IMG/VR virus record: IMGVR_UViG_3300035698_035310
Location: 248,001-312,000 of that record
DNA length: 64,000 nucleotides
Reading direction: 5' to 3' (one strand)
Positions within the stretch are counted from its first letter, which is position 1; each line of letters starts with the position of its first letter. This document shows positions 1 through 64,000 of the stretch, in pieces. Under the pieces are notes generated by a model. That model saw only the letters and a list, made by a program, of their open reading frames with translations, was not told the DNA's origin and searched no databases. The position numbers and the translations under genes are program-made.

Positions 1-141
1 AGGCACCTTACCAAACTTCGAGCAAACATGAATAGTAAATTGAGGTGCGGCAACAAATTAACCGCCGAAGGTGCTAGAGCACTTGTAACTGCATTAAGCA
101 TTGAAAGCGAATGGGTCGATACACCAATAGTATTCGATTAG
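1..141 (+). CDS. 3' end of hypothetical protein (starts before window)
   Basis: Frame 1 is open from base 1 to TAG at 139-141, directly followed by the next promoter. Confidence 0.6.
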   Translation, partial: RHLTKLRANMNSKLRCGNKLTAEGARALVTALSIESEWVDTPIVFD

Positions 142-144
142 TGC

Positions 145-173
145 TTGACAGTGGTTCAGTTAGTTGCTATAAC
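145..173 (+). promoter_or_regulatory. sigma70-type early promoter (representative of ~30 similar promoters between 145 and 16470)
   Basis: TTGACA-gtggttcagttagttgc-TATAAC; near-identical -35/spacer/-10 blocks precede most genes of the left 16.5 kb. Confidence 0.85.
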
Positions 174-198
174 AAGGCAACAGATAAAGGACAATCAA

Positions 199-807
199 AT
201 GAAAACGCTTCGTAAAAAACTTCTTGAACTTGAACAGATAAATGTTGATCTGCACAAACTCAAAGCACCCATCGATAAGAAACTTAAAAAGAATTGGGAA
301 GCGATCAAAGTCGTCAGAAAATCTATTGATGAAGAAGACATTGCGACAATGCTCAAGTTAGGCGTTGATTGGAAATTTCTTTTGAAACCGGCTAATGATT
401 TTGGCAGTACCGAGATGTATAATTATTTCGACACCCAAGTGCATGAATTGGGAATGCATTCCGGCGGACGCTGGAGAGACACGCGACAGCCAGTGGTGTC
501 AATCATGCTAACACATGGCGACGAGAAAAGCCTTATGAATAACATCGCAGGAGTTAAACTTCTTTCACCGTTTTATGAACAGGTTGACGGTGCGGTTCCG
601 TTTGCAATATTTGATCATGGTTTGTCAGAATATGCAGTATATTCAATGACTTATAACCCAACAACCAATGAAGTTATTCTAAAGACATTGCGTCATGGCA
701 GAACCGAAGAGAATTTCCTTGGGGCGTTGCCGGATGCTATGAAGCACATACAAGATCATCATTGGTATGATGGGAAAGAAGAAGATCATGACGACGATGA
801 TTATTAA
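199..807 (+). CDS. hypothetical early protein
   Basis: ORF; start moved to the ATG after AAGGA because the track start lies inside the promoter. Confidence 0.75.
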   Translation: MKTLRKKLLELEQINVDLHKLKAPIDKKLKKNWEAIKVVRKSIDEEDIATMLKLGVDWKFLLKPANDFGSTEMYNYFDTQVHELGMHSGGRWRDTRQPVVSIMLTHGDEKSLMNNIAGVKLLSPFYEQVDGAVPFAIFDHGLSEYAVYSMTYNPTTNEVILKTLRHGRTEENFLGALPDAMKHIQDHHWYDGKEEDHDDDDY

Positions 808-872
808 TTAGTGCTTGACAGCGATTTGGATAACTGCTATACAATGATCATCTTAAACAAAAGGTGGACAAC

Positions 873-1079
873 ATGACCGACAAACCAAAATTCTTATTCG
901 AATATACAGTTGTGTATTCAAAAGGTGCAACGTCAGCACGGTCTGATCTTAAAGACCGAGTCGAAGAACTTCTTAATGATGGATGGGAGTTGGCTGGCGG
1001 TGTTGCTATGAATGAAACCGATAAATTGTTCAGTATATGTCAGGCATTAACCAAAAAGGTGGAACTTCACTATGATTAA
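873..1079 (+). CDS. DUF1737-like small protein
   Basis: V..LL.DGWELAGGVA...QAL.K pattern. Confidence 0.6.
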   Translation: MTDKPKFLFEYTVVYSKGATSARSDLKDRVEELLNDGWELAGGVAMNETDKLFSICQALTKKVELHYD

Positions 1080-1314
1080 TACATTTGCAAAAGGCGACAG
1101 CGTTCGCGTGCATCATCAGTATACGCATTTCACCACCATTGGTGTTGATATGACTGTCACCGACGTTGTCATTGAAGACGTTGACGGCGAACTGGTAACG
1201 TTTTATGAAACCAATAAGCCATGTTCAGTTAATGGCCCATATTACAACGACTTTGAGTTGGTCAAACTGGACGATACATCGAAACCATTTATCTTTAAGA
1301 TGGCAATCGCATAG
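1072..1314 (+). CDS. hypothetical protein
   Basis: ORF overlapping the previous stop. Confidence 0.65.
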   Translation: MINTFAKGDSVRVHHQYTHFTTIGVDMTVTDVVIEDVDGELVTFYETNKPCSVNGPYYNDFELVKLDDTSKPFIFKMAIA

Positions 1315-1331
1315 CTTCCATAGCAAAATAG

Positions 1332-1369
1332 CCATAGCACCTATAGGAAATAACCTATAGAAGCTATGG
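1332..1369. promoter_or_regulatory. 38-bp palindromic operator-like site, copy 1
   Basis: CCATAGCACCTATAGGAAATAACCTATAGAAGCTATGG, 9 bp upstream of a -35 box. Confidence 0.6.
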
Positions 1370-1432
1370 TTTTTTCACTCGACAATGGTATAGTTAATTG
1401 GTATAACTGTATCAACTTGAAAAGGAACCGTT

Positions 1433-1717
1433 ATGAAATTCACATACAGAACACGCCACATTCCTTCTGGATCAATATCAGATACCGATGTTGAATGCTA
1501 TACCGAAGTTGATTTTTTACGGTACTTGAACAAATGGAATGTTGAAGGTAGGGGTTGGTATATATACACCGCTGTTAGCATAACGAATCATTTCCCAATG
1601 GCAGGCGCTGCACACGCCCTGAGTAATACAGTTATCGTCCGTAAACCATTGCGCGATATGGATGGAGTCAACGCGGACGGTGGATACTGGCAGTCAATTA
1701 CCGAAACAACCCATTAA
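1433..1717 (+). CDS. hypothetical early protein
   Basis: ORF with AAGGA SD and its own promoter. Confidence 0.7.
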   Translation: MKFTYRTRHIPSGSISDTDVECYTEVDFLRYLNKWNVEGRGWYIYTAVSITNHFPMAGAAHALSNTVIVRKPLRDMDGVNADGGYWQSITETTH

Positions 1718-1738
1718 CATTAACAAAAGGGAACGATC

Positions 1739-1954
1739 ATGACCGACAATAAACGAAAGACTGAACTCGATGCCGCTGACATAGCCAAGATCATCGGAAC
1801 TATTTGTGGTCTTATTGCAATCGCTTTTGCAATGTGGCATCTTGGCAGTTGGATTCATTGGGAATACTTAACCAAGCCGCATGTTCTCGATGCGATGTGT
1901 GAAGTTATCGACCCGGCGACGTTCAATGACCCGACAATTTGTCATCGGGAATAA
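1739..1954 (+). CDS. small membrane protein
   Basis: One hydrophobic segment; SD present. Confidence 0.65.
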   Translation: MTDNKRKTELDAADIAKIIGTICGLIAIAFAMWHLGSWIHWEYLTKPHVLDAMCEVIDPATFNDPTICHRE

Positions 1955-2063
1955 GTGTGTCATAAATGACACAGGTGTGATATAATTATCACACATTGAA
2001 AACTGCCTCGATTGGTGGTGTATTCATACCGATAAAAAAAGATAAGTCAACCTAAAATAATGG

Positions 2064-2116
2064 TTGACTTATCTATTGACTCTGTTATTATACTGGTAGG
2101 GAGGGATGACCTTTTT
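2064..2116 (+). ncRNA. promoter + AGGGAGGGATG tiny-RNA unit, copy 1
   Basis: TTGACT(2064)..TATTAT(2086), AGGGAGGGATGA at 2098-2109, then T-run; no real ORF. Confidence 0.6.
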
Positions 2117-2201
2117 ATAAATAAAATGATTAAAATAAGGTGTTGACTATGATTCACTTATCCTTTATAACTGAACCAACGCTTTAACAAGGAGATTTTT
2201 T

Positions 2202-2432
2202 ATGAGTGTATTCAAAGACGTTCCAAAGATTGTTTGGACTAATTTTTATTTGGTCGTTGATACGGCGGAGTTGGAATATGTCGATAATGGACGCGCTTAT
2301 CGTGTTAAAGATGATTTTTTGAAAGAAGAATATCTTACCGCCAAGTCAGAAGGATGTTGTGGATTTTTCGACACTGTTATCTTTGACGATATTGGTGACG
2401 AATGGATGGTTGGTTGCAATCACGGGCATTGA
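2202..2432 (+). CDS. hypothetical protein
   Basis: ORF with AAGGAG SD. Confidence 0.7.
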   Translation: MSVFKDVPKIVWTNFYLVVDTAELEYVDNGRAYRVKDDFLKEEYLTAKSEGCCGFFDTVIFDDIGDEWMVGCNHGH

Positions 2433-2445
2433 AAGGAATTAAATC

Positions 2446-2652
2446 ATGATACATTGTAGATTCAGGGATATTCGAGGTATGGGCATTGAAGTCGTTAGAG
2501 TCGATCAAGTGCCACCCGTTGATGATATAATTACAATCAATTATGTTATGTATGAAATATTTTCACGCGAATGGTCGGTGATCGATGCTGAAAAAGATAC
2601 GCGAATGCTTGCTTGTGATGTATGGTTAACGGAATATAAAAAATCAAGATAA
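2446..2652 (+). CDS. hypothetical protein
   Basis: ORF with AAGGA SD. Confidence 0.65.
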   Translation: MIHCRFRDIRGMGIEVVRVDQVPPVDDIITINYVMYEIFSREWSVIDAEKDTRMLACDVWLTEYKKSR

Positions 2653-2712
2653 TGTGTTGACTCTGGTTTGATTGTTCTTTATAACTTAATAATCAAACCA
2701 AGGAGAGATACA

Positions 2713-2913
2713 ATGTTAGTTCAATTATCCGGTAAAACAAACCACGGCAAAAACCGTATTCGTGAACATGGTTCGAGTTGGATGGTTCAAGACCTTCCGA
2801 CTGGTGTAATATCAGCAAACCCAATGCCTACCCGCAAAACCCTAGTGTCTGTTTTAACAGGCGCGGAACGTTGGGTGAGTATGACAAACGATAAAGATTT
2901 TATTATCGCTTGA
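2713..2913 (+). CDS. hypothetical phage protein
   Basis: AGGAG SD; GKNRIREHG..W motif. Confidence 0.7.
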   Translation: MLVQLSGKTNHGKNRIREHGSSWMVQDLPTGVISANPMPTRKTLVSVLTGAERWVSMTNDKDFIIA

Positions 2914-2972
2914 CTCTGATTCGATTGTTCTTTATAACTGAATAATCAAAACAACCCCGAAGGATTAAGCAA

Positions 2973-3311
2973 ATGACAGGCATGAATTTTTCAGTATATC
3001 GTAACGGACGCGGCGACACTACTAACGGCGGCGTTTCCAGTTATCACGAGTCGCTGAACGTATGCGCCGAAGGCATTGCGGAAATCTTTGACGCGACGTA
3101 TGACACTCCAGCGGTTGCGCTTGTTATTCGTAATGTTTGCAACACCGCTTTTCCGATCATCGTTCCCATTGACAGCACTGAGGCAGGTGGGACAGAGCGT
3201 TACATGTTCGGCGGTAACTTTGCATGGACTTCCGATTCCCGTGTTTCGGAATGGTTGGAAGAACGCGGATTTACAAACGCCCCAATCAAAATATTTGACC
3301 GACAGGAGTAG
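2973..3311 (+). CDS. hypothetical phage protein
   Basis: DTTNGGVSS, MFGGNF..TSDSR and PIKIFDR.E motifs. Confidence 0.75.
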   Translation: MTGMNFSVYRNGRGDTTNGGVSSYHESLNVCAEGIAEIFDATYDTPAVALVIRNVCNTAFPIIVPIDSTEAGGTERYMFGGNFAWTSDSRVSEWLEERGFTNAPIKIFDRQE

Positions 3312-3314
3312 GCA

Positions 3315-3419
3315 ATGAGAAACGAAGGCACACTCGAAGAACGATATGAAATTTATAAAACCAACGCGGAACTTTTGGGTTGGTACATTAAAACTTTTGA
3401 TGAATGGATGAACAGCTAA
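3315..3419 (+). CDS. 34-aa small protein MRNEGTLEERYEIY...KTFDEWMNS
   Basis: Below track cutoff; AGGAG SD 6 nt upstream; followed by a terminator hairpin (3426-3450). Confidence 0.65.
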   Translation: MRNEGTLEERYEIYKTNAELLGWYIKTFDEWMNS

Positions 3420-3465
3420 AAAGGAGACGGGGTTCGCCCCGTTTTCTTTTAGGTATATATTCCAG

Positions 3466-3518
3466 AAAAAACTCATCCCTCCCTACCGTAATAATACCAC
3501 AATCAACCAAAGAGTCAA
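3466..3518 (-). ncRNA. promoter + AGGGAGGGATG tiny-RNA unit, copy 2
   Basis: Minus strand TTGACT-N16-TATTAT-tacggt-AGGGAGGGATGAGTTTTT (motif 3473-3484). Confidence 0.6.
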
Positions 3519-3529
3519 GCGTTAAAGAC

Positions 3530-3652
3530 AAAAAAAGACCCGCCAATTATTAGCGAGTCTTTTTTCTTTCTCAGGGTACGCCCTCCGATAGCCGAAGGGC
3601 AAAATGAATTCGCTACTTAACCGATCCCTCAATTATTTTCGCTGCATCAGAA
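3530..3652 (-). ncRNA. candidate ~120-nt sRNA A
   Basis: TTGACT(3686-3681)-N17-TATATT promoter, internal hairpin 3580-3600, terminator 3530-3560, no ORF. Confidence 0.55.
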
Positions 3653-3762
3653 GTTATAATATACCACCTACATTAAAAAGAGTCAACATCTATTATTCGC
3701 TTGACTATGGTTCAGTTATGTTCTATGTTTAATCATCAATAACAAATAGAAAGGTTTCAACC

Positions 3763-4308
3763 ATGAAAATCAAACACGCAAAATTCGGACTGGCAGCAAA
3801 GAACATCAAGGTATCTGATACGGATGATGGATATATGTGGAGTGCATCTTTTTATCTTGATGGTGCAAAAATTGGAACTGCACACGATCAAGGGCATGGC
3901 GGCGAAATGAATACACGCGGCATAGATAAAACGGCAATGGCGAAAATCGAAACATATGCGGCAAGTTTGCCACATGATACCACTTACGGACTCGATATGG
4001 CACAAAGTGCCGAAATTGTTCTTGAAGAAAACGCAATGAGTACCGATTCATTCAACAGCGTTCTAAAGAAAACAAAAGCCGCATTGCGAAAGAAAGTTAT
4101 GGCAAAAGGTAATAAAGAAGGAATTTTTCGCACTTGGAAAATTCCCACTGGTATGACTGCTGAAACGAAAATGACTAAACTCCGCGAACAAAAAATCGGT
4201 GAAACGTTTGAATTTTTGAACGAACTACCACCAGAAGATGCAATGGATTTTCTTTATGTGGTTGAACCAGAACCCGATTTTAGCAAGCCGTTTGAACTGG
4301 TAACATAA
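3763..4308 (+). CDS. hypothetical early protein
   Basis: F/W.A..YLDG.KIG.A.D.G.GG motif; own promoter and terminator (4317-4345). Confidence 0.75.
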   Translation: MKIKHAKFGLAAKNIKVSDTDDGYMWSASFYLDGAKIGTAHDQGHGGEMNTRGIDKTAMAKIETYAASLPHDTTYGLDMAQSAEIVLEENAMSTDSFNSVLKKTKAALRKKVMAKGNKEGIFRTWKIPTGMTAETKMTKLREQKIGETFEFLNELPPEDAMDFLYVVEPEPDFSKPFELVT

Positions 4309-4315
4309 GTAAAAC

Positions 4316-4417
4316 AAAGGGTGGGGATATTCCCCATCCTTTTTTACATCCATTAACATCCATAAAATGCTCATCCCTCCCTATCATCACAATACGACCT
4401 AACTGTATCAAAGTCAA
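4316..4417 (-). ncRNA. promoter + AGGGAGGGATG unit, copy 3 (extended, GGA-rich)
   Basis: Motif 4371-4382, followed by AUGGAUGU x2, AAGGAUG and a bidirectional terminator. Confidence 0.6.
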
Positions 4418-4481
4418 CACTTATTTTTCACTTGACATATAATATTTTAATGGTATTATACTTACAGAAAGGACAAAAATT

Positions 4482-4787
4482 ATGAAACGATTATTAGTAA
4501 TAGCCGCAGCATTATTAATTATTTCTTCTAATGTTGCAAAAGCAGAACCAGAAATCACTTATGAGAAATGCACTTCATCGTTGGTGAATGGATTTACATC
4601 TGGTATAACTGCATTCAAATGCAATGACAAATACTCCCTTCCGAGTGCATTCATGTATAAGTGTTCGTATATTGAAAAATATCCTAACAATAAAACACTT
4701 GTGGAAGAATGTGAAATATTTTTGAAATCATTGAAGGCTAAACGCCTCAGTCGATTAATGCGCCAAGGTAAAAAAATATCAATATAA
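4482..4787 (+). CDS. exported Cys-containing protein
   Basis: Signal peptide MKRLLVIAAALL...AKA. Confidence 0.65.
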   Translation: MKRLLVIAAALLIISSNVAKAEPEITYEKCTSSLVNGFTSGITAFKCNDKYSLPSAFMYKCSYIEKYPNNKTLVEECEIFLKSLKAKRLSRLMRQGKKISI

Positions 4788-4797
4788 GGAGTCGACC

Positions 4798-5049
4798 ATG
4801 CGATCCAATGAAGTAATATTTTACAGAACCATAAATATATTTTTTGGTATATATCAATGGTTTACCGAACATGATTTTCTACGTTGTTTCGCGATAGGAT
4901 TGTCATCTTTATATCTTCTTATCGCGTTTATATCGTGGGACTTAATGTGGGTTTCGTTTGTTACAACGGATGCCAGATTAGAATTCGTGTTTTATACGTT
5001 TATTTCCATCGTTATTTCTTGGGCAGTTTGGGGAATTAAATACAAATAA
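4798..5049 (+). CDS. small membrane protein
   Basis: Two hydrophobic segments; AAGGAG SD. Confidence 0.65.
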   Translation: MRSNEVIFYRTINIFFGIYQWFTEHDFLRCFAIGLSSLYLLIAFISWDLMWVSFVTTDARLEFVFYTFISIVISWAVWGIKYK

Positions 5050-5113
5050 TCATTGACACCGCCTATCTTTCTTGCTAAGTTCTAATCATCAATCAAACAA
5101 AAGGAACTGAACC

Positions 5114-5374
5114 ATGAAATTCATATATAAAGATTTAACAGTTTGCGATTTCGATGCGATGTGTGATATGTTCGCGTCAAACTGCGAAGTGGTCGATTAC
5201 GTTTATTATGACGGCGAATACGTTGTCGGTGATATCACCGGTATAACAAGTGACCGCCGTTTCGTGTTAAGTGTGGATGGCGTTGGAACTGAATTGTATT
5301 CTAATGCTGGCACGATGTTCGCCGTTGAAGATTATGGTTCTGAAATGCAGGTTCGTATTATTTCTATAAAATAA
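5114..5374 (+). CDS. hypothetical protein
   Basis: Own promoter and SD. Confidence 0.7.
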   Translation: MKFIYKDLTVCDFDAMCDMFASNCEVVDYVYYDGEYVVGDITGITSDRRFVLSVDGVGTELYSNAGTMFAVEDYGSEMQVRIISIK

Positions 5375-5377
5375 CTG

Positions 5378-5428
5378 TTGACTCTGGTGTAGTTAGTTCG
5401 TATATTAACTACACCAGAACAAAGGAAC
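5378..5428 (+). repeat. promoter stem-loop cassette, exact 51-bp repeat of 13154-13204
   Basis: TTGACTCTGGTGTAGTTAgttcgtatatTAACTACACCAGAACAAAGGAAC. Confidence 0.85.
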
Positions 5429-5433
5429 TGAAT

Positions 5434-5649
5434 ATGCAAAACGCAATCGAACAAGCGACGCACCTCGGAATTCAATCATTTAACTCGGGCGAGTCGCTTG
5501 TGCCATTCCGCAATAATTCATTGATGGATTTGCTGGAAACACAACGAAATCGCTCATGGGATTGCACCCCGATTTTAACTGCATATCAAAACGGATTCAT
5601 AACCGCGCAACAATCTGCGCCCGTACCGGAGGAATTGTTAGTTGCGTAA
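5434..5649 (+). CDS. hypothetical protein
   Basis: Own promoter and SD. Confidence 0.7.
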   Translation: MQNAIEQATHLGIQSFNSGESLVPFRNNSLMDLLETQRNRSWDCTPILTAYQNGFITAQQSAPVPEELLVA

Positions 5650-5715
5650 AAACCCCTTGACTCTGGTTCAGTTAGTTGCTATAACTGTATCAACTTAACC
5701 CGAAAGGAACACACA

Positions 5716-6141
5716 ATGTCTGATGAACTTCCAGTAACACAAACGAAAATCTTGCGCGAAGGTTTTGTCGCATGTTATGAACACAGAATATGGGGAACTG
5801 GATATTTGGACTCCAGCGGCGGAGGTAATTCATTTGTTCAAAAATTGCCCGATAACAAAATTCGTGACGATATTGAAAAGGCTAATAACGACGCCAAAAG
5901 CATCAAATCGATGACAAATTATTATGGCAAAGAACAGGTATCATTCGATACAGTTAAGGTCGTTTATTATATGGAACGTGCCACACACACAGACGTCACG
6001 AATGAAACCGTGTTGAAAAATTTCATCGCTGAACGCGCCTTGAAAAAACTATCCGAGGCCGAAGTCGAAGCACTTCAAGAATATTATCGATCAGCGGCGA
6101 TCAGCGAAGATGATGGTCGCCACGGAATGCAAACCCGATAA
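5716..6141 (+). CDS. hypothetical protein
   Basis: Own promoter and SD; C-terminal AL.KLS..E.EAL motif. Confidence 0.7.
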   Translation: MSDELPVTQTKILREGFVACYEHRIWGTGYLDSSGGGNSFVQKLPDNKIRDDIEKANNDAKSIKSMTNYYGKEQVSFDTVKVVYYMERATHTDVTNETVLKNFIAERALKKLSEAEVEALQEYYRSAAISEDDGRHGMQTR

Positions 6142-6211
6142 TAACTGTTGACAATGGTGTAGTTATATCGTATAACTACATCAACGTTTAACCACTTAAA
6201 GGATTTCAATC

Positions 6212-6748
6212 ATGGGAACTTGGGCTGTACCATTTACCGAAAAACAAGCAAACGAACTTCGTGTTATCATGTCAAAGCATGTTGACGTAAAAGACGCCGC
6301 CGAGGTATTTTATAATTATGTTGGCGATGATGGGTTGTTTGATTTGTTCATTGATACCGAACGCAAAAATGGTTCCGAACAAGATTCTCGTGCGTATGTT
6401 ATGGATCATTTACAAACTTGGTTTGGTGCAACTGGTGATAGCGAACAGGTTCGCAAAGATTGGAATTTTAGCCAAAAATTCGAACCGGGCGCACTTGATA
6501 TCATTCGCCTAATGCTTACCGATTGGCATTTGGATACTACATTTCCAAAATGCACAGAACTAAGCGCGACAAGTATGTTAAACGGTCTTGCGCAAATGTT
6601 GGAGACCGATGGTTGGGATTCATTGAGAGAAACCGGCGTCGAAATTGAACAAATAAGTGTTGCGCTGAATGGCATCATGTATTTAACCCTTGGCGATGGT
6701 AGCGGAAATAGAAAGGCGTTTCGTGTTTCTGTTGTTGACGACGAATAA
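6212..6748 (+). CDS. hypothetical protein
   Basis: Own promoter and SD. Confidence 0.7.
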   Translation: MGTWAVPFTEKQANELRVIMSKHVDVKDAAEVFYNYVGDDGLFDLFIDTERKNGSEQDSRAYVMDHLQTWFGATGDSEQVRKDWNFSQKFEPGALDIIRLMLTDWHLDTTFPKCTELSATSMLNGLAQMLETDGWDSLRETGVEIEQISVALNGIMYLTLGDGSGNRKAFRVSVVDDE

Positions 6749-6814
6749 CCCTTGACACTGGTTCAGTTAATCGCTATAACTTAATCAACGAAACACCAAC
6801 AGAAAGACAATCAA

Positions 6815-7111
6815 ATGTCAATCGGACAAACAATCATTAGCCAGATCAACGAAATCGATTTTTGGGCACGCGCCCGTTGGGGTGTAACCGGTGGAACTGG
6901 ACGAAGACCCATCAAAATCGAGAACGGCGTTAAGTTCAAAACGTGCGGAATAGTTAAGTGGAAAGGTTGGGTTTCAATTACCCTGAACGGTATGGACACT
7001 TATGATATCTCATTCTTTCGTATTCGTGCCGGTGAAATTAGGGTTGACAAGGTGGTTAATAATGTTTACAATGACCAACTTGTAACAATCATTGACGAAC
7101 AGGTTGGTTAA
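6815..7111 (+). CDS. hypothetical phage protein
   Basis: TI..QI...V.ITL...DTYDI.F...VYNDQL pattern. Confidence 0.7.
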   Translation: MSIGQTIISQINEIDFWARARWGVTGGTGRRPIKIENGVKFKTCGIVKWKGWVSITLNGMDTYDISFFRIRAGEIRVDKVVNNVYNDQLVTIIDEQVG

Positions 7112-7112
7112 A

Positions 7113-7283
7113 ATGGATATACTTTTAAGTTTTTTCTTCGGATACATATATTTAATATGTTTTATGGTTAGAATATCATGGATTGATACATTTCCAATTA
7201 GGAATTGGAAAGATTTGATCTTGCTTCAAACTTCCACTTATCGCCATTACGACGGCACGGAATCTAAATCTAGGAAATACTAA
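7113..7283 (+). CDS. small membrane protein
   Basis: Hydrophobic N-terminus; stop overlaps the next start. Confidence 0.5.
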   Translation: MDILLSFFFGYIYLICFMVRISWIDTFPIRNWKDLILLQTSTYRHYDGTESKSRKY

Positions 7284-7546
7284 TGACTGAATATCGCATT
7301 GTAACAACACATGATGAAACCAAAGTGACGATTGACGAGCAAACTGCGAGTCAGCTTGCATTGGCTTCAAATGGTGAATGGACACACGAAACCTTTACGA
7401 AGGCTGGTAAATGCAGAGTCCTTGTATTTACTGAAAACCATTCATTGGCTGAACGCGACTATTGGGGCAACGCCAAAATGGTTGTATATATCAATCCTAA
7501 CGATAAAATGGTTGTTATCGAAAAAGACTTGACACTGTATCGCTAA
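7283..7546 (+). CDS. hypothetical protein
   Basis: ORF with AGGA SD. Confidence 0.65.
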   Translation: MTEYRIVTTHDETKVTIDEQTASQLALASNGEWTHETFTKAGKCRVLVFTENHSLAERDYWGNAKMVVYINPNDKMVVIEKDLTLYR

Positions 7547-7591
7547 GACGCTAAGTTCTAATCATCGAAACACAAACAGAAAGCAAAACCA

Positions 7592-7873
7592 ATGACCGAC
7601 GAAACCGAAACCCCCGAATTGATTTCAGTTACAGAATTTTACAAACGGACGGTTAGTTTCCGTGAAAAATTCGGAACCAAACTCGAGCCGGAAATGTATG
7701 CAAATCTCAGCAAGATGTATACGATATCCTACTTTCGAATGGATAACAAAGACCCAATGTGGGACGTCGCCGTTGAGATCTATCAATCAACTATCGATGA
7801 ATTTCATCGCCGTATGGAAATGATGGGATACCCCGACATCACTGAATATGAAATGGTCGAAGACAATGGCTGA
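7592..7873 (+). CDS. hypothetical protein
   Basis: Own promoter. Confidence 0.65.
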   Translation: MTDETETPELISVTEFYKRTVSFREKFGTKLEPEMYANLSKMYTISYFRMDNKDPMWDVAVEIYQSTIDEFHRRMEMMGYPDITEYEMVEDNG

Positions 7874-8072
7874 TTCAGAACGCGACTGTTTGCTGGTGTT
7901 CGCTGGTGAAACTCATTATCCCCTTGGTGGTTACGAGGACTGTAAAGGTATGTTCACCAGCGAAGCGCAAGCAATGGAACACATCGCAAAAATACATTGT
8001 GAATGGTGGCAAGTGTGTCGCATGGATGAACTAATTGGTATGGTTCTTATTAATAGCGGCAAACGAAAATAA
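7866..8072 (+). CDS. hypothetical phage protein
   Basis: LLVFAG..HYP.GG..D.KG.F motif. Confidence 0.65.
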   Translation: MADSERDCLLVFAGETHYPLGGYEDCKGMFTSEAQAMEHIAKIHCEWWQVCRMDELIGMVLINSGKRK

Positions 8073-8136
8073 GTGCTTGACAGTGGTTCAGTTAATTGCT
8101 ATGTTAAATCATCGAAACGAACAAAGGATGACCCAG

Positions 8137-8382
8137 ATGAGAAAAACAATTTTTGCTAACGTTGATCGCAAGCCTCACCAAGCACCCGGCGGCGAGTTTG
8201 AAGTTTTCGACACCGCCACTTCGATGACTATGACGACGGGTATGGGTTGGAAGGCAGCATGGGAAGAATTCGATAAACTCCACGTTGACGGCGATAACTT
8301 AGACGTTCGCCCAAGCACCCCAATTCCTGTTGTTGGTTTCGTTGGTAATATCAATCCGTTATTGTTGACCGAATTTCGTTAA
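8137..8382 (+). CDS. hypothetical protein
   Basis: Start reassigned downstream of the promoter at 8076. Confidence 0.65.
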   Translation: MRKTIFANVDRKPHQAPGGEFEVFDTATSMTMTTGMGWKAAWEEFDKLHVDGDNLDVRPSTPIPVVGFVGNINPLLLTEFR

Positions 8383-8491
8383 AAGTTTCATGGTAAACTA
8401 AGGGTTTTCCCCTACCCGGTGAATTGAGCGCAAGTTCTTCATCGGGATTTTTTTGTCTTGACATTATTAAAACGTCGTGGTATAGTTAAAT

Positions 8492-8605
8492 CTAAATAGG
8501 GTGAAAGTTCAGTTAGACCTAGTTCAAGTAGCCCGAACATTATAAAGATGAATAATTCTTAAACAAACATAAAGGGAAACACCGGAATGATTCCGGTGTT
8601 TTTTT
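8492..8605 (+). ncRNA. candidate ~115-nt sRNA B
   Basis: TTGACA(8458)-N17-TATAGT(8481) promoter, terminator AAACACCGGAatgaTTCCGGTGTTTTTTT, no ORF. Confidence 0.6.
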
Positions 8606-8614
8606 GTCTGGAAC

Positions 8615-8652
8615 CCATAGCATCAACAGGTTTTTTCCTATAGCATCTATGG
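8615..8652. promoter_or_regulatory. 38-bp palindromic operator-like site, copy 2
   Basis: CCATAGCATCAACAGGTTTTTTCCTATAGCATCTATGG, 10 bp upstream of a -35 box. Confidence 0.6.
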
Positions 8653-8720
8653 AATTTTCCCCTTGACTCCTATGGCTTTACTTGCTATGGTTCTATCAAT
8701 TCAAACGAAAGGACAATATT

Positions 8721-9167
8721 ATGATTACCGGAAGTCGCGCACGAATATTGGCAGAAACCACTTGGGGAACTGGTGGGACTCACTCTGCAAGAACCAATCG
8801 CAAAGGTGCATTCTATTATTCGTGTTCAGGACATGGTGGATACATCGTCGACGGTAATGCCCTAACCGTTGCGGAGCGTGATCACATAGACCGATTTAAA
8901 AAACCTGAATATGTATGGGCAATTATCAACGATGAAACCAGTGCGGTTCGTAAAACATCGAACCCGTTTTCAACTAAACGTTTCTTTGCCCATATGCGCG
9001 TAGGTGAAAGACTGGACAAAAACTATCCGATTTATTATTTTGAAGAAGATTGCGACTGGTCAATCCTTGAAAAGTTCACTGACATTCGCGCAGGTGGTAA
9101 GGATACCGACGCAGATACAATTCTCAATATATTCTATCGCTGGTGCCATGATCGCGAGGCGGCATAA
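8721..9167 (+). CDS. DUF7007-like protein
   Basis: SCSGHGG and FEEDCDW motifs. Confidence 0.55.
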   Translation: MITGSRARILAETTWGTGGTHSARTNRKGAFYYSCSGHGGYIVDGNALTVAERDHIDRFKKPEYVWAIINDETSAVRKTSNPFSTKRFFAHMRVGERLDKNYPIYYFEEDCDWSILEKFTDIRAGGKDTDADTILNIFYRWCHDREAA

Positions 9168-9221
9168 AGTGATCAAAGAGGTTACATTTATGTAACCTCT
9201 TTGACTAACTTAAAATAGTTC

Positions 9222-9276
9222 TTGCATTATCGATTGACTCGTGTATGATCATATCAGGGAGGGATCAGCGTTTTTT
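9222..9276 (+). ncRNA. promoter + AGGGAGGGATC unit, copy 4
   Basis: TTGCAT-N16-TATGAT, motif 9256-9267, T-run. Confidence 0.55.
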
Positions 9277-9417
9277 ATGGCGCAAGATTATTACAAAATT
9301 AAGTGAAACAAAGTAATAAAATAATGCATTATTCGGTTGACCATGTTACAGTTATTTGCTATATTTAAATTGTTCCAAGGCACTAACGCCTAACACAGAT
9401 TGAAAGGGAACCACAAA

Positions 9418-9894
9418 ATGTTAAACCGCAACCAAGTAAATGAGATTTTAGCCCCGCTTAACGGAAACACGTTTATCGGCTTAACCGCCACAACGATTCC
9501 AAAATTAACTGGCGGCAAGAAAAACGATATGCAGGGTGAAATCACCAAACGCACCGTTTCTGTTGTTCAGGTTTTCCAGAACAAATCCACGAACGGATAT
9601 GAAAACAAGCGCTTGAAAGCGAATCCAGACTTCAAATTGGGTGATCGCCCTTGGGGAACACGCGTTAAAGGAACACCGTTCATTGAACATAAAGGCGCGG
9701 ATTACATGGAAGTAATTTTCGTAAGCACCGATTCAGTTGATTATTTTCGCAATGGCGAACCAATCGAAAAAGATCAAATCGTTGGTTTGCCTGCCAGCCG
9801 CCCCGCTGGTGATACGGATAATGTAATTATTCGAACATATAAACTGGAAAGCATCGATTCACTTCGGGCGTTTGGGGCGGAATACACCGCCTAA
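9418..9894 (+). CDS. hypothetical phage protein
   Basis: GGKKN.MQG, R.WG.R..GTPFIEHKG..Y motifs; terminator 9910-9943. Confidence 0.75.
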   Translation: MLNRNQVNEILAPLNGNTFIGLTATTIPKLTGGKKNDMQGEITKRTVSVVQVFQNKSTNGYENKRLKANPDFKLGDRPWGTRVKGTPFIEHKGADYMEVIFVSTDSVDYFRNGEPIEKDQIVGLPASRPAGDTDNVIIRTYKLESIDSLRAFGAEYTA

Positions 9895-9953
9895 CCGATT
9901 CATACAAGGAAAAGAAAGTCAAGAGAAATCTTGACTTTCTTTTCGATTCATTT

Positions 9954-9968
9954 GTTCACGTTTTGTTC
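9954..9968. promoter_or_regulatory. alphaproteobacterial-type LexA box
   Basis: GTTC-acgtttt-GTTC (GTTC-N7-GTTC) at the -10 position of TTGACT 9931-9936. Confidence 0.45.
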
Positions 9969-9984
9969 TTATAAGATGATACCC

Positions 9985-10041
9985 AAAAAAAACTCATCCC
10001 TCCCTGATACAAAATTACCACGTTTACCCCATACGAGTCAA
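9985..10041 (-). ncRNA. promoter + AGGGAGGGATG unit, copy 5
   Basis: Motif 9994-10005, -35 at 10036-10041. Confidence 0.6.
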
Positions 10042-10057
10042 CACTTAATTTATTTTT

Positions 10058-10117
10058 ATTTAGGGGGTTGACTCATCTGATGCCTACCTTTATAACTACA
10101 AATAGAAACCAACCACA
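10058..10117 (+). repeat. 60-bp exact direct repeat (promoter cassette), second copy 10553-10612
   Basis: ATTTAGGGGGTTGACTCATCTGATGCCTACCTTTATAACTACAAATAGAAACCAACCACA occurs twice. Confidence 0.9.
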
Positions 10118-10132
10118 TAAGGAATTGCCCAC

Positions 10133-10435
10133 ATGAAAAACACTTACATAAACGCAGTATTCTTTAATGTATCTAACGAAAACGGTTTGGATACGTTTGC
10201 CGATAAGGTCCAGAAAGCATTGGATTGCGAATTGTTTTATTATGAAAATGGTAGGGAAATAGGCGTGGTTACGTGTGGCGGTTCCCCATCTGGCAAGGAT
10301 TACCAGTTTGGCATGGGTGGTGGCAACTTTGATTTGGATCATAACGTGGTGCTATATTCCGAACCCGCTACCGTGTTCGTTATGTTCGATGACGCTAGTG
10401 GTAGCAGGTGCGTTCAGCCAGTAAGCCACCGATAA
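10133..10435 (+). CDS. hypothetical protein
   Basis: Own promoter and SD. Confidence 0.7.
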   Translation: MKNTYINAVFFNVSNENGLDTFADKVQKALDCELFYYENGREIGVVTCGGSPSGKDYQFGMGGGNFDLDHNVVLYSEPATVFVMFDDASGSRCVQPVSHR

Positions 10436-10467
10436 GAAAAGAAATCGGCGCGGGGGCAAATTAGCCC

Positions 10468-10523
10468 TTGCGCCTTTTTTTGTTTCGTGGTATAAAATCC
10501 GTAGGGGGGGATGAGCCGATTTT
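10468..10523 (+). ncRNA. promoter + AGGGGGGGATG unit, copy 6 (variant)
   Basis: TTGCGC-N17-TATAAA, motif 10503-10514. Confidence 0.5.
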
Positions 10524-10630
10524 ATCATCAAAATTTATTTTAATAATAGTGCATTTAGGGGGTTGACTCATCTGATGCCTACCTTTATAACTACAAATAG
10601 AAACCAACCACAACCCCGAAGGAACTTATC

Positions 10631-11008
10631 ATGCAAAAAGTAATCGCCCACATCGAAGCAATCAACGCAGCAACCGGCAGCACTTGGGTTTTGAACGCGG
10701 ATCATTGGGCTGGCTACGAAATAACCACACCCGAAGCGTTTGATCGTTATGTGCTTACCACAAGCATTTGGGATGCATACAAATATGGCTTGGGCTTTAA
10801 GCCACACGGCATGATGATGGAAGCAATGAGCATGGAACAGTTGGAACGCGAACTGGAAAGCGTTCGCGCTTCAATCGATGCGAACGCCGAACACGAAGCC
10901 GAACGGGAACGGGTGAACAATTTCACTTGGCAAGAACATCTTGCTTGCGCCAACATGCCAGCAATGGCAAACGACTCCCCCTTCGCAGTGTTGCAGGGGG
11001 TGCGATAA
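10631..11008 (+). CDS. hypothetical phage protein
   Basis: HW..Y.ITT...F.RY....I.D.YK...G.KP motif. Confidence 0.7.
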   Translation: MQKVIAHIEAINAATGSTWVLNADHWAGYEITTPEAFDRYVLTTSIWDAYKYGLGFKPHGMMMEAMSMEQLERELESVRASIDANAEHEAERERVNNFTWQEHLACANMPAMANDSPFAVLQGVR

Positions 11009-11060
11009 CCAACCGAAAGGGGCGGGGGATTTTCCCCCGTTTTTTCGCGCCAGCAATTCC

Positions 11061-11117
11061 AAAAAAAAGACATCCCTCCCTATGGTGATATTAGCACTAT
11101 TGCCCAAACAGAGTCAA
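11061..11117 (-). ncRNA. promoter + AGGGAGGGATG unit, copy 7
   Basis: Motif 11070-11081, -35 at 11112-11117. Confidence 0.6.
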
Positions 11118-11271
11118 CACTTATTTTCGCCCCCAAATTTCAGGCATCACCCAATCTTACCACGTTTTCGAATTACAAGTCAACCCCCTATTTTAATTCA
11201 TTTAAGGGGTTGACTCTGTTTGGGTTGGGTAGTAATATCCCTTTATCAACTTAACAAAAGGAAACAAACAC

Positions 11272-11661
11272 ATGGATTCATTAAACGTTTTTGCGGATTC
11301 GAAAGTTGGCGATGGTGCAACGATCAATATGTATAGCGATTCAAAGGCTTGCACGATTGTGGCGATTAGTGATAAGCGTATCACGGTTCAATATGACGAT
11401 GTTAAATTGTTGAACGGTGCGAAATCTGGCGAACCCGATGCACTGGTTTTTGATGTAGGCGGATTTTCCGCACACTGTTCAGGTCGCCAGCGTTGGGAAA
11501 CAACACCAAACCCCGAAGGCGGCAAGGTGACTTATTCCCTGCGCAAGTGGAACGACTACAAAAATGAACCAGTTATGCGGTGGGCACCAGTTGGCAGCAA
11601 ACGCCACGAAGGTTCAGGCTTAACCGAAGGAAGGCATCACCACTACGATTTCAATTTCTAG
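11272..11661 (+). CDS. hypothetical phage protein
   Basis: VGDGAT...YSD..A.TI start and GR..HYDFNF end. Confidence 0.75.
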   Translation: MDSLNVFADSKVGDGATINMYSDSKACTIVAISDKRITVQYDDVKLLNGAKSGEPDALVFDVGGFSAHCSGRQRWETTPNPEGGKVTYSLRKWNDYKNEPVMRWAPVGSKRHEGSGLTEGRHHHYDFNF

Positions 11662-11724
11662 GCACAAGGAAAAAGGAGAGTCAAGAGAAATCTTGACTTT
11701 TCTTTTTTTATTTTTTCCGCCGCC

Positions 11725-11779
11725 AAAAAAAGGTCATCCCTCCCTACCACCATAATACACTATTCGAACAACGAGTCAA
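11725..11779 (-). ncRNA. promoter + AGGGAGGGATG unit, copy 8
   Basis: Motif 11734-11745, -35 at 11774-11779. Confidence 0.6.
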
Positions 11780-11785
11780 GACTAT

Positions 11786-11918
11786 AAACGGGGAACCACG
11801 AATGATTCCCCGTTTTCTTTTCTATAATGGCTTGGCTTGCCGTGTCGCCAGACGATTAGATCATGATGTCAAATCCTTCCGTTAATTTTTATCCGGTGTT
11901 TGAACTTACTCTCTACAC
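11786..11918 (-). ncRNA. candidate ~130-nt sRNA C
   Basis: TTGACA(11947-11942)-N16-TATTAT promoter, terminator 11786-11816, no ORF. Confidence 0.55.
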
Positions 11919-12020
11919 CATAATACATTAAACAAAATAGATGTCAACACTTATTTTAGGGGTTGACACTAACAATCGAAACCGCTATAACTGTATCAAC
12001 TTAACCAAAAGGAACACCCA

Positions 12021-12230
12021 ATGTCAAACCAAGCATTTGTAGTTTATAACGGCAAAATCACAGTCAAGACTGAGATTTACGACGGCGGTTTATATTTCGC
12101 CGACACCGTGAAAGAAGTGACACAACGCTTGCGCGATTGCGAGACGTTGGTTGTTAAATCTGGCAGTGAACGCGACCTTAAGAAAATCGTCACCGTCGCC
12201 GACCTTTTCACAAACAATCCCCAAGGATAA
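12021..12230 (+). CDS. hypothetical protein
   Basis: Own promoter and SD. Confidence 0.65.
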   Translation: MSNQAFVVYNGKITVKTEIYDGGLYFADTVKEVTQRLRDCETLVVKSGSERDLKKIVTVADLFTNNPQG

Positions 12231-12234
12231 GACA

Positions 12235-12729
12235 ATGTCAAATCCCAAACACATAAACGATTTTTGCAAAGAACTTCGCGCACTTATGGAAAAGCACGGA
12301 ATTGATTCATTAGGTGTCGAAATTGAGGGCGACACACACGGCATAAGTGAACAATTCGTTATCGATGATAATCAAAATAAAACACACGTGATCGACGGAT
12401 TTTCAAGTTATTTGGATAAATCAGATTTGCGTGATTATATCGAAGTAACCAGCGAATTATTGAAACGCGACGACGTTCAATTTGTTATCAACGATTTGCA
12501 AGATGATGGAGAAGAAAGTTCCGCTAAACTTTTTGAAGACTATATCATCAAAGCGGAAAACAACGGCTTAAACATCGACCAAGCATTCCAAGGCACTATC
12601 GCACTAAGGGAAGCAATGAATATTATGGGAAGTTATTTCGACGCCCTGAATACTAATAATCTTGTTTTTGTTAATCAAATCAATGCGATTGATTCAGCAA
12701 TGCTACATTATAAAGATAGTTTAAAATAA
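12235..12729 (+). CDS. hypothetical protein
   Basis: Start reassigned to the ATG after AAGGA. Confidence 0.7.
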   Translation: MSNPKHINDFCKELRALMEKHGIDSLGVEIEGDTHGISEQFVIDDNQNKTHVIDGFSSYLDKSDLRDYIEVTSELLKRDDVQFVINDLQDDGEESSAKLFEDYIIKAENNGLNIDQAFQGTIALREAMNIMGSYFDALNTNNLVFVNQINAIDSAMLHYKDSLK

Positions 12730-12790
12730 CCGTTGACACTGGTACATGAAACCGATATAACTGTATCAACTTAACCAAAAGGATCATATC

Positions 12791-13150
12791 ATGGAAACAA
12801 TATCGCGGTTTTATGCGCACGCTGGCAAAATTGCCATAACGATTGGCGCGGGTGATACTACATATATCACCACAGACCAAGCCGAAATGATCGGCGCTAA
12901 ATTATCTGAACTTGCCAGTCAAGTGAAAAACGGCAATCATTCGACTACGGTTGAAGTTCCCGCAACTGAAGAACAAATGAAACGGATGCGTGAGGATGCG
13001 CCCGAAATTTATAAAATCATTCGTTGTTATCGCAATGGCAATAGCCCCCGCACAATTGCACGTAGTGTAACGATTTTCGAAGCGCAAGAACATTGTAGCG
13101 ATCCATCAACCTCAAACACCAAATATTTTGATGGATATGAGTTGAAATAG
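12791..13150 (+). CDS. hypothetical phage protein
   Basis: C-terminal YKIIR.Y...EAQ.HC.DP.T...FDGY motif. Confidence 0.7.
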   Translation: METISRFYAHAGKIAITIGAGDTTYITTDQAEMIGAKLSELASQVKNGNHSTTVEVPATEEQMKRMREDAPEIYKIIRCYRNGNSPRTIARSVTIFEAQEHCSDPSTSNTKYFDGYELK

Positions 13151-13210
13151 GTCTTGACTCTGGTGTAGTTAGTTCGTATATTAACTACACCAGAACAAAG
13201 GAACAAACAA

Positions 13211-13351
13211 ATGTCAAACGCTGAAATGTATCTCGATTGGGTTAACAATTTTTTAACTGTTGCACGGTTCGCCGAATATTACAATATCTCCGAGACCGAA
13301 GCTCTTGCCGTGATCGAAAAAGGTCGCATCGACCACCACGCAAATCTGTAA
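13211..13351 (+). CDS. 46-aa small phage protein
   Basis: Below track cutoff; MYLDWVNNFLTVARFAEYY; own promoter and SD. Confidence 0.7.
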   Translation: MSNAEMYLDWVNNFLTVARFAEYYNISETEALAVIEKGRIDHHANL

Positions 13352-13369
13352 ACAACGAAAGACAAACCC

Positions 13370-13669
13370 ATGCAAGTCACAACCGAACAACTCGAAACTT
13401 TCCTAACTAAAGCGCAAGCACATGTAAACGCTGATTACAGCACTAACTTTGAAGGCGATGCGCCAACACTTTCGATTGACCCAATGACCGAACGATCTAA
13501 GTACGCCAAAATCGTGAAAGATACCGGTCAACGTTCATTGTGGGGTTTCGTTGAACTATCAACCGGCAATCTGTTGACAGGCAGTTGGAAAGCACCACGC
13601 AAATCAAAATCAACATGCGGTCATATTGACGAGCCATTCTTACCACGGACTCGCTGGATGAGTGTATAA
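13370..13669 (+). CDS. hypothetical phage protein
   Basis: Y.KIV....S.WGFV....G.L....WKAP motif. Confidence 0.7.
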   Translation: MQVTTEQLETFLTKAQAHVNADYSTNFEGDAPTLSIDPMTERSKYAKIVKDTGQRSLWGFVELSTGNLLTGSWKAPRKSKSTCGHIDEPFLPRTRWMSV

Positions 13670-13735
13670 TAAACCCTTGACTCTGATTCAGTTATTCTTT
13701 ATAACTGAATAATCAGAACAACGAAAGAAAATCCA

Positions 13736-13912
13736 ATGGTAGGCAAACTTAATTTTCGTGTATTCCAAGATGGCAAACAACACATTGTTTCCGCACGTAG
13801 CATCGTGGTTCGTTTTGAACAAGGTGCATTCATATCAGCTAACATAAGACAAGATAGTGCCGAATATCTTGAAGCATGTGAAGCAATGGTTAAACATGAT
13901 ATGGGCGAATGA
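13736..13912 (+). CDS. 58-aa hypothetical protein
   Basis: Below track cutoff; follows promoter at 13677. Confidence 0.55.
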   Translation: MVGKLNFRVFQDGKQHIVSARSIVVRFEQGAFISANIRQDSAEYLEACEAMVKHDMGE

Positions 13913-13913
13913 T

Positions 13914-14093
13914 ATGACTGAAATTGCACAAGGCACTGAAGTCAAATTAAAATTCATTAACGGCGAAAATCGTTATGGCGCACTTATGGATAATCGAAAA
14001 AAACATTTGATTTATCGCCCCGTTGATGGTATCAATACCATTGTTTTTCATAAAGACTTGAAAAGTGTTGCACCCGTATATATTCCATCTTAA
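13914..14093 (+). CDS. small hypothetical protein
   Basis: ORF following the previous stop. Confidence 0.55.
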   Translation: MTEIAQGTEVKLKFINGENRYGALMDNRKKHLIYRPVDGINTIVFHKDLKSVAPVYIPS

Positions 14094-14122
14094 TAAAAAC
14101 AACAGCCGGAGTCACTTAGGTG

Positions 14123-14176
14123 TTGACTCCGGCATTTTTCCTGCTAATATACTATCAGGGAGGGATGAGTAAAATT
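14123..14176 (+). ncRNA. promoter + AGGGAGGGATG unit, copy 9
   Basis: -35 embedded in terminator hairpin GCCGGAGTCA..TGACTCCGGC; motif 14157-14168. Confidence 0.55.
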
Positions 14177-14284
14177 CGCCCCGAAAAAAACTTTCATTTT
14201 ATTTCATTTAAGGGGTTGACTCTGATCGGGTTGGGTAGTAATATCACTACATCAAAACAAACCAACAACCCAAGGAACAAAACC

Positions 14285-14869
14285 ATGGCAACCGATAAAA
14301 ATGGCTTAACACTTTCAAACGCTTCTGATTCTGGTTATAAATTTGTAACTACTTTGTTTGAAGGACCGCTGGCTGGAAAGTTCGTCGCCTTCGCGGATGT
14401 TAAAACCGCCGAATTGCAACGCCTGAACAAATCTCACGCGCACGGAATAAACGGTTTCTTTGGATTCAAAAACGTTGTTCCGTTGGGCGTTTTCGATGAT
14501 GTGCGCGACGCCGCATACGTTGGACAAACATTCCACGCAGGGAACGCAGATGACCGCGACGACAACCTTGCCGAATTATACGCTGGCAATGAGTCAGTTA
14601 TCCCTAAATCATTGACCGATTGGGATAATCCCGCCGATGTTACTTCAATGAAAAAAGCCGCAACCCGCGCAAAAACCCGACGCATGGGTAAAACATTCGA
14701 TGCAAAAAAAGCCGAGACCGCAATCGATAAGTTTGCCAACAATTTCAAATCATACAAAATCGGTAACATGGATGTCCGCGTAATCTTGGAACGCATGAAA
14801 GAACTGTTTGATAACGGAACAAGCTTAACCCTTTCCGCCGAAACCGTTTGCTCCGATTACCAGCGATAA
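14285..14869 (+). CDS. hypothetical early protein
   Basis: Start reassigned to the ATG after AAGGA; LG.FDD.RDAAY motif loosely AP2-like. Confidence 0.7.
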   Translation: MATDKNGLTLSNASDSGYKFVTTLFEGPLAGKFVAFADVKTAELQRLNKSHAHGINGFFGFKNVVPLGVFDDVRDAAYVGQTFHAGNADDRDDNLAELYAGNESVIPKSLTDWDNPADVTSMKKAATRAKTRRMGKTFDAKKAETAIDKFANNFKSYKIGNMDVRVILERMKELFDNGTSLTLSAETVCSDYQR

Positions 14870-14930
14870 CCCTTGACTCTGGTGTAATTGATAAGTATAA
14901 TTGATTACACCAGAACAAAAGGAATTTAAC

Positions 14931-15203
14931 ATGGATAAACGCGATGTGATTGTAATTTGCGTTGGCAGTGCCGCCGATGATATACGCGCACTTAATCACG
15001 CAACAAACTCCGCAGTTCTAGTCGTTGAAGATAAACCCGCAATTCACGAAATGGCATTGATGGATGATATATTTTTAACCGATGAAGCAAAAGATATGTT
15101 TGTGCTTGAATTAATCGAAGACGCGTTGCCAAAGAATTTTCTAAGTGAACCAAAACCCCGAAAGGCTTGGAAAAACGAATTCGAAAATCTAGGTCGTAAA
15201 TAA
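14931..15203 (+). CDS. hypothetical protein
   Basis: Own promoter and SD. Confidence 0.65.
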   Translation: MDKRDVIVICVGSAADDIRALNHATNSAVLVVEDKPAIHEMALMDDIFLTDEAKDMFVLELIEDALPKNFLSEPKPRKAWKNEFENLGRK

Positions 15204-15227
15204 ATCAAAACCAGAGTCACTTAGGTG

Positions 15228-15282
15228 TTGACTCTGGATTTCTTTCTGCTATTATACTGTCAGGGAGGGATGACTTTATTTT
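15228..15282 (+). ncRNA. promoter + AGGGAGGGATG unit, copy 10
   Basis: -35 embedded in hairpin CCAGAGTCA..TGACTCTGG; motif 15262-15273. Confidence 0.6.
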
Positions 15283-15297
15283 ATTCCCGCACTTATA

Positions 15298-15398
15298 ATA
15301 AAAGCCAGACTCGCGTCTGACCTTTATCCTTTCTTTCTATCCGGTTTATGTCCGCCACGTCGGGTCGGAACTATGTATCGCCGAACGCGTCGGCTAGA
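15298..15398 (-). ncRNA. candidate ~100-nt sRNA D
   Basis: TTGACA(15431-15426)-N16-TATTAT promoter, GC-rich hairpins, terminator GGTCAGACgcgaGTCTGGCTTTT. Confidence 0.55.
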
Positions 15399-15512
15399 TT
15401 TATATAATACCACAACAACCAAACATGTCAACAAAAAAGATTCAATAATAACACTTGACTCCGTTTGGGTTGGGTGTATACTATCCATAGATTGAAACAA
15501 AGGATTAATCAA

Positions 15513-16433
15513 ATGGCAAAAGCAACCCGCACCAAAATCGATCATGAGCAACAAATCACTAACGCTATTGTCGCCCACGTTGAAGGGTATATCGCCGCCG
15601 AGGCTACAGGCGAAGAGATCGCACGTTGGGAAAGCCCCTTCGGAAAATTCTTCCGTGAAGGCCATTTTTGCGCCGCAACCGATAACCAGTATAAAGGCTG
15701 GACTAACAATTTTTTCCTTACACTTATGGCGCACGCAAGCGGATTCAATTCCGATGCATGGGGAACATTCAAGCAATGGAAAAGCATGGGAACGGATGAA
15801 ACACCCGTATCTGTTAAGCATGGTCAAAAAGGTTCCGCTTGGATTGCTTTTCCATATATCAACAAAGATAAAGTAACCGGCGACGACACCGTAACCGGAT
15901 TCGGATATCGCGCCGTATTCAATGCCGATCAAATCGAAGGATATACGCCCGAGGTTGTTGAACTACCAGAGTCGCAGGTTGTGCAACATGCCAAAGCTGA
16001 AACATTCTTGAAAAATCTGGACGTAACATTCCAGCATATCGGAAACCGCGCTTTCTATAGCCCTGCTAGTGATGCAATCAGCATGCCCCCAGAAGGCGCG
16101 TTTAAGGCGACTGAATACAGTACCGCAACCGAAGGCTACTATGGCACCAAGTTTCATGAATACGCCCACGCAACCCTGCACGCTAGCCGGTGCAATCGCG
16201 AACAAGGCGCGGATAAAGCTTCATACGCTTTCGAAGAGTTGGTCGCCGAATTGACCTCGACTATCCTATGTTCGCGCTTTGGTATATCCGCACAACCACG
16301 CGAAGACCACGCTAAGTATATACATTCATGGTTGAAAGCACTGAAAAGCGACAAGACCATGATTATGAAGGCAATGAAGAAAGCAAGCCAAGCAATCGCT
16401 TGGATGGATAAAAAGCAACCAACATCAAAATAA
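15513..16433 (+). CDS. ardC: ArdC-like antirestriction protein (ssDNA-binding domain + zincin-like metallopeptidase)
   Basis: Y.G.N, W.TFKQW....V..G.KG, VFN.DQ.EG, AFYSP..D.I.MP, HEYAH.T, YAFEELVAEL, YI.SWLK.L. Confidence 0.85.
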   Translation: MAKATRTKIDHEQQITNAIVAHVEGYIAAEATGEEIARWESPFGKFFREGHFCAATDNQYKGWTNNFFLTLMAHASGFNSDAWGTFKQWKSMGTDETPVSVKHGQKGSAWIAFPYINKDKVTGDDTVTGFGYRAVFNADQIEGYTPEVVELPESQVVQHAKAETFLKNLDVTFQHIGNRAFYSPASDAISMPPEGAFKATEYSTATEGYYGTKFHEYAHATLHASRCNREQGADKASYAFEELVAELTSTILCSRFGISAQPREDHAKYIHSWLKALKSDKTMIMKAMKKASQAIAWMDKKQPTSK

Positions 16434-16494
16434 AAGGTTGACAGTAAGGATATGATATCGTATTATATCCTTACTGAAACGAAAGGAACACACA

Positions 16495-16596
16495 ATGACA
16501 CACGGTAACGGCAAGATCAGGCGATTCGCAGGCAATCTAGGGGCGCTAATGCTGGCAGCGCTGGCAGGCTACGCGACGCTGGTGGTCCTAGCATAA
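16495..16596 (+). CDS. 33-aa hydrophobic peptide
   Basis: Own stem-loop promoter and AAGGA SD; last gene of the early block. Confidence 0.55.
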   Translation: MTHGNGKIRRFAGNLGALMLAALAGYATLVVLA

Positions 16597-16799
16597 CGCC
16601 AGAACCGAGTCAAGCACTTATTTCACGGTGTTGCACTTATGACACAGTCAAGTCTTTTATTATAAAATAAAAATAAAAAAAGACTTGACATTCGAAAAAA
16701 AGAGTGCTCGTGCAGTGTTTTGAAGTTTTTTATTTAATGGATACCTTACCCTTAGCTCGAAATACGCCAAAATTTTTCAGGCTAAATCGGAACTCTGGC

Positions 16800-16894
16800 T
16801 ATCGTGACACTTATCGTGACAAAATGTCGCGATACCATTATAATGGGTCATTTATTCATCCTATCGTGACATTTGACCCATTATAATGGGTCAA
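16800..16894. repeat. iteron/palindrome cluster
   Basis: TATCGTGACA x3 plus inverted TGTCGCGATA; perfect 22-bp palindrome TTGACCCATTATAATGGGTCAA plus a partial second copy. Confidence 0.8.
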
Positions 16895-17004
16895 TACACC
16901 CCCCACCCCCTTTTCTATGAAACACTTATTCATTCAATATAAAAAAAATTCTGCGCCAAAATTTTAATAAATAATATTAGGTTTTTAACATAGGAACATT
17001 TAAC

Positions 17005-17160
17005 ATGAAAACATTATCCGATAAACAACATGCTACCATTAAAGAGAACATGCGTGCTATTCCAAAAGCATCATATACAGACATTGATCGCACCGCAGTT
17101 CTTAAAGAAGAATATGCTGAATTTATAAAAAATATCAACGAAAGCGACAAACCAGAATAA
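17005..17160 (+). CDS. 51-aa hypothetical protein
   Basis: AGGA SD; downstream of an ATAAATA late-promoter-like motif. Confidence 0.6.
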   Translation: MKTLSDKQHATIKENMRAIPKASYTDIDRTAVLKEEYAEFIKNINESDKPE

Positions 17161-17163
17161 ACA

Positions 17164-17595
17164 ATGAGAGCATCCGACTTCATCGCTGAAACACTTATAT
17201 CTGTTTCGCACGGAACCAATACCGATTTTGATCAATTAGATGTGGCAAAAACATCCGATGGTGGAATTCACTTTGGTTCCAATCAACAAGCAGCGTTACG
17301 ATCAACTGGAAAAAATTCGCGCATCATCGATACACAAATTGATGTTAGAAAACCAAAACGTTGCAAAGACGATGGATCAGGATGGAAAAACAAAATAAAA
17401 TCCGCCAAACGTTCTGGATATGACAGTATTGTATATTTGAACCGTTATGAAAATATGACCACTGAACGAGTAGAACAGTTATCACAATCCGGCAAACTAG
17501 ATACTTTGGATTCATTATCCGATGCCGCATTCAAAAAATTAGTTCCTGAAGCACAAGACAGTTATATTGTGTTCGACAACGATCAAATAAAATAG
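17164..17595 (+). CDS. ART-PolyVal-like (ADP-ribosyltransferase fold) protein
   Basis: HGT...F, GIHFG...A, GYDSIVY.N..E, SYIVFD..QIK. Confidence 0.6.
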   Translation: MRASDFIAETLISVSHGTNTDFDQLDVAKTSDGGIHFGSNQQAALRSTGKNSRIIDTQIDVRKPKRCKDDGSGWKNKIKSAKRSGYDSIVYLNRYENMTTERVEQLSQSGKLDTLDSLSDAAFKKLVPEAQDSYIVFDNDQIK

Positions 17596-17605
17596 GACAC
17601 TTATC

Positions 17606-17992
17606 ATGAGAGCATCCGAAATCACAGAAACAACAACGTCTTTAAAATGGGCAACCCGCAACCCATCACCAAAAGATTATGAAATAGTTATGATCGACAT
17701 TAAAGCACTTATGGATAATACCAATCGCATACAAAAAATTTCATTATCTGCTGTAACCAAAGCAGACGATGAAAACATTATAGGTGATCGCGTTTCAAGA
17801 GCAAAACAATTTTGGCTAGATGGTGGCGAAATGCGACTATCAATGGTTGGATACAGTGATTATTCCAAGATGGTAGACTTCACCGACGGTAGACACCGCC
17901 TAATAGCCGCGTATCAACTTGGTGAACGCCATGCACCCGTATTGGCAGACAAGGACGGCATAGAAGAATTTAAAGCGCTGGTAGGGGCTTAA
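17606..17992 (+). CDS. ParB/Srx-like N-terminal domain protein
   Basis: DGRHRL.AA..LG....PV. Confidence 0.6.
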   Translation: MRASEITETTTSLKWATRNPSPKDYEIVMIDIKALMDNTNRIQKISLSAVTKADDENIIGDRVSRAKQFWLDGGEMRLSMVGYSDYSKMVDFTDGRHRLIAAYQLGERHAPVLADKDGIEEFKALVGA

Positions 17993-18067
17993 AACCCATC
18001 ACCCCCAAACTATATTGACACCGTAAAACCACAATGATATACTTATTCTTTAATAAAAGGAAATAAT

Positions 18068-18178
18068 ATGATAAAAGGCAATGACGACAATTTCAGTAGC
18101 GATACAGGCAATACCATCGAATGGGGTTTGATCGTTATTTTACTATTAGGATTTCTTATAATTCCCCTGTTCGGGTAA
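18068..18178 (+). CDS. 36-aa membrane peptide
   Basis: Promoter, AAGGA SD, hydrophobic C-terminus. Confidence 0.55.
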   Translation: MIKGNDDNFSSDTGNTIEWGLIVILLLGFLIIPLFG

Positions 18179-18274
18179 TTAATCATTTGTTAGATTATAC
18201 CAGTAACGACATATTTGGAATACTTATTGTTATTGTGTGTATAGTCCTTATTATATTTGGCCCCATATATATTT

Positions 18275-18505
18275 TTATGTAGTACCCACAATATTTACAT
18301 TATGCTGCGTGCTAGGAAAATTCAATAGATCATATTGTGTTATATTATGATTAGCAAATGACATATCATGTGGAAATTTTATTGTTGTATACATTATTGA
18401 TCCATTAATATTTGCTGTTATATCATGATACCGTTCACGCGATGGTGATTTATCAATGTTTATTACTGTAAACATCAAAATATTGTTAGTATCGCAGCAG
18501 TGCAT
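18275..18505 (-). CDS. small paralog family A member
   Basis: C-terminal ITQYDLL...ST..NVNI motif; start uncertain. Confidence 0.5.
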   Translation of the reverse strand: MHCCDTNNILMFTVINIDKSPSRERYHDITANINGSIMYTTIKFPHDMSFANHNITQYDLLNFPSTQHNVNIVGTT

Positions 18506-18539
18506 ATTAACAATACGGCTAATATATCATCATTAAACC

Positions 18540-18764
18540 TCACGATATAGTTACATTATTAACTGTGCCATAATACATCAATAATGATTGTTGTGTTATG
18601 CTATTATCATTGATAAATTCATTTAACGGATAAGCCAACGCTACTCGCATAGCCCTCATTTTACCGTCAACAAATGCTTTTTCCACAAAGTCATATTTAA
18701 TTTCATATTTATGATGTAGTTTAGGTTTAGTTTTTGTTTTCGTAATATCTATTATGTTTATCAT
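18540..18764 (-). CDS. small paralog family A member
   Basis: C-terminal ITQQSLL...GT.NNVTI. Confidence 0.55.
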   Translation of the reverse strand: MINIIDITKTKTKPKLHHKYEIKYDFVEKAFVDGKMRAMRVALAYPLNEFINDNSITQQSLLMYYGTVNNVTIS

Positions 18765-18949
18765 TTTAATTCACTTATTTCCACACGTTTTTTTGTACTG
18801 ATTATTGACAGTAAATCACGTTGTGATAATGTCATATTATGAACAATGGATACTACGCTATATTTCATAGTCACATCCATAATTATACCATCCTTCCAAT
18901 ATACAATATAATGCATACGATTGAAAACAATATCTGTTCCATTTCTCAT
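18761..18949 (-). CDS. small paralog family A member
   Basis: C-terminal LSQRDLL...ST.KRVEI. Confidence 0.55.
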   Translation of the reverse strand: MRNGTDIVFNRMHYIVYWKDGIIMDVTMKYSVVSIVHNMTLSQRDLLSIISTKKRVEISELK

Positions 18950-19139
18950 TTATTGGTTGCCCCCAAACAGTATTGCATTATGGTTACATTATTTTTAGTA
19001 TCGTATAACGGTAGGAGATCACATTCATAATATCATAATGCAAAAAGCAAAGAATACGTTGACTACCACCAATGATTCAGTATCCATTATACGACAGCCA
19101 ATATTATAAAAATCATAAAAATCCAATCATCATCATCCA

Positions 19140-19349
19140 TTATTCAAATCCTTTTATTACGGTACAAGTCATTTTGTTACCTGGGTATCGTTCAGTATCC
19201 CACGATTCTTCTGGTTGGGAGAATGTATATTCACCGTGATTAACGCAGTCATCATAAATGGATGACGTTGTCATTGTATAAGTGAGCGAAAATGTAAGTA
19301 CTGCTACGCAAGCAAGCAAACATCATAGTAACTTTGTATCATTATTCAT
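19140..19349 (-). pseudogene. paralog family B member with in-frame TGA at codon 9
   Basis: MNNDTKLL*CLLACVAV...IYDDCVNHGEYTF...MTCTVI; TGA at 19325-19323. Confidence 0.55.
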
Positions 19350-19548
19350 TTTCAATTACCTTACATCTAATTGTTTTACCGAAATATTGGTGTGATGAGT
19401 ATGCTGTATCAAATGTTGAGAATTTGTATGTCCCGTTGGTATTGCAATGGTTATATATGGTACCAATTGTGCTATAATAAGTGATACTCACCGTGGTAAG
19501 TCCTAATATTAATATTATCACACTTATAGCAATTGTATTAAAGATCAT
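19342..19548 (-). CDS. small membrane protein, paralog family B
   Basis: TM + IY..C...G.Y.F...I.C.VI. Confidence 0.65.
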   Translation of the reverse strand: MIFNTIAISVIILILGLTTVSITYYSTIGTIYNHCNTNGTYKFSTFDTAYSSHQYFGKTIRCKVIENE

Positions 19549-19739
19549 TTATCGATACTCCTTATTTGGCAATCCATTATTCTATCATCGAAAGGACGTG
19601 TGTCAATAGCATTACGTGAAATGAATTCATGATTGCCATATGTTGCACAATTTTCAAACACAGCGGTCAATGCGACTGAATAGGAAACATATGATGTAAT
19701 CAAAATTGTAACGATTGCTGGTAGCACCATATCTCTCAT
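19545..19739 (-). CDS. small membrane protein, paralog family B
   Basis: TM + VF..C...G.H.F...M.C.I. Confidence 0.65.
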   Translation of the reverse strand: MRDMVLPAIVTILITSYVSYSVALTAVFENCATYGNHEFISRNAIDTRPFDDRIMDCQIRSIDK

Positions 19740-20308
19740 TGTTTTTTCTCCTTTTCGAATTGTTTGACTTCATCAAGAAATTTTCTAATATCTTTATTTC
19801 CACCACCGAATATACCAAGCTCTATCATTTCTTGTCGTTTTCTAAGGTAATCAAAATCACAATTACCATCATATAATCCAGAACCGGTTTGCATAGACCA
19901 AAACCGATACATCATGGCTCTTGATGTGTAATGTGGTCCATGGTGGTATGATTGTTTTTCAACATCCCAACTACAATCATCTATTAGTTTAAATGCTAAC
20001 TGCACGTATGCGATAGCAGGGTCTGATAGCCAATCTCTTACATTGGTATCGAAGTAACCGGGATCACGGTTCCATTCACGGTCAGCCATTTCGGTAGCCC
20101 TACGTATTTCTTTTAGGTAGTCGGGTGGTATGGCATATTTAAGTTGTGTTATCATATCGAGGTATGGTTTAGGGAGCGCTGTTTTACCATTTTGCAATTT
20201 GTCATTATTCGACCAAGCTAAGTGATATATGACTACATCATCGGTTTTTTGGGCACCATCGATCAAAGTAGGAAAGACGAGATTAATATCTTTGGTATTA
20301 AACAGCAT
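19736..20308 (-). CDS. hypothetical protein
   Basis: Start reassigned to the ATG overlapping the upstream gene end. Confidence 0.65.
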   Translation of the reverse strand: MLFNTKDINLVFPTLIDGAQKTDDVVIYHLAWSNNDKLQNGKTALPKPYLDMITQLKYAIPPDYLKEIRRATEMADREWNRDPGYFDTNVRDWLSDPAIAYVQLAFKLIDDCSWDVEKQSYHHGPHYTSRAMMYRFWSMQTGSGLYDGNCDFDYLRKRQEMIELGIFGGGNKDIRKFLDEVKQFEKEKKQ

Positions 20309-20483
20309 CTTTGATATCGATATCATTTTCAAAATATTTAACTGAGGACATAACGACAACTTGATTATATGATTCACGTTTCATTATTAATTCGTCGCGA
20401 TTATGGCTGATATAAGTGCCACTTAGGTATGATCTGCTATTTGTTTCTCTAAAGTACACTTTTATTTTATCACCGTTTTTCAT
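20298..20483 (-). CDS. putative Sm/Hfq-like fold protein
   Basis: IKVYF......LSG...S.....LIMK.....QVV....V pattern. Confidence 0.4.
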   Translation of the reverse strand: MKNGDKIKVYFRETNSRSYLSGTYISHNRDELIMKRESYNQVVVMSSVKYFENDIDIKDAV

Positions 20484-20710
20484 TATATTTCCTCTATGAG
20501 TAATATTTTATCTAGTGGGATGAATGCTCGAAGGGGTTGATCATTTACACCAACGATATTGTTTATATCACGATGTATGATAAGACTATCTTCAGAATAT
20601 GAATAAAATTCACCTATTGTAGTTGATTTATCGGTACTGTAACGGACATCGATAAACACTTTTATTCTAGTGCCTACCATTAATTGTCTTAATGTATGAG
20701 TGTCGATCAT
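20483..20710 (-). CDS. putative Sm/LSm-like fold protein
   Basis: L.VG.RIKV...IGEFYSY....LII...FIP...I..IE pattern; AGGAG SD. Confidence 0.4.
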   Translation of the reverse strand: MIDTHTLRQLMVGTRIKVFIDVRYSTDKSTTIGEFYSYSEDSLIIHRDINNIVGVNDQPLRAFIPLDKILLIEEI

Positions 20711-21167
20711 TTATATCTCCTATGTTTTTTATAGTATATAGGATAATTGATCATTGTCAAGGGAATAGTGGATTACGGTTTTGGGCGGACTGATTTTACA
20801 TTGTGGGGAAATTATGGTTCACTTATCGGGTTTATAAGTGAAAAGGTTTCCACAGTAGAAGCATGCGGTTACGTTTCTTTTATGAAGGGGGATTGTATAG
20901 TATACGATGGGGTGATTATGCGGGGGATTTGGTCCTGCGCACTTAACATTTGGTGTATTTGTGTAGATTATTTTGGGATTATGTGTCATAAGTGTATTTA
21001 TTATGGGGTATTATGGGGTATAAGCGCTCAAAAAATTTGCTTAAAGCCTACGGCTTTTTATGATTTCGTTGTTTAATTGTTGAAGGGCGGCGGCGTAAAA
21101 CACCGATTGTTACTGTTGATCTATTGTGTCATTACTAAATAACATCGTATTTAACAGGAGAAGTAGT

Positions 21168-21383
21168 ATGAATAACAAATTAGGATTGATGGTATTTTAT
21201 ATACATGTTGGAACGTTACCAATGCATAGATCGATGTCATATATAGAGTCGATAAAAAAACAAATAATGGATGGTAAGAAAGAAACGCAGTTAACAAGGA
21301 ATTATGATACCATGTTTATTCCGTCGTCTGATCCAGATAATCGAGATACTGTAATAGAGATGTTTCCATACGAGAATGTATAA
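21168..21383 (+). CDS. hypothetical phage protein
   Basis: VFYI.VG.LP.....YI..IK motif; AGGAG SD; CTAAATA upstream. Confidence 0.65.
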   Translation: MNNKLGLMVFYIHVGTLPMHRSMSYIESIKKQIMDGKKETQLTRNYDTMFIPSSDPDNRDTVIEMFPYENV

Positions 21384-21435
21384 ATATATATATAATAATA
21401 AATAACATTAGACTTTACTTATCGGAGATATAACA

Positions 21436-22197
21436 ATGTCACAGAATGCAACAAACATGCGAAAATTAATGGAAAGCGTTAATCCAGTGCAACATATGGA
21501 AATGAGCGATATTCCTGTTGATAACATGGGCGCAATTGATAACAATGGCGACATGGACGCACAAGTAGGCGGCGACATGGCTCCTGATATGGGAATGGAC
21601 GCTGCTCCTGAAGCACCAGCACCAGATATGGGCATGGAAATGCCTGATATGGGAATGGATATGGCAGCACCTGAAGGCGCAAGCAGTGACATCATTGATG
21701 CACTTGACGGCGAATTCAAGCGTTTGACAACTGAATTCTTGCAAACCGGTGGTGAACTGGATGAAGCGGGACTTGGTGATGTTCGTGAAAAACTAGGTAA
21801 GCATATGACAAGTATTCTTGATGTATTGCATTCTGGTTGGATGGATAACATGATGGATCAAGGCGCTAACGAAGAAGCACCATCTTTTGGTGGTGATTCT
21901 GACGGCGACGCACCTGATTTCAGTGGTGGCGATAGTGATGATTCCGATGATTCTTCTTCAGATGACGACTCTGGTGATTCCGATGATAAAGCACCTAACT
22001 TTGGTGGTGATGATTCTGATGATTCCGGCGACGATGAAGAAAAAGATTCTGATGACTCTGATGATGATAAATCTGATGACGACGATGGTGACAAAGAAGA
22101 TAAAGAAGTTGACGAAAGCGAAAATCCTCTTAAGAATGCACACATCAATGAATCAACAAAAATGCGCAATTTACAAAATATCATACTAAACGGTTAA
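21436..22197 (+). CDS. very acidic low-complexity protein (scaffold/internal-head-like)
   Basis: PDMGM repeats, D/S-rich tract, MRKLMES motif; TATAAATA late promoter at ~21379; terminator 22224-22253. Confidence 0.75.
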   Translation: MSQNATNMRKLMESVNPVQHMEMSDIPVDNMGAIDNNGDMDAQVGGDMAPDMGMDAAPEAPAPDMGMEMPDMGMDMAAPEGASSDIIDALDGEFKRLTTEFLQTGGELDEAGLGDVREKLGKHMTSILDVLHSGWMDNMMDQGANEEAPSFGGDSDGDAPDFSGGDSDDSDDSSSDDDSGDSDDKAPNFGGDDSDDSGDDEEKDSDDSDDDKSDDDDGDKEDKEVDESENPLKNAHINESTKMRNLQNIILNG

Positions 22198-22271
22198 TAC
22201 ACTATGATTAAAGAATTATAGAAACCCTACCATTAATTTGGTGGGGTTTTTTTTAATTACTAAATAAATCC

Positions 22272-22580
22272 ATGCTTTCAAAGAATGATATCAAACATCA
22301 CATAGCGTTAAATGAAATGGGAATGTATTCTACATTAGAACATGTAGCTCCTGGAGCACTTAGTTTTATTGATTCTGTGATAATGATGATGAACTCACAG
22401 GGTTGGTATGACTTAGCGTGGTGTCTATCAGAAGATGTTAAGCGTGGGGTTTATCCACCGCGCAAAGATTCGATACATCGCACCCTAACTTATAAGTATC
22501 TCAAAATCAATAAACCTTTATCTAATATGGATAAAATGATATTGACTTTAAAGAATCTATATAATACAATATCACGATAA
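22272..22580 (+). CDS. hypothetical protein
   Basis: ORF after CTAAATA. Confidence 0.55.
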   Translation: MLSKNDIKHHIALNEMGMYSTLEHVAPGALSFIDSVIMMMNSQGWYDLAWCLSEDVKRGVYPPRKDSIHRTLTYKYLKINKPLSNMDKMILTLKNLYNTISR

Positions 22581-22593
22581 TAAAGGAGTTAAT

Positions 22594-22974
22594 ATGTTTG
22601 AAGAAGATAAACCAACTGCATGTATAATTGGTAGATTTAGTCCATGGAATGATGGTCATACTAAACTTATCCAAACCACAATAAAATATTGTGATCCTAC
22701 ATATAAGAATAAAAAATCAGAAGCAGAACAATTGCTTGTTTTGGTTCGTGATACTGGACAGGATATAAGTGGCATAGAAAACAAAATATCCAGTTTAATT
22801 GATAATGATTTTAAAGTAGTTAAGATACCCAATATAACAGATATGTTTTTTGGTAAACAATTAACTGTTGATATGCATAGAATAGACATTGGTGATGAAG
22901 AACCGGTGAATTTACAGAAAACGTCTGCTGAAGAGGGTGCCTTTCAAAAGGATTTTTTTAAAAACAGAGGTTAA
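22594..22974 (+). CDS. cytidyltransferase-like (HIGH superfamily) short protein
   Basis: IGRFSPWNDGH..L and VRDT motifs. Confidence 0.6.
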   Translation: MFEEDKPTACIIGRFSPWNDGHTKLIQTTIKYCDPTYKNKKSEAEQLLVLVRDTGQDISGIENKISSLIDNDFKVVKIPNITDMFFGKQLTVDMHRIDIGDEEPVNLQKTSAEEGAFQKDFFKNRG

Positions 22975-22992
22975 CAACAAAAGAGATATATT

Positions 22993-23376
22993 ATGAAAAA
23001 ATTATTATTAGCGGCAACACTTATGGTATTGCCATTTACTGCGATGGCAGAAGAACAAACAGTTGGAATGTCTGCTACATTTATGTGTAGAGTGGCATCA
23101 ACAGTAGACGCGCATTTAACTAGATTGGGTTATACCAAAGGTGTTGAACTTGATGGATTAAATATGGGAACCATTATTATATGGTACGGAACAGAAAACG
23201 GCATCAAATCTTGGATGCTTACTGCGAATACACCCAATGGTTTAACTTGCAAATTAGATAATGGTTATGTTGATCTCAAAAACCCAACCGAAACTACTCC
23301 TGAATCGTCAAAACCAAAACTGGATGAAGAATCATTAAAGAAAATGATGGACAACGCGAAAAAAGACTCACTTTAA
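22993..23376 (+). CDS. exported hypothetical protein
   Basis: Signal peptide MKKLLLAA...AMA. Confidence 0.65.
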   Translation: MKKLLLAATLMVLPFTAMAEEQTVGMSATFMCRVASTVDAHLTRLGYTKGVELDGLNMGTIIIWYGTENGIKSWMLTANTPNGLTCKLDNGYVDLKNPTETTPESSKPKLDEESLKKMMDNAKKDSL

Positions 23377-24047
23377 CATTTGATTATATAAATATAATTT
23401 GGAAAATTGACCGACTTCAATCTCCTTCTTACAGTTTCTTCGCCGAGTTTTAATATTTTTGCCGACTCGATGACTGATGAATATATAACGTCGTCTATTT
23501 TAACAGATTTTTTGCGATGATTATTTTCTGGATGTTTTCCATATAACGGATGTTTATCACCGATTTTTCCATACATGCCATTTTTTTCACCAGAATTTTT
23601 TTCACTTATTTTTTGTTTAGTTTCATCTGTTCTTGGCACACCGAATAATGGATTATTTTTTCCAGTTCTGCCCCACATTGGATTATTTTTTCCTTTCATT
23701 TTCTCTGCAAATTTAGGTCTTTTAACACCTGTTCTGTTGGGTGGTCTTCTATCAACGCAAATATTAGTAAGTATGCCATTTTTGTCATAACCATTTCGAC
23801 CAAGTTTTTTAATCCACGTTTTTTCTAAATCATATGCATCCTTTTCTGGCATATTTTTTTCTATGAATTTAACACCAGGTTCTAATCCTTCTTTTCGTAT
23901 CGCATTTATTTTATTCCATTTTTGTATATTTTCTGTTGTGTGTATAGTTTCCGTCAGATGTCTCTTCCATCGGTCTTTTGATCCTTTTCCTATATAAAAT
24001 TCTATATTATCATGTCTTGGGTCTAGCAATGCGTATACGTAATACAT
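23373..24047 (-). CDS. GIY-YIG (LEM-3-like) homing endonuclease with NUMOD3 repeats
   Basis: YYVYAL.DPR...FYIGKG...R..H, LTN, G.NNPMWG / ETKQKISE repeats. Confidence 0.85.
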   Translation of the reverse strand: MYYVYALLDPRHDNIEFYIGKGSKDRWKRHLTETIHTTENIQKWNKINAIRKEGLEPGVKFIEKNMPEKDAYDLEKTWIKKLGRNGYDKNGILTNICVDRRPPNRTGVKRPKFAEKMKGKNNPMWGRTGKNNPLFGVPRTDETKQKISEKNSGEKNGMYGKIGDKHPLYGKHPENNHRKKSVKIDDVIYSSVIESAKILKLGEETVRRRLKSVNFPNYIYIIKC

Positions 24048-24128
24048 GTATATCCTTATTCGTTATATGTTTTATCCCATCATATATTTATAATAAATAT
24101 TAATAATGTATAAAATAAGGAATATATC

Positions 24129-24482
24129 ATGACTGAAAAAATTATAAACGAGCATCCATTTAAAAAATATTGGCGTCCAGCAGCGGCTACGGTATATTTA
24201 ATAATATGCATATTCGATTTTATAATAATGCCATCAATAATAGAAATTTCTAACACTAAAATAACAAATCAGCAAGCAATAACGCTGGCGTTAAAATTTA
24301 ATGATTCAGCATCACAAATGCAATCATTGAGTGTGTTTATGGAAAAGCGAACATGGAACCCATTAACCCTTCTGGGTAGTGGGTTTTTTCACCTTAGTTT
24401 TGGTGCGTTGTTAACAGGTTCGGCTATCACACGTGGCTTAGAGAAGAAGCAGCACGCTAGCAATGGCAAAGTTATGAAATAA
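24129..24482 (+). CDS. holin-like (3TM holin family) protein
   Basis: WRPA...Y..IC.FDFI..P and W.PLTL.G.G.FHL.FGA.L. Confidence 0.6.
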   Translation: MTEKIINEHPFKKYWRPAAATVYLIICIFDFIIMPSIIEISNTKITNQQAITLALKFNDSASQMQSLSVFMEKRTWNPLTLLGSGFFHLSFGALLTGSAITRGLEKKQHASNGKVMK

Positions 24483-24960
24483 TAAGTTCTACGCTTACAA
24501 AACCTTCTGATTTTGTAGGTCGTTCGTATGTTTCTATCATTTGGTTAACTATCTTGTCGCTAACACTTTTACCAGTTTCGTTCTGGCGCTTTTCAAGGCG
24601 GCGGAACAATTCGTCATAATCCAATTCGAATGCAACTGCCTTATGAACATACTTAGGGGTTTGCAACATCTTCTTACGACGAATTTTAATCGAAAGGTTA
24701 GTTTGATCCCAAATGATGTGTTTTTTTTTGTTGACAGCCTCGCGCAGAGCGATGTTGAACTTAGTCTTAGTTTTGAACGGCAACTTGTAGAATGCTTCAG
24801 AGTAGGTGATACCTTGCTCCGCAGCATACTTTTCAATGAAGACGTCGGTGCTAATAACGGTCCAATCGTTTGAATCGTTTTCCATGAACTGCTTAATCCA
24901 AGTTGATTTACCGGAACCTGGTGGTCCGATTAACATCATAATTGTTGGTTTGTGTAACAT
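24472..24960 (-). CDS. P-loop polynucleotide-kinase-like protein (AAA_33)
   Basis: GPPGSGKST, ISTD, WDQTNL...R, P...EGF. Confidence 0.85.
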   Translation of the reverse strand: MLHKPTIMMLIGPPGSGKSTWIKQFMENDSNDWTVISTDVFIEKYAAEQGITYSEAFYKLPFKTKTKFNIALREAVNKKKHIIWDQTNLSIKIRRKKMLQTPKYVHKAVAFELDYDELFRRLEKRQNETGKSVSDKIVNQMIETYERPTKSEGFVSVELIIS

Positions 24961-24971
24961 AATATTATTCC

Positions 24972-25376
24972 TTAGTGTTTATTTCTTTTCTTTCCAAGAT
25001 TAATAACGTCAATACCTTCGTTATGTAAATCATATTGTTCGTGTGCTGTTGCGGTTCCATGTATGCCGCGCTCTTCTTTGTCGCCATAATGGATAGCACG
25101 CACTTCGTCAGCAAATCTTTCTCCTACATCTTCGCAGTTTTTTTCAACCCACTCTAATGCTTGTTGTTCATTATCTGATGACTTAGCATAATCTGATTTA
25201 GGGCGCGAACCTTTTTTCGAAATATTAGGAGCCATCAATGCTTTGCTGGTGTGTGTATCACCGCATACAGGGCATTCAATCGCCTTGGTTCCAAGCAGTT
25301 CATCGCATTTTGCGGAACTTACGAACCAAGACTCGAACACGTGTTCATTTTTGCACTTAATATTATATTTTATCAT
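24972..25376 (-). CDS. DUF1178 family protein
   Basis: MIKY...C...H.FESWF, CPVCG, KALMAPN, VG.RFA.E.R.IHYG. Confidence 0.85.
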   Translation of the reverse strand: MIKYNIKCKNEHVFESWFVSSAKCDELLGTKAIECPVCGDTHTSKALMAPNISKKGSRPKSDYAKSSDNEQQALEWVEKNCEDVGERFADEVRAIHYGDKEERGIHGTATAHEQYDLHNEGIDVINLGKKRNKH

Positions 25377-25456
25377 GTTGTTATTATATATGGTTTGTGC
25401 AATATGTCAAGATGTTTATTATTGACTTATGGACGGTGTTTTTATATAATGATATT

Positions 25457-25684
25457 ATGAGATATTTACATGTAGAAGCACATAGTGGTCGTCCATATTG
25501 GATTGTGATTGAAGAAAAAAACAAAGATAATCATTGGGGTCAAATGTTGAATATAGGAATGAGTGTTTGGTTGTGTGAAAATATATCAACATCGGGCGAT
25601 GATTGGTGTTTTTTAGACACTAACAATGCAGTTAGTTTTTTAAATCTTGATGATGCGATGGCATTCATTTTGCGATGGGCATAA
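25457..25684 (+). CDS. hypothetical protein, F...DA..F.L.W family; possibly leaderless
   Basis: ATG starts 7 nt after TATAAT of TTGACT-N17-TATAAT. Confidence 0.6.
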   Translation: MRYLHVEAHSGRPYWIVIEEKNKDNHWGQMLNIGMSVWLCENISTSGDDWCFLDTNNAVSFLNLDDAMAFILRWA

Positions 25685-25938
25685 ATATAGATATGATAAC
25701 TGTTAAATTATGCGATCACGGAATAAATGTTACCATGCATCAAGATGCCGAATTTATTGAAACTGAAAAGGGTATATGGTTAGAGGATAATAACATCGAT
25801 TATCGCATTTGTTCTATTGTTAATATCTTGGCTATGAATATAGACGGTAAGACAATTGATGCGATATCTATTGAAAATATGTCATTTTTTAGCGAAGAAG
25901 ACTTTATGGCATTTAAATTGCGATGGAGCAATCAATAA
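25675..25938 (+). CDS. hypothetical protein, F...D...FKLRW family
   Basis: C-terminal FSEEDFMAFKLRW. Confidence 0.6.
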   Translation: MGINIDMITVKLCDHGINVTMHQDAEFIETEKGIWLEDNNIDYRICSIVNILAMNIDGKTIDAISIENMSFFSEEDFMAFKLRWSNQ

Positions 25939-26420
25939 GAAGCAAGTTTGGGTGCAAGGAAATCCATATGTGACATAGGGGTATTAATGACAACTGAAAA
26001 AGGTAACATCGAAAAATCACCAGCCCAATCTGTACCATTATATAACACTTGGTTTAAGAATCTATCATATTTCAATCTAATACTTGAGACTGTTATTACG
26101 CATTGTATGCCATCGTCGTTGATATAATATCGCAATCGATTGTTATGCAAATCGACAAATCCACCATAATGCATAGTGCCATCTATTAAAATGGTCGCAT
26201 TACGATAATCATAGCAGTCAGTTCCACCACGTCTTGCTTTATACACTTTTTCTTGTTTCCAATTCAATGAATAAGTATTATCTTGATATGTATGTATGCC
26301 ATCTATTTTTAAGGCGTTACCGTGGAGAACTTTTTGTTTAAATGAGTTTTCTGTTTGAACGGTTAATGCTTCACCATGAAGTAAATAGCATCCAGTTTCT
26401 GATTGTTTTATTGTATTCAT
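25932..26420 (-). CDS. hypothetical protein
   Basis: ORF with AGGA SD. Confidence 0.65.
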   Translation of the reverse strand: MNTIKQSETGCYLLHGEALTVQTENSFKQKVLHGNALKIDGIHTYQDNTYSLNWKQEKVYKARRGGTDCYDYRNATILIDGTMHYGGFVDLHNNRLRYYINDDGIQCVITVSSIRLKYDRFLNQVLYNGTDWAGDFSMLPFSVVINTPMSHMDFLAPKLASY

Positions 26421-26495
26421 AAGTATTCCTATACTAAATATTAAAACAGGATATAATAAATCACAGTAAAAGTCAATAAAACAGGAAAGTATATT

Positions 26496-26885
26496 ATGAG
26501 TTTTAATAAAATCATCGACGATATTAAGATTAAGTATTTAACGATGGACCCAAGCGTTGATCCAAAGAATAAAGAATCGCGCCGGAACTGGATATTATTC
26601 ATGGCGAACAAGACACAACGGTTTCCTGTACGTCAGGTATATGATAGATTGATACCGTCTGTAACAAAGATGACAGTCAATACAGATATGAAATACCTTG
26701 AAGATCAAGGACTTATCAGGCGCGAGAAAGAAAGTGATGGAACATCGCATATCGTTCCATTGTTTGATGATTCAGGTGAAGCACCTGAACCAAAGCACGT
26801 CATATATAAAAGATGGGCGAAAAATGTAATATTACCACTTATTGCCTTGACATTACTTGTCGTATTTGTTATTATCAGTGGTTGA
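26496..26885 (+). CDS. winged-helix protein with C-terminal TM anchor
   Basis: VTKMTVNTDMKYLEDQGLIRR; hydrophobic tail. Confidence 0.6.
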   Translation: MSFNKIIDDIKIKYLTMDPSVDPKNKESRRNWILFMANKTQRFPVRQVYDRLIPSVTKMTVNTDMKYLEDQGLIRREKESDGTSHIVPLFDDSGEAPEPKHVIYKRWAKNVILPLIALTLLVVFVIISG

Positions 26886-26905
26886 TATTAACGAGGAAAA
26901 AGAAT

Positions 26906-27643
26906 ATGTTATACAGTATAGGCGACGTTCATGGAAGATATGATTTACTTAGATATCTTCATGAAAAAATAATGGAACATTCTAAACAATTTGATGAAGT
27001 GCATACAATAGTTATGTTGGGCGATTATATTGATCGTGGTCCAGATAGTAAACAAGTCATTGATTTTTTGATAACTGAACCATTTACAGATTTTAAGCAT
27101 GTATATTTAAAAGGCAATCATGAAGATATGATGATAAAGTCATTATATAGTGATGAAGAAACCGTTATATATGATGTATACAAACAAGATATGTATAATG
27201 CTAGGAATATATTCTTAGGCAATGGTGGAACAACGACGTTAGAATCATTCGGGGTTGAATATATCAGACTAATGAATGATAAAGAATCCTTGGATCATGT
27301 ATTTTTGCCATATTTGCCATTTTTCATGGGTTTAGAATATTATTATGATGTTAATGGATATTATTTTGTTCATGCTGGCATTGTTCCTGGTGTTCCATTG
27401 GATCAGCAAGACCCTAACGCTGTGCTTTGGATACGTGATAGGTTTTTAAATAATACTGATGATCATGGCAGATTGATAATACACGGACACACGCCCACGA
27501 CAACGCGTGGTATGGGTGCTCATCCAGAAGTTAAACCCAACCGTATTAATATAGATACGTGTGCATATCGTACTGGAATTTTAACAGCGGTATGTCTCGA
27601 CGAAGCGCATCTCCGAGTGCCAGAGTTTATTAGCACAGAATAA
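26906..27643 (+). CDS. Ser/Thr protein phosphatase (metallophosphoesterase, PrpA/NinI-like)
   Basis: GDVHG, GDYIDRG, GNHE, HAG, HGHTP, IDT. Confidence 0.92.
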   Translation: MLYSIGDVHGRYDLLRYLHEKIMEHSKQFDEVHTIVMLGDYIDRGPDSKQVIDFLITEPFTDFKHVYLKGNHEDMMIKSLYSDEETVIYDVYKQDMYNARNIFLGNGGTTTLESFGVEYIRLMNDKESLDHVFLPYLPFFMGLEYYYDVNGYYFVHAGIVPGVPLDQQDPNAVLWIRDRFLNNTDDHGRLIIHGHTPTTTRGMGAHPEVKPNRINIDTCAYRTGILTAVCLDEAHLRVPEFISTE

Positions 27644-27726
27644 ATTGTTTTTTATTTGACATATGTGATATATATATGTTACTATCATGTTATAAAATAA
27701 CAATAATCTTTAATATGGAGTAACAA

Positions 27727-28128
27727 ATGAATAAAAATCTGCTTACAACTTTGATAAATATTAATATAGTAAAGCCCGGAACCGAAATAGCAATGTTGCG
27801 TATCGGAAACTCGATGGTTGGATCAGGAGCAACCTCTTTGAAAATGAGGGTGTTTAGCACAGAAGATAAGGACGGTAATCAACAACAAATAGAAGTGAAT
27901 GCAAATCATCTCGTAGAAATATATAAGTGTGAAATAATCGATGAAGAAATATCTATATATGCACATAGCGTTGTAGATGGCGAAAAATTCATATTAAATG
28001 ACGAAGATATTGTATTGATTGACAGCATGTTACCAGAAAAATTAGCTGCGGTTTACGGATACACACCAGACGGAATCAAAAAGATACAAGGCAAAAAGCG
28101 GGGGCGTAAACCAAAAATAAGAGAGTAA
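27727..28128 (+). CDS. hypothetical protein
   Basis: C-terminal GKKRGRKPK. Confidence 0.7.
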   Translation: MNKNLLTTLININIVKPGTEIAMLRIGNSMVGSGATSLKMRVFSTEDKDGNQQQIEVNANHLVEIYKCEIIDEEISIYAHSVVDGEKFILNDEDIVLIDSMLPEKLAAVYGYTPDGIKKIQGKKRGRKPKIRE

Positions 28129-28136
28129 CATAACAT

Positions 28137-28430
28137 ATGGGCAAATTAATAAGTTTTCATGATAATCCAGTAACAAGTTTAAAAAAAGAATTGATCGAAA
28201 CAGAAGAAAAATTAAAAATTGCCCAACATGAGTTATCGTTTTTTAAAAGTATATATTCTACAACGCATTCAATTGGTGATTTAATAAAATTGCAGTTGGC
28301 GGATTTATCACAAAATGTAATGACGCATCAAGGACATCTTAAAATGGTTCAAGAAAATATAAATGCAATCAGAGTTAAGTTGGAAAACCTTGAAGAAATG
28401 AAGAATAGAGTAAAAATGATTGATGAATAA
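28137..28430 (+). CDS. coiled-coil hypothetical protein
   Basis: ORF followed by terminator 28432-28462. Confidence 0.6.
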   Translation: MGKLISFHDNPVTSLKKELIETEEKLKIAQHELSFFKSIYSTTHSIGDLIKLQLADLSQNVMTHQGHLKMVQENINAIRVKLENLEEMKNRVKMIDE

Positions 28431-28509
28431 CAAAAAATCCACCCTGCGAGGGTGGATTTTTTGTCTCTAATAATAAATAATAGTAGGTTTTTATTTAGAG
28501 GAATAAAAA

Positions 28510-28698
28510 ATGGCAAAATTAGCAACACAAACATTTACCATAACATTATCTAGAGCCGTTCCATCCGATGCGTCGGGTGGTATCACTGCTTTAAATGAAG
28601 AAGCAATAGATCAATTAAAAGAAGCAATAGTTGCTTTAGCAAATGATGATAGCATAGTGGTTGATTTTGTAGAAGCATTATATGTAGGAGATGAATAA
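28510..28698 (+). CDS. small late protein
   Basis: ATAAATA upstream, GAGGA SD. Confidence 0.65.
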   Translation: MAKLATQTFTITLSRAVPSDASGGITALNEEAIDQLKEAIVALANDDSIVVDFVEALYVGDE

Positions 28699-29170
28699 AA
28701 TGAATGATATACAATTGAGTGGAAATTTTAAATTATCAGAGTTGGTTAAGTCAGATACGGCGGAAAGGTTAGATATTGATAACTGGCCCACAGACAATGA
28801 TACTATTGAAGCGTTAAGGGTGACAGCAAACAGAATATTGCAGCCCGTCAGAATGAATTACGGTATTTCTTTTTCGCCTACTAGCGGGTTTCGTTGCTTA
28901 ACCTTGAATAGAGCATTAAAATCGAAAGATACATCTGATCATGTTTTAGGTAGAGCAGTAGATTTTGAAGTACCAGGAATACCAAATAAAGATTTGGCTG
29001 TGTGGATACGAGATAACCTATCTTTTGATCAGGTTATATTAGAATTTTGGGATGGGATAAATCCAAACTCTGGGTGGGTGCATTGTTCTTTTAGATCAGA
29101 AACTGAAAATAGAAATCAGTGTTTAACTATTAATAAAAATGGCGTATTTAATGGATTTAGAGCAAATTAA
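28691..29170 (+). CDS. peptidase M15A (endolysin candidate)
   Basis: LS.NF.L.E..KS, SGFR...LN, S.H..G.A.D, FDQ.ILEF, WVH.S. Confidence 0.9.
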   Translation: MNKMNDIQLSGNFKLSELVKSDTAERLDIDNWPTDNDTIEALRVTANRILQPVRMNYGISFSPTSGFRCLTLNRALKSKDTSDHVLGRAVDFEVPGIPNKDLAVWIRDNLSFDQVILEFWDGINPNSGWVHCSFRSETENRNQCLTINKNGVFNGFRAN

Positions 29171-29864
29171 ACAAGAAATTTATTATTTATATGAAATTGA
29201 AAATATTATCAATGGAAAGAAATATATCGGATATACTAATAATCCAAGACTTCGCCAAAAAGCACATTTTGTTTGGAAAAATAGTGGGTCTATATTGGTT
29301 GAACATGCTATTAAAAAATATGGATTAGATTCATTGCGGTTTAAAATACTTGTTAAATCAGACAATGAAGTATATATTAAAGATTTAGAAATTGCAGCCA
29401 TTAGCTCTCTTAATACCAAAGCACCACAAGGGTATAATTTAACTGATGGCGGCGAAGGAACTCGTGGTTTGACATTATCTGATAATCAAAAAGCAGATAG
29501 AAGTAAAAACATGAAAGGTAAAATGATTGGTGAGAAAAATCCCTTTTATGGAAAGAAACATGATCCAGAAACTCTAAAAAGAATGGTAGAAACTAGAAGA
29601 AAAAATGGATCATATGTTGCGTGGAATAAAGGCGGCGGACATAAATTAAGTGCTAAAAGTCGCAAAAGTCTCCGTGAAAACAGACCTGTTGGCGGGACAA
29701 AAAATCCAAACGCCAAGTTGACGGAAGAAAAAGTACGAGAAATATATAATCTAAAAGGACAAATGACTGGTGAAAAGGTCGTCATGTTCTTAGGTTTGAA
29801 TGTATCTGGTGAGACCGTTAGACGTATATGGAATAGAACTACATGGTCGAGTTTAGTATATTAA
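29139..29864 (+). CDS. GIY-YIG homing endonuclease with NUMOD3
   Basis: Y.I.N.INGK.YIG.T....R...H, GYNLT.GGEG, NPFYGKKH. Confidence 0.88.
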   Translation: MAYLMDLEQIKQEIYYLYEIENIINGKKYIGYTNNPRLRQKAHFVWKNSGSILVEHAIKKYGLDSLRFKILVKSDNEVYIKDLEIAAISSLNTKAPQGYNLTDGGEGTRGLTLSDNQKADRSKNMKGKMIGEKNPFYGKKHDPETLKRMVETRRKNGSYVAWNKGGGHKLSAKSRKSLRENRPVGGTKNPNAKLTEEKVREIYNLKGQMTGEKVVMFLGLNVSGETVRRIWNRTTWSSLVY

Positions 29865-29909
29865 TATACTATAATAAATAATACTATATTAACGTGAAGG
29901 ATCAATACT

Positions 29910-30326
29910 ATGAGTAAACAAAGCATCGTAATGTTAGACGACACCGGCATTATTCAAAGTGTCTCTGGTGAGGCAATCCGTGCTGATGCATGGTTTGGAC
30001 TTAAAGATGGATTACATACCGTTACATTTCATATGGAAGACTTTACTGGTAGAATATACATTGAAGCCTCATTAGAAACTGAACCAGCGGAAATCGATTG
30101 GTTTCCGGTTCACTTGAATGGTGGAAATGCGTATATGCAATATCCATTAGACCCGTTGGTTCCTACTGGCACAGCCGGTGATACATTTGTTGATGCGTTT
30201 ACGTTTCAAGGTAATTTTCTTTATCTTAGAGCAAGAATTGATCGCAGTTATTATGTCCCTGTTCCAACTACAGATGACGAAAAATCACTACTTGGGTCAG
30301 TAAAGAAGATATTATTAAATCATTAA
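29910..30326 (+). CDS. putative virion protein
   Basis: DGLHTV...FTG.I.IEASL...P...DWF, F.GNF...RA; late motif upstream. Confidence 0.6.
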   Translation: MSKQSIVMLDDTGIIQSVSGEAIRADAWFGLKDGLHTVTFHMEDFTGRIYIEASLETEPAEIDWFPVHLNGGNAYMQYPLDPLVPTGTAGDTFVDAFTFQGNFLYLRARIDRSYYVPVPTTDDEKSLLGSVKKILLNH

Positions 30327-30391
30327 TACTTGACAGTGGCGGATTGTTTTGTTATAATTCATAATATAAAACAAGTAAAAAGAGTTCATAT

Positions 30392-31231
30392 ATGAAATCA
30401 CCATTACGATATCCGGGTGGCAAAACGCGTGCAACCAAAACATTATACTCGTTAATACAATACCATATACAACAAAATAATATAACTGATATATGTTCGC
30501 CATTTTTGGGTGGAGGATCATTTGAATTATTTTTATGTACAACTGGCATTAATGTTACCGGATATGACATTTTTGATCCGTTGGTAGATTTTTGGCAGTG
30601 CATGTTAACTGATCCAGATAAATTAGTTGCGGTTATAGAAACTTATAAAAAATCATATGACAGTGGAATACCAACAGCAAAAGAACAATTTTATATATTA
30701 CAAAAAACACAACACGAATATTCCGACGTATGGCACAGGGCGGCAATATTTTTCACATTGAATAGATCGTCTTTTTCTGGATCGACGATGTCTGGTGGAT
30801 GGTCGCCCGATTATCCACGTTTTAATGATTCTTCTATCGAAAGAGTTAAATCATTTAACGAACCATTGCTGCAAGTTAATAAATTATCGTTTGATCAATC
30901 TATAACAAAACATAAAAACAGTTTTCTATATCTCGATCCGCCATACATGATTGAACACAATCTTTATGGAAAAAAAGGAAACACCCATAAAGATTTTGAT
31001 CATTTAGGATTATATGACATATTAACAACTAGAGATAATTGGATTATGTCATACAACGATGATGCTGATATTCGAAATTTATATCAGAATTATAAAATAG
31101 AAACGGTAAATTGGGCATATGGCATGACTTCTAATCGCAAATCAAATGAAATCGTTATATTCAGTGATGATATAATATCCGACCCTTACTCTATAGATGC
31201 TATATCAAAAGGCGCGAATATAATTTGGTAG
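30392..31231 (+). CDS. Dam-type N6-adenine DNA methyltransferase
   Basis: SPLRYPGGK, PFLGGGS, YLDPPY, SYND. Confidence 0.92.
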   Translation: MKSPLRYPGGKTRATKTLYSLIQYHIQQNNITDICSPFLGGGSFELFLCTTGINVTGYDIFDPLVDFWQCMLTDPDKLVAVIETYKKSYDSGIPTAKEQFYILQKTQHEYSDVWHRAAIFFTLNRSSFSGSTMSGGWSPDYPRFNDSSIERVKSFNEPLLQVNKLSFDQSITKHKNSFLYLDPPYMIEHNLYGKKGNTHKDFDHLGLYDILTTRDNWIMSYNDDADIRNLYQNYKIETVNWAYGMTSNRKSNEIVIFSDDIISDPYSIDAISKGANIIW

Positions 31232-31241
31232 AAATAATGCA

Positions 31242-32375
31242 ATGTCAAGTTTGAAATATAGGAAAATACGAAAACATATGCTTGAAAATGTTATTAATTG
31301 GGGCAATTTTAAATATGTCCCAACGAAAAAAATAAAGAAAAAAACGAATATCGTTGACCGCGATGCATATAAAAATGCGTTCGGGATAGATTTAGTTTTA
31401 TCCAATAATAAATCTAACAAATCCGGCGACGTTCTAGAATGCGCAACTGCTATTGTCTTATCCAAAAAATTACATGGATCGACTATATATAAAAACAACA
31501 GAAAATCTGATAGGGTACATAATGCATTTAATGAATTATCAGAAATTGAACAATTAAAATGGTTGACGTTAGTAGAAAAAAGCGTAGATGAAATTATAGC
31601 AGCAGAAAAATTAGACGAATACACTGATATAATAATATACTTTTGCGATCAATCACTCGAAGATGATCAACGTGATATTGTAGTAAAGTCTAATAATGAT
31701 GACATTTGTGGTATATCTTGCAAGAGAAACAACACCTCTAATAAATCTATATCGTGGTATGCCCTGACGACATTTGATAATTTTATAGTTAAGTATACCA
31801 ATGGATCGATAATCGCCGATGTCATAGATCAAAATATTATTGCGGGTTTTTACCACAGGGGTATAAAATTTATTAATCACACCACCAATATCATCGATAA
31901 TATCAGAAGATGGCCTTCAACAAAAAAAGGTTATTTGCAAACACCGCGTGAAAAAGTTATATTAAGAAATAGAATAAACATGTTACAATTAATGACTGAT
32001 TATATACATAAAATGTTTGTTAGATATATAGAAATGTCATCAAATGAAGAATATGATATACGATTATTATATAACATATTGAATGGCATAGGAAAATATG
32101 ATTATTATAAAGTATCGACGACTAACGATAAACCTAACGACGTCGAATCCATCAATACTCATAACACATTGAATAATTATACAGCAATTAAAACCCCCCT
32201 TATAATACCAAAATCATTAAATATTACGATGGGTTATGATAAACAAAATCGTGTTATAATTATATATGATTTTGGTGGTACCAATATAATGCACATGAGA
32301 TTACACACCAAGTCTGGTCGTATGTTAAATTCACATATGGGCATAGAATGCGTGAACGAAACTGCTAAAAAATGA
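31242..32375 (+). CDS. putative HaeIII-like restriction endonuclease
   Basis: SNKSGDVLE.A, D.RDIVV, GISCK.N....K resemble the HaeIII-family PD-(D/E)xK core; adjacent to MTase. Confidence 0.45.
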   Translation: MSSLKYRKIRKHMLENVINWGNFKYVPTKKIKKKTNIVDRDAYKNAFGIDLVLSNNKSNKSGDVLECATAIVLSKKLHGSTIYKNNRKSDRVHNAFNELSEIEQLKWLTLVEKSVDEIIAAEKLDEYTDIIIYFCDQSLEDDQRDIVVKSNNDDICGISCKRNNTSNKSISWYALTTFDNFIVKYTNGSIIADVIDQNIIAGFYHRGIKFINHTTNIIDNIRRWPSTKKGYLQTPREKVILRNRINMLQLMTDYIHKMFVRYIEMSSNEEYDIRLLYNILNGIGKYDYYKVSTTNDKPNDVESINTHNTLNNYTAIKTPLIIPKSLNITMGYDKQNRVIIIYDFGGTNIMHMRLHTKSGRMLNSHMGIECVNETAKK

Positions 32376-32464
32376 CATACACAACCCCCTAATTCTATTA
32401 TATAACAAACCTAAGCCATTCTAATAAATATAAAGAGAACATATTTAATAGGACTATTGTATCT

Positions 32465-34831
32465 ATGGCTATACATGCACAAAAAACAACATTCAGATCG
32501 TCTGCACAATTTCCTGATTTTCTTGTAACGGGTCCGTTAACCAATGGTCATATATTAGTTTATAGTGATGAAGTCAATGCATTTATTAATACCACAGGAA
32601 CTATTGGCGGTGGCGGTGATGGCACATTAGATGGCGCAGTCAATATTGGAACTGGTTCAGAAATATTTAAAGCCATTAATGTTACAGACGAATTAGAATT
32701 AAGAACGCTACTTGGCGGTCAAGGTATATCATTACTTGAAGGCGCTAATGAAATAGAAATATCCAATGATATTATAACTGATTCTGCTATTAGTGTTGCA
32801 GATTCTTTTGTTGTAACGATAGATAATGATAACACCACAACAGACACTGCGGTATTTGGTGTTAGCACTAATAGTTCTCCTGCAACGATAGTTGTTGCAC
32901 CAGTTGCCACATATGTTGCCCCAAATTTAGATATATCGGTTGTGTTACCGAGTTCATTTGTCACTGCATCTGGTGATTTCGTAGCGGACGGTTTTGTTAC
33001 CGGTATGTGCTTGAAATCAACCGGAACCACTGAACAAGATGGTATTTGGATAATAGATACGGTAACAACCAATACAATAACAATAACTGTTCCATTTACA
33101 AATCAAACCGACGCGGGTGATCAACCAGACACAACATTGGAAGGAATGTTTGTTGTATTTACTGCTACAACTTTAACGATGACAGGGCGTGATTTCTACG
33201 AAGATGGATTTAGAGTAGGATATACAGTTGACGTAACTGGAACTACTGATAATGATGGAACATATACAATTGCAGTAATATCTGGCGCAGATATGCTTAT
33301 CAATGAAACATTTCCGGTAGCGGGATGTGATGTAGGAACTATAACTGTAGCGGTTCCTGTTCAGGATCATTCAACTGGATGGTCTGTTAATGAACTTGGT
33401 GTCACAATTTCTAACGGTGGAACATTTAACGGTGATATAACTGTCACATCTGCCAATAATATAAACATAGACCAAGGAACATTGTTAATCGATAGTGTAG
33501 ATATTATTGATACTATAAACGCTGCGATATTTACAGTTCCAACTAATGGTCTTATAACACAAACAACATCGGGCAATTTCACATCCAGAGTGGTTGCAGT
33601 TAGTGGTGGATTATCCATCGTTGACGGAGATGGAATAGCAGGCGATCCTACTATAAGCGTTGATGCATTTGACATTACGTTAGATGGAGATATAACAGGA
33701 ACGGCAACTGTCACGGATTTAGGTAATACAACCATAACTACTACATTAGGAGACAATGGCGTAGTTAATGGGACATTTAACCATGTAACCGTTGATAGCA
33801 CAGGACGAGTAACAAATGGAACAAATGATGCAATCGTAGGGGCGAATGGAATAACTGTTACCAATGGTGATGGTGTTGCAGGAACTCCAACTATTACGGC
33901 GGCGGATTTTGACATAACAATAGCAGGTGATGTTATTGGAACGGCAACAGTTACTGGATTAGCTGATGTCGTTATAACTGTAGCACTAGATGCTATAGCT
34001 GCACCAGGAACTTATAACTCAGTTACGATTGATGCAACTGGTCGAGTTACTTCTGGTTCAGTGATACCGGGCGGCAGTTATCAAGCTGCTGATCCAGAGT
34101 TAGATGATTTATCTGGCGGTTTAACCGATCCCGGTTTTACAGTATGGGATGGCACGCAATACATCGATAGAACTATAAATGGTTCTACTAATGAGATTGT
34201 GGTAACGAATGGAGACGGTGTTGCAAGCGACGCAGTAATTGGATTGGCTGATGACCCAATCATTCCGGGAACTGGTTCTATGACAATACCAAGAGGCCCA
34301 GCGGTTGATAGACCAGGGTCGGGTGTTGAAGGTATGATTAGATATCACGCTGATGCACAAGATTTCTTTGAAGGATACACCGATACAGGGTGGCTACCAT
34401 TTATGATGGATGAGGGTGTTTCATTCTTACCATTGGCTGGTGGCACAATGACTGGTGATATCACTATGGATAGCAACGATATCATCGATATTGGATTAGT
34501 TGATGGTCGTGACGTTGCAGTAGATGGTGCAATATTAGATGATTTGAATACTGGAACCGGTATCAAAGCACAAGTAGCGGCTGGCGACTTTGAAAGTAGA
34601 ACAATCGTTGGTACCGCACCAATCGTAGTCACTGATGGTGATGGCGTAGCAGGCAATCCTACGGCATCAATGGATATTACAACTGTTACTGCCCTTGAAG
34701 TTGGGCAAGTGGTTGATGAAATAAATGATGAATTAATTATTTACGATGATTCACAATCAGCAATGAGACGTATATCGCCAAGACAATTAAATAATAGATT
34801 TGCCCGTAGATATTTTATGGCGCAATTCTAA
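32465..34831 (+). CDS. tail fibre / virion structural protein
   Basis: G/T/V/D-rich; repeated ITVT.GDGVAG.PTI and VT.D.TGRVT; G....RP....GMIRY; LPLAGGTMTG.I.M. Confidence 0.8.
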   Translation: MAIHAQKTTFRSSAQFPDFLVTGPLTNGHILVYSDEVNAFINTTGTIGGGGDGTLDGAVNIGTGSEIFKAINVTDELELRTLLGGQGISLLEGANEIEISNDIITDSAISVADSFVVTIDNDNTTTDTAVFGVSTNSSPATIVVAPVATYVAPNLDISVVLPSSFVTASGDFVADGFVTGMCLKSTGTTEQDGIWIIDTVTTNTITITVPFTNQTDAGDQPDTTLEGMFVVFTATTLTMTGRDFYEDGFRVGYTVDVTGTTDNDGTYTIAVISGADMLINETFPVAGCDVGTITVAVPVQDHSTGWSVNELGVTISNGGTFNGDITVTSANNINIDQGTLLIDSVDIIDTINAAIFTVPTNGLITQTTSGNFTSRVVAVSGGLSIVDGDGIAGDPTISVDAFDITLDGDITGTATVTDLGNTTITTTLGDNGVVNGTFNHVTVDSTGRVTNGTNDAIVGANGITVTNGDGVAGTPTITAADFDITIAGDVIGTATVTGLADVVITVALDAIAAPGTYNSVTIDATGRVTSGSVIPGGSYQAADPELDDLSGGLTDPGFTVWDGTQYIDRTINGSTNEIVVTNGDGVASDAVIGLADDPIIPGTGSMTIPRGPAVDRPGSGVEGMIRYHADAQDFFEGYTDTGWLPFMMDEGVSFLPLAGGTMTGDITMDSNDIIDIGLVDGRDVAVDGAILDDLNTGTGIKAQVAAGDFESRTIVGTAPIVVTDGDGVAGNPTASMDITTVTALEVGQVVDEINDELIIYDDSQSAMRRISPRQLNNRFARRYFMAQF

Positions 34832-34860
34832 TAAATATAAGATAAAAAGGGAAATTAAAA

Positions 34861-35199
34861 ATGGCAGCAAGAAGATTCGGCGCATTAGACTTAGCAGCAA
34901 CTACTGATACAGTATTGATGAGTGGCGCTTCTGGTTTTGATTCAACCGTTAATGTTAGATTTACAAATAGAAACAGTTCAGCCGTTACGGTTAGAATGGC
35001 GCTTGTTGATGATGTATCAGGTAGCGCATTGGGAAGTTTATCTGATGAAGATTATTTAGAATACGATACAACAATAGAAGCAAATGATGTATTAGAAAAT
35101 ACTGGATTAGTGATACCCGAAGATCATACAATAGTGGTTAGGTCGGACACAACATTGGTTACGGTTTTATCTTACGGTTTTGAGGAGCAAATAGTTTAA
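34861..35199 (+). CDS. putative virion protein
   Basis: NR......VR.AL....DYLEYD..I.AN.VLE.TG.V motif inside the fibre operon. Confidence 0.65.
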   Translation: MAARRFGALDLAATTDTVLMSGASGFDSTVNVRFTNRNSSAVTVRMALVDDVSGSALGSLSDEDYLEYDTTIEANDVLENTGLVIPEDHTIVVRSDTTLVTVLSYGFEEQIV

Positions 35200-36992
35200 T
35201 GGCGAGATATTCAACAAATAATCCGGTAGCGGTATTACCCGATTCTGGCGTGACTGCTGGTTCATATACAAATGTTGACCTTACAGTCAATAGTAAAGGT
35301 ATAGTAACAGTAGCGGCTAACGGTGCTTCAGTTGCATCGGTGCTTAATGATTTAACCGATGTTACACTAACTGGACCAATAACCGATCAAGTGTTACAAT
35401 ATGATGGTGCAGATTGGCTTAATACAACATTAACTGTTGCATCATTGAGTGATATTAATTTATCTGGAGTAACATCTGGGGACTTTTTAACTTTTGATGG
35501 CGCAGATTGGATTAACAGCACAATAGATGTGGTGGTAACAGGCGATATAGGCACCACAGTTCAAGCGTGGGATGCCGAACTTGACGCAATGGCAGGATTA
35601 AGTGGGACAGGATATGTCATCCACACAGGCGCAGGTACAGCCGTAGAACGCACAATCACAGGCAGTGATGGAATAATTGTAACAGACGGCGACGGAGTTG
35701 CTGGAAATACTGAAATAACTGTTACCATAGACACATTGCCATTCACAGGACCAATAGACCCAGTTAACGATTTATTGATATTTTATAATTTAGATACTAC
35801 ACAAAATGAGCAAGTATCAGTTGAAGACGCAGTATTATCAGCGACACCTATTACCGATGCAATCAGCGTTGGTGGCGGATTTGAGGTGTTTAAGCAAATT
35901 AATAGCAAAGTATTAGAATTTAGAGACATATCTAGCGGCAGTGCTAGCATAGTTGTTGACATACTTTCAGATAATATTAGAATTAGTGGAACTGCCGCGT
36001 TGGATAATTTGTCTGGATTGACACCAACCGATAATAATTTTATTGTTGGTAATGGTGGATCGTGGGCGGTTGAAGATGCAACTGCATCAAGAACTTCGTT
36101 AGGATTAGGAACGATGGCGGTAGAAACCGCAGCCGATTATTTGGCATTGGCTGGTGGAGCGATGACTGGCGATATTGATATGGCAACTAATACAATATCC
36201 GATTTGAGTGATCCGGTATTAGCACAAGATGCAGCAACAATGAATTTCGTCGAGTTGAATTTAGCCGTTGCTGGTGATGGTATGGTTAAAATCGGCAACG
36301 AAATTGATGTTGTTGGTGGCGATGGTATTACAGCAAACGCAGATGATATTGAACTTGATTTAGTATTTCTTGATGCTCACACAGATGCATTATATTATAC
36401 ACAAACACAATTGGCAGACACAACCGATTCAACAGAGGGTGCATCATTAATAGGTACAGAAACCAAAGTTGGATTAAGTAATGCGACAACAGTTGAAGCC
36501 GCATTGGATTATATTGATACCACATTACCTTTTGTGTTAACTAAATTTAGTCAAGGATTGAGTTGGAATATTAATATAACTGCTCCTTCGCCAGTGTATG
36601 TCATTGTTGATACTATCCAAGTAACACAATTTGCTGAAAACGAAGACGGATCGGCGTATAGTGATTTCTTATTACCGATAGATTTTGATACTACCAAAGA
36701 AATGACAGTATATTTATCGATGGCAAAATCTTCCGTTGTTGCTGGCAATGTTAGTGTTGCATTAGCATGGCAACATCAACGCGTACCTGGTTTCACCTCC
36801 AATTCGTTAATTGTATTTGCCCCAGGTACAACCACCGTTCCAGATGCTAGTACATTAATATGGACTATCCCTGCTTCTACTTTTTTACCTCTTGATGTAG
36901 TAACATTGCGCGTTCAACGATTGGGTACTGATAATGGAAATGATACATACACGGACACTGTAAATTTATTTGCGGGACATATAACACAATAA
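35199..36992 (+). CDS. tail fibre / virion structural protein
   Basis: GVTAGSYT, L.DL.DV.....QVL.YDG..W.N, IG.TVQAWDA.L, RT.LGLG.MA, P...QDAAT.. Confidence 0.8.
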   Translation: MARYSTNNPVAVLPDSGVTAGSYTNVDLTVNSKGIVTVAANGASVASVLNDLTDVTLTGPITDQVLQYDGADWLNTTLTVASLSDINLSGVTSGDFLTFDGADWINSTIDVVVTGDIGTTVQAWDAELDAMAGLSGTGYVIHTGAGTAVERTITGSDGIIVTDGDGVAGNTEITVTIDTLPFTGPIDPVNDLLIFYNLDTTQNEQVSVEDAVLSATPITDAISVGGGFEVFKQINSKVLEFRDISSGSASIVVDILSDNIRISGTAALDNLSGLTPTDNNFIVGNGGSWAVEDATASRTSLGLGTMAVETAADYLALAGGAMTGDIDMATNTISDLSDPVLAQDAATMNFVELNLAVAGDGMVKIGNEIDVVGGDGITANADDIELDLVFLDAHTDALYYTQTQLADTTDSTEGASLIGTETKVGLSNATTVEAALDYIDTTLPFVLTKFSQGLSWNINITAPSPVYVIVDTIQVTQFAENEDGSAYSDFLLPIDFDTTKEMTVYLSMAKSSVVAGNVSVALAWQHQRVPGFTSNSLIVFAPGTTTVPDASTLIWTIPASTFLPLDVVTLRVQRLGTDNGNDTYTDTVNLFAGHITQ

Positions 36993-37008
36993 TAAGGCAG
37001 AATTACAC

Positions 37009-38730
37009 ATGGCTAATGAATTTATAGTACAAAACGGATTGATAGTTGGACGGGCGAGTGGGGCGAATATAACAGTCGTGCCAGACGTGGATGGCAGTGG
37101 GTCAGTTATATTCGATGATCGTTCTGGTGGTGTAATAGGCGATGTTAATTATAATCATACAACAGACATTTTAAGTTTGGATGTTAATGGAATATCACAA
37201 ATAGCCATTTCTGCAACTGGTGTTACAGTTAGTGGTGATTTAAGTGTTACAGGAACAACCACAACAACCGACGTATTAAATTTGGTCGTAACTGATAATA
37301 TCATCACCATAAATGATGGCGAAGTTGGTGCTGGTGTTGCTAACGGTGTTGGTTATGCAGGGATAGATGTTGATCGCGGAACATTAGATAATTCAGGTTG
37401 GTATTATAGCGAACCGAATAATTGGTGGGGGCCAGCGGGGCCAGAAGGAACATATGGCGCTGGTATAGGAGCAACACAAACCCTTGGTAATATAGCAGCA
37501 ATCGATGCAACCGATTCAACTGATCAAATTCTAACAATCGTTTCAAATGCGGCGGTTATTCTCCCTCTTGGTAGTACCGCACAGCGACCTACTGGTGCGG
37601 AGGGTATGTTACGACAAAATTCAGATACAAACACACCAGAAATATATGATGGAACTAATTGGTCGCAAATGATAGCAACTACATCGGGAACAGCAATAGC
37701 TATAACCGGTGATATAGACATGATTAATACGCATAGCTTATTAAATCCTATTGATCCAACAACTGATTCTGAAGTTGGTGATCGCGGTTATACCGATGGA
37801 AGATATTTGCAAATAGATAATAATTTAAGTGATTTAACTAATGTAACACGAGCAAGACTTAATTTAGGTCTTACCGCTAGTGTATTAGATGCTGTTGGAC
37901 GTGATGGTGATACTATGTATGGGTCGTTAACGGTGGGTGATACCAGCGACGTAGAAGTAGTAGCCACAACTATAGCAGTTGCAGGAACTGGTTATGTATC
38001 AGAAGAATTAGTTACAATCGTAGGCGGAACATTTTCGAATGCATTAGTAGTAAAAGTGTTAACGGTTGGCGGTAGTGGTGAAATATTAACATATTCACGA
38101 TTTTTGAAAGGTATATATACCGTAGGGCCGGGTTCTCCAGCAGCAACAACCTCGAGTGGTTCTGGTGTAAATGCTACATTTAACCTTACTGTAACAGCAT
38201 CCGATGTAAGTATATTACCAGACGAAGATTATGCAACTGCGGTTGAGCCACGTGATATAGGTAAAACTAACGGCGAAGATGGATATGCTGGCGCTAATTT
38301 AAGATTTAGAACAGTTAATGCAGAAACATTTAGAGGTGTTGCAACATCAGCGTTGTATGCCGATTTGGCTGAAAGATATGAAGCTGATGATTTATATGAC
38401 GAAGGAACGGTAGTTGTATTTGGCGGTGACAAAGAAATAACAGTAACAGGATTGAGATTTGATACCAGAGTGGCAGGTGTTATATCTATCAAGCCTGCAT
38501 ATAGAATGAATGAAGGTGCAGGCACAGACGAAACACACCCATTCGTTGCACTTAAAGGAAAAGTGCCATGTAAAATTATTGGTGTGGTTAAAAAAGGTGA
38601 TTTATTGACAACATCACATAAACAAGGGTATGCTATAAGTAACTCCAATGCTTTACCCTATACTGCATTCGCAAGGGCGCTGGAAGATTCAGATGGTTCA
38701 AACGATATAATCTACGTAAGTATAATATAA
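37009..38730 (+). CDS. tail fibre protein with C-terminal chaperone-like domain
   Basis: ADLAERY.AD..Y..GTVV.FGG.KEIT...VAGVIS..PAY.MN...VAL.G.VPCK..G...KGDLL. Confidence 0.8.
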   Translation: MANEFIVQNGLIVGRASGANITVVPDVDGSGSVIFDDRSGGVIGDVNYNHTTDILSLDVNGISQIAISATGVTVSGDLSVTGTTTTTDVLNLVVTDNIITINDGEVGAGVANGVGYAGIDVDRGTLDNSGWYYSEPNNWWGPAGPEGTYGAGIGATQTLGNIAAIDATDSTDQILTIVSNAAVILPLGSTAQRPTGAEGMLRQNSDTNTPEIYDGTNWSQMIATTSGTAIAITGDIDMINTHSLLNPIDPTTDSEVGDRGYTDGRYLQIDNNLSDLTNVTRARLNLGLTASVLDAVGRDGDTMYGSLTVGDTSDVEVVATTIAVAGTGYVSEELVTIVGGTFSNALVVKVLTVGGSGEILTYSRFLKGIYTVGPGSPAATTSSGSGVNATFNLTVTASDVSILPDEDYATAVEPRDIGKTNGEDGYAGANLRFRTVNAETFRGVATSALYADLAERYEADDLYDEGTVVVFGGDKEITVTGLRFDTRVAGVISIKPAYRMNEGAGTDETHPFVALKGKVPCKIIGVVKKGDLLTTSHKQGYAISNSNALPYTAFARALEDSDGSNDIIYVSII

Positions 38731-38742
38731 GGAAATAATGTA

Positions 38743-39405
38743 ATGAGTTTTAATAATAGACCAGATAGACCTATAGAATCATCCATTTACCTACGATTGG
38801 TAACTGAAGGCGAAATGAGAAAAAACACAATAAAATCATTTTACTCTACTGTTAAAGAAAACGCACCGGAAAATGTATTAAGTCATTACGATGTTCAAGA
38901 CCCTGATGGAAATCCTGCTACAACGTTGTTATTACATCGCGTTAATGAAGACAATAAGCATGAATACGAAATACCATTGGTTAGAAACCTTACACCAGAT
39001 GAAATATACGAAGTAGCATTAAATCTTAACACTAAATTAAATGAAGGTGATTTTTTATTAGAATCGAGTTCATTTGACGATGATTGCTGCCTTACGGAAG
39101 ATGATGATCCATCTGAATATATGGAAGCAGACGTTTTTGAACGATTTGCAGAGAAATTATCTGAGCGCATGCATAATGTATGGTATAAAGAACGCGAAGA
39201 TGCTGGCTGGAGATTTGGTACACAGCGCCTCGAAGAAGAAAAAACACACCCATTAATGAAACCATGGAATCAATTAACCGAAGAAGATAAACAAATAGAC
39301 TATTCATTGCCTGAATTTTTTATTGATTTGTTAGAAGAATTTGGGTATGCAGTTGTAAGTCATGATGAATTAGATGGATTTTCAGAAGAAATATCTAAAA
39401 AATAA
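38743..39405 (+). CDS. RyR-domain protein
   Basis: E..H..W...R...GW.FG......KTHP.M.PW..L.E.DK..D. Confidence 0.8.
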   Translation: MSFNNRPDRPIESSIYLRLVTEGEMRKNTIKSFYSTVKENAPENVLSHYDVQDPDGNPATTLLLHRVNEDNKHEYEIPLVRNLTPDEIYEVALNLNTKLNEGDFLLESSSFDDDCCLTEDDDPSEYMEADVFERFAEKLSERMHNVWYKEREDAGWRFGTQRLEEEKTHPLMKPWNQLTEEDKQIDYSLPEFFIDLLEEFGYAVVSHDELDGFSEEISKK

Positions 39406-39467
39406 CTTTGCATTAAATGTAATATCATGTTATAATGTTTGCTTAATAATATTATAAGGATTCCATT

Positions 39468-39722
39468 ATGGTAACTGAAAACTATCCCACTGTCCCATTA
39501 GCAAAGTTTGATGGTCGACCAATTGGGAAGGCTGGATATAAAGAACCGGTATTCAAAAGAAATATATTTCAAAATAGATTTATTGATGTGATTGTCACAG
39601 TCTATTCAGGCGAGATACAGCACCCAACATCGGGTCATGTATTGGTTCCAGTTATGTTTGGCGAAATGAATGTCATACGATATTTAGATAAAACACAACT
39701 GGATTATACTATTGCTAATTGA
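39468..39722 (+). CDS. hypothetical protein
   Basis: Promoter and AAGGA SD. Confidence 0.6.
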   Translation: MVTENYPTVPLAKFDGRPIGKAGYKEPVFKRNIFQNRFIDVIVTVYSGEIQHPTSGHVLVPVMFGEMNVIRYLDKTQLDYTIAN

Positions 39723-40497
39723 TCCACTTACCAAATATTCCAACGACGAACAAGATAAAATAATTGAGGTGGCAAAACGGCATCACGCTCATACGTATCA
39801 TCGTGGAACTAACTTTGATTTATATAAAGAATATGATGCACCATATTGGGGTGACGGCGAATGTGAACACGGGAGTTGTAAACATTGTAAATATAATACC
39901 ATTGATGAAATACGTTCTAAAATGGTGTATGAAAATCATTATGACGACAACGAAGAACGATGTTATGAATATTCAGATGGAGCATTTTATGAATGGTTTA
40001 ACTCTATTATAACCAATGATGAAAAAATATGGATTGAAAATATAGATAAACCATTTGAAAAAGCAATTGTTTTTTATGACAATGAGGAATATTGGGAGAA
40101 GATTTACGACGATTATGTCGATTTAACATTGCTGAAATGGTTAAATGATAAAAATATAACGTATCATATCATAAAAGGATTGCTTGACTTTTCTGTAAAT
40201 CTGTATTATAAAAAAGAATCCATTTGGGATGATCATATAAGAGAATATAGACTTAGATTTGGTGACGCGACAACTATCGACTATATGTACGCAATATCAC
40301 ATTTAGGTTGGTATAGAATATCAATATATGATATGGCAATAAATGATGATGATATCAATGATGCTATAGAATGGATAGATGAAAATCACACCGGTATTGT
40401 TCTTAAATATTCCAACGTTGATGGTTATAGTAGCAATGATTATTTGTTTGAAAATGATGAAGATATAATGGGTTTAAAATTAAGATGGATGGAGTAA
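39712..40497 (+). CDS. hypothetical protein, F....D....KLRW family
   Basis: C-terminal FENDEDIMGLKLRW. Confidence 0.65.
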   Translation: MLIDPLTKYSNDEQDKIIEVAKRHHAHTYHRGTNFDLYKEYDAPYWGDGECEHGSCKHCKYNTIDEIRSKMVYENHYDDNEERCYEYSDGAFYEWFNSIITNDEKIWIENIDKPFEKAIVFYDNEEYWEKIYDDYVDLTLLKWLNDKNITYHIIKGLLDFSVNLYYKKESIWDDHIREYRLRFGDATTIDYMYAISHLGWYRISIYDMAINDDDINDAIEWIDENHTGIVLKYSNVDGYSSNDYLFENDEDIMGLKLRWME

Positions 40498-40501
40498 TAA
40501 A

Positions 40502-41353
40502 ATGTATAACACAAGAATAGCGCCATCACCAACGGGTGATATGCACCTTGGTACTGCTAGAACCGCTTATCATAATTTTTTGATGGCAAGGGCGTCCGGT
40601 GGAAAATTTATATTGCGCATCGACGATACTGATGCTGCACGCAGTAAACAGTCGCACGTCGACGTCATCCTTGAAACTATGGATTGGTTGGGTTTAGACT
40701 ACGACGAAATCGTTTATCAAAGTGATAGAAATGATCGTTATATGGAAGTAATCAAACAGATGGATGCAGATGATCTTGTTTGCGAGTTAGACAATGGTGC
40801 ATTTGGCACATTCATCGAAAGGGTTCCTGATGAATGGACAGATGAAATTGCTGGTGATATTATAGTGTCAGAGACCGATAGTGATATTAGTTCTAGTCTT
40901 ATATTAATGAAAAGTGATGGAACTCCTACTTATCATTTTGCATCAGTAATAGATGATATGGATTTCAATATTAATTATATTATCAGAGGACACGATCATA
41001 TATCTAATACACCAAAGCAACTCAATATTATGAACAACCTTGGTATGGTCATACCTAAGTTCGCACACGTGGGTCTTATTCACAAAGACGGTAAGAAATT
41101 ATCTAAACGTGACGGCGCAGCAAGTATGTTGCACTATCGCGATCAAGGATATGACCCTGATGCAATGCTCAATTTTTTATTGAATCTTGGGTGGGCACCA
41201 ACAAATCAAGGCAAGCAACATAAAATAATAGATCGTGATTTTGCTCTAGAGATTTTTATCAATGGTGGAAAATTGCGCAATCAATCAGCAAATATGGATT
41301 TAGCATTACTAGATTCATACAATAAAAAGTATAAGTATATCAAGAGGAAATAA
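40502..41353 (+). CDS. glutamyl-tRNA synthetase catalytic domain only (GluRS/GluQ-RS-like)
   Basis: RIAPSPTG.MHLG, RIDDTD, YQS.R, PTYHFA..IDD, RG.DH..NT, KLSKR; no anticodon-binding domain. Confidence 0.88.
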   Translation: MYNTRIAPSPTGDMHLGTARTAYHNFLMARASGGKFILRIDDTDAARSKQSHVDVILETMDWLGLDYDEIVYQSDRNDRYMEVIKQMDADDLVCELDNGAFGTFIERVPDEWTDEIAGDIIVSETDSDISSSLILMKSDGTPTYHFASVIDDMDFNINYIIRGHDHISNTPKQLNIMNNLGMVIPKFAHVGLIHKDGKKLSKRDGAASMLHYRDQGYDPDAMLNFLLNLGWAPTNQGKQHKIIDRDFALEIFINGGKLRNQSANMDLALLDSYNKKYKYIKRK

Positions 41354-41354
41354 A

Positions 41355-42191
41355 ATGAAGTACGATTTAGGTTCAGATTTACACGTAGATATTAATGCGG
41401 GTCGCATTGGTATGGTTAGATTTAAAGAAATGAAAAACGCAGGTAGTGATACTATAGTATTGGCAGGTGATATATCAAATGATCCAGAACTCACTGTTAA
41501 AGTATTAGCGATGGCGGCATCGGCATATGAAAATGTAATATTTGTGGATGGAAATCACGAACATTATAGTAACGGAAAATATGGGTTAGACGTTTCTGGT
41601 GCTATGGGATTCTTCAAAGAAGCAATAGATTTAATACCAAATGTCACATATTTATCTGGCGACAATAACGTTATTATTGACGACACGATGTTCGTTGGGG
41701 CTAATGCTTGGTATGATTTTAGAATGGCACCACCACAATACACGCCTGAAAAATGCAAAGAAGCATGGGAAACAAGCCTAAATGATTTTAGATTATCTAA
41801 TTTTGACGTAGAGCCAGAAGTATTGGCGGGTATTCAGTCTGCATTGATTGCGGATCAAGTATCCAAAGCGCAAGATAATGACGATGTTAAAAAAATAGTA
41901 GTTGTTACCCACACCGTGCCGAACACTAAAGGATTATTAGTTAAAAATAATCCATCGTGGGATATATTAAATGGCTGTTTTGGAAATTCAACGATGTCAA
42001 ACGTATGGCAAGTTGATACAAATCGCAAAATTATTCACGCAGTTTGTGGACATACACATTATCCAAATGATTTTGTCGACAACGATGGTATAAGATTTGT
42101 AATAAATCCAAGAGGTTATCATGGTGCTGAAAACGAACTTGGTGATAGATGGTTTTTAGTTCAAATGGATACATCAGACGAACGTATATAA
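41355..42191 (+). CDS. metallophosphoesterase
   Basis: SDLH, AGD, GNHEHY, THTVP, GHTH, NPRGY. Confidence 0.88.
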   Translation: MKYDLGSDLHVDINAGRIGMVRFKEMKNAGSDTIVLAGDISNDPELTVKVLAMAASAYENVIFVDGNHEHYSNGKYGLDVSGAMGFFKEAIDLIPNVTYLSGDNNVIIDDTMFVGANAWYDFRMAPPQYTPEKCKEAWETSLNDFRLSNFDVEPEVLAGIQSALIADQVSKAQDNDDVKKIVVVTHTVPNTKGLLVKNNPSWDILNGCFGNSTMSNVWQVDTNRKIIHAVCGHTHYPNDFVDNDGIRFVINPRGYHGAENELGDRWFLVQMDTSDERI

Positions 42192-42266
42192 AATAAAATA
42201 AACCGGTTGGATACAGTTCTAACCGGTTTTATTTTGATAAATACCTTTACATAAAGAGGTTTCATA

Positions 42267-43916
42267 ATGACAAAATATTACATGGGTGTATCCGCTTATC
42301 ATCACGATAGTGCTGCCGCGCTAATAGATGAACACGGAAACATTATTTGCGTTAGCCAAGAAGAACGTAGAACACTTATAAAGAATGACAAATCGTGGCC
42401 TGAAGAAAGTATTAATTTTTGTTTACGTCATGCAAAATCGCAACAGTTAGATACATCCGATATCACTTATGGATTTTATGAAAAACCATGGATTAAATTT
42501 ACACGTAGATTTTGTCAAAATCCTAAAGACACCGTTCGATATTTCAAAGAAGCATATAATACTACGAAAAAAATAAAAGGTTATAAAACCATAATGCATC
42601 ACGATGCTCATGCATTGGCTGGATGTGCAACATCGCCATTTGATAATTGTGTATATTTAATAGTTGATGCAGTGGGTGAATGGGAGACGACAACTTGGGG
42701 AACATTTAATAAAATCGATGGTATAAAAAAAGAAGGGTCTATTAGATATCCGCACAGTATAGGATTAATGTATTCATCATTTACGAGATGGTTGGGATTA
42801 AAACCAAACGAAGATGAATATATTGTAATGGGTGCGGCGGCTTTCGGTAAACCACGATTTGCTAATAAAATAAGAAAAGATTTTTTATCAGAAGTAACAG
42901 CATCGCCACATGGAATAGAATTTAAAAAAGGAGTTCATAACGGTATAGAGCAATACTACGGCGACGAAGTTCCCGTAAAAGATTGGTATGATTGGTGTGC
43001 GAGCATCCAGTATGTATGCGAACAAATGATGATAGATTTGGTTAGAATGTTAGAGCAACAATACGGCAAAGGTCATAATTTGGTATTAGGCGGCGGTGTA
43101 GCACTTAATTGTGTGGCAAATTCTAAAATAATGAAATCAACGCATGTGAAAGAATTATGGATATTACCAAGCCCCGGTGATAGTGGAAACGCGCTAGGGG
43201 CTGCTGCGCACGCCGCTGGCATCAATGATTTAGTTTGGGATAGTCCTTACCTTGGAATGGACATGGATAACGACAGTAACCCAACACAGGAACTAATACG
43301 CAACGTTGTAGCAAGATTGGATAATGGTGAAATTATAGGTTGGATACAAGGCAAAGAAGAATTTGGTCCGCGCTCTTTGGGTCATCGTTCATTGCTTGCC
43401 GATCCAAGATCATCGAAAATTAAAAATAAAATAAATTTAATAAAAAATCGACAAACATTTAGACCTTTCGCACCGTCTGTGTTAGAAGAAGAAACATATA
43501 TGTATTTTGACTTACCAAATGGCACAACAAGTAGATACATGCAATTTACAGCAAGAGTAAAAAATCCAAATATGTTACCTGCAATATGTCATATTGATGG
43601 AACCACCAGAGTTCAAACCGTACCTAAATCAACCGATCCATTTAGACGATTGCTTGAGCATTGGAAAGAAACCACTGGTTGTGCAGCATTGTTGAACACC
43701 AGTCTTAATATCAAAGGTCAACCATTAATGAGTAATCGAAAAGATGCTATTCAAATGTTATTAGATACACCAATGGATGCATTGGTTATAGGCAATAGAT
43801 TGTACTATAAAATAACAAAAGATGGATTAAGCGATGAACCCGGCGAAACGGTTCAAATAGCAGAATGTATAGATTACAGCCAAGGCGTTGATGACATGAT
43901 TAAAGGTCGTTTCTAA
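42267..43916 (+). CDS. carbamoyltransferase (NodU/CmcH family)
   Basis: HDSAAAL, QEER, HH.AHA, D.VGE, GGVALNC.AN, EFGPR.LG.RS.LA, FRPFAP, H.DG..R.QT, LLNTS.N. Confidence 0.93.
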   Translation: MTKYYMGVSAYHHDSAAALIDEHGNIICVSQEERRTLIKNDKSWPEESINFCLRHAKSQQLDTSDITYGFYEKPWIKFTRRFCQNPKDTVRYFKEAYNTTKKIKGYKTIMHHDAHALAGCATSPFDNCVYLIVDAVGEWETTTWGTFNKIDGIKKEGSIRYPHSIGLMYSSFTRWLGLKPNEDEYIVMGAAAFGKPRFANKIRKDFLSEVTASPHGIEFKKGVHNGIEQYYGDEVPVKDWYDWCASIQYVCEQMMIDLVRMLEQQYGKGHNLVLGGGVALNCVANSKIMKSTHVKELWILPSPGDSGNALGAAAHAAGINDLVWDSPYLGMDMDNDSNPTQELIRNVVARLDNGEIIGWIQGKEEFGPRSLGHRSLLADPRSSKIKNKINLIKNRQTFRPFAPSVLEEETYMYFDLPNGTTSRYMQFTARVKNPNMLPAICHIDGTTRVQTVPKSTDPFRRLLEHWKETTGCAALLNTSLNIKGQPLMSNRKDAIQMLLDTPMDALVIGNRLYYKITKDGLSDEPGETVQIAECIDYSQGVDDMIKGRF

Positions 43917-44938
43917 TGCACCCATATATGTTTGTTTTAAAACTTGCGACACTTAAAAAAATGGCTGATAAAAAAACGGTGTTGCGCGGTGCAGCGGTAG
44001 ATGGATGCATCAATTTATTTGAAGGTTTTCAATTAGCGTTTGATAAAAAACGAGTATTTCATGTTAAAAGTGTGCCATTGATTGAAATAGATGAAACAAT
44101 GTCACAAGATGAAATAACCGAAAATGGAACATACACTTGGGATATGTTTAAGGCGTTGGTTGGTTTATTAGAAAAAAATGATATTGATGAAGAAACGAAA
44201 AAAACGCTATTATATGAAGCGTGTGAACAATCGGGAATATTAGAATGGAATGGATTCTATCGTCCCATACTCATGAAAAATATTAAATGTGGGGTAATGC
44301 CAAAAACAATAAACGCGATATTGGATGAATTCGGCGGAACGGCATTGAAATATAAAATACCAATATGGAAAATACAACGAATACATCAAAATGGATTACA
44401 TGTAGGTGAAAAATATGTAGAACCATTATTAGATGGCAAACGAGCAATCACGATTGTAAATAAAGAATTAAAAATTGCTCAAATGTTTTCTGAAACTGGT
44501 GTATTAATAAAAACCCACAAAATAGATTTGGAACCATTGGCAGAATTGTCATATCAATTTCCAGCAAGTATGGTATTCGATGGTAATATAATCGATAGAA
44601 GTTATGGTGAACTTATGGATAAATCTGGAACCGATTCATATTATGCGATATATGACATTATTCCGTTATCTGATTTTGAAAAAAGTTATTGCCCAATGGC
44701 GCTAACAGATCGAAAAAATACATTAAATGACCTTAACCTCATTCTACGCGAAGAAACGAATGGGCAGATATATGTCCTACCGTCTTTACTGATGGATTTT
44801 TCTGCTGAAAATAAAGAAAAGAAACTAAAAGAAATTTCCGATGAAATAAAAAATGCCGGATTTAAAGCATCAGTTGTCAAAGATAGCAAATCATTCTACA
44901 CTTGTGCACGCGATTTATCATGGTTCAAAACACAATAA
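43916..44938 (+). CDS. ATP-dependent DNA ligase-like protein, apparently degenerate
   Basis: EPLLDGKR (motif I without the catalytic Lys), VFDG, YDI.PL..F, VVKD....Y...R...W.K; no OB domain. Confidence 0.65.
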   Translation: MHPYMFVLKLATLKKMADKKTVLRGAAVDGCINLFEGFQLAFDKKRVFHVKSVPLIEIDETMSQDEITENGTYTWDMFKALVGLLEKNDIDEETKKTLLYEACEQSGILEWNGFYRPILMKNIKCGVMPKTINAILDEFGGTALKYKIPIWKIQRIHQNGLHVGEKYVEPLLDGKRAITIVNKELKIAQMFSETGVLIKTHKIDLEPLAELSYQFPASMVFDGNIIDRSYGELMDKSGTDSYYAIYDIIPLSDFEKSYCPMALTDRKNTLNDLNLILREETNGQIYVLPSLLMDFSAENKEKKLKEISDEIKNAGFKASVVKDSKSFYTCARDLSWFKTQ

Positions 44939-45031
44939 TAAAAAATCTATACTTGGTTATTATTTAAGTTGACTTATAGTTGGCGATTCATTATTATGTA
45001 TCTACATTAATTAACTAGGAGATACAAAATA

Positions 45032-45301
45032 ATGGCTTTAGATTCATTAACACCAGATAACACAACCGCAATTAAACAAACTATTGAAGCAGGCGTTCAA
45101 GTATTGCGCGAAGTGGATACACTAAAAGAAGATATGAAAGTCTATGTAACAAATCTTTCCGAAGAATTGGACATCAAACCGGCAACCGTATCAAAGGCAA
45201 TTCGTCTAGCGCATAAAAACGAGAAAGATGATGCCATCAAACAAGCACAAGAAGAAATGACTGATGTAGAATTGATTCTACACGCTGCTGGAAAAATATA
45301 A
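45032..45301 (+). CDS. small dsDNA-binding protein (T4 DsbA-like)
   Basis: 89-aa helical protein, L.IKP....KAIR.AHK; replication cluster. Confidence 0.55.
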   Translation: MALDSLTPDNTTAIKQTIEAGVQVLREVDTLKEDMKVYVTNLSEELDIKPATVSKAIRLAHKNEKDDAIKQAQEEMTDVELILHAAGKI

Positions 45302-45306
45302 TAATC

Positions 45307-45368
45307 AGTGTTGGTTAGACACTTTAACTGTAACCAAAACTTTAAAGTCACTCGGGACATAAACCGAG
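45307..45368 (+). promoter_or_regulatory. putative translational operator of the DNA polymerase gene
   Basis: Potential pseudoknot 45307-45335 and a 5-bp/8-nt-loop hairpin CTCGG-GACATAAA-CCGAG abutting the SD. Confidence 0.5.
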
Positions 45369-45378
45369 AAGGATAAGA

Positions 45379-48117
45379 ATGACATACGTAGACGCAATAA
45401 AAGTTAAAGATACCATTTATATCGCAGAACGCGATGCTAATGGAAAAAGGATAACACAACAATATCCAGCAACATATACACTATATAAGAAACAGCCACA
45501 TGGCGAACATACTTCTATCTATGGTGATTCGTTAACGAAATACACATTCGGAACATATCAAGACCATAGAAATGCGGTGAATGGTGCGCAACCTAGCACA
45601 TTATTCGAACATGATATTAATCCAGTTTTCAGTTTTCTTGAAGAACACTATTCTAATGCTCCATTGCCTATGTTGCATGTTGCATTTTTTGATATTGAGG
45701 TCGACTTTGATCCTAATATTGGTTTCTCAAGTCCTGAAGACCCATATTGTGCTGTGAATGCTATATCGGTGCATCAATCTTGGACGGGGCAAAACCATAC
45801 GGTTGTTTTGAAACCAAAAACCATAAGAAAAACACTTATGATTAATGGCAAAGAAGTGACTAAACTAGTTCCGTTAACAGAAGAAGAAGCAGTAGAAATA
45901 TGCAATAAATTCGAAAATACCATATTATGTAGAGATGAAATCGAATTATATAATAAATTTTTCGAATTGATATATGATGCGGATATTTTAAGTGGATGGA
46001 ACAGCACCGGATTTGATATACCATATTTGGTTAGACGATTAGAAAAAATCAAACATACCGAAAAAAATAAGAAGTTTTGTTTATGGGATCAAAAACCCAG
46101 AAAAAGAAATTTTGAAAAATTCGGTAAAGAGCAATTCACATATGATTTGTTTGGTCGTGTTCATTTGGACTATCTTGATTTGTATCAAAAACATACGTAT
46201 CACGAAATGCACAGTTATAGTCTAGATGCTGTTGGCGAGTATGAAGTTAAAGAACGCAAAGTAGCATATGCTGGAAGTTTGGATATGCTATATAAGGCGG
46301 ATTTTGAAAAATTTATCGAATATAACCGTCAAGACGTTATGGTGTTAGTTAAAATCGATAAGAAAAACAAATTCATCGAGTTATCCAATAACCTTGCGCA
46401 CGAAATGACTGTAACATTGCAGACTACACTTGGTTCTGTTGCGTTGATAGAATCAGCCATATGTAAGGAAATACATTCTCAGGGGCTGATAGCACCAAGT
46501 AAGAAAAAACCTTCTGGTGAGTCAACGTCGGTGGCTGGTGCCTATGTTGCTACCCCTATTAAGGGTTTGCATAATTGGGTTGGTAGCGTAGATATCAATT
46601 CGTTATATCCTTCGGTTATTCGAGCACTCAATATAAGCCCTGAAACAATAGTTGGTCAGATCAGATTAACAGAGACAATGACACACATTTCAGATTATTT
46701 GAATGAAAAATCAACCAATACGTTAGCAGAAGCGTGGGGGGATTTCTTTGGTGTTCATGAATACAATAAATTGATGAGAAAATCTCCTGATGAGAAAATC
46801 ATTGTAGATTTAGAAGATGGGTCGGCATTAGAACAATCTGTCGAAGATTGGTTTAATTCTATACACGATGAAGATTCAAGTATGTGCGTAAGTAGTAATG
46901 GGACATTATTCAGAATAGACAAAAAAGGCATTATTCCAGGTTTGCTTGAACGTTGGTATAATGAACGCGTTATTATTCGCAAAGAAGCATCGGATATGTA
47001 TAAGCAAGTAGAAAATATGGAAGATGGTCCCGAAAAGGATGAACTTAATAAACAAATAGCATTCCGTGATCAACGACAATTGATTAAAAAGATTTTGCTT
47101 AACAGTTTGTATGGTGCGTTACTTAATCCATATTGTAGATTTTTTGATCAACGTATGGGACAGTCAGTTACATTAACTGGGCGTTGTATTACCAAACACA
47201 TGATGTCAAAAATGAATGAAATATTTACCGGTGAATATGATCATGAAGGTGAATCGATAATTTATGGCGATACTGATTCTGCATATTTCTCCGCGTATCC
47301 AATTTTCAAAGATATAAAAGATTTTGACTGGTCTGCGGATAATATAATTGAATTATATGATACCGTATCAAGTCAAATGAATGAATCGTTTCCGGGTTAT
47401 ATGGTAGATGCGTTTCATACATCATTAGAAAACGGAAAGATAATTGAAGCAGGGCGCGAAGTTATTGCACAGAAAGGTGTATTCATTAAAAAGAAACGTT
47501 ATGCTTTATTATGTAATGATATTGAAGGTAGACGTTTTGATCAAGGTGATGAACCAGGAAAAATGAAAGCGATGGGCGTTGAACTTAAACGTTCTGATAC
47601 ACCCGCAAGCATTCAAGTGTTTCTAAAAGACACATTAATGATGGCACTATCTGGTTCCAGCGAAGAAGAAATTAGATTATACATTAAAGATTTCCGTGAA
47701 GATTTTAGATCATGGGATGGATGGAATAAAGGCGCACCAAAACGCGTCAACAATCTTACAGAAAAAGTCGATAAAGAAAAAACGTTGGGAATGAGAACCA
47801 GCATGGCAGGACATCAACGTGCATCAATGGCATGGAATGATTTAAGAAAGAAATTCAATGACCATTATAGCATGGAAATACAAGATGGATTCAAAGTGGT
47901 TGTATGTAAACTGAAAAAAAATCCATTAGGAATAACAAGTGTCGCATATCCAGTTGATCAGGAACACTTACCAGAGTGGTTTAAAGAGTTGCCGTTTGAT
48001 CACGATTTGATGGAAGAAGGCATGATAGATAAAAAAATAGAAAATATTCTTGGTGTACTTAAGTGGAAACTTAAACGCGCTGAAGATGATACAACATGGG
48101 ATAATATTTTTTCATAA
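45379..48117 (+). CDS. family B DNA polymerase (T4 gp43-like)
   Basis: FDIE, GWN..GFD.PY, YN..D, SVDINSLYPS, K..LNSLYG, YGDTDS, KKRY. Confidence 0.97.
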   Translation: MTYVDAIKVKDTIYIAERDANGKRITQQYPATYTLYKKQPHGEHTSIYGDSLTKYTFGTYQDHRNAVNGAQPSTLFEHDINPVFSFLEEHYSNAPLPMLHVAFFDIEVDFDPNIGFSSPEDPYCAVNAISVHQSWTGQNHTVVLKPKTIRKTLMINGKEVTKLVPLTEEEAVEICNKFENTILCRDEIELYNKFFELIYDADILSGWNSTGFDIPYLVRRLEKIKHTEKNKKFCLWDQKPRKRNFEKFGKEQFTYDLFGRVHLDYLDLYQKHTYHEMHSYSLDAVGEYEVKERKVAYAGSLDMLYKADFEKFIEYNRQDVMVLVKIDKKNKFIELSNNLAHEMTVTLQTTLGSVALIESAICKEIHSQGLIAPSKKKPSGESTSVAGAYVATPIKGLHNWVGSVDINSLYPSVIRALNISPETIVGQIRLTETMTHISDYLNEKSTNTLAEAWGDFFGVHEYNKLMRKSPDEKIIVDLEDGSALEQSVEDWFNSIHDEDSSMCVSSNGTLFRIDKKGIIPGLLERWYNERVIIRKEASDMYKQVENMEDGPEKDELNKQIAFRDQRQLIKKILLNSLYGALLNPYCRFFDQRMGQSVTLTGRCITKHMMSKMNEIFTGEYDHEGESIIYGDTDSAYFSAYPIFKDIKDFDWSADNIIELYDTVSSQMNESFPGYMVDAFHTSLENGKIIEAGREVIAQKGVFIKKKRYALLCNDIEGRRFDQGDEPGKMKAMGVELKRSDTPASIQVFLKDTLMMALSGSSEEEIRLYIKDFREDFRSWDGWNKGAPKRVNNLTEKVDKEKTLGMRTSMAGHQRASMAWNDLRKKFNDHYSMEIQDGFKVVVCKLKKNPLGITSVAYPVDQEHLPEWFKELPFDHDLMEEGMIDKKIENILGVLKWKLKRAEDDTTWDNIFS

Positions 48118-48185
48118 TAAAAGAATAATATTGCAATAATAACAACAATGATTTATATTATATAAACACTTAGAGGAATAGAATA

Positions 48186-48977
48186 ATGATACTTAACTAC
48201 TTACGTGATATTGTAAAATACACAACTAAACTTGGTGCGAACTCAGTTAAAATATCCGGCGACAACGGCGTTGTAACAGTTGAAGCATGCGACGAGACTA
48301 ACAAAACGGTTGTAATCAAAGGCACCCTAATAAAACCATCACCGGATTTAGAAGGCATTTGCGGATTGAGCGATTTGGAATGGCTCACGAGTTATGTAAA
48401 TGCTTATAAACACAAAGACGATGTTGCGACAGTTATTCGCAAAGAAAAGACATTCAATCAACAAATGAATGATAGCGATGGAAATGCATTGGTCGACGAG
48501 AACGGCGAAGTGAAAACAGAATCAATAACAAAAAACATGATTGAAGAAATTCATTTTGCACGTGGCACACAAATGAAGAATCAATATCGGGTTATGGATA
48601 CCAGATTGTTACCGGAACAACCGAAGTTTGGCGGTTTGCCGTGGGCTATTGAAATTGAGCCAACCAAACAAGCCATTGATTTACTATCTACGCAATCAGG
48701 ATTTGGCGTTGAAACAGAGTTCGGTGTTGTCACCGACGAGAATACATTATATTTGACATTTGGCAGTTCTGCTGTTATCGAATTTGCATATGATGTTGAA
48801 GGCACACTTGATAAGCCATGGAGATGGGAAACTAAACGAGTATTGGATATATTAAAACTATCTAATGATGCTGAATGCAAAATGGGATTTTCAGACAAAG
48901 GTGCCATGCAAATAACATTAAATTCTGGATTGGCGGAATATAATTATATAGTTCCCGCAAAAGCAAAAAGTAATTAA
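48186..48977 (+). CDS. sliding clamp-like protein
   Basis: Follows the polymerase; size and C-terminal GA..I...SGLA.Y.Y..PA. Confidence 0.6.
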   Translation: MILNYLRDIVKYTTKLGANSVKISGDNGVVTVEACDETNKTVVIKGTLIKPSPDLEGICGLSDLEWLTSYVNAYKHKDDVATVIRKEKTFNQQMNDSDGNALVDENGEVKTESITKNMIEEIHFARGTQMKNQYRVMDTRLLPEQPKFGGLPWAIEIEPTKQAIDLLSTQSGFGVETEFGVVTDENTLYLTFGSSAVIEFAYDVEGTLDKPWRWETKRVLDILKLSNDAECKMGFSDKGAMQITLNSGLAEYNYIVPAKAKSN

Positions 48978-48982
48978 ATCAC

Positions 48983-49627
48983 ATGAAAAGAACACATCAA
49001 GCAGAAAAAATAAAAGATACCGAGGTTTTGGGTATGCCAGAATCGGCAAAAGAAATGGTAGCAGTAGGTTCAGAAAAACATCAAGGGTTGATGAATAACG
49101 GCGTCTATATATTAACTGGTGAAATAAACTCAGTATGTGCAGAAGATGTTCTCGGATATATATTAGAAGCAAATTTAAACCCACAATGTGATTGGGAATA
49201 TATTACGATGATAATCAATAGCCCTGGTGGTTTTGTTTCTGATGGATTTGCGATAATTGACGCAATGTTTGGAAGTCACATACCAATAAAAACAGTTGGT
49301 ATAGGCATGATTGCCAGTATGGGTTTACAGATATTTCTAGCTGGTCAAGAAGGATCAAGAATGTTAACGCCCAACTGTATGATATTAAGCCATCAATTTA
49401 CTGGTGGTGCCTATGGTAAAGAGCATGAATTGGTTGCGGCACAAACCGAACAACATATATTGTCTGATAATATCATGAGACATTATAAACGCACCACGGG
49501 TATGTCTAAAGACGATATTAGAAAATATTTATTGCCCCCCGAGGACGTATGGCTTACCGCGAAAGACGCTAAGAAATATGGCATATGTGATGTTATAAAA
49601 GACTTAAAACCAAAAATATTACTATAG
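48983..49627 (+). CDS. clpP: ClpP-like protease
   Basis: INSPGG.V..G.AI.D.M, G..ASMG, R...PN...LSHQ, D.WL.A..A..YG..D. Confidence 0.9.
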   Translation: MKRTHQAEKIKDTEVLGMPESAKEMVAVGSEKHQGLMNNGVYILTGEINSVCAEDVLGYILEANLNPQCDWEYITMIINSPGGFVSDGFAIIDAMFGSHIPIKTVGIGMIASMGLQIFLAGQEGSRMLTPNCMILSHQFTGGAYGKEHELVAAQTEQHILSDNIMRHYKRTTGMSKDDIRKYLLPPEDVWLTAKDAKKYGICDVIKDLKPKILL

Positions 49628-49636
49628 GAAACAATT

Positions 49637-50119
49637 ATGTCTTACAATGTACCATCAGCATCAGCGGCAAAAACTAGTTCAATGGATGGACCAGGGATAG
49701 ATTTTCAATCACTTATTGATAAATCAAGAAAAATGGGATTAACACCAGATATTCGCGATATGATTATTTCATTTGAAGATTGTAAAAATATTTTAAAAGC
49801 TAAAGAAGTTGAATTAGATACGCTACAAGCTATAGTAATGGAAAGCGATGATGAAAATATATCTACATTGCGAGAGGAATTATTTATTGTCGCAAAATTA
49901 TTATATTCAGATGTAATCGAAGATGTAATAAAACGAGAAGTAAATGATACAGAAGTGAAAATGGATAATCACTTTGACATTAACGAGAAGTCAGTAGCGG
50001 CGGATGTTACATCTTGGAATATCATAAATCGTATTTCTGAGTATAGACGGAAACGCCGCATATATAGCGAAAATCTTACTAAAATAAAAAAGAGATTGAA
50101 AGAAAACGTAGGATTATGA
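49637..50119 (+). CDS. hypothetical protein
   Basis: ORF. Confidence 0.65.
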   Translation: MSYNVPSASAAKTSSMDGPGIDFQSLIDKSRKMGLTPDIRDMIISFEDCKNILKAKEVELDTLQAIVMESDDENISTLREELFIVAKLLYSDVIEDVIKREVNDTEVKMDNHFDINEKSVAADVTSWNIINRISEYRRKRRIYSENLTKIKKRLKENVGL

Positions 50120-50160
50120 TAAATATATTATAAATCCCTTACATTTTGGAGGCTAACGCC

Positions 50161-51111
50161 ATGAAGTTAATACCATTTGGTACAACTCTAGCTGGTCTCA
50201 CCCTTAAAGGAAATCAGCGTGATGTAGCAGAAGCACATTACAACCTTGATGGTGAATCACTAGAACGTCGATTAATTGAGTTGAATGAAATATTCACCAC
50301 TGAAGTCAGAAAATTAAAGTTATTAGAGTTAGATTATGAGTATGATCACATAAATGAATATGTTTATCATACTCAAATGTTAAAATTGAAGACAACCACT
50401 GGCACTGAATTAGATTTAGCATTATGTGATCTCGATTTTGAATATGATAAAATTGACGCTTATAGTCATGCTATACTTAGAGCAAATATATTATATTCAG
50501 AAGCAGAATTAACACAAGAAAAACTCAAAATTGATTTGAAATATGAAAAAATATCACAAGAAGAATATGATATTGAAGATGTCAAATTAACTTTATCAGA
50601 TGATGAACTAGAAATAGAACTTTTAAACATTGAAAGAAAATATAAACATATTACAAAAGAAGAATATGATTATAAAATGGTTGAAGTTAAATATAGAAAT
50701 TCTGCTCATGATACAGATTTGCCATTTGCTAGATACGAACTTGATAAAAAATATGGTAAATTAACTGAAAAAGAATTTGATAAAGCTGTATATTCACTTG
50801 GTAATAGACCATGGGTTGATATAGTTCGCAGTGAATATAAAGATGATGAAAAATCCGATGGGTTTACGTTTGAATTGGATTGGAATGATGCATTTGTAAA
50901 AATGTTGCGTTCAGAAGGTTATAACGGCGGCACAGACGAAGCAATTGTTGAGCAGTGGTTTGAAGATAAATCGCTTGATACATACTTGGGGGTTCTTTCA
51001 GAACAATTAGATGAAATTGGTGATGACCCTGAAGATGCACACAAAGTTAGACCGGGTAGTAATAAAACGTTTCGAGAACAACTCGAAGATAAAAAATCTA
51101 GACATTCATAA
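50161..51111 (+). CDS. hypothetical protein with internal helical repeats
   Basis: Repeated L.LD..Y.KI...EY units; PWV, FELDWN..FV..L...GY.G..DE.IV..WF. Confidence 0.7.
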   Translation: MKLIPFGTTLAGLTLKGNQRDVAEAHYNLDGESLERRLIELNEIFTTEVRKLKLLELDYEYDHINEYVYHTQMLKLKTTTGTELDLALCDLDFEYDKIDAYSHAILRANILYSEAELTQEKLKIDLKYEKISQEEYDIEDVKLTLSDDELEIELLNIERKYKHITKEEYDYKMVEVKYRNSAHDTDLPFARYELDKKYGKLTEKEFDKAVYSLGNRPWVDIVRSEYKDDEKSDGFTFELDWNDAFVKMLRSEGYNGGTDEAIVEQWFEDKSLDTYLGVLSEQLDEIGDDPEDAHKVRPGSNKTFREQLEDKKSRHS

Positions 51112-51125
51112 CATAAAGAAAATAA

Positions 51126-52148
51126 ATGACCGATAAAAAAACATTTTTAATAATAGATACCAGCAACATGATGTATCGCGCCAGACATGCGTCTAATAGC
51201 GGTGATATATGGGATACGATTGGTGTTACCATTCATATCATGTTGAATAGCATACGCAAAAGTTGGATTAAATCACAGGCGACACACGTGGTATTTTGTC
51301 TTGAAGGTAAAAGTTGGCGTCGGGCTATATATGAGCCATACAAAGCCAACCGTGATGCCCTAAAGGCGGCTAAAACACCAGATGAACTAGAAGAAGATAA
51401 ACTATTTTATGAAGGCGTTAATGGGTTCATTGATTTTATAACAAATCAAACTAATTGCACGGTATTACAAAACGAATTATGTGAAGCAGATGATTTAATT
51501 GCACGATTTGTGCAAAAACATCCTACTGACGATCATGTAATAATATCGGGCGATACTGATTTTATACAGTTGTTAGCAAGCAATGTTACTATATATGACG
51601 GCGTTAAAGAAATAATTCTTAAACAAGATGGTATATATAACGAACGAGATAAACGTTTGCATTTTAACGTTAAATCCAATACAAAAATAAAAGTCGGTTT
51701 CCCTGTTAAGAAAAACGAAGAAGAAATATACGACAACGAGTGGATTGAGTGGGCATTATTTTTAAAGTTTGTTCGAGGCGATCCTGGTGATAATGTGTTT
51801 AGTGCATATCCACGCGCCAATATCAAAAAAATAAGAGCAGCATTTGATGATAGACATGATAAAGGTTATAATTGGAATAATTTCATGTTACACCGATGGA
51901 CTGATCATAAAAATAAAGATCATCGGGTTAAGGCTTGTTATGAACGCAATAAAGAACTTATCGATCTGACCATGCAACCAATAGAAATAAAAATGATCAT
52001 GGATGAAGTAATTGATGAAGCAACATTGCCACGTGGCAAAACCAAAATTGGATTACGTCTATTAAAATATGCTGGTATTAATGAACTCGTTAGAATATCC
52101 GACAATCCAGATAATTATGTCAAATTTCTTTCGGCAAAATATTATTGA
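51126..52148 (+). CDS. 5'-3' exonuclease / RNase H (T4 Rnh, FEN-like)
   Basis: IID..N...R, SWR...Y..YK.NR, EADD.IA, S.D.DF.QL, GD..DNV. Confidence 0.9.
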   Translation: MTDKKTFLIIDTSNMMYRARHASNSGDIWDTIGVTIHIMLNSIRKSWIKSQATHVVFCLEGKSWRRAIYEPYKANRDALKAAKTPDELEEDKLFYEGVNGFIDFITNQTNCTVLQNELCEADDLIARFVQKHPTDDHVIISGDTDFIQLLASNVTIYDGVKEIILKQDGIYNERDKRLHFNVKSNTKIKVGFPVKKNEEEIYDNEWIEWALFLKFVRGDPGDNVFSAYPRANIKKIRAAFDDRHDKGYNWNNFMLHRWTDHKNKDHRVKACYERNKELIDLTMQPIEIKMIMDEVIDEATLPRGKTKIGLRLLKYAGINELVRISDNPDNYVKFLSAKYY

Positions 52149-52202
52149 CATCTGAACAGAGAATCTATATTCTATACATACACACAATACATGGAGAATA
52201 CG

Positions 52203-52844
52203 ATGGCAATAGAAAACGAACGAAAATATATTATCGATATGGAATTGATTGATATAGATTCAATTACATTTGATTACGATGGCGAACATTACATGGTGAC
52301 ACAATCTTATGTTGACGATGGGAGAATTCGAAAAACCGAAAACATAGATGGTTCTATTGATTATATATTTACATGGAAAAAAAGAAAAGATAATGGTTCG
52401 TGTATTGAAATAGAAACCATAATAACAATAGATGATTACATTGGTTTGTTGGCTGTGTCGACAAATACTATAACAAAATATCGAATTAAAATGATTCACG
52501 ATGGCTTAGATTGGGATATAGATTTTTTATTCAAAGACAATGGTAAGTATGATCATTATCTTACGATAGCCGAAGTAGAAATGCCAGAAGATCAAGAAAT
52601 ACCAGAAAATTTGCCCTATTTTGTAAGTCGAAATTTAATATATTTAATTCCGCGCAATCTAGATGATTTATGGACGAATAAAAAATTAAGTGACATCGAC
52701 TATACCAAACAATTGATTATAGATACATCATATAAAATACCAAACACCCCAGTTGAAATATCGCCCGAAGCGAAAAAGAGAAGCGAGAAAATACTCGACG
52801 AGATTAGAACCAGAACAGCGGCAAAACAAGAAATTTATGGCTAG
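52203..52844 (+). CDS. CYTH-domain protein
   Basis: IENERKY, Q.Y, RIR, EIE..I, K.R, W.ID, AEVE. Confidence 0.8.
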   Translation: MAIENERKYIIDMELIDIDSITFDYDGEHYMVTQSYVDDGRIRKTENIDGSIDYIFTWKKRKDNGSCIEIETIITIDDYIGLLAVSTNTITKYRIKMIHDGLDWDIDFLFKDNGKYDHYLTIAEVEMPEDQEIPENLPYFVSRNLIYLIPRNLDDLWTNKKLSDIDYTKQLIIDTSYKIPNTPVEISPEAKKRSEKILDEIRTRTAAKQEIYG

Positions 52845-53244
52845 ACCTAAACCACAATTCAATCGATATCATCATTCTATATGTTTTCCAAACGAGTTAA
52901 ATAAAATGATGATAGAATATATAAATTCATTCACAGACGATATTGATCTTACATCACACGCCGCTGAACAAATGTCTGATCAAAAAGACCCACGTGGATA
53001 TATCCCCTTGCCAACATCTGGCGAATTGCTCGATAACTCCAATAAATTAATAGAAATATATGAACGATTAGATAAACCAGGGAGAATACAAAAAGCAGTT
53101 ATACGTGTTGGTCATTTAAGTGAAAAGTATGATTACACTTATGTTGTTGCACGTGATGGTGTTATAGTTACATCATGGATCAACGACAAAGGCGACAATC
53201 ATCGATTAACAAACACTGCTAATAATTATATACAACGATCATAA
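52837..53244 (+). CDS. hypothetical protein (possible RelE/DUF4258-like fold)
   Basis: T.HA.EQ and VVA.DG.IVT.W.N...D.H. Confidence 0.5.
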   Translation: MARPKPQFNRYHHSICFPNELNKMMIEYINSFTDDIDLTSHAAEQMSDQKDPRGYIPLPTSGELLDNSNKLIEIYERLDKPGRIQKAVIRVGHLSEKYDYTYVVARDGVIVTSWINDKGDNHRLTNTANNYIQRS

Positions 53245-53313
53245 AAATATACGATCATTTCATATCACCACCAACTGACTAAATACTTGCATAATATAAT
53301 AGGAGTTTTTATT

Positions 53314-54414
53314 ATGCAAGTAGATATGCATTTTTATGGAGTTTTTTGTATGGCTCGTGCAGCGGGAATGAACCGCGAAGCAGCTAAAACAATAGCATAT
53401 GCCTCACAATACGTTGACGATTCTAACCTTACTGAAACCAATACTCACGATAATGGTGGTAAAATAATATCTGAAGCAACTGCCCATCACACCACCGATA
53501 TTAAAAATATAAATCATAACGATCAACGTTATATATGGGTTCCATTTCATTTTTATCCAAGCGGGGTTGGTGTGAAATTCACTGACAAATTAGTTTGTCA
53601 AAAAGATTCAACATCTGTTAACGAAATGGTTGATAACCATATCAACCAAGACAAATCCTACATATTGGAATTAATGGGAATTGCGGCACACGTATATGCT
53701 GACACGTTTTCACATTATGGTTTCTCTGGCGTTAGTTCCAGAAGTAATAGAGTGGTAGGTGAAACCATAAAATTGTATGGATTGCCACCAACACTTGAAG
53801 CCCTTTTAGGTAAAAAAGTAGCAAGATGGTTTGGTCGTTACGGTAAACAGGGTGGATTGATGTCTAATATTAGAACATTGATTAGTGATGGAGCAGAACT
53901 TGCAACTGGCGCATTAGGTCATGGCGGGGTATCTATATATCCAGACCAGCCATATTTAAAATGGGAATTTGAATACGAATTCAAAAATCCAAATCGTAAC
54001 GATTATTCAGAACGTGATAATCAAGTGACATTTTTAGAAGCATGTGTTAAACTATATGAAATGTTTACCAAATTTTTAAATGCGCACCCCGAATATAAAG
54101 AAGATGGAGTTCGAATAGAAATAGAAAAAATAATACCACATCTAAAGGAAATACTAAAAACTGAAGGTGGTAAAGATGAACGAATGGAAAAATGGAAAAA
54201 ATACGCCGCAGATAATTTATTATATAATGGTGATGGAGAAATAGACACTTATGATTCAGAAGATTGGCATAATCAATATGAAGATTTTTCTAAGTTGACA
54301 AACCATGACGAATTTGCTAATATGAACATATACAAATTCTTCCAAGCCGCAAGTTATCATAAACATACGGTGTTGAGAGAATTATTACCGAAACATGGGA
54401 TAATTGTTATATGA
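53314..54414 (+). CDS. DUF6765-like metal-dependent protein
   Basis: MQ.D.H.YG....ARAAG......IAYASQYVDD, W.PFHF.P, G...H.YADTFSH.GF, GH. Confidence 0.65.
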   Translation: MQVDMHFYGVFCMARAAGMNREAAKTIAYASQYVDDSNLTETNTHDNGGKIISEATAHHTTDIKNINHNDQRYIWVPFHFYPSGVGVKFTDKLVCQKDSTSVNEMVDNHINQDKSYILELMGIAAHVYADTFSHYGFSGVSSRSNRVVGETIKLYGLPPTLEALLGKKVARWFGRYGKQGGLMSNIRTLISDGAELATGALGHGGVSIYPDQPYLKWEFEYEFKNPNRNDYSERDNQVTFLEACVKLYEMFTKFLNAHPEYKEDGVRIEIEKIIPHLKEILKTEGGKDERMEKWKKYAADNLLYNGDGEIDTYDSEDWHNQYEDFSKLTNHDEFANMNIYKFFQAASYHKHTVLRELLPKHGIIVI

Positions 54415-54872
54415 TTAATGCAGAACCAATGACTGAGAAAAGTTGGATTTTATATGAAAAAACAACTCGTAAAGGATTGATGCGACTAACGAACGATGAA
54501 GAATATACAATATTAGGTGGACCAAATGCTGGCAAATATCCAGATTTAAAATCATTAACTGATAAATTAGGTGAAGTTACATTTGGAAAAATAAAAGCAT
54601 CCGCCGTTCAAGAAAAAGAAATAGTCGGTGAATATCCGATAAAACATGATACATATCATGAAGTAGAATCGATAGATTCACTTAGTTTATATACGAAAAA
54701 AGAAGGCAGTAAAGACGTATATGCTGCTGGATATTTTAGTGTAAACAGTAAAGGCAAATGGCAGACGTCATTCAGCCCCCGTTATAAGTCACTAGAAGAT
54801 AATGAATATCATGGCCCATTCAAATCTAAAATGGAAGCAGATCAAGAAACCAAAATGGAAAATAATAAATGA
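54411..54872 (+). CDS. hypothetical phage protein
   Basis: LYTK...S....AAGY.....W..SF.P....L....Y.GPFK. Confidence 0.7.
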   Translation: MINAEPMTEKSWILYEKTTRKGLMRLTNDEEYTILGGPNAGKYPDLKSLTDKLGEVTFGKIKASAVQEKEIVGEYPIKHDTYHEVESIDSLSLYTKKEGSKDVYAAGYFSVNSKGKWQTSFSPRYKSLEDNEYHGPFKSKMEADQETKMENNK

Positions 54873-55099
54873 GTGCAGTAGAAACATTTATGGCTAAAAC
54901 CACTGCTGCAACCAAAGCACGTAGCAAAGACATTCGCATTTCTTTACAAGAAGCACAATTATTGTCATCTGAACTTGCATCCATGTTGGCAAAAGAAAAT
55001 AAATTACTTAGTAAGATAGTTACGTTACAAGACAATATAACCGTTGTTGCCCCAACGCCAACTGGCGACATGGTGATGGACGGAGGGTCGTTTAAATAA
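54869..55099 (+). CDS. hypothetical phage protein
   Basis: C-terminal MDGGSF. Confidence 0.65.
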   Translation: MSAVETFMAKTTAATKARSKDIRISLQEAQLLSSELASMLAKENKLLSKIVTLQDNITVVAPTPTGDMVMDGGSFK

Positions 55100-55112
55100 T
55101 AGGAGATCACAA

Positions 55113-55310
55113 GTGCCAAAATATCAAGTAAATGTATATGAAACATTTCGCGTTAAACATGCCGCTGTTGTAGAAGCAGATAATGAACAAGATGCAATAA
55201 CCAAATTACATAAAGATGAATACAAAATATTTGAGAAAGGAAACTCTGATCATTATGAACCAGTATTCGAAGTTGATACCTCAAGTATAATTGAGAATGA
55301 CCTCCTATGA
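55113..55310 (+). CDS. small hypothetical protein
   Basis: AGGAG SD, GTG start; V.A..E..A motif. Confidence 0.6.
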   Translation: MPKYQVNVYETFRVKHAAVVEADNEQDAITKLHKDEYKIFEKGNSDHYEPVFEVDTSSIIENDLL

Positions 55311-55391
55311 CCTATAAAATAAATCAACCACATATACCCTTTATCATACCCATGCCGGGGAGAGCCCGGCTCATGATAAAGGAGATTATAT

Positions 55392-55679
55392 ATGTATCAA
55401 GAGAAAAAACTCGAAAGAAGAAGACGTGACTACTTAAGAATGAAAGAACGTGCTAGACACGTTCAAGCCCGTTGGTGGGATACCCATCACACTGATCCTG
55501 ACTTACATGACGCTGCAAGTAAGTTAGCCAACACTTTAAAATTATGTTCATGTTCATTGTGTGGAAACCCACGCCGTGATAATGTTTATGGCGATACATT
55601 AACGATGCAAGAATTAAAAGCACTGGATGATTCAAAAGATCAGTTAAAATGTTTTTTAGAAGAAACGCTTGACATATAA
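55392..55679 (+). CDS. small basic Zn-ribbon-like protein (CSC..CGNPR)
   Basis: Arg-rich N-terminus, CSCSLCGNPRR...T.QE; structured leader 55340-55380. Confidence 0.7.
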   Translation: MYQEKKLERRRRDYLRMKERARHVQARWWDTHHTDPDLHDAASKLANTLKLCSCSLCGNPRRDNVYGDTLTMQELKALDDSKDQLKCFLEETLDI

Positions 55680-55744
55680 ATATCATGTGTTATATTGTAT
55701 AAATAAGTTTAACGAATTAACCACTATTCAAGAAAGGAAATATT

Positions 55745-56170
55745 ATGTTGTAGATTAATACTGCTACCAAAGACGAAACCTTTGATCCCATGATGGATCA
55801 AACATTGCGCATGTATGCGATTGAGCGCGGTGATTTGGATATGACAAGAGGGAAGTGTTCTTCTCAAACAGGTCATGCATACAAACTTCTAACAAAAAAT
55901 GTGGTAGAGAATAACCCAACACTATCGAACGAATACTTCGATGATGGCATGGGAACTAATGTCACACTTAAATCCAAAAATCTAAGTCAACTTGAACGTG
56001 CCTATGACAATGCATTGGACGCGGGGCTTCCTTGTGTTTTAATCACTGACGAAGGGCATATAATGCCGCCACACTTCGATGGTGAACCTATTGTCACGGT
56101 TATAGGCATTGGCCCATGTAGGCGTGCCGAAGTTCATCACATCACCAAAAAATTTAACTGTGTAAAATAA
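55745..56170 (+). CDS. peptidyl-tRNA hydrolase (Pth2 type) with in-frame TAG at codon 3
   Basis: R.DL.M..GK...Q..HA, V.LK, GLP...I.D.G, TV.GIGP; SD AAGGA precedes ATG TTG TAG ATT... in frame with track ORF 55790. Confidence 0.8.
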
Positions 56171-56182
56171 AGGAGATATAAA

Positions 56183-56569
56183 ATGACAAATCAAACAACC
56201 ACCGAGACATATTGGATTTTTAAATACACGAATAAGGAAGGGTTCTATCAAGATCAAAGCAACAGTGGTTCACGTAACTATATCGAACCTAGAACAACGG
56301 ATATCGAATACGCTACAAAATATAGTGAATATACTATTGGTGATCATGCCATTTGGGTACGTAAGAAAAAAGAACCAATGAAACCAATTCAGATCAAGGA
56401 GACACGAACTTATCAACAAGAAGAACTTGGCGAAGAGGCACTAGGATATATTGCTACTGAAGAACTGAAACAAGCAAGCCGTGCAGAGAAAAATGCTATT
56501 CAACGACGCGAACAAGAGAGAAAAGAATATGAGCGTTTACAGAAACTATTTGAAGAAGAAGGAGAATAA
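56183..56569 (+). CDS. hypothetical protein with C-terminal EYERL coil
   Basis: AGGAG SD; KEYERLQKLFE. Confidence 0.7.
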   Translation: MTNQTTTETYWIFKYTNKEGFYQDQSNSGSRNYIEPRTTDIEYATKYSEYTIGDHAIWVRKKKEPMKPIQIKETRTYQQEELGEEALGYIATEELKQASRAEKNAIQRREQERKEYERLQKLFEEEGE

Positions 56570-56571
56570 TT

Positions 56572-57006
56572 ATGAAATGGTTTGATAAAGAAGAATTATT
56601 TGATATCACAAAATCCAACCCAGAAGCAATTCGTGAGATTTGTCAATGGTTTAATGATCGATGTGATGAAATCCATAGCGAAGAGCGAGAAGTATCTATT
56701 GATGATAACAATGTTAATATTTCATATTCATGGGAAGATAATTTCCGAGGGTGCCATATGGGAACTGAAACAGAATATTTTGAAATCCCCAATGAGATTT
56801 TCTTTTCGGATTATTCACTAAGTGCTTGGCAGCGTGAAGAGGCTGATCGTATAAAAGAAATCGCTGCGAAGGAAAAAGAAGCCGAAGATAAAAAAAAGAG
56901 AACGCAAGCTAAACGCGATAAGACTCTTGCAACCAAGAAAAAAGAACAGAAAGACAAAGATGAATATGAACGATTGAAAGAAAAATATGAAGGAGAAAAA
57001 AAATGA
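56572..57006 (+). CDS. hypothetical protein with C-terminal EYERL coil
   Basis: AGGAG SD; DEYERLKEKYE. Confidence 0.7.
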   Translation: MKWFDKEELFDITKSNPEAIREICQWFNDRCDEIHSEEREVSIDDNNVNISYSWEDNFRGCHMGTETEYFEIPNEIFFSDYSLSAWQREEADRIKEIAAKEKEAEDKKKRTQAKRDKTLATKKKEQKDKDEYERLKEKYEGEKK

Positions 57007-57569
57007 CTATGTGTACAATGAGATTAGCGATGATTGCATGTGATCAAATGGAAGGATTATCCATTTTGCAACATGGCGAAAGCGTTGCTTCATATTATAA
57101 AGATTTGAAGTCTCACTTACAACACGGAACGGATTTAAAATATGAGTGGCGCATGCCTTCATGGATTAACAACCCGTTGATATTAAACAATTTGCTATCT
57201 GATGATATTATGGAAACGTATCACATTTATCATGATTGTGGAAAGCCAGTGTGTATTAAATGGGACGAAAATGGGAGACGACACTTTCCTAATCATGCTG
57301 AAGTGTCAAAACAAACTTGGTTAGAAAACGGTGGCGACCCTTAGATTGCTAAATTAATTGGTATGGATATGGATATTCATACTATCAAAGCAGACGGTGT
57401 AGAAGAATTTGCATCAAGGCCCGAAGCGATTAGTTTATTATTGACGGGTTTGTCGGAAGTTCATTCTAATGCATCAATGTTTGGTGGAATAGAATCGACG
57501 AGTTTTAAAATCAAATTTAAGCAGTTAGAAAAGCGTGGTAAGAAAATCTTAGCATTGCTTGAAAAATAA
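57003..57569 (+). CDS. HD-domain protein with in-frame TAG at codon 114
   Basis: QHG, YHDCGKP, HFPNHA..S, then GGDP*IAKLIGMDMDIH...EVHSNA; track ORFs 57003 and 57363 share one frame. Confidence 0.75.
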
Positions 57570-57625
57570 ACGGCACACGTGATACAGCCGGAACCAATGT
57601 ATCACTTTATATAAGGAGAAATATT

Positions 57626-57943
57626 ATGACTACATTTACTTTTAAGACTCGTAACGAATATCTTACACAACGCGCTGAATGGAAAGCAGATTATAAAGCA
57701 TTGAGCCAAACCATTCGTGATTTGAAAGGACAACGCAAACAGTATACATGGAAATATGTTCCAAAGGGCAAGAACATTAAAATGGGCGACAACCCACGAT
57801 ATGATTCTACTGCTGGTTGGAGTGCGGTTGCACTTAAATATAAGGCAACTAAAATGTTAGAAGACCTTGCTGAAGCTAAAATTGAGGCAGGTAAGCAACG
57901 TGAATATCGCATTGCTAACGAACAAGAAGCAGCAGCAGCGTAA
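57626..57943 (+). CDS. basic helical hypothetical protein
   Basis: F.TR.EYL..RAEWKA.YK.LS..IR.LK; AAGGAG SD; terminator 57953-57978. Confidence 0.75.
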   Translation: MTTFTFKTRNEYLTQRAEWKADYKALSQTIRDLKGQRKQYTWKYVPKGKNIKMGDNPRYDSTAGWSAVALKYKATKMLEDLAEAKIEAGKQREYRIANEQEAAAA

Positions 57944-57996
57944 CATATTAATGGGGGCCATAGTGCCCCCGTTTTTTTCAACATTAGGAGAACAAA

Positions 57997-58545
57997 ATGG
58001 CAACACTAAAAGAACACAAAGAGCAATTAGTAAAAATGAAACCATCTAACATTTGGACGGATGATGATTTAAAAAAACGTGCACAAAATAGAAAATCGTT
58101 ACACACGTAGTTTCCATATGTTATAACATATAAAGGCTATTATGGATTGCATGATACAATGGTCGATTGGTGCCGTGAACAATTTAGCGACATGTATGGC
58201 GAATGCGATTGGGATGATTGTGATTTGGGATGGGAAAAATGGCACGACAATATAGGGCTACAAGGTCAACTCGACAATGAATTATATGACGAAATATTAT
58301 TTGATAAAGGCAGCGAACTTCATTATTGGTGGCGCACATTAATTATTGAAACACATTACGACATAATAAAAACTGAATACTTTCCAACACAACCGGGCGA
58401 TCATTGCCATCAGGGAACATGGAGAAGTAATTTCGTAATTAAAACTGGATATGATTATGGATATCAAGATTATTGCTTCAAAAACGGCGAAGACGCGTTC
58501 TATTTCAAGATAATGTGGGACGAAGAAGTTTTTAAAAGAAATTGA
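57997..58545 (+). CDS. hypothetical protein (F....DA..FK..W family) with in-frame TAG at codon 38
   Basis: AGGAG SD + ATG 57997; ...KSLHT*FPYVITY... continues in frame into track ORF 58147. Confidence 0.65.
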
Positions 58546-58644
58546 TATTTTTTTATTGACTTGAATATAGTGTTAGTATATAGTGTATTCAAGTTCGGGC
58601 ACGTGCCCTAACTATTTTTATCATTACACAGGAGTATTATTATC

Positions 58645-58854
58645 ATGGCTAAATTGAAACTATCACAAAACCAACGCGTACTTTCTACGCTTAACAAAGT
58701 CGGCTCTATCACCAATGTCGCTGCACGTTCACGCGGTATTCAAAATCTTCGCGCACGAATTTGCGAGCTTCGCAACACTGGTGTCAAGATTAAAACTGAG
58801 CCATATGTTCGCAAAGACGGCGTCGTCGCTGCAAAATACATTCTTTCTGCATAA
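58645..58854 (+). CDS. winged helix-turn-helix protein
   Basis: SQ..RVL..L.....IT...A....I..L.ARI.ELR..G..I; terminator 58878-58911. Confidence 0.75.
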   Translation: MAKLKLSQNQRVLSTLNKVGSITNVAARSRGIQNLRARICELRNTGVKIKTEPYVRKDGVVAAKYILSA

Positions 58855-58979
58855 AAGCCTTTCGTTAAAGCATAAATTAAAAATAGGTAGCAGTTTGCTA
58901 CCTATTTTTTTGTCTTGACATATAACACTTATTACGTTAATATTAAACCCACAAATGATATTAATGAAAGGATGCTATT

Positions 58980-59453
58980 ATGGCTGAACAACCTGACGAT
59001 CAACCAAAAAAGAAGAAAAAACAAAAAAAACAAAAGATGAGCAAAAGCAGTTCTAATACTGTTGCACAGGTATATTTCAATGAGTCTGAACCAGAGTATC
59101 CGTTGACATTGCCACTGGAGATGCTTGTCCGTGCAAAAGCCATCTTAGATATGCATAACATCATAATGAAGCCATGGGTCACGCTTATAAGCCTTGGTAA
59201 GCACGCTATTGAAGCATGGACAATTGGCGGCGACCCAATCGATAAAAAATATTGGTGGATGGATCAATATATCGAATCTGTATGCAACATGATATGGTGT
59301 GACATTAATAGTAAATACTATAAAGAATGGTGTGATACAGGCATTCTATTGGATGTTCCATCATTGAATAAACGATCAAGAGGAAGTCCAGAAAGTGTTG
59401 CAGAACATTTTGCCGATGTCGCAGTTAAAGCGTTTATAGAGCCATACAAATAA
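58980..59453 (+). CDS. hypothetical protein
   Basis: Promoter and AAGGA SD. Confidence 0.65.
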   Translation: MAEQPDDQPKKKKKQKKQKMSKSSSNTVAQVYFNESEPEYPLTLPLEMLVRAKAILDMHNIIMKPWVTLISLGKHAIEAWTIGGDPIDKKYWWMDQYIESVCNMIWCDINSKYYKEWCDTGILLDVPSLNKRSRGSPESVAEHFADVAVKAFIEPYK

Positions 59454-59464
59454 TAAGGTAATAC

Positions 59465-60556
59465 ATGACAGATAAAACAAAAATAATGATTATTGGTGCT
59501 GGTAATATTGGTATTGCTATTGCATCAATGTTACTACACATCGACGCATATGAAATATCAATATCCGATAAACTTGACGCACTTTCTTCTGTGACGGCAT
59601 TGAAGCATCTTGGTGTGGCTAAAGTATTACTAGATGCATCAAGCGATGCACAATTAAGAGAAGTGTTGAAATCATATGATTATGTCATAAATGCGGGACC
59701 GTATCATTTGGCTTCCACAATAGCAATGGCTGCGATTAAAACAGAGACGCATTATTTCGATTTAACTGAAGATGTATTTCAAACTGATCGTATTAGATCA
59801 TTTGCTAGCATTGATTTAAAAACTGTATTAGTTCCTCAATGTGGATTGGCACCTGGGTATATTTCTATATTGGCTAACCATGTTGCACAACAATTCGATC
59901 AAGTGTGCGACGTTAAAATGAGAGTTGGTGCACTTCCAATAAATCCAACCAATGCATTGAAATATAATACATCGTGGTCTATTGATGGACTAATTAATGA
60001 ATATTTACATCCATGTAACGCAATAAAAAATGGAAAAATGACAGTAACAGAACCACTTGAAGGATATGAAACATTCGTATTAGACGGCGTTCAGTATGAA
60101 GCATTTAATACTAGTGGTGGATTGGGAACTATGTGTGAAACATGGAAAGGCAAAGTCGATTCTATGAGTTATAAAACAGTTCGATATCCAGGTCATAATT
60201 ATTTGATGAAATTTCTTATTGATGATATGAACATCGAGGAACAACAACTGAAAGATATGATGACCTCCGCAGTTCCATCCACTAGTCAGGATGTTGTGGT
60301 GATATTAGTTGAAGTAACTGGTATGAAAAATGGCAAACTTGTAACAAAAAATGAAACCAGAAAAATATATGGAAATCACGGATGGAGTGGTATACAACTA
60401 GCAACAGCATCTGGTGTATGCACAGTGGTAGAAATACATCGTCAGAATCTTATCCAAACAAGCGAGGGCGGATTTATTAAACAAGAAGATATAAATTATG
60501 ACGATTTCGTAACAATAAATCGAGCATATTTCAATAATGTCTACAACACTATTTGA
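59465..60556 (+). CDS. saccharopine dehydrogenase / lysine 6-dehydrogenase family protein
   Basis: GAG.IG Rossmann motif, HYFDLTED, PQCGLAPG, RVGALP, WS.DGLINEY, EAFNTSGG, YKT.RYPGH. Confidence 0.88.
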   Translation: MTDKTKIMIIGAGNIGIAIASMLLHIDAYEISISDKLDALSSVTALKHLGVAKVLLDASSDAQLREVLKSYDYVINAGPYHLASTIAMAAIKTETHYFDLTEDVFQTDRIRSFASIDLKTVLVPQCGLAPGYISILANHVAQQFDQVCDVKMRVGALPINPTNALKYNTSWSIDGLINEYLHPCNAIKNGKMTVTEPLEGYETFVLDGVQYEAFNTSGGLGTMCETWKGKVDSMSYKTVRYPGHNYLMKFLIDDMNIEEQQLKDMMTSAVPSTSQDVVVILVEVTGMKNGKLVTKNETRKIYGNHGWSGIQLATASGVCTVVEIHRQNLIQTSEGGFIKQEDINYDDFVTINRAYFNNVYNTI

Positions 60557-60634
60557 AAATATATAATTTTTTTATAAAAACCGGTCTAAATGAATAAATA
60601 CTATTAATAAACATCTTTTAATAGGATTAGATCG

Positions 60635-60949
60635 ATGAGTCGCCCAAAACCAATTATATTATTCGAATTTACCGATAAAGATTATAAAACAGAAGAAATA
60701 CTAAAAGGCGAATCAGTCTTTGCGGTATGTTTTGACAATCAGCCGATAAATTTAAGATCGCGAAATAAAATGAAATACGATCCAATCCTTGGGCGTGAAT
60801 ATCCTGGACCAAAGTATAAGAAAACTTCTTTTACTAATCCTGGGCATGCCTTCAATTTGGCTGAACGATTGAATACTCTATTTAAAACAGATAAATTTAA
60901 AGTTCATAAAATGGAAATGGGTCCAACTGTAAGTGAAAATGATATATGA
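60635..60949 (+). CDS. conserved phage protein
   Basis: MSRPKP, GPKYKKTSF.NPGHA.NLA.RLN; ATAAATA upstream. Confidence 0.7.
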   Translation: MSRPKPIILFEFTDKDYKTEEILKGESVFAVCFDNQPINLRSRNKMKYDPILGREYPGPKYKKTSFTNPGHAFNLAERLNTLFKTDKFKVHKMEMGPTVSENDI

Positions 60950-61527
60950 TTCCATTCCCCGATAAAAAATATAAAGCAATATTAGCCGATCCACCATGGT
61001 CGTTTAAAAACTTCTCCAAAAAAGGCGAAAGCAGAAACGTCAACAAACACTATGATGTTATGAAATTGGCGGATATTAAAGCATTGCCAGTTGGAGAACT
61101 TGCCGATAAAAACAGCGTTCTTTTTATGTGGGCTACTGGCCCACTATTAGATAAAGCGTTTGATGTTATTAATGCATGGGGATTTACATATAAAACATTA
61201 GCGTTCACATGGATCAAACAGAATAAAAAATCAGCCGGATTATTTATGGGTGGCGGTTATTGGACTAGAAGCAATGCAGAAATTTGTTTACTAGCCACAA
61301 AGGGAAAACCATCCCGTGTGAATGCCGATGTCATGCAGCCAATCATATCACCACGAAGAGAACATAGTCGCAAGCCTGATGAAATACACGAACGTATAGA
61401 ACGTTTGGTAAGTGGGCCATACATAGAGTTGTTTGCACGAACAGAATCAAGAACGTGGGACACTTGGGGTAATGATACTGAACATTTTGGCACAGAAAGC
61501 ACATATAACGAAATATTCACCAAATAA
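60946..61527 (+). CDS. MT-A70 family adenine methyltransferase
   Basis: ADPPW, LF.W.T, WGF.YK...F.W.K, R.N.E.CL, HSRKP, ELFAR, WGN. Confidence 0.92.
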   Translation: MIPFPDKKYKAILADPPWSFKNFSKKGESRNVNKHYDVMKLADIKALPVGELADKNSVLFMWATGPLLDKAFDVINAWGFTYKTLAFTWIKQNKKSAGLFMGGGYWTRSNAEICLLATKGKPSRVNADVMQPIISPRREHSRKPDEIHERIERLVSGPYIELFARTESRTWDTWGNDTEHFGTESTYNEIFTK

Positions 61528-61626
61528 TGATATTATACAAAAATATAATAAAAATTTAATTGTAATATAATTTTAGTATACTTAAATAAATACTGTAGTT
61601 GTTTTATTTACTATATGGAGATTTTA

Positions 61627-62544
61627 ATGAACACAGTTGTTATATATCATGCAAGATGCACTGATGGCGCAGGAGCAATGTGGTCTGCGTGGAAACATTT
61701 TCAAGATGATGCCATTTATATTCCAGTAGGAAAAAATAATGATCGCCGAAAATATGCATTGACCAAATGTCTCCAAGCAAAGCGAGTATATATGCTTGAT
61801 GTTATGTTGGATATGGATGATATAGAATCATTATTAATTAATAATATTGATGTATTTTTGTTAGATCATCACATTAGCAATATAGTTGCATTAAAAAAAG
61901 CAAAACTTAAAAGAAAATATCCAGTTTTTCTACATGAACATAATGACATAGAACGCAGCGGTGCTGGTATAGCATGGGATCACTTCAATGATGGTCCACG
62001 ACCAATCATTATTAATTATGTTGAAGATTTTGATTTATGTCATTGGTCTATGCCCAATAGTGAAAATATTGATGTATATTTGAGTCAATTTAATTGGTCT
62101 GATAATGAAACAATAATAAAAATATTTAATGAGTTGGAAAGCATCAATCCTGGAAAAATGGCAGCATTAGGAAAACCGTTAGTAGATTACAAAAACCAGT
62201 TGATGGTAAAAAATATAGCACATATTGCTAGAGCCAAGATACGCATTGACATGCCAACTGAAACTAGTCACGTTGCCACGACATATGATATTCCTATATT
62301 AAATGCTAATCAATTTATAAATGAGACGGGCGAGTTCATGGCACAGGGTGAATCATTTTCAATAATATGGCAAATGACTAATGATAGCAAAATAATTCTT
62401 AATTTAAGAAGTGATGAAAATGGTGAAGATGTTAGCATTATTGCAGCACAGTTGGGAGTAAAAGGTGGCGGTGGGCATAAGAATGCATCTGGGGTACGAT
62501 TTGAAACCATACAAGACATGTTAGAAATTATCACAATATATTAA
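61627..62544 (+). CDS. DHH/DHHA1 phosphoesterase, copy 1
   Basis: YH..C.DG, LDHH, SGA...W, D.DL, LRS, GGGH..ASG. Confidence 0.88.
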   Translation: MNTVVIYHARCTDGAGAMWSAWKHFQDDAIYIPVGKNNDRRKYALTKCLQAKRVYMLDVMLDMDDIESLLINNIDVFLLDHHISNIVALKKAKLKRKYPVFLHEHNDIERSGAGIAWDHFNDGPRPIIINYVEDFDLCHWSMPNSENIDVYLSQFNWSDNETIIKIFNELESINPGKMAALGKPLVDYKNQLMVKNIAHIARAKIRIDMPTETSHVATTYDIPILNANQFINETGEFMAQGESFSIIWQMTNDSKIILNLRSDENGEDVSIIAAQLGVKGGGGHKNASGVRFETIQDMLEIITIY

Positions 62545-62649
62545 AAATAATAATCGATGACATGGAAAAAATGTTAAGTGTTATAAAATTGACTTTATGA
62601 ACACATTTTAGTATACTTAAATTAATAAATTTAATATATGGAGAAATTA

Positions 62650-63570
62650 ATGGATATAGTTGTTATATATCATGCAAGATGCACAGATGGCGCGGGGGCA
62701 ATGTGGTCCGCATGGAAACATTTTCAAGATGATGCCATTTATATTCCAATAGGAAAAAATAGTAAAAAACAAAAATCCGTATTAAATAAATGTCACAAAG
62801 CAAAGCGAGTATATATGCTTGATGGTATGTTGGATATGGTCGACGTAGAATCATTGTTAATGAATGATATTGAGGTGTTTCTATTAGATCACCACATCAG
62901 CAATATCACCGCGTTAAGTGATGCAAAACTTCAAGAAAAATATCCAGATTTATTACACGATCACAATGATATTGAACGTAGTGGTGCTGGTATCGCGTGG
63001 GATTACTTCAACGAAGGTCCACGACCAAGCATTATTAATTATGTAGAAGATTTTGATTTGTGGCATTGGGCCATGCCCGAGGGTGAAAGCATCCATGTTT
63101 ATCTGAGCCAATTCAATTGGTCAAGCAATGAAGAAATTATTGGATTGTTTAACACTTGGGAAAACGTTAGTCCAGGTCATTTGGCTGCAATGGGAAAACC
63201 ACTTGTTGATTATAAAAATCAATTGATGGGGAGAAATTTATCACATATCGCAAGGGCCAAAGTATATGTTGTATTGCCAACAGAATTTAGTCGCATAGCG
63301 ATGACATATGATGTTCCTATTCTAAATGCCAATCAATTTATAAGTGAAACAGGTAATGTCATGGCACAAGGCGAACCATTTGCGGTAATTTGGCAAGTAA
63401 TGAACGACTGCAAAATTAGGCTTAGTTTGAGAAGTGATGATAACGGTGAAGATGTTAGCATCATAGCAACACACTTGGGCATAAAAGGCGGTGGACACAA
63501 GCACGCCGCTGGATTGCGTTTTGATTCTATGCAAGATATGTTAGAAGTTATCACGATGTATGAAAAATAA
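62650..63570 (+). CDS. DHH/DHHA1 phosphoesterase, copy 2
   Basis: Same motifs; SLRS, GGGHKHAAG. Confidence 0.9.
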   Translation: MDIVVIYHARCTDGAGAMWSAWKHFQDDAIYIPIGKNSKKQKSVLNKCHKAKRVYMLDGMLDMVDVESLLMNDIEVFLLDHHISNITALSDAKLQEKYPDLLHDHNDIERSGAGIAWDYFNEGPRPSIINYVEDFDLWHWAMPEGESIHVYLSQFNWSSNEEIIGLFNTWENVSPGHLAAMGKPLVDYKNQLMGRNLSHIARAKVYVVLPTEFSRIAMTYDVPILNANQFISETGNVMAQGEPFAVIWQVMNDCKIRLSLRSDDNGEDVSIIATHLGIKGGGHKHAAGLRFDSMQDMLEVITMYEK

Positions 63571-63573
63571 TAT

Positions 63574-63927
63574 ATGAATGTACGACAAGACGTATTTGAC
63601 GCGGTTCAATCACAAATAGACCTCGATATAGATTTTAAAAAACTATGCGCGGAAATATATTTCCATCCTGGTGGAGATACATTACGTCTTAGTTTTAAAG
63701 GATTGGTTTTTTTATCTGATTATTTACCATCCAATAAAGTTGATGTATTGATAGAAAATCAAAATAGAAAAACTATGCCATCAAAGCATTATGTGTTTTT
63801 AACACGATATAATAAAATGCCATATTACATAGGCGGAAAATATATTACATTTTTTGATGAAGACGCGGCGTTTTTATTTAAAATGTGCGATGGCGACATA
63901 GAAAACGTAAAAGAAGTAACTAAATGA
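63574..63927 (+). CDS. hypothetical phage protein
   Basis: LRL...G, L.R....PYY.......F.E..A. Confidence 0.65.
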   Translation: MNVRQDVFDAVQSQIDLDIDFKKLCAEIYFHPGGDTLRLSFKGLVFLSDYLPSNKVDVLIENQNRKTMPSKHYVFLTRYNKMPYYIGGKYITFFDEDAAFLFKMCDGDIENVKEVTK

Positions 63928-64000
63928 AACTAAATGAAATATAAATTTGACAGCAACAATTCTCCTAGTGTATGCTACATAGATAAAGAGTATACAAAAA

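Follow-up and report, generated by a model that had tools for sequence, protein, structure and literature searches.

Orphan early promoters predicted to produce AGGGAGGGAUG RNAs in a large uncultured phage and its relatives

The 64,000-nucleotide stretch analysed here (the window; positions 248,001 to 312,000 of IMGVR_UViG_3300035698_035310) is part of a roughly 570-kb uncultured phage. All genes here are on the + strand and have an AAGGAG ribosome-binding site, and the intergenic gaps contain repeated copies of a promoter followed by the sequence AGGGAGGGATG. Five of the copies in the window point backwards into the bidirectional terminator of the preceding gene, predicting RNAs of about 65-100 nt, while the other five are in the sense orientation and lie upstream of a second, motif-less promoter that serves the gene. 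The features are listed in Table 1.

Table 1. Promoter-motif units in the window and the terminators predicted to end their transcripts. Motif positions are those of matches with at most 1 mismatch.
Feature	Coordinates	Strand	Motif match	Predicted +1	Details
Sense unit 1	2064..2120	+	2098	2098	-35 TTGACT at 2064-2069; -10 TATTAT at 2086-2091; motif 2098-2108, then ACCTTTTT; no terminator; second motif-less promoter (about 2143-2171) and gene 2202-2432 follow
Antisense unit 2	3461..3518	-	3474	3484	-35 at 3518-3513; -10 at 3496-3491; motif 3484-3474, then a T-run; fires towards the terminator of + strand gene 3315-3419
Bidirectional terminator hairpin	3424..3442	-			Should end the RNA of unit 2 at about 65 nt
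Antisense unit 3	4359..4417	-	4372	4382	Back-to-back with gene promoter 4432-4459
Terminator hairpin	4322..4336	-			After gene 3763-4308; should end the RNA of unit 3 at about 70 nt
Sense unit 4	9222..9279	+	9256	9256	Variant with ATC in place of ATG; second promoter 9337-9365 and gene 9418-9894 follow; L170:192 in a relative occupies the same position and has ATG
Antisense unit 5	9982..10041	-	9995	10005
Palindromic bidirectional terminator	9909..9944	.			GTCAAG-N6-CTTGAC flanked by A and T runs, after gene 9418-9894; should end the RNA of unit 5 at about 100 nt; same palindrome recurs at 11668-11709 and in L002
Sense unit 6	10468..10526	+	10503	10503	Variant AGGGGGGGATG; weaker promoter (TTGCGC-17-TATAAA) overlapping terminator 10447-10474; second promoter at about 10563-10591 and gene 10631-11008 follow
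Antisense unit 7	11058..11117	-	11071	11081	ATGTCT, then a T-run; further motif-less minus-strand promoter just upstream at 11183-11154
Terminator hairpin	11024..11037	.			After gene 10631-11008; U-tract weak in the antisense direction; RNA of unit 7 should be about 65-70 nt if it stops here
Antisense unit 8	11722..11779	-	11735	11745
Palindromic bidirectional terminator	11668..11709	.			After gene 11272-11661; should end the RNA of unit 8 at about 75 nt
Sense unit 9	14123..14180	+	14157	14157	Second promoter 14216-14244 and gene 14285-14869 follow
Sense unit 10	15228..15285	+	15262	15262	Second promoter 15455-15482 drives the ArdC-N/metallopeptidase gene 15513-16433

A first-pass annotation of the sequence had described these sites as ten dispersed, gene-less promoters that fire into a shared motif. 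To test this description, we searched the window for AGGGAGGGATG with at most 1 mismatch, and found 10 matches, whereas dinucleotide shuffles gave 0.27 expected, with a maximum of 2. The minus-strand positions given in the first-pass annotation were off by one base. All 10 copies were intergenic relative to the + strand genes and began exactly 6 nt after a TAnnnT hexamer with a TTGAC-like -35 box 16-18 nt upstream, such that the first A of the motif is the predicted transcription start of a sigma-70-type promoter. A T-run followed in 8 of 10 copies, and no copy was found beyond 15272 in the window. However, the family was not confined to the 13 kb originally noted, since 7 more copies were present upstream of the window, giving 17 copies within about 52 kb of small early genes. 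In addition, the five + strand copies are not strictly gene-less. Each lies upstream of a second promoter and a gene with no canonical terminator detected in between, although a short hairpin after 15262 may be one.

We next examined how strongly the units are conserved. Among the 17 copies of this phage, mean pairwise identity was 98% in the motif, 75% in the -10 hexamer, 60% in +12..+23, 37% in the spacer and 26-34% in the flanks. The motif is under much stronger constraint than the promoter itself, and the conserved block extends to about +23 (AGGGAGGGATGAGyTTTTTyTGG). Fragments of diverged relatives kept promoter plus motif while spacers and flanks differed, even though the shared genes of these relatives were only 66-71% identical at the DNA level and their fragments ranged from 36% to 51% GC. 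About 39 distinct copies showed only 5 single-base variants, and GGAU at positions 7-10 was invariant. The motif lay 6 nt (rarely 7) after the -10 box in these copies, while the -35/-10 spacer varied from 16 to 18 nt, as a requirement at the RNA 5' terminus would predict. Uncoupling of the motif from the promoter in relatives, which the first-pass annotation had considered a refutation of its reading, was therefore not observed.

The orientation of the 17 copies was about half sense and half antisense (8 and 9, by our count). Furthermore, orientation next to homologous genes flipped between the window and another phage, L134, so the units act independently of their neighbours. Discrete short RNAs are predictable only for the antisense copies, which meet terminators 41-94 nt downstream, and the sense copies may simply be upstream tandem promoters of mRNAs. 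The ATG of the motif opened no conserved reading frame, no Rfam family matched, and no promoter-linked copy was found in 185,579 bacterial genomes. To our knowledge this layout has not been described before, and its function is unproven.

The first-pass annotation had also proposed that the RNAs pair with the 16S rRNA tail, with one bulge, and had noted that GGAGG lies only 1 nt from the AUG. Both points were supported. The proposed pairing, 10 bp with one bulge, was the predicted minimum-energy duplex, scoring -13.6 kcal/mol, whereas none of 75 phage gene starts was stronger than -8.8 kcal/mol, and their median was -5.5. All 9 GGGAGGG sequences in the window belonged to these units, and no complementary target was present elsewhere in the window. 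In contrast, an alphaproteobacterial host was not established, as the DNA polymerase was 45% identical to that of a Sinorhizobium phage but 42% to those of Yersinia, Serratia and Vibrio phages. The four proposed roles (anti-Shine-Dalgarno decoys, sponges for C/U-rich small RNAs, CsrA/RsmA decoys and RNA polymerase traps) could not be told apart.

We favour the hypothesis that each unit is an autonomous early transcription unit, read by the host sigma-70-type RNA polymerase, whose product is a short RNA that is not productively translated and that binds the 30S subunit or another GGA-binding host factor as a decoy. The only conserved part of the predicted RNA is its extreme 5' end, pppAGGGAGGGAUGAG(C/U)UUUUU(C/U)UGG, which packs three recognition elements of a translation start into 22 nt, namely an unusually strong Shine-Dalgarno sequence, an AUG, and a U-tract of the kind that ribosomal protein S1 binds. 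Because the AUG lies only 1 nt after GGAGG, it cannot reach the P site, and the RNA would therefore bind the 3' tail of 16S rRNA in free 30S subunits without yielding a protein. Made from at least 17 strong promoters per genome, such RNAs could occupy the anti-Shine-Dalgarno sequence of host ribosomes early in infection, which would disfavour mRNAs that depend on a strong Shine-Dalgarno sequence, while the phage's own genes have weak ones. The bound ribosome would also shield the 5' end of the RNA from decay.

This reading remains tentative (probability of roughly 0.3), since the start site, RNA lengths, abundance, 30S binding and any effect on translation are inferred without transcript or binding data and for an unknown host. 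Pairing with the anti-Shine-Dalgarno sequence alone would tolerate many variants, such as AAGGAGG, and it does not explain why G2, G8, A9 and U10 never change. Two of the five natural variants (AGGCAGGG and AGGGAAGG) hit the Shine-Dalgarno core and weaken the duplex to -8.6 and -9.3 kcal/mol. A decoy would also compete with the phage's own early genes, which use AAGGAG, and half of the family may only provide long mRNA leaders, because the sense copies have no terminator before the next promoter. As in sibling small-RNA families with conserved seeds (for example Qrr1-5, LhrC1-5 and the cuckoo/CcsR RNAs) and prophage anti-sRNAs such as AgvB, several paralogous short transcription units share one short conserved single-stranded sequence while the rest diverges. 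Here, however, the copy number is much higher, the seed is at the very first nucleotide, no target is known, and the genes are in a lytic-type giant phage.

It is possible, although less likely, that the motif is a 5'-terminal stabiliser, either a STAB-SD-like element that recruits a ribosome to the 5' end or a weak 5' hairpin between the purine run and the U-run. It would protect transcripts that lack a nearby ribosome-binding site, namely the long leaders made from the upstream tandem promoters and antisense RNAs covering gene ends. Shine-Dalgarno-like polypurine stabilisers at or near the RNA 5' end that are not used to start a protein are known from Bacillus, including the cryIIIA leader and a phage SP82 early RNA (Agaisse and Lereclus 1996 and Hue et al. 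1995, listed in PMC3997798; hbs in PMC5737220). Consistent with this idea, the motif sits at the predicted 5' end and is strongly complementary to 16S rRNA, and the gene promoters here give very short leaders, so they would not need such a handle. The consensus can also fold into an 8-bp hairpin rich in G-U pairs with no 5' overhang, at -4.4 kcal/mol. However, this hairpin is weak and absent in several copies, and if pairing with U were the constraint, G-to-A changes would be tolerated, yet the Gs almost never vary. Orientation flips next to homologous genes, and half of the copies have no downstream gene to stabilise. Known stabilisers are single elements in front of an mRNA they protect, whereas here there are at least 17 copies, with an adjacent AUG and U-tract.

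Similarly possible is that the function lies in the DNA or in the act of transcription, rather than in a diffusible RNA. The motif might be an operator for a phage regulator overlapping +1, RNA polymerase might be parked at intergenic sites as a roadblock or insulator between early units, or G-rich transcripts might form R-loops or hybrid quadruplexes that prime replication, for which T4 origins using promoter-derived R-loops would offer a precedent. The units sit in intergenic gaps in either orientation, two G3 tracts lie on the non-template strand and are followed by a T-run, and a convergent pair of units about 48-58 bp apart, flanking an A+T-rich spacer, is kept in three phages (L007, L155 and L150). 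However, the motif is not palindromic and is more uniform than sets of operator sites usually are, two variants break a G3 tract, and a roadblock would not need a conserved transcribed sequence. Seventeen sites clustered in 52 kb of a 570-kb genome would also be an odd distribution for origins. Lambda PR'/6S RNA and the face-to-face promoters of phages P2 and 186 likewise involve strong phage promoters whose default product is a short terminated RNA, or convergent promoters a few tens of bp apart. In the present case, there are no genes behind the terminators on the antisense strand that anti-termination could turn on, and no structured nut/put-like RNA or sigma-dependent pause element was seen.

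Somewhat more doubtful is the idea that the RNAs are sponges for a host GGA-binding regulator of the CsrA/RsmA type, or for C/U-rich host small RNAs that target Shine-Dalgarno sequences. The motif holds two overlapping ANGGANG elements, all five variants spare the second GGA, and positions 5-11 match ARGGAUG of the SELEX consensus RUACARGGAUGU (PMC4347634). Nevertheless, the CsrA reading fails three of its defining features. The ACA that is 100% conserved in the SELEX consensus is absent, GGA is not in a hairpin loop, and the two GGAs, only 4 nt apart, are probably too close for one dimer to bridge. This reading also does not explain the fixed 5'-terminal position or the U-tract, and it is not clear that the host has CsrA. 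The multi-site sponge RNAs CsrB/CsrC and RsmX/Y/Z are likewise non-coding RNAs built around GGA motifs that mimic ribosome-binding sites in order to titrate a factor, but they carry many GGA sites in hairpin loops on one long RNA, whereas here there is one 5'-terminal unstructured site per RNA and multiplicity comes from gene copies.

It is unlikely that the ATG is used, with the units being minigenes encoding fMet-Ser-Phe-Phe(-Trp...) that act through translation itself, for example by peptidyl-tRNA drop-off as with lambda bar minigenes, or by ribosome-dependent read-through of the terminator. The ATG is kept in about 37 of 39 copies, the two exceptions being ATC and ATT, codon 2 is Ser or Thr encoded by AGC, AGT, TCT, ACC or ACT, and Phe-Phe follows in most copies. 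Eleven of 36 frames were 5 codons or fewer, and 10 had exactly 4, seven of them reading MSFF-stop. However, the 1-nt gap between GGAGG and AUG is far below the spacing that the real genes of the phage use, frame length is otherwise unconstrained, from 4 to over 100 codons, with frames running antisense through genes, and the partners in the convergent pairs lack the Phe codons.

Least likely is that the units are promoter cassettes kept as substrates for homologous recombination that shuffles early genes, as proposed for the PeSL cassettes (promoter-early stem-loop) of T4-type phages (PMC2839356, PMC4122927), with no function for the RNA. Although gene content between units differs between relatives, identity among copies is confined to functional positions and about 22 nt of transcribed sequence, the unrelated spacers mean that gene conversion does not explain the pattern, and recombination between inverted copies, which make up half of the family, would invert genes, which is not seen. 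The phage is nevertheless a large myovirus-like one with a T4-type family B DNA polymerase, and like PeSLs, the units are many copies of a host sigma-70-type early promoter, associated with stem-loop terminators and scattered through a variable region of small orphan early genes. PeSLs precede and drive orphan genes and are not reported to carry an invariant transcribed motif, whereas the units described here appear to drive no gene of their own, occur in both orientations, and conserve +1..+23 more strongly than the promoter.

To determine how often the motif occurs, we searched the window for AGGGAGGGATG with at most one mismatch and found 10 sites, all between 2098 and 15272, whereas dinucleotide shuffles gave 0.27 expected. 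These are the ten sites of the first-pass annotation, although its minus-strand coordinates are shifted by one base. Two of them are variants, one reading ATC and the other AGGGGGGGATG. In every copy a TAnnnT hexamer ends exactly 6 nt before the first A, in most copies it is preceded by TG, and a TTGAC-type -35 box lies 16-18 nt further upstream. On the basis of the usual geometry of sigma-70-type promoters, the first A is the predicted transcription start. The conserved block continues beyond the ATG, giving AGGGAGGGATGAGyTTTTTyTGG. A resemblance to T7-type promoters (TAGGGAG) was rejected, because the upstream 17 nt are not conserved.

The IMG/VR contig 3300035698_035310, in which the window occupies positions 248001-312000, is 359 kb long. 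The same sequence occurs in two independent assemblies of 570,750 and 570,549 bp, and thus the phage genome is probably about 570 kb, which ranks it among the very large ones, and the IMG/VR record is partial. The family B DNA polymerase is 45% identical to that of Sinorhizobium phage Phosso, 43% identical to that of Agrobacterium phage Atu_ph07, and 42% identical to those of roughly 350-kb Yersinia, Serratia, Erwinia and Vibrio phages. Near and distant DNA searches of 50,697 phage records found no match. Cultured or deposited relatives were also examined directly, and neither the motif nor the layout was present in Sinorhizobium phage Phosso at 95-145 kb, or in uncultured phage LR756508 at 425-475 kb.

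Pattern scans of IMG/VR showed that the family is larger than the ten copies first noted. Seven more promoter-linked copies were found in the same genome, upstream of the window, making 17 copies within about 52 kb, and no other IMG/VR contig had more than one promoter-linked match. Among the 17 copies, mean pairwise identity was 98% in the motif, 75% in the -10 hexamer, 60% in +12..+23, 37% in the promoter spacer and 26-34% in the flanks. The motif is thus more constrained than the promoter that drives it. Recent duplication or gene conversion was rejected, because the spacers and flanks are at background identity.

The same phage plus 16 fragments of diverged relatives were also recovered. 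These relatives keep promoter, register and motif with unrelated spacers, while shared genes are 66-71% identical at the DNA level and 33-75% at the protein level, and the GC content of the fragments ranges from 36% to 51%. Relaxed searches of those fragments found further copies that had not been used for the ascertainment, three of which are single-base variants (AGGGAAGG, AGGCAGGG and ...ATT). Over about 39 distinct copies there are 5 single-base variants, and GGAU at positions 7-10 never changes. The motif A is the 7th nt after the -10 box in nearly all copies. Some units keep their position, as L128:824 corresponds to L002:432 and L170:192 corresponds to window 9256 (L numbers denote the sequences in which copies were found). 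Furthermore, a convergent pair of units flanking an A+T-rich spacer is kept in three phages (L007, L155 and L150), in which each transcript would fold into a 13-14 bp hairpin that sequesters the motif; possible roles are transcriptional interference, double-stranded RNA, or an origin. In one group of relatives (L135, L137, L151 and L150), the T-run is followed, at +24..+60 of the units, by A+T-rich palindromes built from GTTAAC/CTTAAG, such as GTTAACGCGCGTTAAC and CTTAAGGTTAAGAGTTAACCTTAAG, which could be hairpins or protein-binding sites. Attempts to enlarge the contigs of the relatives by protein look-up, or to find relatives in IMG/VR through early proteins, returned only the same contigs.

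We next examined the gene context of the units. All credible genes in 1-18 kb are on the + strand, with AAGGAG a normal distance before the start codon, and each has its own motif-less promoter that gives a leader of about 20 nt. Five window units are on the minus strand, where they sit between the terminator of one gene and the promoter of the next. They fire back into that bidirectional terminator, which lies 41-94 nt downstream, and should therefore give RNAs of roughly 65-100 nt, although a terminator with a usable U-tract is present for 4-5 of the antisense window copies and for none of the sense copies. The five + strand units each lie upstream of the gene's own promoter, which starts roughly 45-190 nt after the unit's predicted start site. 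No canonical terminator was detected in between, although a short hairpin after 15262 may be one, and these units may simply add a longer mRNA isoform. Across the genome, by our count from the gene orientations, 8 units are sense and 9 antisense. Next to the orthologue of gene 11272-11661 and the more distant homologue (33% identity) of gene 14285-14869, the unit orientation in relative L134 is the opposite of that in the window. The units therefore behave as autonomous modules rather than as leaders of particular genes.

Coordinates of the motif units and of other features in the window, the contig and the relatives
Sequence	Coordinates	Strand	Feature	Remarks
Window	2098	+	Motif unit (predicted start)	
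Window	3484	-	Motif unit (predicted start)	Unit spans 3518-3461
Window	4382	-	Motif unit (predicted start)	
Window	9256	+	Motif unit (predicted start)	Variant, ATC
Window	10005	-	Motif unit (predicted start)	
Window	10503	+	Motif unit (predicted start)	Variant, AGGGGGGGATG
Window	11081	-	Motif unit (predicted start)	
Window	11745	-	Motif unit (predicted start)	
Window	14157	+	Motif unit (predicted start)	
Window	15262	+	Motif unit (predicted start)	
Contig 3300035698_035310	211170 to 240302		Seven further promoter-linked copies	Upstream of the window
L007	5189-5237		Convergent pair of motif promoters	Predicted starts 48 nt apart
L155	1184-1232		Convergent pair of motif promoters	Predicted starts 48 nt apart
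L150	316-374		Convergent pair of motif promoters	Predicted starts 58 nt apart
Window	3527-3686	-	Orphan unit without the motif	Promoter 3686-3658 (TTGACT-17-TATATT); bidirectional terminator at about 3527-3565
Window	11785-11947	-	Promoter without the motif and predicted RNA	Promoter 11947-11920; hairpin 11785-11815
Window	9909-9944 and 11668-11709		Palindromic terminator	GTCAAG-N6-CTTGAC flanked by A-rich and T-rich arms
L002	~370-400		Same palindromic terminator	
Window	5378-5420 and 13154-13196		Gene promoters with shared leader start	TTGACT-17-TATATT aactac ACCAGAACAAAGGA
Window	15513-16433 and 17164-17595		ArdC-N plus zincin metallopeptidase (MPTase-PolyVal) and ART-PolyVal ADP-ribosyltransferase domains	Separate genes
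Window	29139-29864, 42267-43916, 61615-63570		GIY-YIG homing endonuclease, carbamoyltransferase, two tandem DHH phosphoesterase paralogues	Replication and structural part of the window

The minus strand also carries an orphan unit and a further promoter, both without the motif. In the first, which lies immediately upstream of motif unit 3518-3461, the promoter is followed by about 120 nt and a bidirectional terminator, and no Rfam family matches. The second gives a predicted RNA of about 110-130 nt that contains GGAAGGA followed 9 nt later by ATG ATC TAA, a two-codon minigene reminiscent of lambda bar.

To investigate what the transcript could be, we first considered translation from the ATG. 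It opens frames of 4 to over 100 codons that share only Met-Ser-Phe-Phe, and many run antisense through real genes. GGAGG is 1 nt from the ATG, far closer than in the phage's genes. A conserved protein is excluded and efficient translation is unlikely. No common secondary structure exists. The purine run can pair only weakly with the U-run, giving a 5' hairpin rich in G-U pairs at -4.4 kcal/mol in the commonest form, which is absent in several copies. An Rfam scan of bases 1-20000 at E-value up to 1 gave only two sub-threshold chance hits, and no tRNA gene was found. Within the 64-kb window, the complement of the motif occurs nowhere apart from the units themselves. A scan of 185,579 bacterial genomes gave 13 hits, none with the TTGAC-type promoter (one meets the bare TAnnnT criterion by chance), and hence revealed no host homologue and no clue to the host. 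The predicted duplex of the motif with the 16S 3' tail was the one proposed in the first-pass annotation, 10 bp with one bulge, at -13.6 kcal/mol. Among 75 gene starts of the window the strongest was -8.8 and the median -5.5, and all nine GGGAGGG in the window are these units.

The constant distance to the -10 box, while the -35/-10 spacer varies, fits a requirement for the motif at the very 5' end of an RNA. Together with orientation independence and the lack of a reading frame, this favours a product that acts in trans. The first-pass annotation, which inferred abundant early short RNAs with a conserved 5' seed, is partly supported. We tentatively favour (probability about 0.3) a mimic of a translation-initiation region, with a very strong Shine-Dalgarno sequence, an AUG that cannot reach the P site, and a U-tract for S1. 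Such an RNA would bind 30S subunits unproductively, and at least 17 strong promoters could make enough of it to matter. However, this mechanism is inferred, Shine-Dalgarno pairing does not explain base-by-base invariance, two natural variants hit the Shine-Dalgarno core, and the sense copies may not be short RNAs at all. It is also possible, though less likely, that the phage floods the cell with tiny RNAs that plug the anti-Shine-Dalgarno tail of host 16S rRNA, an RNA-based way to reprogramme ribosomes towards its own mRNAs, which have weak Shine-Dalgarno sequences, encoded as a dispersed multigene family of orphan promoters.

Other explanations appear less likely. The motif might be a 5' stabiliser handle, since STAB-SD and SP82-type stabilisers share the 5' polypurine logic, at a 5' end that is predicted here, and the complementarity to the 3' end of 16S rRNA. 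However, these protect a downstream mRNA, whereas five of the 10 window copies, and 9 of 17 in the genome by our count, point away from genes into terminators. A DNA-level or transcription-dependent role, as an operator, a roadblock, or an R-loop origin, is similarly doubtful, the last being suggested by the conserved convergent pair. A sponge for CsrA or C-rich small RNAs is somewhat less likely still. The motif has two GGAs, the second within the invariant GGAU, and matches ARGGAUG of the SELEX consensus RUACARGGAUGU (PMC4347634). However, the ACA that is 100% conserved in that consensus is absent, the corresponding positions reading GGA, and the hairpin presentation and spaced multiple sites of the family are lacking, as there is no consistent fold and the two GGAs are 4 nt apart at an unstructured 5' end. 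A translated minigene of the lambda bar type is unlikely in view of the 1-nt spacing and because only 11 of 36 frames have 5 codons or fewer. A promoter-proximal anti-termination site of the nut/put/Q type is not supported, as we found no conserved RNA structure and no minus-strand genes behind the terminators. PeSL-like recombination cassettes are the least likely of the readings, because each gene has its own motif-less promoter and the motif units are additional or inverted.

Nevertheless, PeSL cassettes of T4-type phages are the closest described layout, and they likewise consist of a repeated sigma-70-like early promoter in a variable region of small orphan genes; no Pfam family passed its cut-off in 10 early proteins of this phage. 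Unlike these units, PeSL cassettes drive genes and are not reported to have a conserved transcribed motif. The palindromic terminator that recurs after different early genes is a PeSL-like composite, as its arms are back-to-back copies of the -35 sequence CTTGAC. Two gene promoters also share an identical -35 hexamer, spacer length, -10 hexamer, discriminator and first 14 transcribed nt, suggesting duplicated promoter-leader cassettes in front of different genes. Sibling small-RNA families and early promoter cassettes are both known, but we found no description of dispersed orphan promoters with an invariant first 11 nt, and a full-text search for the motif returned only unrelated papers among those listed; there is a real chance that the arrangement is something new. 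If the RNAs are made as predicted, this would be the largest sibling family of small RNA genes known in any phage, with members defined by an invariant sequence at the first nucleotide of the transcript. It would point to host takeover by RNA rather than by protein, aimed at the ribosome or another factor that reads Shine-Dalgarno-like sequences. Even if the RNA turns out to be inert, the units show that promoter cassettes in giant-phage early regions can be selected for what they transcribe rather than for the genes they drive.

PHROG and Pfam annotation of the rest of the window showed ordinary replication and structural genes and no obvious RNA-binding partner. The early region (1-18000) is 38-44% GC, whereas the rest of the window (18000-64000) is 32-41% (mostly 32-37%), and GC skew changes sign near 10-20 kb. 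At the edge of the early region, the ArdC-N plus zincin metallopeptidase and the ADP-ribosyltransferase domains are encoded as separate genes, while in other elements these domains occur in injected polyvalent anti-defence proteins.

What the first reader, a model, noticed from the sequence alone, without database searches (positions are those of the whole stretch)
11786..15431. Two stand-alone minus-strand sRNAs (C 11786-11918, D 15298-15398) share ACCGGAUA...AAGGAU
SEEN: each has its own TTGACA-N16-TATTAT promoter and an intrinsic terminator, and neither has a credible ORF. C contains ACCGGATAaaaattaacggAAGGAT and D contains ACCGGATAgaaagaAAGGAT in A-rich, probably single-stranded context. 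Each is adjacent to an AGGGAGGGATG unit (C in tandem with copy 8, D convergent with copy 10). INFERENCE: a second class of decoy or regulatory sRNA organised into non-coding islands.
Basis: partly seen in the sequence, partly recalled or inferred. Interest (0 to 1): 0.6.

Follow-up and report, generated by a model that had tools for sequence, protein, structure and literature searches.

The report
Two unrelated candidate phage small RNAs
Two short leftward promoter-to-terminator cassettes without genes sit between operons in the early region of an uncultivated giant phage and are plausible small RNA genes, but the motif said to unite them is no more than chance would give, and neither expression nor conservation could be tested.

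Summary
C and D each have a near-consensus sigma-70 promoter (TTGACA-N16-TATTAT, 11 of 12). Each has a hairpin terminator about 100-130 nt downstream and no credible ORF. Each lies beside an AGGGAGGGATG unit.

The grouping into one class fails. Sharing an 8-mer plus a nearby 6-mer has P = 0.06-0.11. AAGGAT is this phage's ordinary ribosome-binding motif, and in D it belongs to the A-tract of a two-way terminator. The motifs sit at different places in the two RNAs and are partly base-paired. Without their terminators, both RNAs fold no better than shuffled sequence.

- No Rfam family matches, and there are no paralogues or targets in the phage genome.
- No relative with readable DNA exists. The best DNA polymerase match is about 50% identical. 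The one closer relative has no DNA on hand.

Best reading: two independent early non-coding transcripts, each the leftward arm of a back-to-back divergent promoter pair. AGGGAGGGATG units fill that position elsewhere. D resembles lambda OOP, overlapping unit 10 by about 35 nt at the 3' ends. C carries a two-codon mini-ORF with a well-spaced ribosome-binding site. Interest is modest.

The parts
11920..11947 (-). Promoter of C: TTGACA, 16-nt spacer, TATTAT; A/T-rich stretch upstream
   Evidence: 11/12; one of only two minus-strand sites of 11/12 or better in 9000-19000.
11783..11913 (-). Predicted C transcript, about 130 nt (start about 11913, end in the U-tract)
   Evidence: Sequence and fold. 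Start and end are predicted, not measured.
11873..11897 (-). Motif ACCGGATA (11890-11897) ... AAGGAT (11873-11878) in C
   Evidence: Unpaired probability 0.57 and 0.38.
11856..11864 (-). Mini-ORF ATG ATC TAA, 9 nt after the AAGGA ribosome-binding motif
   Evidence: Such an arrangement occurs in 0.18% of random 98-nt genome segments and 1.1% of shuffles of C.
11786..11815 (-). Terminator hairpin of C (core 11789-11812, UUCG loop), followed by UUUAUAG
   Evidence: dG -15.1 on minus against -11.0 on plus; tail score 3.10 on minus against 4.53 on plus.
11679..11779 (-). AGGGAGGGATG unit 'copy 8': promoter 11779..11752, motif 11735-11745, terminator 11698..11679. Lies in tandem downstream of C.
11963..11991 (+). 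Rightward operon promoter (TTGACA-17-TATAAC), back to back with the C promoter; 15 bp between the two -35 hexamers
15404..15431 (-). Promoter of D: TTGACA, 16-nt spacer, TG-extended TATTAT
15293..15399 (-). Predicted D transcript, about 105 nt: G+C-rich 5' part (64% GC), A-rich linker, terminator
   Evidence: Start and end are predicted, not measured.
15326..15345 (-). Motif ACCGGATA (15338-15345) ... AAGGAT (15326-15331) in D. The AAGGAT lies in the A-tract that pairs with the terminator U-tail.
15304..15322 (.). Two-way terminator hairpin shared by D (-) and unit copy 10 (+). The minus-strand U-tract is 15295-15303.
   Evidence: dG -9.5 on minus against -6.1 on plus; predicted 3' overlap of the convergent RNAs about 35 nt.
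15228..15272 (+). AGGGAGGGATG unit 'copy 10': promoter 15228-15255, motif 15262-15272. Converges on D.
15209..15237 (.). Second two-way hairpin. Any D read-through would end here after crossing unit 10 in antisense.
   Evidence: Read from the sequence; inference.
15455..16433 (+). Rightward promoter (15455-15482), back to back with the D promoter (23 bp between -35 hexamers), and the ArdC-like anti-restriction gene (15513-16433)
15341..15359 (-). 19 nt of D that are an exact antisense match to ispH codons (PVYVRHE) of many Alphaproteobacteria
   Evidence: The flanks do not match. A lead only.

Best explanation
C and D are two independent, unrelated short early transcripts made by the host sigma-70 RNA polymerase, and most likely non-coding. 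Each is the leftward arm of a back-to-back divergent promoter pair at the head of a rightward early operon. In at least four other islands of this phage an AGGGAGGGATG unit holds that same position.

D (about 105 nt) runs into a two-way terminator that it shares with the convergent unit 10. The two RNAs therefore have about 35 nt of complementary 3' ends. D most likely acts in cis as an OOP-like antisense partner of that unit, or of read-through from the upstream operon.

C (about 130 nt) ends at its own hairpin just before the promoter of unit 8. It either shields that promoter or reads partly into the unit. Its one unusual internal feature is a two-codon mini-ORF behind a well-spaced ribosome-binding motif.

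Shown: the promoter, terminator and ORF anatomy and the island geometry. Inferred: that the promoters fire, where the RNAs begin and end, and every step of function.
For: - Near-consensus promoters, the only two of that quality on the minus strand in 10 kb.
- Hairpins at 100-130 nt that are stronger on the minus strand through G.U pairs. C's hairpin has no plus-strand transcript that needs it.
- No ORF.
- Gaps of 15 and 23 bp between the -35 hexamers of the paired promoters, the same geometry as units at genome 227479, 240292 and 252372.
- The C-D similarity is at chance level.
- Mini-ORF chance is 0.2-1%.
- The OOP precedent: a leftward RNA with its own promoter and terminator that overlaps 52 nt of cII (PMC5869508).
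Against: - No expression data.
- No relative with readable DNA, so no conservation or covariation test.
- The RNA bodies fold like shuffles.
- Orphan 11/12 promoter-like sites occur at about the chance rate genome-wide.
- D's hairpin is needed anyway to end unit 10.
- The 3' overlap is a by-product of any shared two-way terminator.
- Islands whose unit lies on the plus strand mostly lack a leftward promoter, so the divergent arm is not a universal requirement.
Confidence: 0.5

Rival explanations
1. One reading: C and D form one class of trans-acting decoy or regulatory sRNA whose function lies in the shared, single-stranded ACCGGAUA...AAGGAU element.
For: With one substitution allowed in the 8-mer, the composite motif occurs only in C and D in 359 kb, on the same strand. 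The most permissive alignment gives p = 0.02. Both motifs lie in A-rich sequence.
Against: The proper test gives P = 0.056-0.11 and BLAST gives E = 0.12. A reversed control pattern also hits once. AAGGAT is the phage's standard ribosome-binding motif. The motif lies near the 5' end in C but directly before the terminator in D. It is partly paired. No complementary phage target exceeds shuffles. It is absent from relatives and from viral contigs.
Confidence: 0.1
2. The RNA sequences do not matter. The cassettes are decayed small gene cassettes that have lost their ORF. Alternatively, only leftward transcription itself is used, for example for supercoiling or RNA polymerase competition at the neighbouring rightward promoter, or to insulate operons.
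For: The bodies are unstructured. There are no paralogues or relatives. The back-to-back geometry, with -35 hexamers 14-25 bp apart, is shared with several units. Antisense transcription in bacteria is pervasive and rarely conserved (PMC3419515).
Against: The hairpins are tuned to the minus strand. The promoters are stronger than their rightward partners. The mini-ORF in C is unlikely by chance. Most islands with a plus-strand unit manage without a leftward promoter.
Confidence: 0.25
3. C is a lambda-bar-like minigene. Strong early expression of AUG-AUC-stop behind a ribosome-binding motif drives peptidyl-tRNA drop-off and ties up ribosomes or tRNA-Ile. It would form one theme with the neighbouring short-ORF AGGGAGGGATG units.
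For: AAGGA, 9 nt, then ATG ATC TAA, with a chance of 0.18-1.1%. The shorter the minigene, the more drop-off occurs (PMC2490762). The units next door carry ORFs of mostly 4-29 codons. The phage encodes two tRNA-Ile(GAU) genes.
Against: This is a post hoc feature in one sequence. D has no start codon after its ribosome-binding motif. The GGAU of that motif in C is predicted to be paired. The record holds no phage peptidyl-tRNA hydrolase that would protect the phage's own translation.
Confidence: 0.08
4. D is a trans-antisense RNA against host ispH mRNA in an alphaproteobacterial host.
For: A 19-nt perfect antisense match to ispH codons PVYVRHE is found in about 84 species. Part of the match lies in D's single-stranded linker. 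The best-matching characterised phages for the DNA polymerase infect Rhizobiales.
Against: Any 18-mer is expected about 17 times in 596 Gb. The flanks show no similarity. In 301 genomes there were 23 hits at E <= 0.05 against about 15 expected, and D's nt 3-23 gave as many hits as the ispH site. The host is unknown. C shows nothing comparable.
Confidence: 0.03
5. D is an RNA anti-CRISPR (a solitary CRISPR-repeat mimic) placed in an anti-defence locus next to the ArdC-like gene.
For: From memory, a small hairpin followed by AUAAACCG recalls the type I-E repeat and its 5' handle. An anti-restriction gene lies next door.
Against: No CRISPR repeat family of Rfam matches, even at E <= 10 on 121 nt. 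The 18-mer spanning the hairpin arm and handle occurs only as single copies in 185,579 species genomes, never in an array.
Confidence: 0.02

Closest known systems
Phage lambda OOP RNA (pO-oop-tO)
   Same: A short leftward RNA with its own sigma-70 promoter and its own hairpin terminator, set against the main rightward transcription, whose 3' part overlaps the 3' end of a convergent transcript (PMC5869508: 52 nt overlap with cII). D matches this layout, with about 35 nt of overlap with unit 10.
   Different: There is no sequence similarity. D's partner is a tiny AGGGAGGGATG unit rather than a regulator gene. The overlap is only the shared terminator. The phage is not known to be temperate. RNase III cleavage is untested. 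C overlaps nothing unless it reads through.
Hfq-type trans-acting sRNAs of Proteobacteria (general architecture)
   Same: Own promoter, about 100-130 nt, no ORF, an A-rich single-stranded stretch, and a Rho-independent terminator with a U-tail.
   Different: No conserved seed, no target found, no homologue in Rfam, host unknown. C's U-tail is short.
Lambda bar minigenes and other toxic two-codon minigenes
   Same: C carries a ribosome-binding motif, AUG, one sense codon (Ile) and a stop. Short minigenes cause peptidyl-tRNA drop-off (PMC2490762).
   Different: The resemblance rests on 9 nt plus spacing. No functional data exist. D has no such ORF.
Small non-coding and antisense RNAs seen in transcriptomes of virulent phages (e.g. 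PAK_P3, PMC4933390; ONT-cappable-seq of Pseudomonas phages, PMC10914365)
   Same: Short early or antisense RNAs from host-type promoters in lytic phage genomes, mostly of unknown function.
   Different: Those were observed as RNA. C and D are predictions from DNA in an uncultivated phage.

Membership tests
Any Rfam 15 family (including CRISPR repeat, tRNA, 6S and known phage sRNA families) | Covariance-model score at or above the family's gathering threshold | tested here: not met
   No match in the whole window at gathering thresholds. Only noise at E <= 10 on 11600-15500 and on each unit alone. ARAGORN finds no tRNA or tmRNA in the window.
One sRNA family containing both C and D | Sequence similarity between C and D beyond chance | tested here: not met
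   BLAST best hit 11/12, E = 0.12. Composite motif P = 0.056-0.11. Local alignment p = 0.02-0.3 depending on gap costs.
One sRNA family containing both C and D | Common architecture, with the motif at equivalent positions and a shared fold | tested here: not met
   The motif starts at nt 17 of C but at nt 55 of D, directly before the terminator. The bodies have no significant fold.
Stand-alone bacterial or phage sRNA gene (generic) | Own promoter, own intrinsic terminator, no translated ORF | tested here: met
   By prediction only.
Stand-alone bacterial or phage sRNA gene (generic) | A discrete transcript detected | not testable with these tools
Stand-alone bacterial or phage sRNA gene (generic) | Conservation or covariation in relatives | not testable with these tools
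   Nearest DNA polymerase is 45-50% identical. The only closer relative (ArdC 72%) has no DNA on hand. The second assembly is 100% identical.
OOP-type cis-antisense RNA | Convergent with, and overlapping, the 3' end of another transcript | tested here: met
   Met for D: a shared two-way hairpin at 15304-15322 and about 35 nt of predicted overlap with unit 10. Not met for C.
OOP-type cis-antisense RNA | Duplex-dependent processing or repression of the partner | not testable with these tools
   Needs RNA work in infected cells.
bar-type minigene | Ribosome-binding motif at working distance, AUG, 1-3 sense codons, stop | tested here: met
   Met for C only: AAGGA, 9 nt, ATG ATC TAA at 11864..11856. 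D has none.
bar-type minigene | Translation with peptidyl-tRNA drop-off or toxicity | not testable with these tools
   Experimental. No phage peptidyl-tRNA hydrolase gene was found.
CsrA/RsmA sponge RNA | Several GGA motifs presented in hairpin loops or single strands | tested here: inconclusive
   There are 3-4 GGA per RNA, against roughly 1 expected by my own estimate. None lies in a predicted hairpin loop and several are paired. The phage record has no CsrA gene. The host is unknown.
RNA anti-CRISPR (solitary repeat unit) | Near-identity to a CRISPR repeat present in arrays of a host | tested here: not met
   No Rfam CRISPR repeat hit. The 18-mer occurs only singly in species genomes, mostly inside ispH. 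Only one 18-mer was scanned.

The most novel reading that the evidence does not exclude
C and D, together with the 15 AGGGAGGGATG units, form one battery of about 17 very short, strongly promoted early transcription units in a roughly 570-kb phage. The battery would act on the host's translation or RNA metabolism. C would be a two-codon minigene. D would be an antisense RNA, against unit 10 or, through its 19-nt perfect match, against host ispH mRNA.
Probability: 0.08. Interest if true: 0.75.

Novelty: new member of a known kind. Interest (0 to 1): 0.3.

Why it matters
Small RNAs of virulent phages, and especially of giant uncultivated ones, are barely charted. Two stand-alone early RNAs in a host-takeover region beside an anti-restriction gene would be useful entry points if they are real.

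As it stands the value is mostly corrective. The feature that made the pair look like a new class, the shared motif, does not survive a chance test. What remains is an ordinary-looking prediction that needs RNA data.

The more unusual object in this region is the surrounding architecture: back-to-back promoters, terminator-promoter hairpins and the AGGGAGGGATG short-ORF units. C and D are better read as parts of that architecture than as a separate class.

Tried and rejected
- **Rfam and tRNA searches.** Gathering and permissive modes gave nothing. ARAGORN found no tRNA or tmRNA in the window.
- **DNA similarity to known phages.** None, in near or distant mode.
- **Relatives through the ArdC-like protein.**
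  - Viral contigs gave 40% identity or less.
  - Metagenome contigs gave only the phage's own contig at 100%, then 42% or less.
  - The large protein collection gave one relative at 72%, but its four ENA contigs have no DNA on hand.
  - The relatives at about 60% lie in unrelated, G+C-richer contexts with no C- or D-like sequence.
- **Relatives through the DNA polymerase.** At most 50% identity.
- **Motifs in relatives.** The C/D motif and AGGGAGGGATG are absent from five large relatives and from viral contigs.
- **Second assembly of the same phage.** 100% identical, so it gives no variation to read constraint from.
- **Paralogues in the genome.** None.
- **Phage mRNA targets.** Duplex energies against 267 translation start regions are no better than for shuffled sRNAs.
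- **Promoter class.** N16-TATTAT is not specific to the units, C and D. It also drives 11 protein genes.
- **Replication origin or R-loop primer.** There is no GC-skew turning point near C or D.
- **Phage-encoded partners.** No CsrA, Hfq, ProQ, peptidyl-tRNA hydrolase or IspH/LytB gene in the record.
- **CRISPR-repeat mimic.** No array was found. The 18-mer hit ispH instead.
- **ispH as a host target.** Kept only as a lead.
- **C as a decayed AGGGAGGGATG unit.** Only 6 of 11 bases after the -10 agree, by reading, so this is not pursued.
- **The 202-codon minus-strand ORF at 15324-15932.** It lies antisense to the ArdC-like gene, starts upstream of D's promoter and has no Pfam match. I treat it as a shadow frame.


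Full report
**Setting.** The window is bases 248001-312000 of a 359,044-bp IMG/VR virus record with 36% G+C.
- The same DNA lies on a 570,750-bp JGI contig.
- It also lies, 100% identical over 12.9 kb, on an independent 570,549-bp ENA contig with a different end point.
- The DNA polymerase is at most 45% identical to those of known jumbo phages: Sinorhizobium phage Phosso, Agrobacterium phage Atu_ph07 and the Rak2-like group. It is at most 50% identical to anything in IMG/VR. This is an orphan lineage.
- C and D lie in an early-looking block (genome 211-265 kb, G+C 0.39-0.42). The block holds small rightward genes, each group with a sigma-70-type promoter and an AAAGGA-type ribosome-binding motif.
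- D sits next to an ArdC-like anti-restriction gene.

**Observation: what holds.**
- Both promoters are as described: TTGACA, 16 nt, TATTAT, scoring 11 of 12, with D also carrying an extended -10 TG.
- In 9000-19000 they are the only minus-strand sites of that quality. The region has six such sites on both strands, against 0.84 +/- 0.93 in shuffles.
- Each promoter is followed at about 100-130 nt by a hairpin.
  - C: 10 bp, UUCG loop, dG -15.1, then UUUAUAG (tail score 3.10).
  - D: 7 bp, GCGA loop, dG -9.5, then UUUUAUUAU (tail score 3.97).
- Both hairpins contain G.U pairs, so they are stronger on the minus strand than on the plus strand: -15.1 against -11.0, and -9.5 against -6.1. I take this as the best internal sign that minus-strand RNA really runs through them.
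- C's hairpin has no plus-strand transcript that would need it.
- Neither unit has an ORF of 12 or more codons with a ribosome-binding motif. The gene caller behind the ENA assembly left both islands empty.
- The adjacency to AGGGAGGGATG units is as stated.

**Observation: what does not hold.**
- The motif strings exist, but sharing them is not remarkable.
  - 20% of dinucleotide-shuffled pairs share some 8-mer.
  - 5.6% also share a 6-mer within 30 nt. For random pairs of genome segments that figure is 11%.
  - BLAST gives E = 0.12 for the best C-D match.
  - Local alignments give p between 0.02 and 0.3, depending on gap costs.
  - ACCGGATA occurs 11 times in the genome, against about 8 expected from base composition by my own estimate.
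- AAGGAT is simply the phage's usual ribosome-binding motif.
- In D, AAGGAT is part of the A-tract that mirrors the plus-strand terminator's T-tract and pairs with D's own U-tail.
- The motif starts at nt 17 of C but at nt 55 of D.
- Predicted unpaired probabilities average 0.38-0.67, with CCG and GGAU (C) and GAU (D) paired.
- The folding z-score of -3 for each full RNA comes entirely from the terminators. The bodies give z = -0.09 and +0.07.
- A caution on the promoters: genome-wide there are 31 minus-strand sites of 11/12 or better. Of these, 18 head ORFs and 13 are orphans, and about 15 orphans would be expected by chance. The case for C and D therefore rests on the combination of features, not on the promoter match alone.

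**What they are.**
- No Rfam family, tRNA or tmRNA matches.
- There are no paralogues in the genome.
- No complementarity to 267 phage translation start regions exceeds that of shuffled controls.
- The most informative result is positional. The leftward promoters of C and D stand back to back with the rightward promoters of the next operon, with 15 and 23 bp between the -35 hexamers.
- That is the same geometry as the leftward AGGGAGGGATG units at genome 227479 (14 bp), 240292 (23 bp), 252372 (20 bp) and 257995 (about 25 bp).
- C and D therefore occupy a slot that elsewhere holds such a unit.
- The N16-TATTAT promoter form is not special to them. It occurs 19 times, against 0.8 expected, and 11 of those head protein genes.

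**Mechanism.** For D, the layout is that of lambda OOP: a short leftward RNA with its own promoter and terminator, overlapping the 3' end of a convergent RNA (PMC5869508).
- D and unit 10 share the hairpin at 15304-15322 and would have about 35 complementary nucleotides.
- Read-through of D would cross the whole unit in antisense and stop at the next two-way hairpin, 15209-15237 (read).

For C, the only feature that stands out statistically is AAGGA, 9 nt, ATG ATC TAA.
- This is found in 0.18% of random genome segments and 1.1% of shuffles of C.
- It recalls two-codon minigenes (PMC2490762) and the short ORFs of the neighbouring units. It was noticed after the fact, and D has no counterpart.

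A plainer alternative is that only the act of leftward transcription matters, or that these are small gene cassettes that lost their ORF. Antisense transcription that is real but unconserved is common in bacteria (PMC3419515).

**Leads that stayed leads.**
- A remembered likeness of D's hairpin-plus-AUAAACCG to type I-E CRISPR repeats led me to scan one 18-mer against 185,579 species genomes. There were no arrays.
- Instead, about 84 of the 91 hits were the antisense strand of ispH (codons PVYVRHE) in Alphaproteobacteria. Including one more base, the match is 19 nt.
- The flanks do not match, the phage record has no ispH gene, and any 18-mer is expected about 17 times in that collection.
- In 301 sampled alphaproteobacterial genomes D gave 23 hits at E <= 0.05, against about 15 expected. 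Seven were at the ispH site and seven at nt 3-23. C gave 10 hits, scattered.
- I rate this at about 3%.
- No CsrA, Hfq, ProQ or peptidyl-tRNA hydrolase gene occurs in the phage record.

**What could not be done.**
- The only relative close enough to be useful (ArdC 72%, ENA ERZ24794642-47) has no DNA on hand. Its gene map shows similar gene-free gaps of 150-260 nt, but their content is unknown.

**Verdict.**
- The anatomy is real, and I put the chance of discrete leftward transcripts at about 0.7.
- The 'class' defined by ACCGGAUA...AAGGAU is not supported.
- This is a new, unverified member of a known kind: phage small or antisense RNAs.
- Interest is 0.3.

Noticed in passing
whole record; window 9513-22433 = L275: Two independent assemblies of about 570.6 kb (JGI Ga0222634_1000003 and ENA ERZ27315719 k141_202852) carry this region, with different end points. 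Four of the five contigs that hold the ArdC-like protein are 0.2-1 Mb. The replicon is probably a circularly permuted phage genome of about 570 kb, and the 359-kb 'provirus' record looks like a trimming artefact.
   Followed up: partly
window 2098(+), 3474(-), 4372(-), 9995(-), 11071(-), 11735(-), 14157(+), 15262(+); seven more at genome 211-240 kb: The AGGGAGGGATG units start transcription at about the first A. After the ATG they carry conserved codons for Ser/Thr-Phe-Phe-Trp, with synonymous Ser codons AGT, AGC and TCT. The ORFs then vary, mostly 4-29 codons. This looks like selection on a short peptide start as much as on an RNA decoy. The units are absent from five jumbo relatives and from viral contigs.
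   Followed up: partly
window 14107-14135 and 15209-15237: Plus-strand terminator hairpins whose descending arm is the -35 hexamer (TTGACT) of the next promoter, so terminator and promoter are fused. Several terminators in the region are built on AGTCAA...TTGACT.
   Followed up: no
window 16795-16895: In the 570-nt gene-free gap after the ArdC-like gene, TATCGTGACA occurs three times and CCATTATAATGGGTCA twice. The pattern looks like operators or iterons around a promoter.
   Followed up: no
genome 28369-28446 and 221822-221895 (outside the window): ARAGORN finds 32 tRNA genes. Two of them have a CUA anticodon, like amber suppressors. Two are tRNA-Ile(GAU).
   Followed up: no
window 11962-12013 and 12732-12783: Two near-identical (89%) copies of a promoter plus 5' leader, heading the genes at 12021 and 12791.
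   Followed up: no
window 15341-15359 (-): 19 nt of D are an exact antisense match to ispH codons PVYVRHE of about 84 alphaproteobacterial species, with no flank similarity.
   Followed up: partly
window 17164-17595 (+): An ADP-ribosyltransferase domain of the 'polyvalent protein' type (ART-PolyVal) lies just downstream of the ArdC-like (MPTase-PolyVal) gene, so this end of the early block looks like an anti-defence cluster.
   Followed up: no
genome 228986-231367 (outside the window): A 2.4-kb stretch without called ORFs holds three strong rightward promoters (229532, 230156, 231037). It may hold further non-coding RNAs.
   Followed up: no

What the first reader, a model, noticed from the sequence alone, without database searches (positions are those of the whole stretch)
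55731..58545. Cluster of three genes each interrupted by one in-frame amber (TAG): candidate readthrough-gated translation module
SEEN: within 2.8 kb, three + strand genes contain exactly one in-frame TAG with open coding sequence on both sides. They are the Pth2-like gene (ATG TTG TAG ATT, TAG 55751-55753), the HD protein (CCT TAG ATT, 57342-57344) and the gene from 57997 (ACG TAG TTT, 58108-58110). Each has a strong SD (AAGGA/AGGAG) at the upstream ATG, while the downstream alternative starts lack one. All three contexts are UAG-[A/U]UU. The eight TAGs I take as true gene ends (141, 1314, 3311, 11661, 13150, 17595, 31231, 49627) are followed by TGC, CTT, GCA, GCA, GTC, GAC, AAA and GAA. I noticed no other internal TAG in the window. 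KNOWN: UAG is decoded by RF1 only; some phages carry amber suppressor tRNAs or reassign TAG. INFERENCE: this is not genome-wide recoding but a local module expressed only when UAG is read through (phage suppressor tRNA, RF1 inhibition or depletion, or a late stage of infection). Three random nonsense mutations or sequencing errors, all TAG and all in one locus led by a translation-rescue enzyme, seems less likely.
Basis: partly seen in the sequence, partly recalled or inferred. Interest (0 to 1): 0.92.

Follow-up and report, generated by a model that had tools for sequence, protein, structure and literature searches.

The report
Amber-gated tRNA-recycling genes in giant phage
Three neighbouring genes of a roughly 570-kb phage each carry one in-frame UAG stop, the phage encodes its own UAG-reading tRNA, and for two of the gene families (a peptidyl-tRNA hydrolase and its HD-motif partner) such a stop is conserved in more than a hundred giant phages, which points to the long-sought targets of their 'orphan' suppressor tRNAs.

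Summary
TAGs at 55751, 57342 and 58108 lie in frame inside three intact, conserved genes, and a second assembly has the same bases.

- **PTH2 gene:** the early TAG is a family trait. In 42 of 51 non-redundant viral-contig relatives, the core is preceded in frame by ATG, 1-8 sense codons and TAG. Usually there is a Shine-Dalgarno site and no other start codon.
- **HD-motif gene (phrog_14850):** 53 of 62 relatives, including PTH2::HD fusions, carry the same N-terminal TAG. The window's copy lacks it and has an internal TAG instead, at a column that is Gln in its closest relatives.
- **Third gene:** this is one 182-codon gene. Its TAG is specific to this lineage.
- **Suppressor tRNAs:** a tRNA with anticodon CUA lies within 3 kb in about half of the relatives. 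In four cultured phages the stop matches the phage's suppressor: TAG with CUA in RsoM2USA, pT24 and GAP32, and TGA with UCA in Atu_ph07.
- **This phage:** it has its own tRNA-CUA, with its own promoter, about 26 kb upstream of the window. It is the only tRNA in about 148 kb examined.
- **Genetic code:** TAG still ends 8 genes, so this is not genome-wide recoding.

Best reading: the suppressor tRNA gates translation of a tRNA-end/peptidyl-tRNA recycling module. I found no paper reporting this.

The parts
55669..55696 (+). Sigma-70-like promoter (TTGACA, 16 nt, TATATT with TG) in front of the PTH2 operon
   Evidence: 11 of 12 consensus matches. This is a consensus match only.
55733..55753 (+). 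Amber gate of the PTH2 gene: Shine-Dalgarno AAAGGAA, ATG TTG, then TAG (55751-55753)
   Evidence: The same layout (ATG, 1-8 codons, TAG) occurs in 35 of 42 TAG-bearing non-redundant relatives, 30 of them with a Shine-Dalgarno site. The closest syntenic relative, L233, also reads ATG TTG TAG.
55754..56170 (+). PTH2-type peptidyl-tRNA hydrolase ORF downstream of the TAG. The domain starts near 55808. In-frame ATGs at 55790 and 55793 have no Shine-Dalgarno site.
   Evidence: Pfam PF01981 at 66 bits against a cutoff of 23, and phrog_1866. Archaeal Pth2 structure 2zv3 at E 2e-9.
56183..57006 (+). Two ORFs of unknown function (128 aa and 144 aa) between PTH2 and HD
   Evidence: no family match. A 145-aa ORF lies at the same place in L233, but its homology was not tested.
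57003..57341 (+). HD-motif protein, N-terminal 113 codons. It has a normal ATG start and no N-terminal gate.
   Evidence: phrog_14850 positions 89-186. Alignments..
57342..57344 (+). Internal in-frame TAG of the HD-motif gene
   Evidence: It aligns with Gln in the three closest relative groups (L005/6, L007, L009) and with other sense codons elsewhere. It is the only internal stop among 62 non-redundant family members from viral contigs. Cultured phage GAP32 has an internal TAG at another position.
57345..57569 (+). HD-motif protein, C-terminal 74 codons plus stop
   Evidence: phrog_14850 positions 197-266. 72% identity to Ralstonia phage RsoM2USA gp91.
57626..57943 (+). 105-aa protein of unknown function, a conserved neighbour of PTH2/HD
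   Evidence: tblastx synteny with L019 and L158.
57950..57973 (+). Intrinsic-terminator-like hairpin followed by a T run
57997..58107 (+). Third gene (Cys/His-rich, unknown function), N-terminal 37 codons
   Evidence: Aligns with the N-termini of P0002-P0020.
58108..58110 (+). Internal in-frame TAG of the third gene
   Evidence: It sits at a column that is R, E, K or D in 11 homologs, directly before the invariant FPY.
58111..58545 (+). Third gene, C-terminal 144 codons plus stop
   Evidence: 20 homologs of 170-217 aa, 40-62% identical, cover 91-100% of this piece.

Best explanation
The window comes from a phage of about 570 kb that uses the standard genetic code. Three genes in a 2.8-kb module each carry one in-frame UAG: a PTH2-type peptidyl-tRNA hydrolase, its usual partner (an HD-motif helical protein that resembles the tRNA-binding part of CCA-adding enzymes), and a Cys/His-rich protein.

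Full-length translation of these genes needs the UAG to be decoded by the phage's own amber suppressor tRNA. That tRNA is transcribed from its own promoter in the early-gene region. The tRNA therefore works as a trans-acting translational switch. Without it, ribosomes stop after Met-Leu in PTH2, after 113 codons in the HD gene and after 37 codons in the third gene.

For PTH2 and HD this gate is ancient and under selection across giant phages.

**Shown:**
- the in-frame stops;
- their conservation in the two families;
- their genomic linkage to suppressor tRNAs;
- the match between stop type and suppressor anticodon;
- the presence of the tRNA in this phage.

**Inferred:**
- that suppression actually happens;
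- which amino acid is inserted (Gln is suggested by the HD alignment);
- the purpose of the gate. My guess is that it couples production of tRNA-end and peptidyl-tRNA recycling enzymes to the time and extent at which the suppressor is active.
For: 1. **PTH2 family.** Of 51 non-redundant loci, the nearest in-frame upstream stop is TAG in 42, TGA in 8 and TAA in 1. Control ORFs in the same loci show TAG in 27% (161 of 593). Of the 42, 35 have an in-frame ATG 1-8 codons upstream, 30 of them with a Shine-Dalgarno site, and usually there is no ATG, GTG or TTG before the conserved core.
2. **HD family.** 53 of 62 non-redundant loci have the same N-terminal gate. These include 11 PTH2::HD fusions whose N-domain passes the Pfam PTH2 cutoff.
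3. **Specificity.** An unbiased scan for 'Shine-Dalgarno, ATG, 1-8 codons, stop, long ORF' gave TAG 81, TGA 18 and TAA 4. Forty-nine of the 81 TAG events matched the PTH2 or HD motifs. By eye, about 22 of the 32 unclassified events are also PTH2-like.
4. **Linkage.** A tRNA with anticodon CUA lies within 3 kb on the same strand in 33 of 52 PTH2 loci and 25 of 53 HD loci. It often ends 11-45 nt before the TAG.
5. **Match of stop and anticodon.**
   - Atu_ph07 has a TGA gate, and its only suppressor is UCA.
   - L203 has TGA and tRNA-UCA.
   - RsoM2USA, pT24 and GAP32 have TAG and a CUA suppressor.
6. **This phage's tRNA.** A tRNA-CUA lies at L340:9907-9980. It is 74 nt, encodes its CCA end and has a TTGACA-17-TATATT promoter. 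It was found in two assemblies.
7. **Gate relocation.** The window's HD gene lacks the N-terminal gate but has a unique internal TAG at a Gln column. GAP32 shows a second, independent internal TAG.
8. **Context.** The base after the stop is a purine in 83 of 92 gates. From my own knowledge (Bossi 1983; Miller and Albertini 1983), that context favours amber suppression.
Against: - There is no direct evidence of readthrough, such as peptides or ribosome profiling.
- The tRNA lies about 82 kb from the module, unlike in most relatives.
- The TAGs in the HD gene and the third gene are specific to this lineage. They could be recent nonsense mutations that are tolerated only because a suppressor exists, or even inactivating.
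- The window's PTH2 has in-frame ATGs 12-13 codons after the TAG, so some gate-independent translation by reinitiation is possible.
- A few family members (L180, L197) have the TAG but no recognisable upstream ATG.
- 8 genes end in TAG. Efficient suppression would extend them.
- The sampling is anchored on homology searches of IMG/VR, so the counts are not fully independent in phylogenetic terms. At 60% identity there are 22 PTH2 clusters, 15 to 16 of which carry TAG.
Confidence: 0.8

Rival explanations
1. The TAGs are ordinary nonsense mutations or sequence errors, and the three genes are pseudogenes in decay.
For: - The HD and third-gene TAGs are absent from all relatives examined.
- The module has lost the adjacent tRNA-CUA that its closest relative L233 keeps.
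Against: - A second assembly has identical sequence.
- The PTH2 TAG is conserved in 42 of 51 diverged relatives with intact ORFs.
- The three genes show no frameshift or second stop.
- Both lineage-specific stops are TAG, which has a probability of about 0.06 by chance.
- The phage keeps a promoter-driven tRNA-CUA.
- The HD family nearly always carries a TAG somewhere.
Confidence: 0.08
2. The short ATG-x-stop is a regulatory leader mini-ORF, like a lambda bar minigene or an attenuator. PTH2 and HD are then made by termination-reinitiation at a non-canonical codon, independently of any suppressor tRNA. For example, the leader might sense peptidyl-tRNA drop-off.
For: - The commonest leader is ATG plus one codon, as in bar minigenes (the bar comparison is from my own knowledge).
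- The gene product is a peptidyl-tRNA hydrolase.
- 4 of the first 7 PTH2 gates examined have ATT directly after the stop.
- The window's PTH2 has downstream ATGs.
Against: - The stop is TAG in about 82% of cases against a 27% background, and it switches to TGA where the suppressor is UCA.
- Most cases have no start codon or Shine-Dalgarno site downstream.
- Internal gates in the window's HD gene, the GAP32 HD gene and the third gene cannot work by reinitiation without splitting a domain.
- L207 has two in-frame TAGs.
Confidence: 0.08
3. The phage uses genetic code 15 (TAG = Gln) genome-wide or in its late genes, as crAss-like and Lak phages do.
For: - A tRNA-CUA is present.
- The HD TAG aligns with Gln.
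- TAG is the rarest stop, at 9 of 103 genes.
Against: - 8 genes end in TAG.
- Reading through TAG adds little ORF length.
- Capsid protease, DNA polymerase and other large genes have no in-frame TAG.
- Only three interrupted genes occur in 112 kb, all in one non-structural module.
Confidence: 0.04

Closest known systems
Stop-codon recoding with phage suppressor tRNAs as a translational regulator (Borges et al., bioRxiv 10.1101/2021.08.26.457843; code-15 crAss-like and Lak phages)
   Same: A phage-encoded tRNA-CUA decodes in-frame TAGs. The in-frame stops act as a post-transcriptional gate on chosen genes.
   Different: Here the code is otherwise standard and TAG still terminates genes. The gate is a single codon, usually at codon 2-9. 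It sits on two specific tRNA-related enzyme families, not on structural or lysis genes. It is conserved across very distant giant phages and lies next to the tRNA.
'Orphan' suppressor tRNAs of cultured jumbo phages (XacN1 in PMC5852040; Atu_ph07 in PMC6102473; RsoM2USA in PMC8504454)
   Same: The same kind of phage and the same kind of tRNA (CUA or UCA) in genomes that use the standard code.
   Different: The XacN1 paper states that no target genes could be identified. The Atu_ph07 and RsoM2USA papers speak only of unspecified potential targets. Here specific targets are proposed. GenBank annotations start the Phosso, Atu_ph07 and pT24 genes at internal Mets and split the GAP32 gene into fragments.
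prfB (RF2) autoregulation by an early in-frame UGA
   Same: A translation-factor gene carries an early in-frame stop whose decoding reports on the state of termination.
   Different: prfB uses a +1 frameshift and senses its own product. Here the frame is unchanged, and the decoder is a separate tRNA gene. A feedback loop is only a hypothesis.
Lambda bar minigenes (ATG-NNN-stop with a strong Shine-Dalgarno site), which are toxic when Pth is limiting
   Same: A two-codon ORF with a strong Shine-Dalgarno site, and a link to peptidyl-tRNA hydrolase.
   Different: Bar minigenes are not in frame with a downstream gene, and they are not tied to one stop codon or to a suppressor tRNA. The resemblance comes from my own knowledge and was not tested.

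Membership tests
PTH2 peptidyl-tRNA hydrolase (Pfam PF01981) | Sequence match above the curated cutoff over the whole domain | tested here: met
   66.1 bits against a cutoff of 23, covering profile positions 2-113 of 115. PDB 2zv3 at E 1.8e-9.
PTH2 peptidyl-tRNA hydrolase (Pfam PF01981) | Pth2 fold | tested here: met
   Tested on a fusion homolog, not on the window protein. The AF2 model of L013 has pLDDT 89, and its N-domain matches 2zv3, 1wn2 and 3erj with TM 0.72-0.77.
PTH2 peptidyl-tRNA hydrolase (Pfam PF01981) | Hydrolysis of peptidyl-tRNA; catalytic residues | not tested
phrog_14850 / HD-motif partner protein | Colinear match of both pieces to one profile | tested here: met
   Positions 89-186 and 197-266 of 270, with E 1e-27 and 2e-26.
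HD phosphohydrolase superfamily (Pfam PF01966) | Significant match to the HD domain model or an HD fold | tested here: inconclusive
   There is no Pfam hit for the window pieces. The pT24 homolog gives only E 0.06. Foldseek's best matches are class II tRNA nucleotidyltransferase complexes 3wfq and 3wfr (E 0.015), and the HD enzyme PhnZ is only weak. The HD dipeptide is invariant.
Genome-wide TAG reassignment (code 15) | TAG is not used as a terminator, and in-frame TAGs occur in many genes | tested here: not met
   8 genes end in TAG and 3 genes are interrupted in 112 kb.
Suppressor-tRNA-dependent programmed readthrough | A cognate suppressor tRNA is encoded by the same genome | tested here: met
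   A tRNA with anticodon CTA at L339:20208-20281, equal to L340:9907-9980.
Suppressor-tRNA-dependent programmed readthrough | The in-frame stop is conserved among homologs with an intact downstream ORF | tested here: met
   Met for PTH2 (42 of 51) and for the HD family (53 of 62). Not met at the window's own positions in the HD gene and the third gene.
Suppressor-tRNA-dependent programmed readthrough | A readthrough protein is actually produced | not testable with these tools
   This needs proteomics, ribosome profiling or reporter assays.
Bar-like minigene | A two- or three-codon ORF with a strong Shine-Dalgarno site that acts through peptidyl-tRNA drop-off | tested here: inconclusive
   The layout is present (ATG plus one codon is the commonest form). 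However, the in-frame TAG bias and the match to the tRNA anticodon point to readthrough. Drop-off cannot be tested here.

The most novel reading that the evidence does not exclude
The suppressor tRNA and the amber-gated PTH2 and HD genes form a dedicated, self-contained circuit that is conserved across giant phages. In it, a tRNA acts as the specific translational activator of enzymes that work on tRNA 3' ends and peptidyl-tRNA. The circuit may be a feedback or checkpoint that reads the integrity or charging of the tRNA pool, for example under host tRNA-targeting defences or during takeover of termination. On this reading, such gating is the primary reason why standard-code jumbo phages carry 'orphan' suppressor tRNAs.
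Probability: 0.35. Interest if true: 0.92.

Novelty: new variant of a known kind. Interest (0 to 1): 0.85.

Why it matters
Many cultured and uncultured giant phages that use the standard code carry one amber or opal suppressor tRNA whose purpose is unknown. The XacN1 authors state they could not find its targets (PMC5852040). The Atu_ph07 and RsoM2USA papers speak only of unspecified potential targets (PMC6102473, PMC8504454).

This analysis points to concrete, conserved targets: PTH2 and its HD-motif partner.
- Each carries a single stop, usually at the N-terminus.
- The stop matches the suppressor's anticodon.
- The gene usually lies next to the tRNA gene.

That turns an open question into experiments that can be done in cultured systems (RsoM2USA, pT24, GAP32, Atu_ph07).

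It also exposes systematic mis-annotation of these genes, which are truncated at internal Mets or split into fragments.

It may also represent an early or minimal stage of stop-codon recoding, in which one tRNA controls a tiny regulon.

Tried and rejected
- **DNA similarity.** Megablast of the locus against GenBank phages found no match.
- **tRNAs and RNA families near the locus.** ARAGORN, ARAGORN with the intron option, and Rfam found no tRNA in the window or in L032. Low-threshold ARAGORN hits were noise inside coding regions.
- **Genome-wide recoding.** The ORF-length test with each stop removed gave no signal.
- **Pattern scans of IMG/VR for the phage's tRNA-CUA.**
  - A pattern based on the L233 and L025 tRNAs missed the contig.
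  - The real tRNA has a different T-arm.
- **Walking downstream.** 48 kb contained no tRNA. The tRNA was then found by walking upstream.
- **Amino-acid identity of the suppressors.** Nearest-neighbour comparison with 680 or so other phage tRNAs was uninformative.
- **Codon-score scan for other interrupted genes.** This was noisy, especially on the antisense strand, and was inspected by eye only.
- **Initiation at UAG by an initiator-like tRNA-CUA.** I considered and rejected this because the internal gates need an elongator, and most family suppressors lack the three G:C pairs. This phage's tRNA does have those pairs.
  - One alignment was too gappy for locus search.
Full report
**Source and observation**

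The window is positions 248,001-312,000 of IMG/VR contig IMGVR_UViG_3300035698_035310, which is 359 kb long. The same phage occurs as a circularly permuted ENA contig of 570,549 bp and in Logan assemblies. The ENA contig is identical to the window over 10.4 kb that include all three TAGs.

Shine-Dalgarno sites precede the upstream ATGs. The window contains no tRNA and no Rfam family.

**Gene B (57003-57569)**

- Both halves hit phrog_14850 at consecutive profile positions.
- Both halves align without a gap to intact proteins of jumbo phages such as RsoM2USA and pT24.
- In 15 viral-contig relatives the TAG column holds a sense codon. It is Gln in the three closest groups.

**Gene C (57997-58545)**

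- Twenty homologs of 170-217 aa cover the downstream piece and extend about 40 residues further at the N-terminus.
- The 37-codon upstream piece aligns to that extension.
- The TAG falls at a column that is R, E, K or D, immediately before an invariant FPY.
- This is therefore one 182-codon gene. Its function is unknown, and it has conserved Cys and His residues.

**Gene A (55745-56170)**

This is a bona fide PTH2. Pfam gives 66 bits, and archaeal Pth2 structures match at E 2e-9.

The key result came from its relatives. Every homolog first examined has, in frame, a Shine-Dalgarno site, ATG, a few codons and then a stop, mostly with no other start codon before the conserved core. GenBank starts the Phosso and Atu_ph07 genes at an internal Met, which cuts off conserved residues.

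A profile search then returned 80 loci.
- Of 51 non-redundant genes, the nearest upstream in-frame stop is TAG in 42, TGA in 8 and TAA in 1.
- Control ORFs in the same loci show TAG in 27%.
- 35 of the 42 have an in-frame ATG 1-8 codons upstream.
- The commonest leader is ATG plus one codon.
- The base after the stop is a purine in 35 of 38 gates.
- More distant PTH2 genes, such as those of XacN1 and Xoo-sp13, start normally.

**The HD family shows the same feature**

- PTH2::HD fusion proteins exist in L005, L011, L013, L014 and cultured phage pT24. They also begin with ATG, 1-7 codons and TAG.
- The N-domain of these fusions passes the Pfam PTH2 cutoff.
- Among 62 non-redundant HD-family loci, 53 carry the N-terminal TAG gate: 42 stand-alone genes and 11 fusions.
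- The window's copy is the exception. It starts at a normal ATG and is the only one with a stop inside the domain.
- Cultured phage GAP32 has an independent internal TAG in its HD gene. GenBank annotates that gene as three fragments.
- RsoM2USA has the N-terminal form, ATG AAA TCG TAG.

An unbiased scan of all fetched loci for 'Shine-Dalgarno, ATG, 1-8 codons, stop, ORF of at least 90 codons' found 81 TAG events, 18 TGA events and 4 TAA events. Forty-nine of the TAG events matched the PTH2 or HD motifs. By eye, about 22 of the 32 unclassified events are also PTH2-like. The gate is therefore specific to these families.

**Link to suppressor tRNAs**

- ARAGORN finds a tRNA with anticodon CUA within 3 kb, on the same strand, in 33 of 52 PTH2 loci and 25 of 53 HD loci. 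It often ends 11-45 nt before the TAG.
- The stop type follows the suppressor anticodon:
  - Atu_ph07 has TGA, and its only non-canonical tRNA has anticodon UCA.
  - L203 has TGA and tRNA-UCA.
  - RsoM2USA, pT24 and GAP32 have TAG and a CUA suppressor.
- The closest syntenic relative of the window phage is L233. It has the identical ATG TTG TAG leader and a tRNA-CUA inside the module. There the third gene is intact.

**The suppressor of this phage**

No tRNA lies in the window or in 48 kb downstream. Walking upstream found a 74-nt tRNA with these properties:
- anticodon CUA and an encoded CCA end;
- a TTGACA-17-TATATT promoter directly upstream;
- a position about 26 kb before the window start, among early-type genes (rIIB-like);
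- presence in two assemblies.

It is the only tRNA in about 148 kb examined.

**Not a reassigned code**

- TAG ends 8 of 103 called genes.
- Removing TAG as a stop barely lengthens ORFs.
- The three interrupted genes are the only convincing cases in 112 kb.

**Function of the parts**

- The AF2 model of a fusion protein (pLDDT 89) shows an N-terminal Pth2 fold.
- Its helical C-domain has as best PDB matches the class II tRNA nucleotidyltransferase-tRNA complexes 3wfq and 3wfr (E 0.015). A sequence profile also retrieves these weakly.
- The natural fusions and the tight synteny indicate that PTH2 and the HD-motif protein act together, probably on the 3' end of tRNA or on peptidyl-tRNA.
- The operon has a promoter at 55669-55696 and a terminator at 57950-57973.

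**Interpretation**

The best-supported mechanism is translation gated by the suppressor tRNA. The sequence facts, the conservation, the linkage and the anticodon match are shown. Actual readthrough, the inserted residue and the purpose are inferred.

Possible purposes:
- tying the recycling enzymes to the period when suppression, and therefore drop-off or non-stop stalling, occurs;
- a timer;
- a feedback on the suppressor itself.

The rival explanations (pseudogenes, a leader mini-ORF with reinitiation, code 15) each fail on several observations.

**Literature**

Searches found the general concept of recoding as regulation (Borges et al.). The XacN1 paper states that no target of its suppressor tRNAs could be identified. 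The Atu_ph07 and RsoM2USA papers speak only of unspecified potential targets. No report of a gated PTH2 or HD gene was found. The library searched is incomplete, so prior description cannot be excluded.

Noticed in passing
window 48983-50119: The prohead (head-maturation) protease gene ends in TAG (49625-49627). After three codons, an in-frame ATG opens a 160-aa ORF with no family match. With a suppressor present, readthrough would give a protease-ORF fusion.
   Followed up: partly
L340:9907-9980 (same as L339:20208-20281, minus strand): The phage's tRNA-CUA has three consecutive G:C pairs at the loop end of the anticodon stem, a hallmark usually tied to initiator tRNAs. It has a normal G1-C72 pair. 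It is a solitary tRNA gene with its own promoter among rIIB-like early genes.
   Followed up: partly
L229:12617-13528 and L236:6335-7111: A short (303 aa) class II aminoacyl-tRNA-synthetase-core protein (Pfam tRNA-synt_2b and 2d) is encoded about 22 kb downstream of the window. In a relative (L236) its homolog lies about 400 bp from the tRNA-CUA. It is a candidate charging enzyme for the suppressor.
   Followed up: no
L233:6564-6810: Next to the tRNA-CUA of the closest relative lie two odd tRNA-like genes. One has a 6-nt anticodon loop. The other has tRNA ends separated by an insert of about 100 nt.
   Followed up: no
GenBank PV764938 (Phosso), MF403008 (Atu_ph07), LC168164 (pT24 BPT24_235), JN882285 (GAP32_398/398A/399): The deposited annotations start these PTH2 or PTH2::HD genes at internal Mets, or split the HD gene into fragments, because the in-frame stop was read as a terminator.
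   Followed up: yes
L339:10736-12544: A 1.8-kb stretch with no called gene, no tRNA and no Rfam match at E 0.1 or better, between a DUF723 gene and a DUF7678 gene.
   Followed up: partly
window 1-18000: A region of higher G+C (40-44%) packed with small ORFs, many preceded by TTGAC-type promoter-like motifs. It looks like an early-gene region. The ends of the ENA contig join near window position 24.7-24.9 kb, so the assembly is circularly permuted.
   Followed up: partly
L016:7706-8041: A phage-encoded tmRNA (tag AKTQKAKIP) lies within a 26-tRNA array beside the amber-gated HD gene and a tRNA-CUA.
   Followed up: no
L207:2960-3000: One PTH2 leader carries two in-frame TAGs: ATG, 6 codons, TAG, 4 codons, TAG.
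   Followed up: no
L229-L231 (window-equivalent 64-95 kb): Downstream of the window lies a cluster of tRNA and RNA repair and translation genes. It includes two RNA ligases, a polynucleotide kinase/phosphatase-like protein, a class I LysRS-like protein, and NAD salvage genes.
   Followed up: no

Follow-up and report, generated by a model that had tools for sequence, protein, structure and literature searches.

A leader stop codon conserved in the predicted peptidyl-tRNA hydrolase gene of huge phages, and its probable decoding by phage suppressor tRNAs

The predicted peptidyl-tRNA hydrolase gene (pth2) of a phage genome of approximately 570 kb from a salt-lake metagenome opens with a two-codon leader and an in-frame UAG stop codon, and comparison with its homologues makes it probable that pth2 is gated by programmed decoding of this stop, for which a phage-encoded suppressor tRNA is the likeliest agent; Pth2 synthesis would then be tied to the level of suppression. 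The stretch of DNA analysed, referred to here as the window, is 64,000 nucleotides of that genome (IMG/VR record IMGVR_UViG_3300035698_035310); its genes are all on the plus strand, its GC content is 37%, it uses the standard code, and no close DNA relatives of it were found among GenBank phages.

The preliminary description of the locus, made from the letters of the sequence, reported AAGGA, six bases of spacing and ATG TTG TAG, followed by 12 in-frame sense codons before the Pth2 domain, and this reading was confirmed base for base (Table 1). The codons after TAG start with ATT AAT, end with CCC and are in frame with the pth2 orf, and the combination of a Shine-Dalgarno sequence, AUG, one sense codon and a stop is the layout of a bar-like minigene. 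When the whole 64-kb window was searched for a Shine-Dalgarno sequence and ATG with at most 12 codons before a stop and an in-frame orf of at least 80 codons after it, pth2 was the only case; the architecture, being unique in the window and recurrent in most homologues, is beyond chance. An independent ENA assembly and the contigs of four salt-lake runs have the leader TAG unchanged, and it therefore is not an assembly slip.

The 126-residue orf is predicted from its sequence to be a PTH2 peptidyl-tRNA hydrolase with an intact domain. Its residues 7-123 match positions 2-113 of the 115 in profile PF01981 with 66.6 bits against a cut-off of 23, and the alignment to a solved archaeal Pth2 (2zv3_A) covers chain residues 2-109, first strand included (E values in Table 1). 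Other solved structures that were aligned to it are 1rlk, 1rzw, 1xty and 1q7s. The insertion H-I-M-P-P-H-F-D-G is conserved in this clade of Pth2 proteins.

Table 1. Coordinates and counts of features of the pth2 locus in the window and of homologous loci (cited by L numbers).
Feature	Location	Strand	Remarks
Sigma-70-like promoter	55669..55696	+	TTGACA 55669-55674, 16-base spacer, TG-extended TATATT 55691-55696; 11 of 12 matches
TATAAATA motif	55698..55705	+	Probably just AT-rich promoter DNA; not enriched in window
Shine-Dalgarno AAGGA	55734..55738	+	Core with the same spacing in nearly all homologous leaders
Leader mini-orf ATG TTG TAG (fMet-Leu-stop)	55745..55753	+	ATG 55745-55747, TTG 55748-55750, TAG 55751-55753; identical ATG TTG TAG ATT in L057, L063, L065, L076, L081, L091
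Putative UAG recoding site, next base A	55751..55753	+	58 distinct homologues with in-frame leader stop
12 sense codons from stop to first Met	55754..55789	+	INTATKDETFDP; N-terminal tail if read through
8-bp hairpin with ATG ATG in loop	55781..55802	+	Lineage-specific; about 1% of shuffles do as well
ATG ATG, possible internal start without Shine-Dalgarno	55790..55795	+	Gene callers pick 55793
PTH2 domain	55808..56158	+	PF01981, E 3e-18; 2zv3, E 2e-9
Whole putatively recoded pth2	55745..56170	+	Leader, UAG, tail, domain, TAA stop 56168-56170; from sequence and homologue comparison
Leader type, in-frame TAG			52 distinct sequences
Leader type, in-frame TGA			3 distinct sequences
Leader type, in-frame TAA			3 distinct sequences
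Leader stop one base behind Pth2 frame			19 distinct sequences
Ordinary start			13 distinct sequences
Leader class not assigned			1 distinct sequence
Four-base site UAGC			12 distinct loci
Four-base site UAGG			2 distinct loci
Four-base site UAGA			1 distinct locus
Four-base site UGAC			1 distinct locus
Four-base site UGAA			1 distinct locus
Four-base site UAAG			1 distinct locus, plus L121
GCUA tRNA genes	L059:68-146, L062:3544-3622, L099:1882-1959, L102:2821-2898, L110:345-422		Beside UAGC leaders
UCUA tRNA, 8-base loop	L097:895-969		Beside UAGA leader
Motif plus hairpin of out-of-frame class, examples	L093:2749-2815, L120:3958-4024, L035:2889-2955

When IMG/VR, JGI metagenomes and GTDB genomes were scanned with profiles, 115 loci were collected, among which 93 domain sequences are distinct, and a frame-aware script and a tree were used to assign leader classes to 90 distinct ingroup sequences (clade support 100), which have identities of 35-70%, range from 21 to 66% in GC content and are located mostly on phage contigs of 100-600 kb. 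The absence of an upstream in-frame TAG from homologues had been named in the preliminary description as grounds for abandoning its proposal, and this is not what the survey found: 58 of the 90 have a Shine-Dalgarno sequence, ATG, one to eight codons (usually two to seven) and a stop in frame with the domain, and 19 have the stop one base off. The first five relatives from IMG/VR (42-50% identity) already displayed a Shine-Dalgarno sequence, ATG, one to four codons and an in-frame TAG with no intervening ATG. Of 48 distinct contexts, 25 have a two-codon leader, and in 45 the leader does not exceed seven codons. Judged by these comparisons, a stop-bearing leader is kept in about 75 distinct homologues and is not due to chance. 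Of the 13 ordinary starts, 12 belong to a single nested clade that is marked by an N-terminal extension, and ordinary starts are also found in more distant phage Pth2 genes (XacN1, Xoo-sp13, RAS14, L146 and L151). From this distribution, the recoded leader looks ancestral to the clade, kept while its type switched many times (17-18 switches on the tree). The leaders of L069/L078 could be assigned to no class. The sole match among 185,579 species genomes (L121; Pseudomonas nitroreducens, NZ_JACHLI010000001.1, 39972-48355) has an out-of-frame (UAAG) pth2 on a 450-kb contig that is possibly a huge phage or a phage-derived element in a bacterial assembly.

Two members of the clade are cultured jumbo phages. 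In Phosso, the leader ATG AAG TAT TAG precedes the Pth2 domain, and in Atu_ph07, a six-codon leader ends in TGA. The deposited coding sequences start at a methionine within the first strand of the domain (Atu_ph07 AUZ95035.1, L007:4037-4369; Phosso XYS97424.1, L008:4037-4369) and are likely to be mis-annotations, the leader stop having concealed the true 5′ end and led to truncation. A tractable experimental system is offered by Atu_ph07 on Agrobacterium tumefaciens C58.

No ATG separates the stop from the first domain strand in 51 of the 58 in-frame loci, and in 46 the intervening stretch is free of ATG, GTG and TTG alike; since most homologues are without a start codon after the stop, the dependence of Pth2 on readthrough is well supported. 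The pattern expected of programmed readthrough, a stop within a conserved frame and no later start, is found family-wide; the window differs in having an ATG, without a Shine-Dalgarno sequence, 12 codons past the leader stop. In one subclade (leader M-L/I-T/S-N-S-F-L, 24-codon spacer), many changes on both sides of TAG are synonymous only, in a single frame, as in coding sequence. Five relatives (L043, L044, L045, L048 and L119), of which L043-L045 are the closest to the window, have a second in-frame TAG within the conserved domain, following a D-P or T-D-P motif, at a position where the window has threonine. Orfs neighbouring pth2 in L043 and L045 may hold in-frame TAGs as well, and a wider use of TAG as sense is possible there. 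The base on the 3′ side of the leader stop is A in 27 cases, G in 18, C in three and T in none, and the chance of finding no T is about 5e-4 if first-base usage of the same orfs is taken as the expectation and relatedness is ignored.

The type of leader stop corresponds to the type of tRNA encoded nearby. ARAGORN was run on all loci, with 3-4 kb fetched per locus. A tRNA of any kind is present at 26 of the 52 distinct TAG loci, and it includes a tRNA with anticodon CUA at 25 of these 26, in many cases on the leader's strand and 20-100 bases upstream of it, and a tRNA with anticodon UCA at none. The TGA leader of L109 has a tRNA-UCA 27 bases upstream, and Atu_ph07, also with a TGA leader, is reported to have a single suppressor tRNA, with anticodon UCA (PMC6102473). 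No tRNA is located near any of the 13 loci with an ordinary start. When IMG/VR loci were picked only by a tRNA-CUA-like pattern, a Pth2 homologue was present in the stretch fetched for eight of 80. By blastn, the bodies of these tRNAs are similar to phage tRNA-Lys, a weak hint as to the residue that may be inserted. When the tRNA-CUA of L024 was compared by blastn with GenBank phages to seek the suppressor of Phosso, the only matches were to generic tRNA-Lys and tRNA-Asn.

Because the leader stop covaries with the adjacent suppressor tRNA, decoding by the phage's own tRNA is indicated rather than passive sensing of RF1 failure. The preliminary description had proposed a switch in which efficient RF1 allows only a dipeptide to be made and Pth is produced when UAG termination fails. 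The readthrough dependence of that proposal stands (58 of 90, mostly with no later start), and the production of Pth upon failed termination survives in modified form; failure of RF1 as the trigger is unsupported. Two special types of tRNA were considered and rejected. An initiator-type tRNA that starts translation at UAG does not fit the paired acceptor ends, the absence of three consecutive G-C pairs from the anticodon stem or the variable distance from Shine-Dalgarno sequence to TAG; as for a pyrrolysine tRNA, the Pyl label given by ARAGORN merely reflects the CUA anticodon, and the D-arms are ordinary.

In the window itself, neither ARAGORN nor Rfam detected a tRNA, nor was one detected in the 10 kb past either end, so that 84 of about 570 kb have been covered; the window has no Rfam match of any RNA family. 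A tRNA-CUA of the window's contig was absent among the matches listed by pattern scans of IMG/VR with restrictive patterns. From the relatives, we infer both that the phage has such a tRNA and that this tRNA decodes the UAG.

Other RNA genes are also found around pth2. Genes for tmRNA lie from a few hundred bases to 2 kb away (L015:718-1227, L017:2410-2759, L075, L088), and together with the tRNA genes they suggest a ribosome-rescue gene neighbourhood. Odd tRNA-like genes adjoin pth2 in L006 (3352-3429), L012 (1944-2020), L043 (5025-5105) and L045 (5118-5198), to which ARAGORN assigns anticodons of four bases (gtaa, ggaa) or two (tc). A relative of 436 kb (IMGVR_UViG_3300034073_003340; L252, L169) apparently has two tRNA-CUA-like genes approximately 200 kb apart, one of them near pth2.

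The leaders of the form ATG TTR TAA (L050-L053 and L068, with GC contents of 21-25%) have no tRNA-UUA in their flanks. TAA is also the main gene terminator at these loci, and a dedicated tRNA fits TAA leaders poorly, because an ochre suppressor would read through most of the phage's own gene ends.

About a fifth of the relatives belong to the one-base-out-of-frame (+1) class, in which a Shine-Dalgarno sequence, ATG and 1-16 codons are followed by a stop, with one additional base between this stop and the resumption of the Pth2 frame, so that a +1 or four-base decoding event is required (e.g. L059:211-277, L062:3892-3967, L095:3955-4015, L099:2110-2212, L102:2923-2989, L110:519-600). The window, being of the plain in-frame type, is not a member. 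Slippage of the kind used by prfB was rejected as unlikely for this class, because re-pairing in the +1 frame is impossible for the codons that would occupy the P site before the stop (TCG, CAG, AAC, CAC, TTG, CGC, AGA). A tRNA accompanies five of the UAGC leaders, and in each case it is the only one, a class-I molecule of 78-79 bases with GCUA in the loop; ARAGORN labels these tRNAs Ser(GCU), yet they are without the long variable arm of a real tRNA-Ser, and their anticodon stems are odd. The GCUA tRNAs and the UCUA tRNA, the latter with an enlarged loop, are candidate natural quadruplet decoders. At 16-40 bases after the leader stop, members of the class have a conserved motif (ACGG-N3/4-GRCCGCA), and at a fixed distance past it a hairpin of 4-6 bp, the stem sequences of which vary by locus (TCGCC/GGCGA, CCTCA/TGAGG, CTGAAC/GTTCAG, TCTAC/GTAGA); it was found by a hairpin search of each sequence, having been missed by RNAalifold owing to the alignment register. 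Motif and hairpin together may be a 3′ recoding stimulator. No common downstream hairpin emerged when homologues of the in-frame class were compared. As far as sequences can tell, the out-of-frame class shows that what has been conserved is the reliance of pth2 on some unusual form of decoding.

There is perhaps an even chance that in a large clade of huge phages the pth2 leader is one half of a co-evolving tRNA-leader module, serving as an obligatory decoding test for the phages' amber, opal, possibly ochre and, in about a fifth of members, four-base (UAGC, UAGA, UAGG, UGAC, UGAA, UAAG) tRNAs; such a module would link reprogrammed termination to peptidyl-tRNA recycling.

Upstream of the leader, the sigma-70-like promoter that had been described at TTGACA 55669 is borne out by its score, and in relatives, promoters of the TTGACA type directly precede either the leader or, where a tRNA gene comes before the leader, that gene. 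The preliminary description had also proposed a T4-type late promoter, at 55698; the motif TATAAATA is present there, but that reading is unsupported because the motif is not enriched in the 64-kb window, where seven copies were found and 11.6 are expected. Downstream, the earlier statement that the ATG at 55790 is without a Shine-Dalgarno sequence agrees with the absence of any such core within the 18 bases before it. The in-frame ATG ATG after the leader stop sets the window apart from nearly all relatives, and the closest ones have N-E or G-D in its place and no methionine. The hairpin around it consists of a perfect 8-bp stem (TTTGATCC / GGATCAAA) and a 6-base loop, and is absent from relatives. 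RNA structure of the leader in the window was considered and rejected, its fold being no better than that of shuffles (z -0.5).

These features bear on two alternatives to decoding by a phage tRNA, neither of them likely. The mini-orf might be an upstream orf from which ribosomes go on to reinitiate 36 bases further on, or a relic of an ancestral gate, with Pth2 started internally at 55790 or 55793. The in-frame ATG ATG would yield a complete domain (a start at 55790 includes the whole of it, given that 2zv3 aligns from its second residue), the loop that presents it belongs to an 8-bp hairpin specific to the lineage, it contains the start chosen by gene callers, and in four relatives (L056, L075, L085, L094) an ATG directly follows the leader TAG. 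This reading is nonetheless doubtful: no Shine-Dalgarno sequence precedes 55790, the closest relatives have no methionine there, ATG TTG TAG ATT matches distant relatives base for base as would not be expected of a relic, and family-wide the stop is in frame or exactly one base off, with no downstream ATG at 51 of 58 in-frame loci. A start that overlaps the leader stop or is within a few bases of it, as coupling of termination to reinitiation would have, is absent from the window, where the distance to the next ATG is 36 bases and no Shine-Dalgarno sequence precedes it; most relatives are startless, and only four have TAG ATG. Alternatively, the UAG might be read by near-cognate host tRNAs at a basal level that rises when RF1 is limiting or inhibited, in which case no dedicated tRNA would be required and Pth2 would report termination capacity. 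By comparison with E. coli, the leader stop, which is at codon 3 and never has T after it, may be in a weak-termination context; no suppressor tRNA is found in the 84 kb inspected, the 3-4 kb fetched per locus are without a tRNA for approximately half of the TAG leaders, and some very AT-rich relatives have TAA leaders although an ochre suppressor would come at a high cost to them. Basal readthrough is still an unlikely explanation, because the stop matches the adjacent tRNA wherever one is present (TAG with CUA, TGA with UCA, UAGC with GCUA, UAGA with UCUA), because simple readthrough would not serve the out-of-frame class, and because the TAGs inside the domain suggest efficient decoding and not rare leakage.

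The two remaining alternatives are far less credible. Recoding of TAG by phages with suppressor tRNAs is known (bioRxiv 10.1101/2021.08.26.457843), and possible in-frame TAGs in orfs next to pth2 of L043-L045 would suit an alternative code in which TAG is sense throughout the genome and the TAG of pth2 is one of many. It is very improbable that such a code applies here: the window is densely filled with long orfs in the standard code, TAG ends nine of about 100 of them (about 9%), pth2 is the only in-frame leader-stop case, and in relatives the stop is at the very start of one gene and may also be TGA, TAA or a four-base site. Genome-wide recoding of TAG is thus largely refuted for the window, which does not show the features of a reassigned code. 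Two of the nine TAG-ended genes in the window are followed, after 3 and 6 codons, by a gene in the same frame (48983-49627/49637-50119 and 57003-57344/57363-57569); an amber suppressor would fuse these pairs, and two of nine is not above chance. That the TAG arose by sequencing error or nonsense mutation, or that the gene is decaying, is hardly conceivable, and was refuted by the identical sequence in independent assemblies and four runs, the presence of the feature in about 75 distinct homologues and the intact domain.

According to the favoured mechanism of programmed decoding, ribosomes would load at the strong Shine-Dalgarno sequence, start at the ATG at 55745, read UUG and pause on UAG as the third codon. 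Where RF1 wins, fMet-Leu would be released or the dipeptidyl-tRNA would drop off, and most attempts would end at this point. Where UAG is read as sense, translation would continue in frame through the 12-residue tail to a complete Pth2. By analogy with the relatives, the decoder is most likely a phage-encoded amber suppressor tRNA with anticodon CUA, and the output of Pth2 would follow how strongly stop codons are suppressed during infection. Nonsense suppression generates non-stop complexes, and two-codon minigenes load Pth (PMC8012679); drop-off of dipeptidyl-tRNA averages about 10% in E. coli (PMC10192219), and early elongation and two-codon minigenes are the main sources of dropped peptidyl-tRNA (PMC8012679; PMC10192219). 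Speculatively, the purpose of the gate might be a feed-forward supply of the recycling enzyme as suppression raises drop-off and non-stop stalling, perhaps together with control of timing or dose. A ribosome-recycling enzyme of which the synthesis depends on suppression offers a testable logic.

In literature and full-text searches, neither a recoded pth2 leader nor a target of these tRNAs was found to have been described before. Suppressor tRNAs of jumbo phages have been reported without an identifiable target, and the authors describing XacN1 found none for its suppressor tRNAs in a search that covered only annotated gene ends (PMC5852040); a two-codon leader would therefore have been missed. 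The pth2 leader offers a conserved target, which, if the proposal is true, is the first conserved natural one for the unexplained suppressor tRNAs of jumbo phages with a standard code. The pairs of four-base sites and tRNAs, if they are truly natural quadruplet codon-anticodon pairs, are of interest to genetic-code engineering.

Among known systems, the code switching of phages (Borges et al., bioRxiv 10.1101/2021.08.26.457843) likewise employs phage suppressor tRNAs for in-frame TAG or TGA codons, with a proposed regulatory role; the preprint makes no mention of Pth. In code switching, however, numerous late and lysis genes contain scattered stops, and reading with the standard code makes coding density collapse, whereas the window phage uses the standard code and has one stop in the first few codons of one gene; the target of the pth2 system is a translation-recycling enzyme, and the type of stop switches with the tRNA. 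The prfB gene of RF2 also has an early in-frame stop at which termination has to fail for a translation factor to be synthesized. The preliminary description had drawn this analogy, which fails on mechanism: prfB uses a +1 frameshift at UGA with a slippery CUU U and, three bases upstream, a stimulator resembling a Shine-Dalgarno sequence, and its product reads the stop, closing a feedback loop, whereas pth2 of the window has no slippery site and no frameshift, and its product is a predicted PTH2 hydrolase, not the release factor that reads the stop. In viral programmed readthrough, as for the A1 protein of Q-beta at UGA and gag-pol of MuLV at UAG, some ribosomes similarly decode a stop to make an extended protein; those stops end a functional upstream protein and are read by host tRNAs, whereas the pth2 leaders encode a di- to octapeptide upstream, all of the functional protein is downstream, and a matched virus tRNA is implicated. 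The minigenes of lambda bar (AUG AUA UAA) resemble the window in being two-codon orfs led by a Shine-Dalgarno sequence and ended by a stop; such orfs give rise to drop-off of dipeptidyl-tRNA and load Pth (PMC8012679). The bar minigenes are free-standing, whereas the minigene of the window forms the 5′ end of a pth gene, with which it is in frame. The engineered quadruplet tRNAs for UAGN codons (PMC4764823) are matched in the out-of-frame relatives by the pairing of UAGC and UAGA with GCUA and UCUA in unusual or enlarged loops; the engineered tRNAs are laboratory constructs, whereas each candidate pair of the relatives consists of a phage tRNA and a site that occur naturally.
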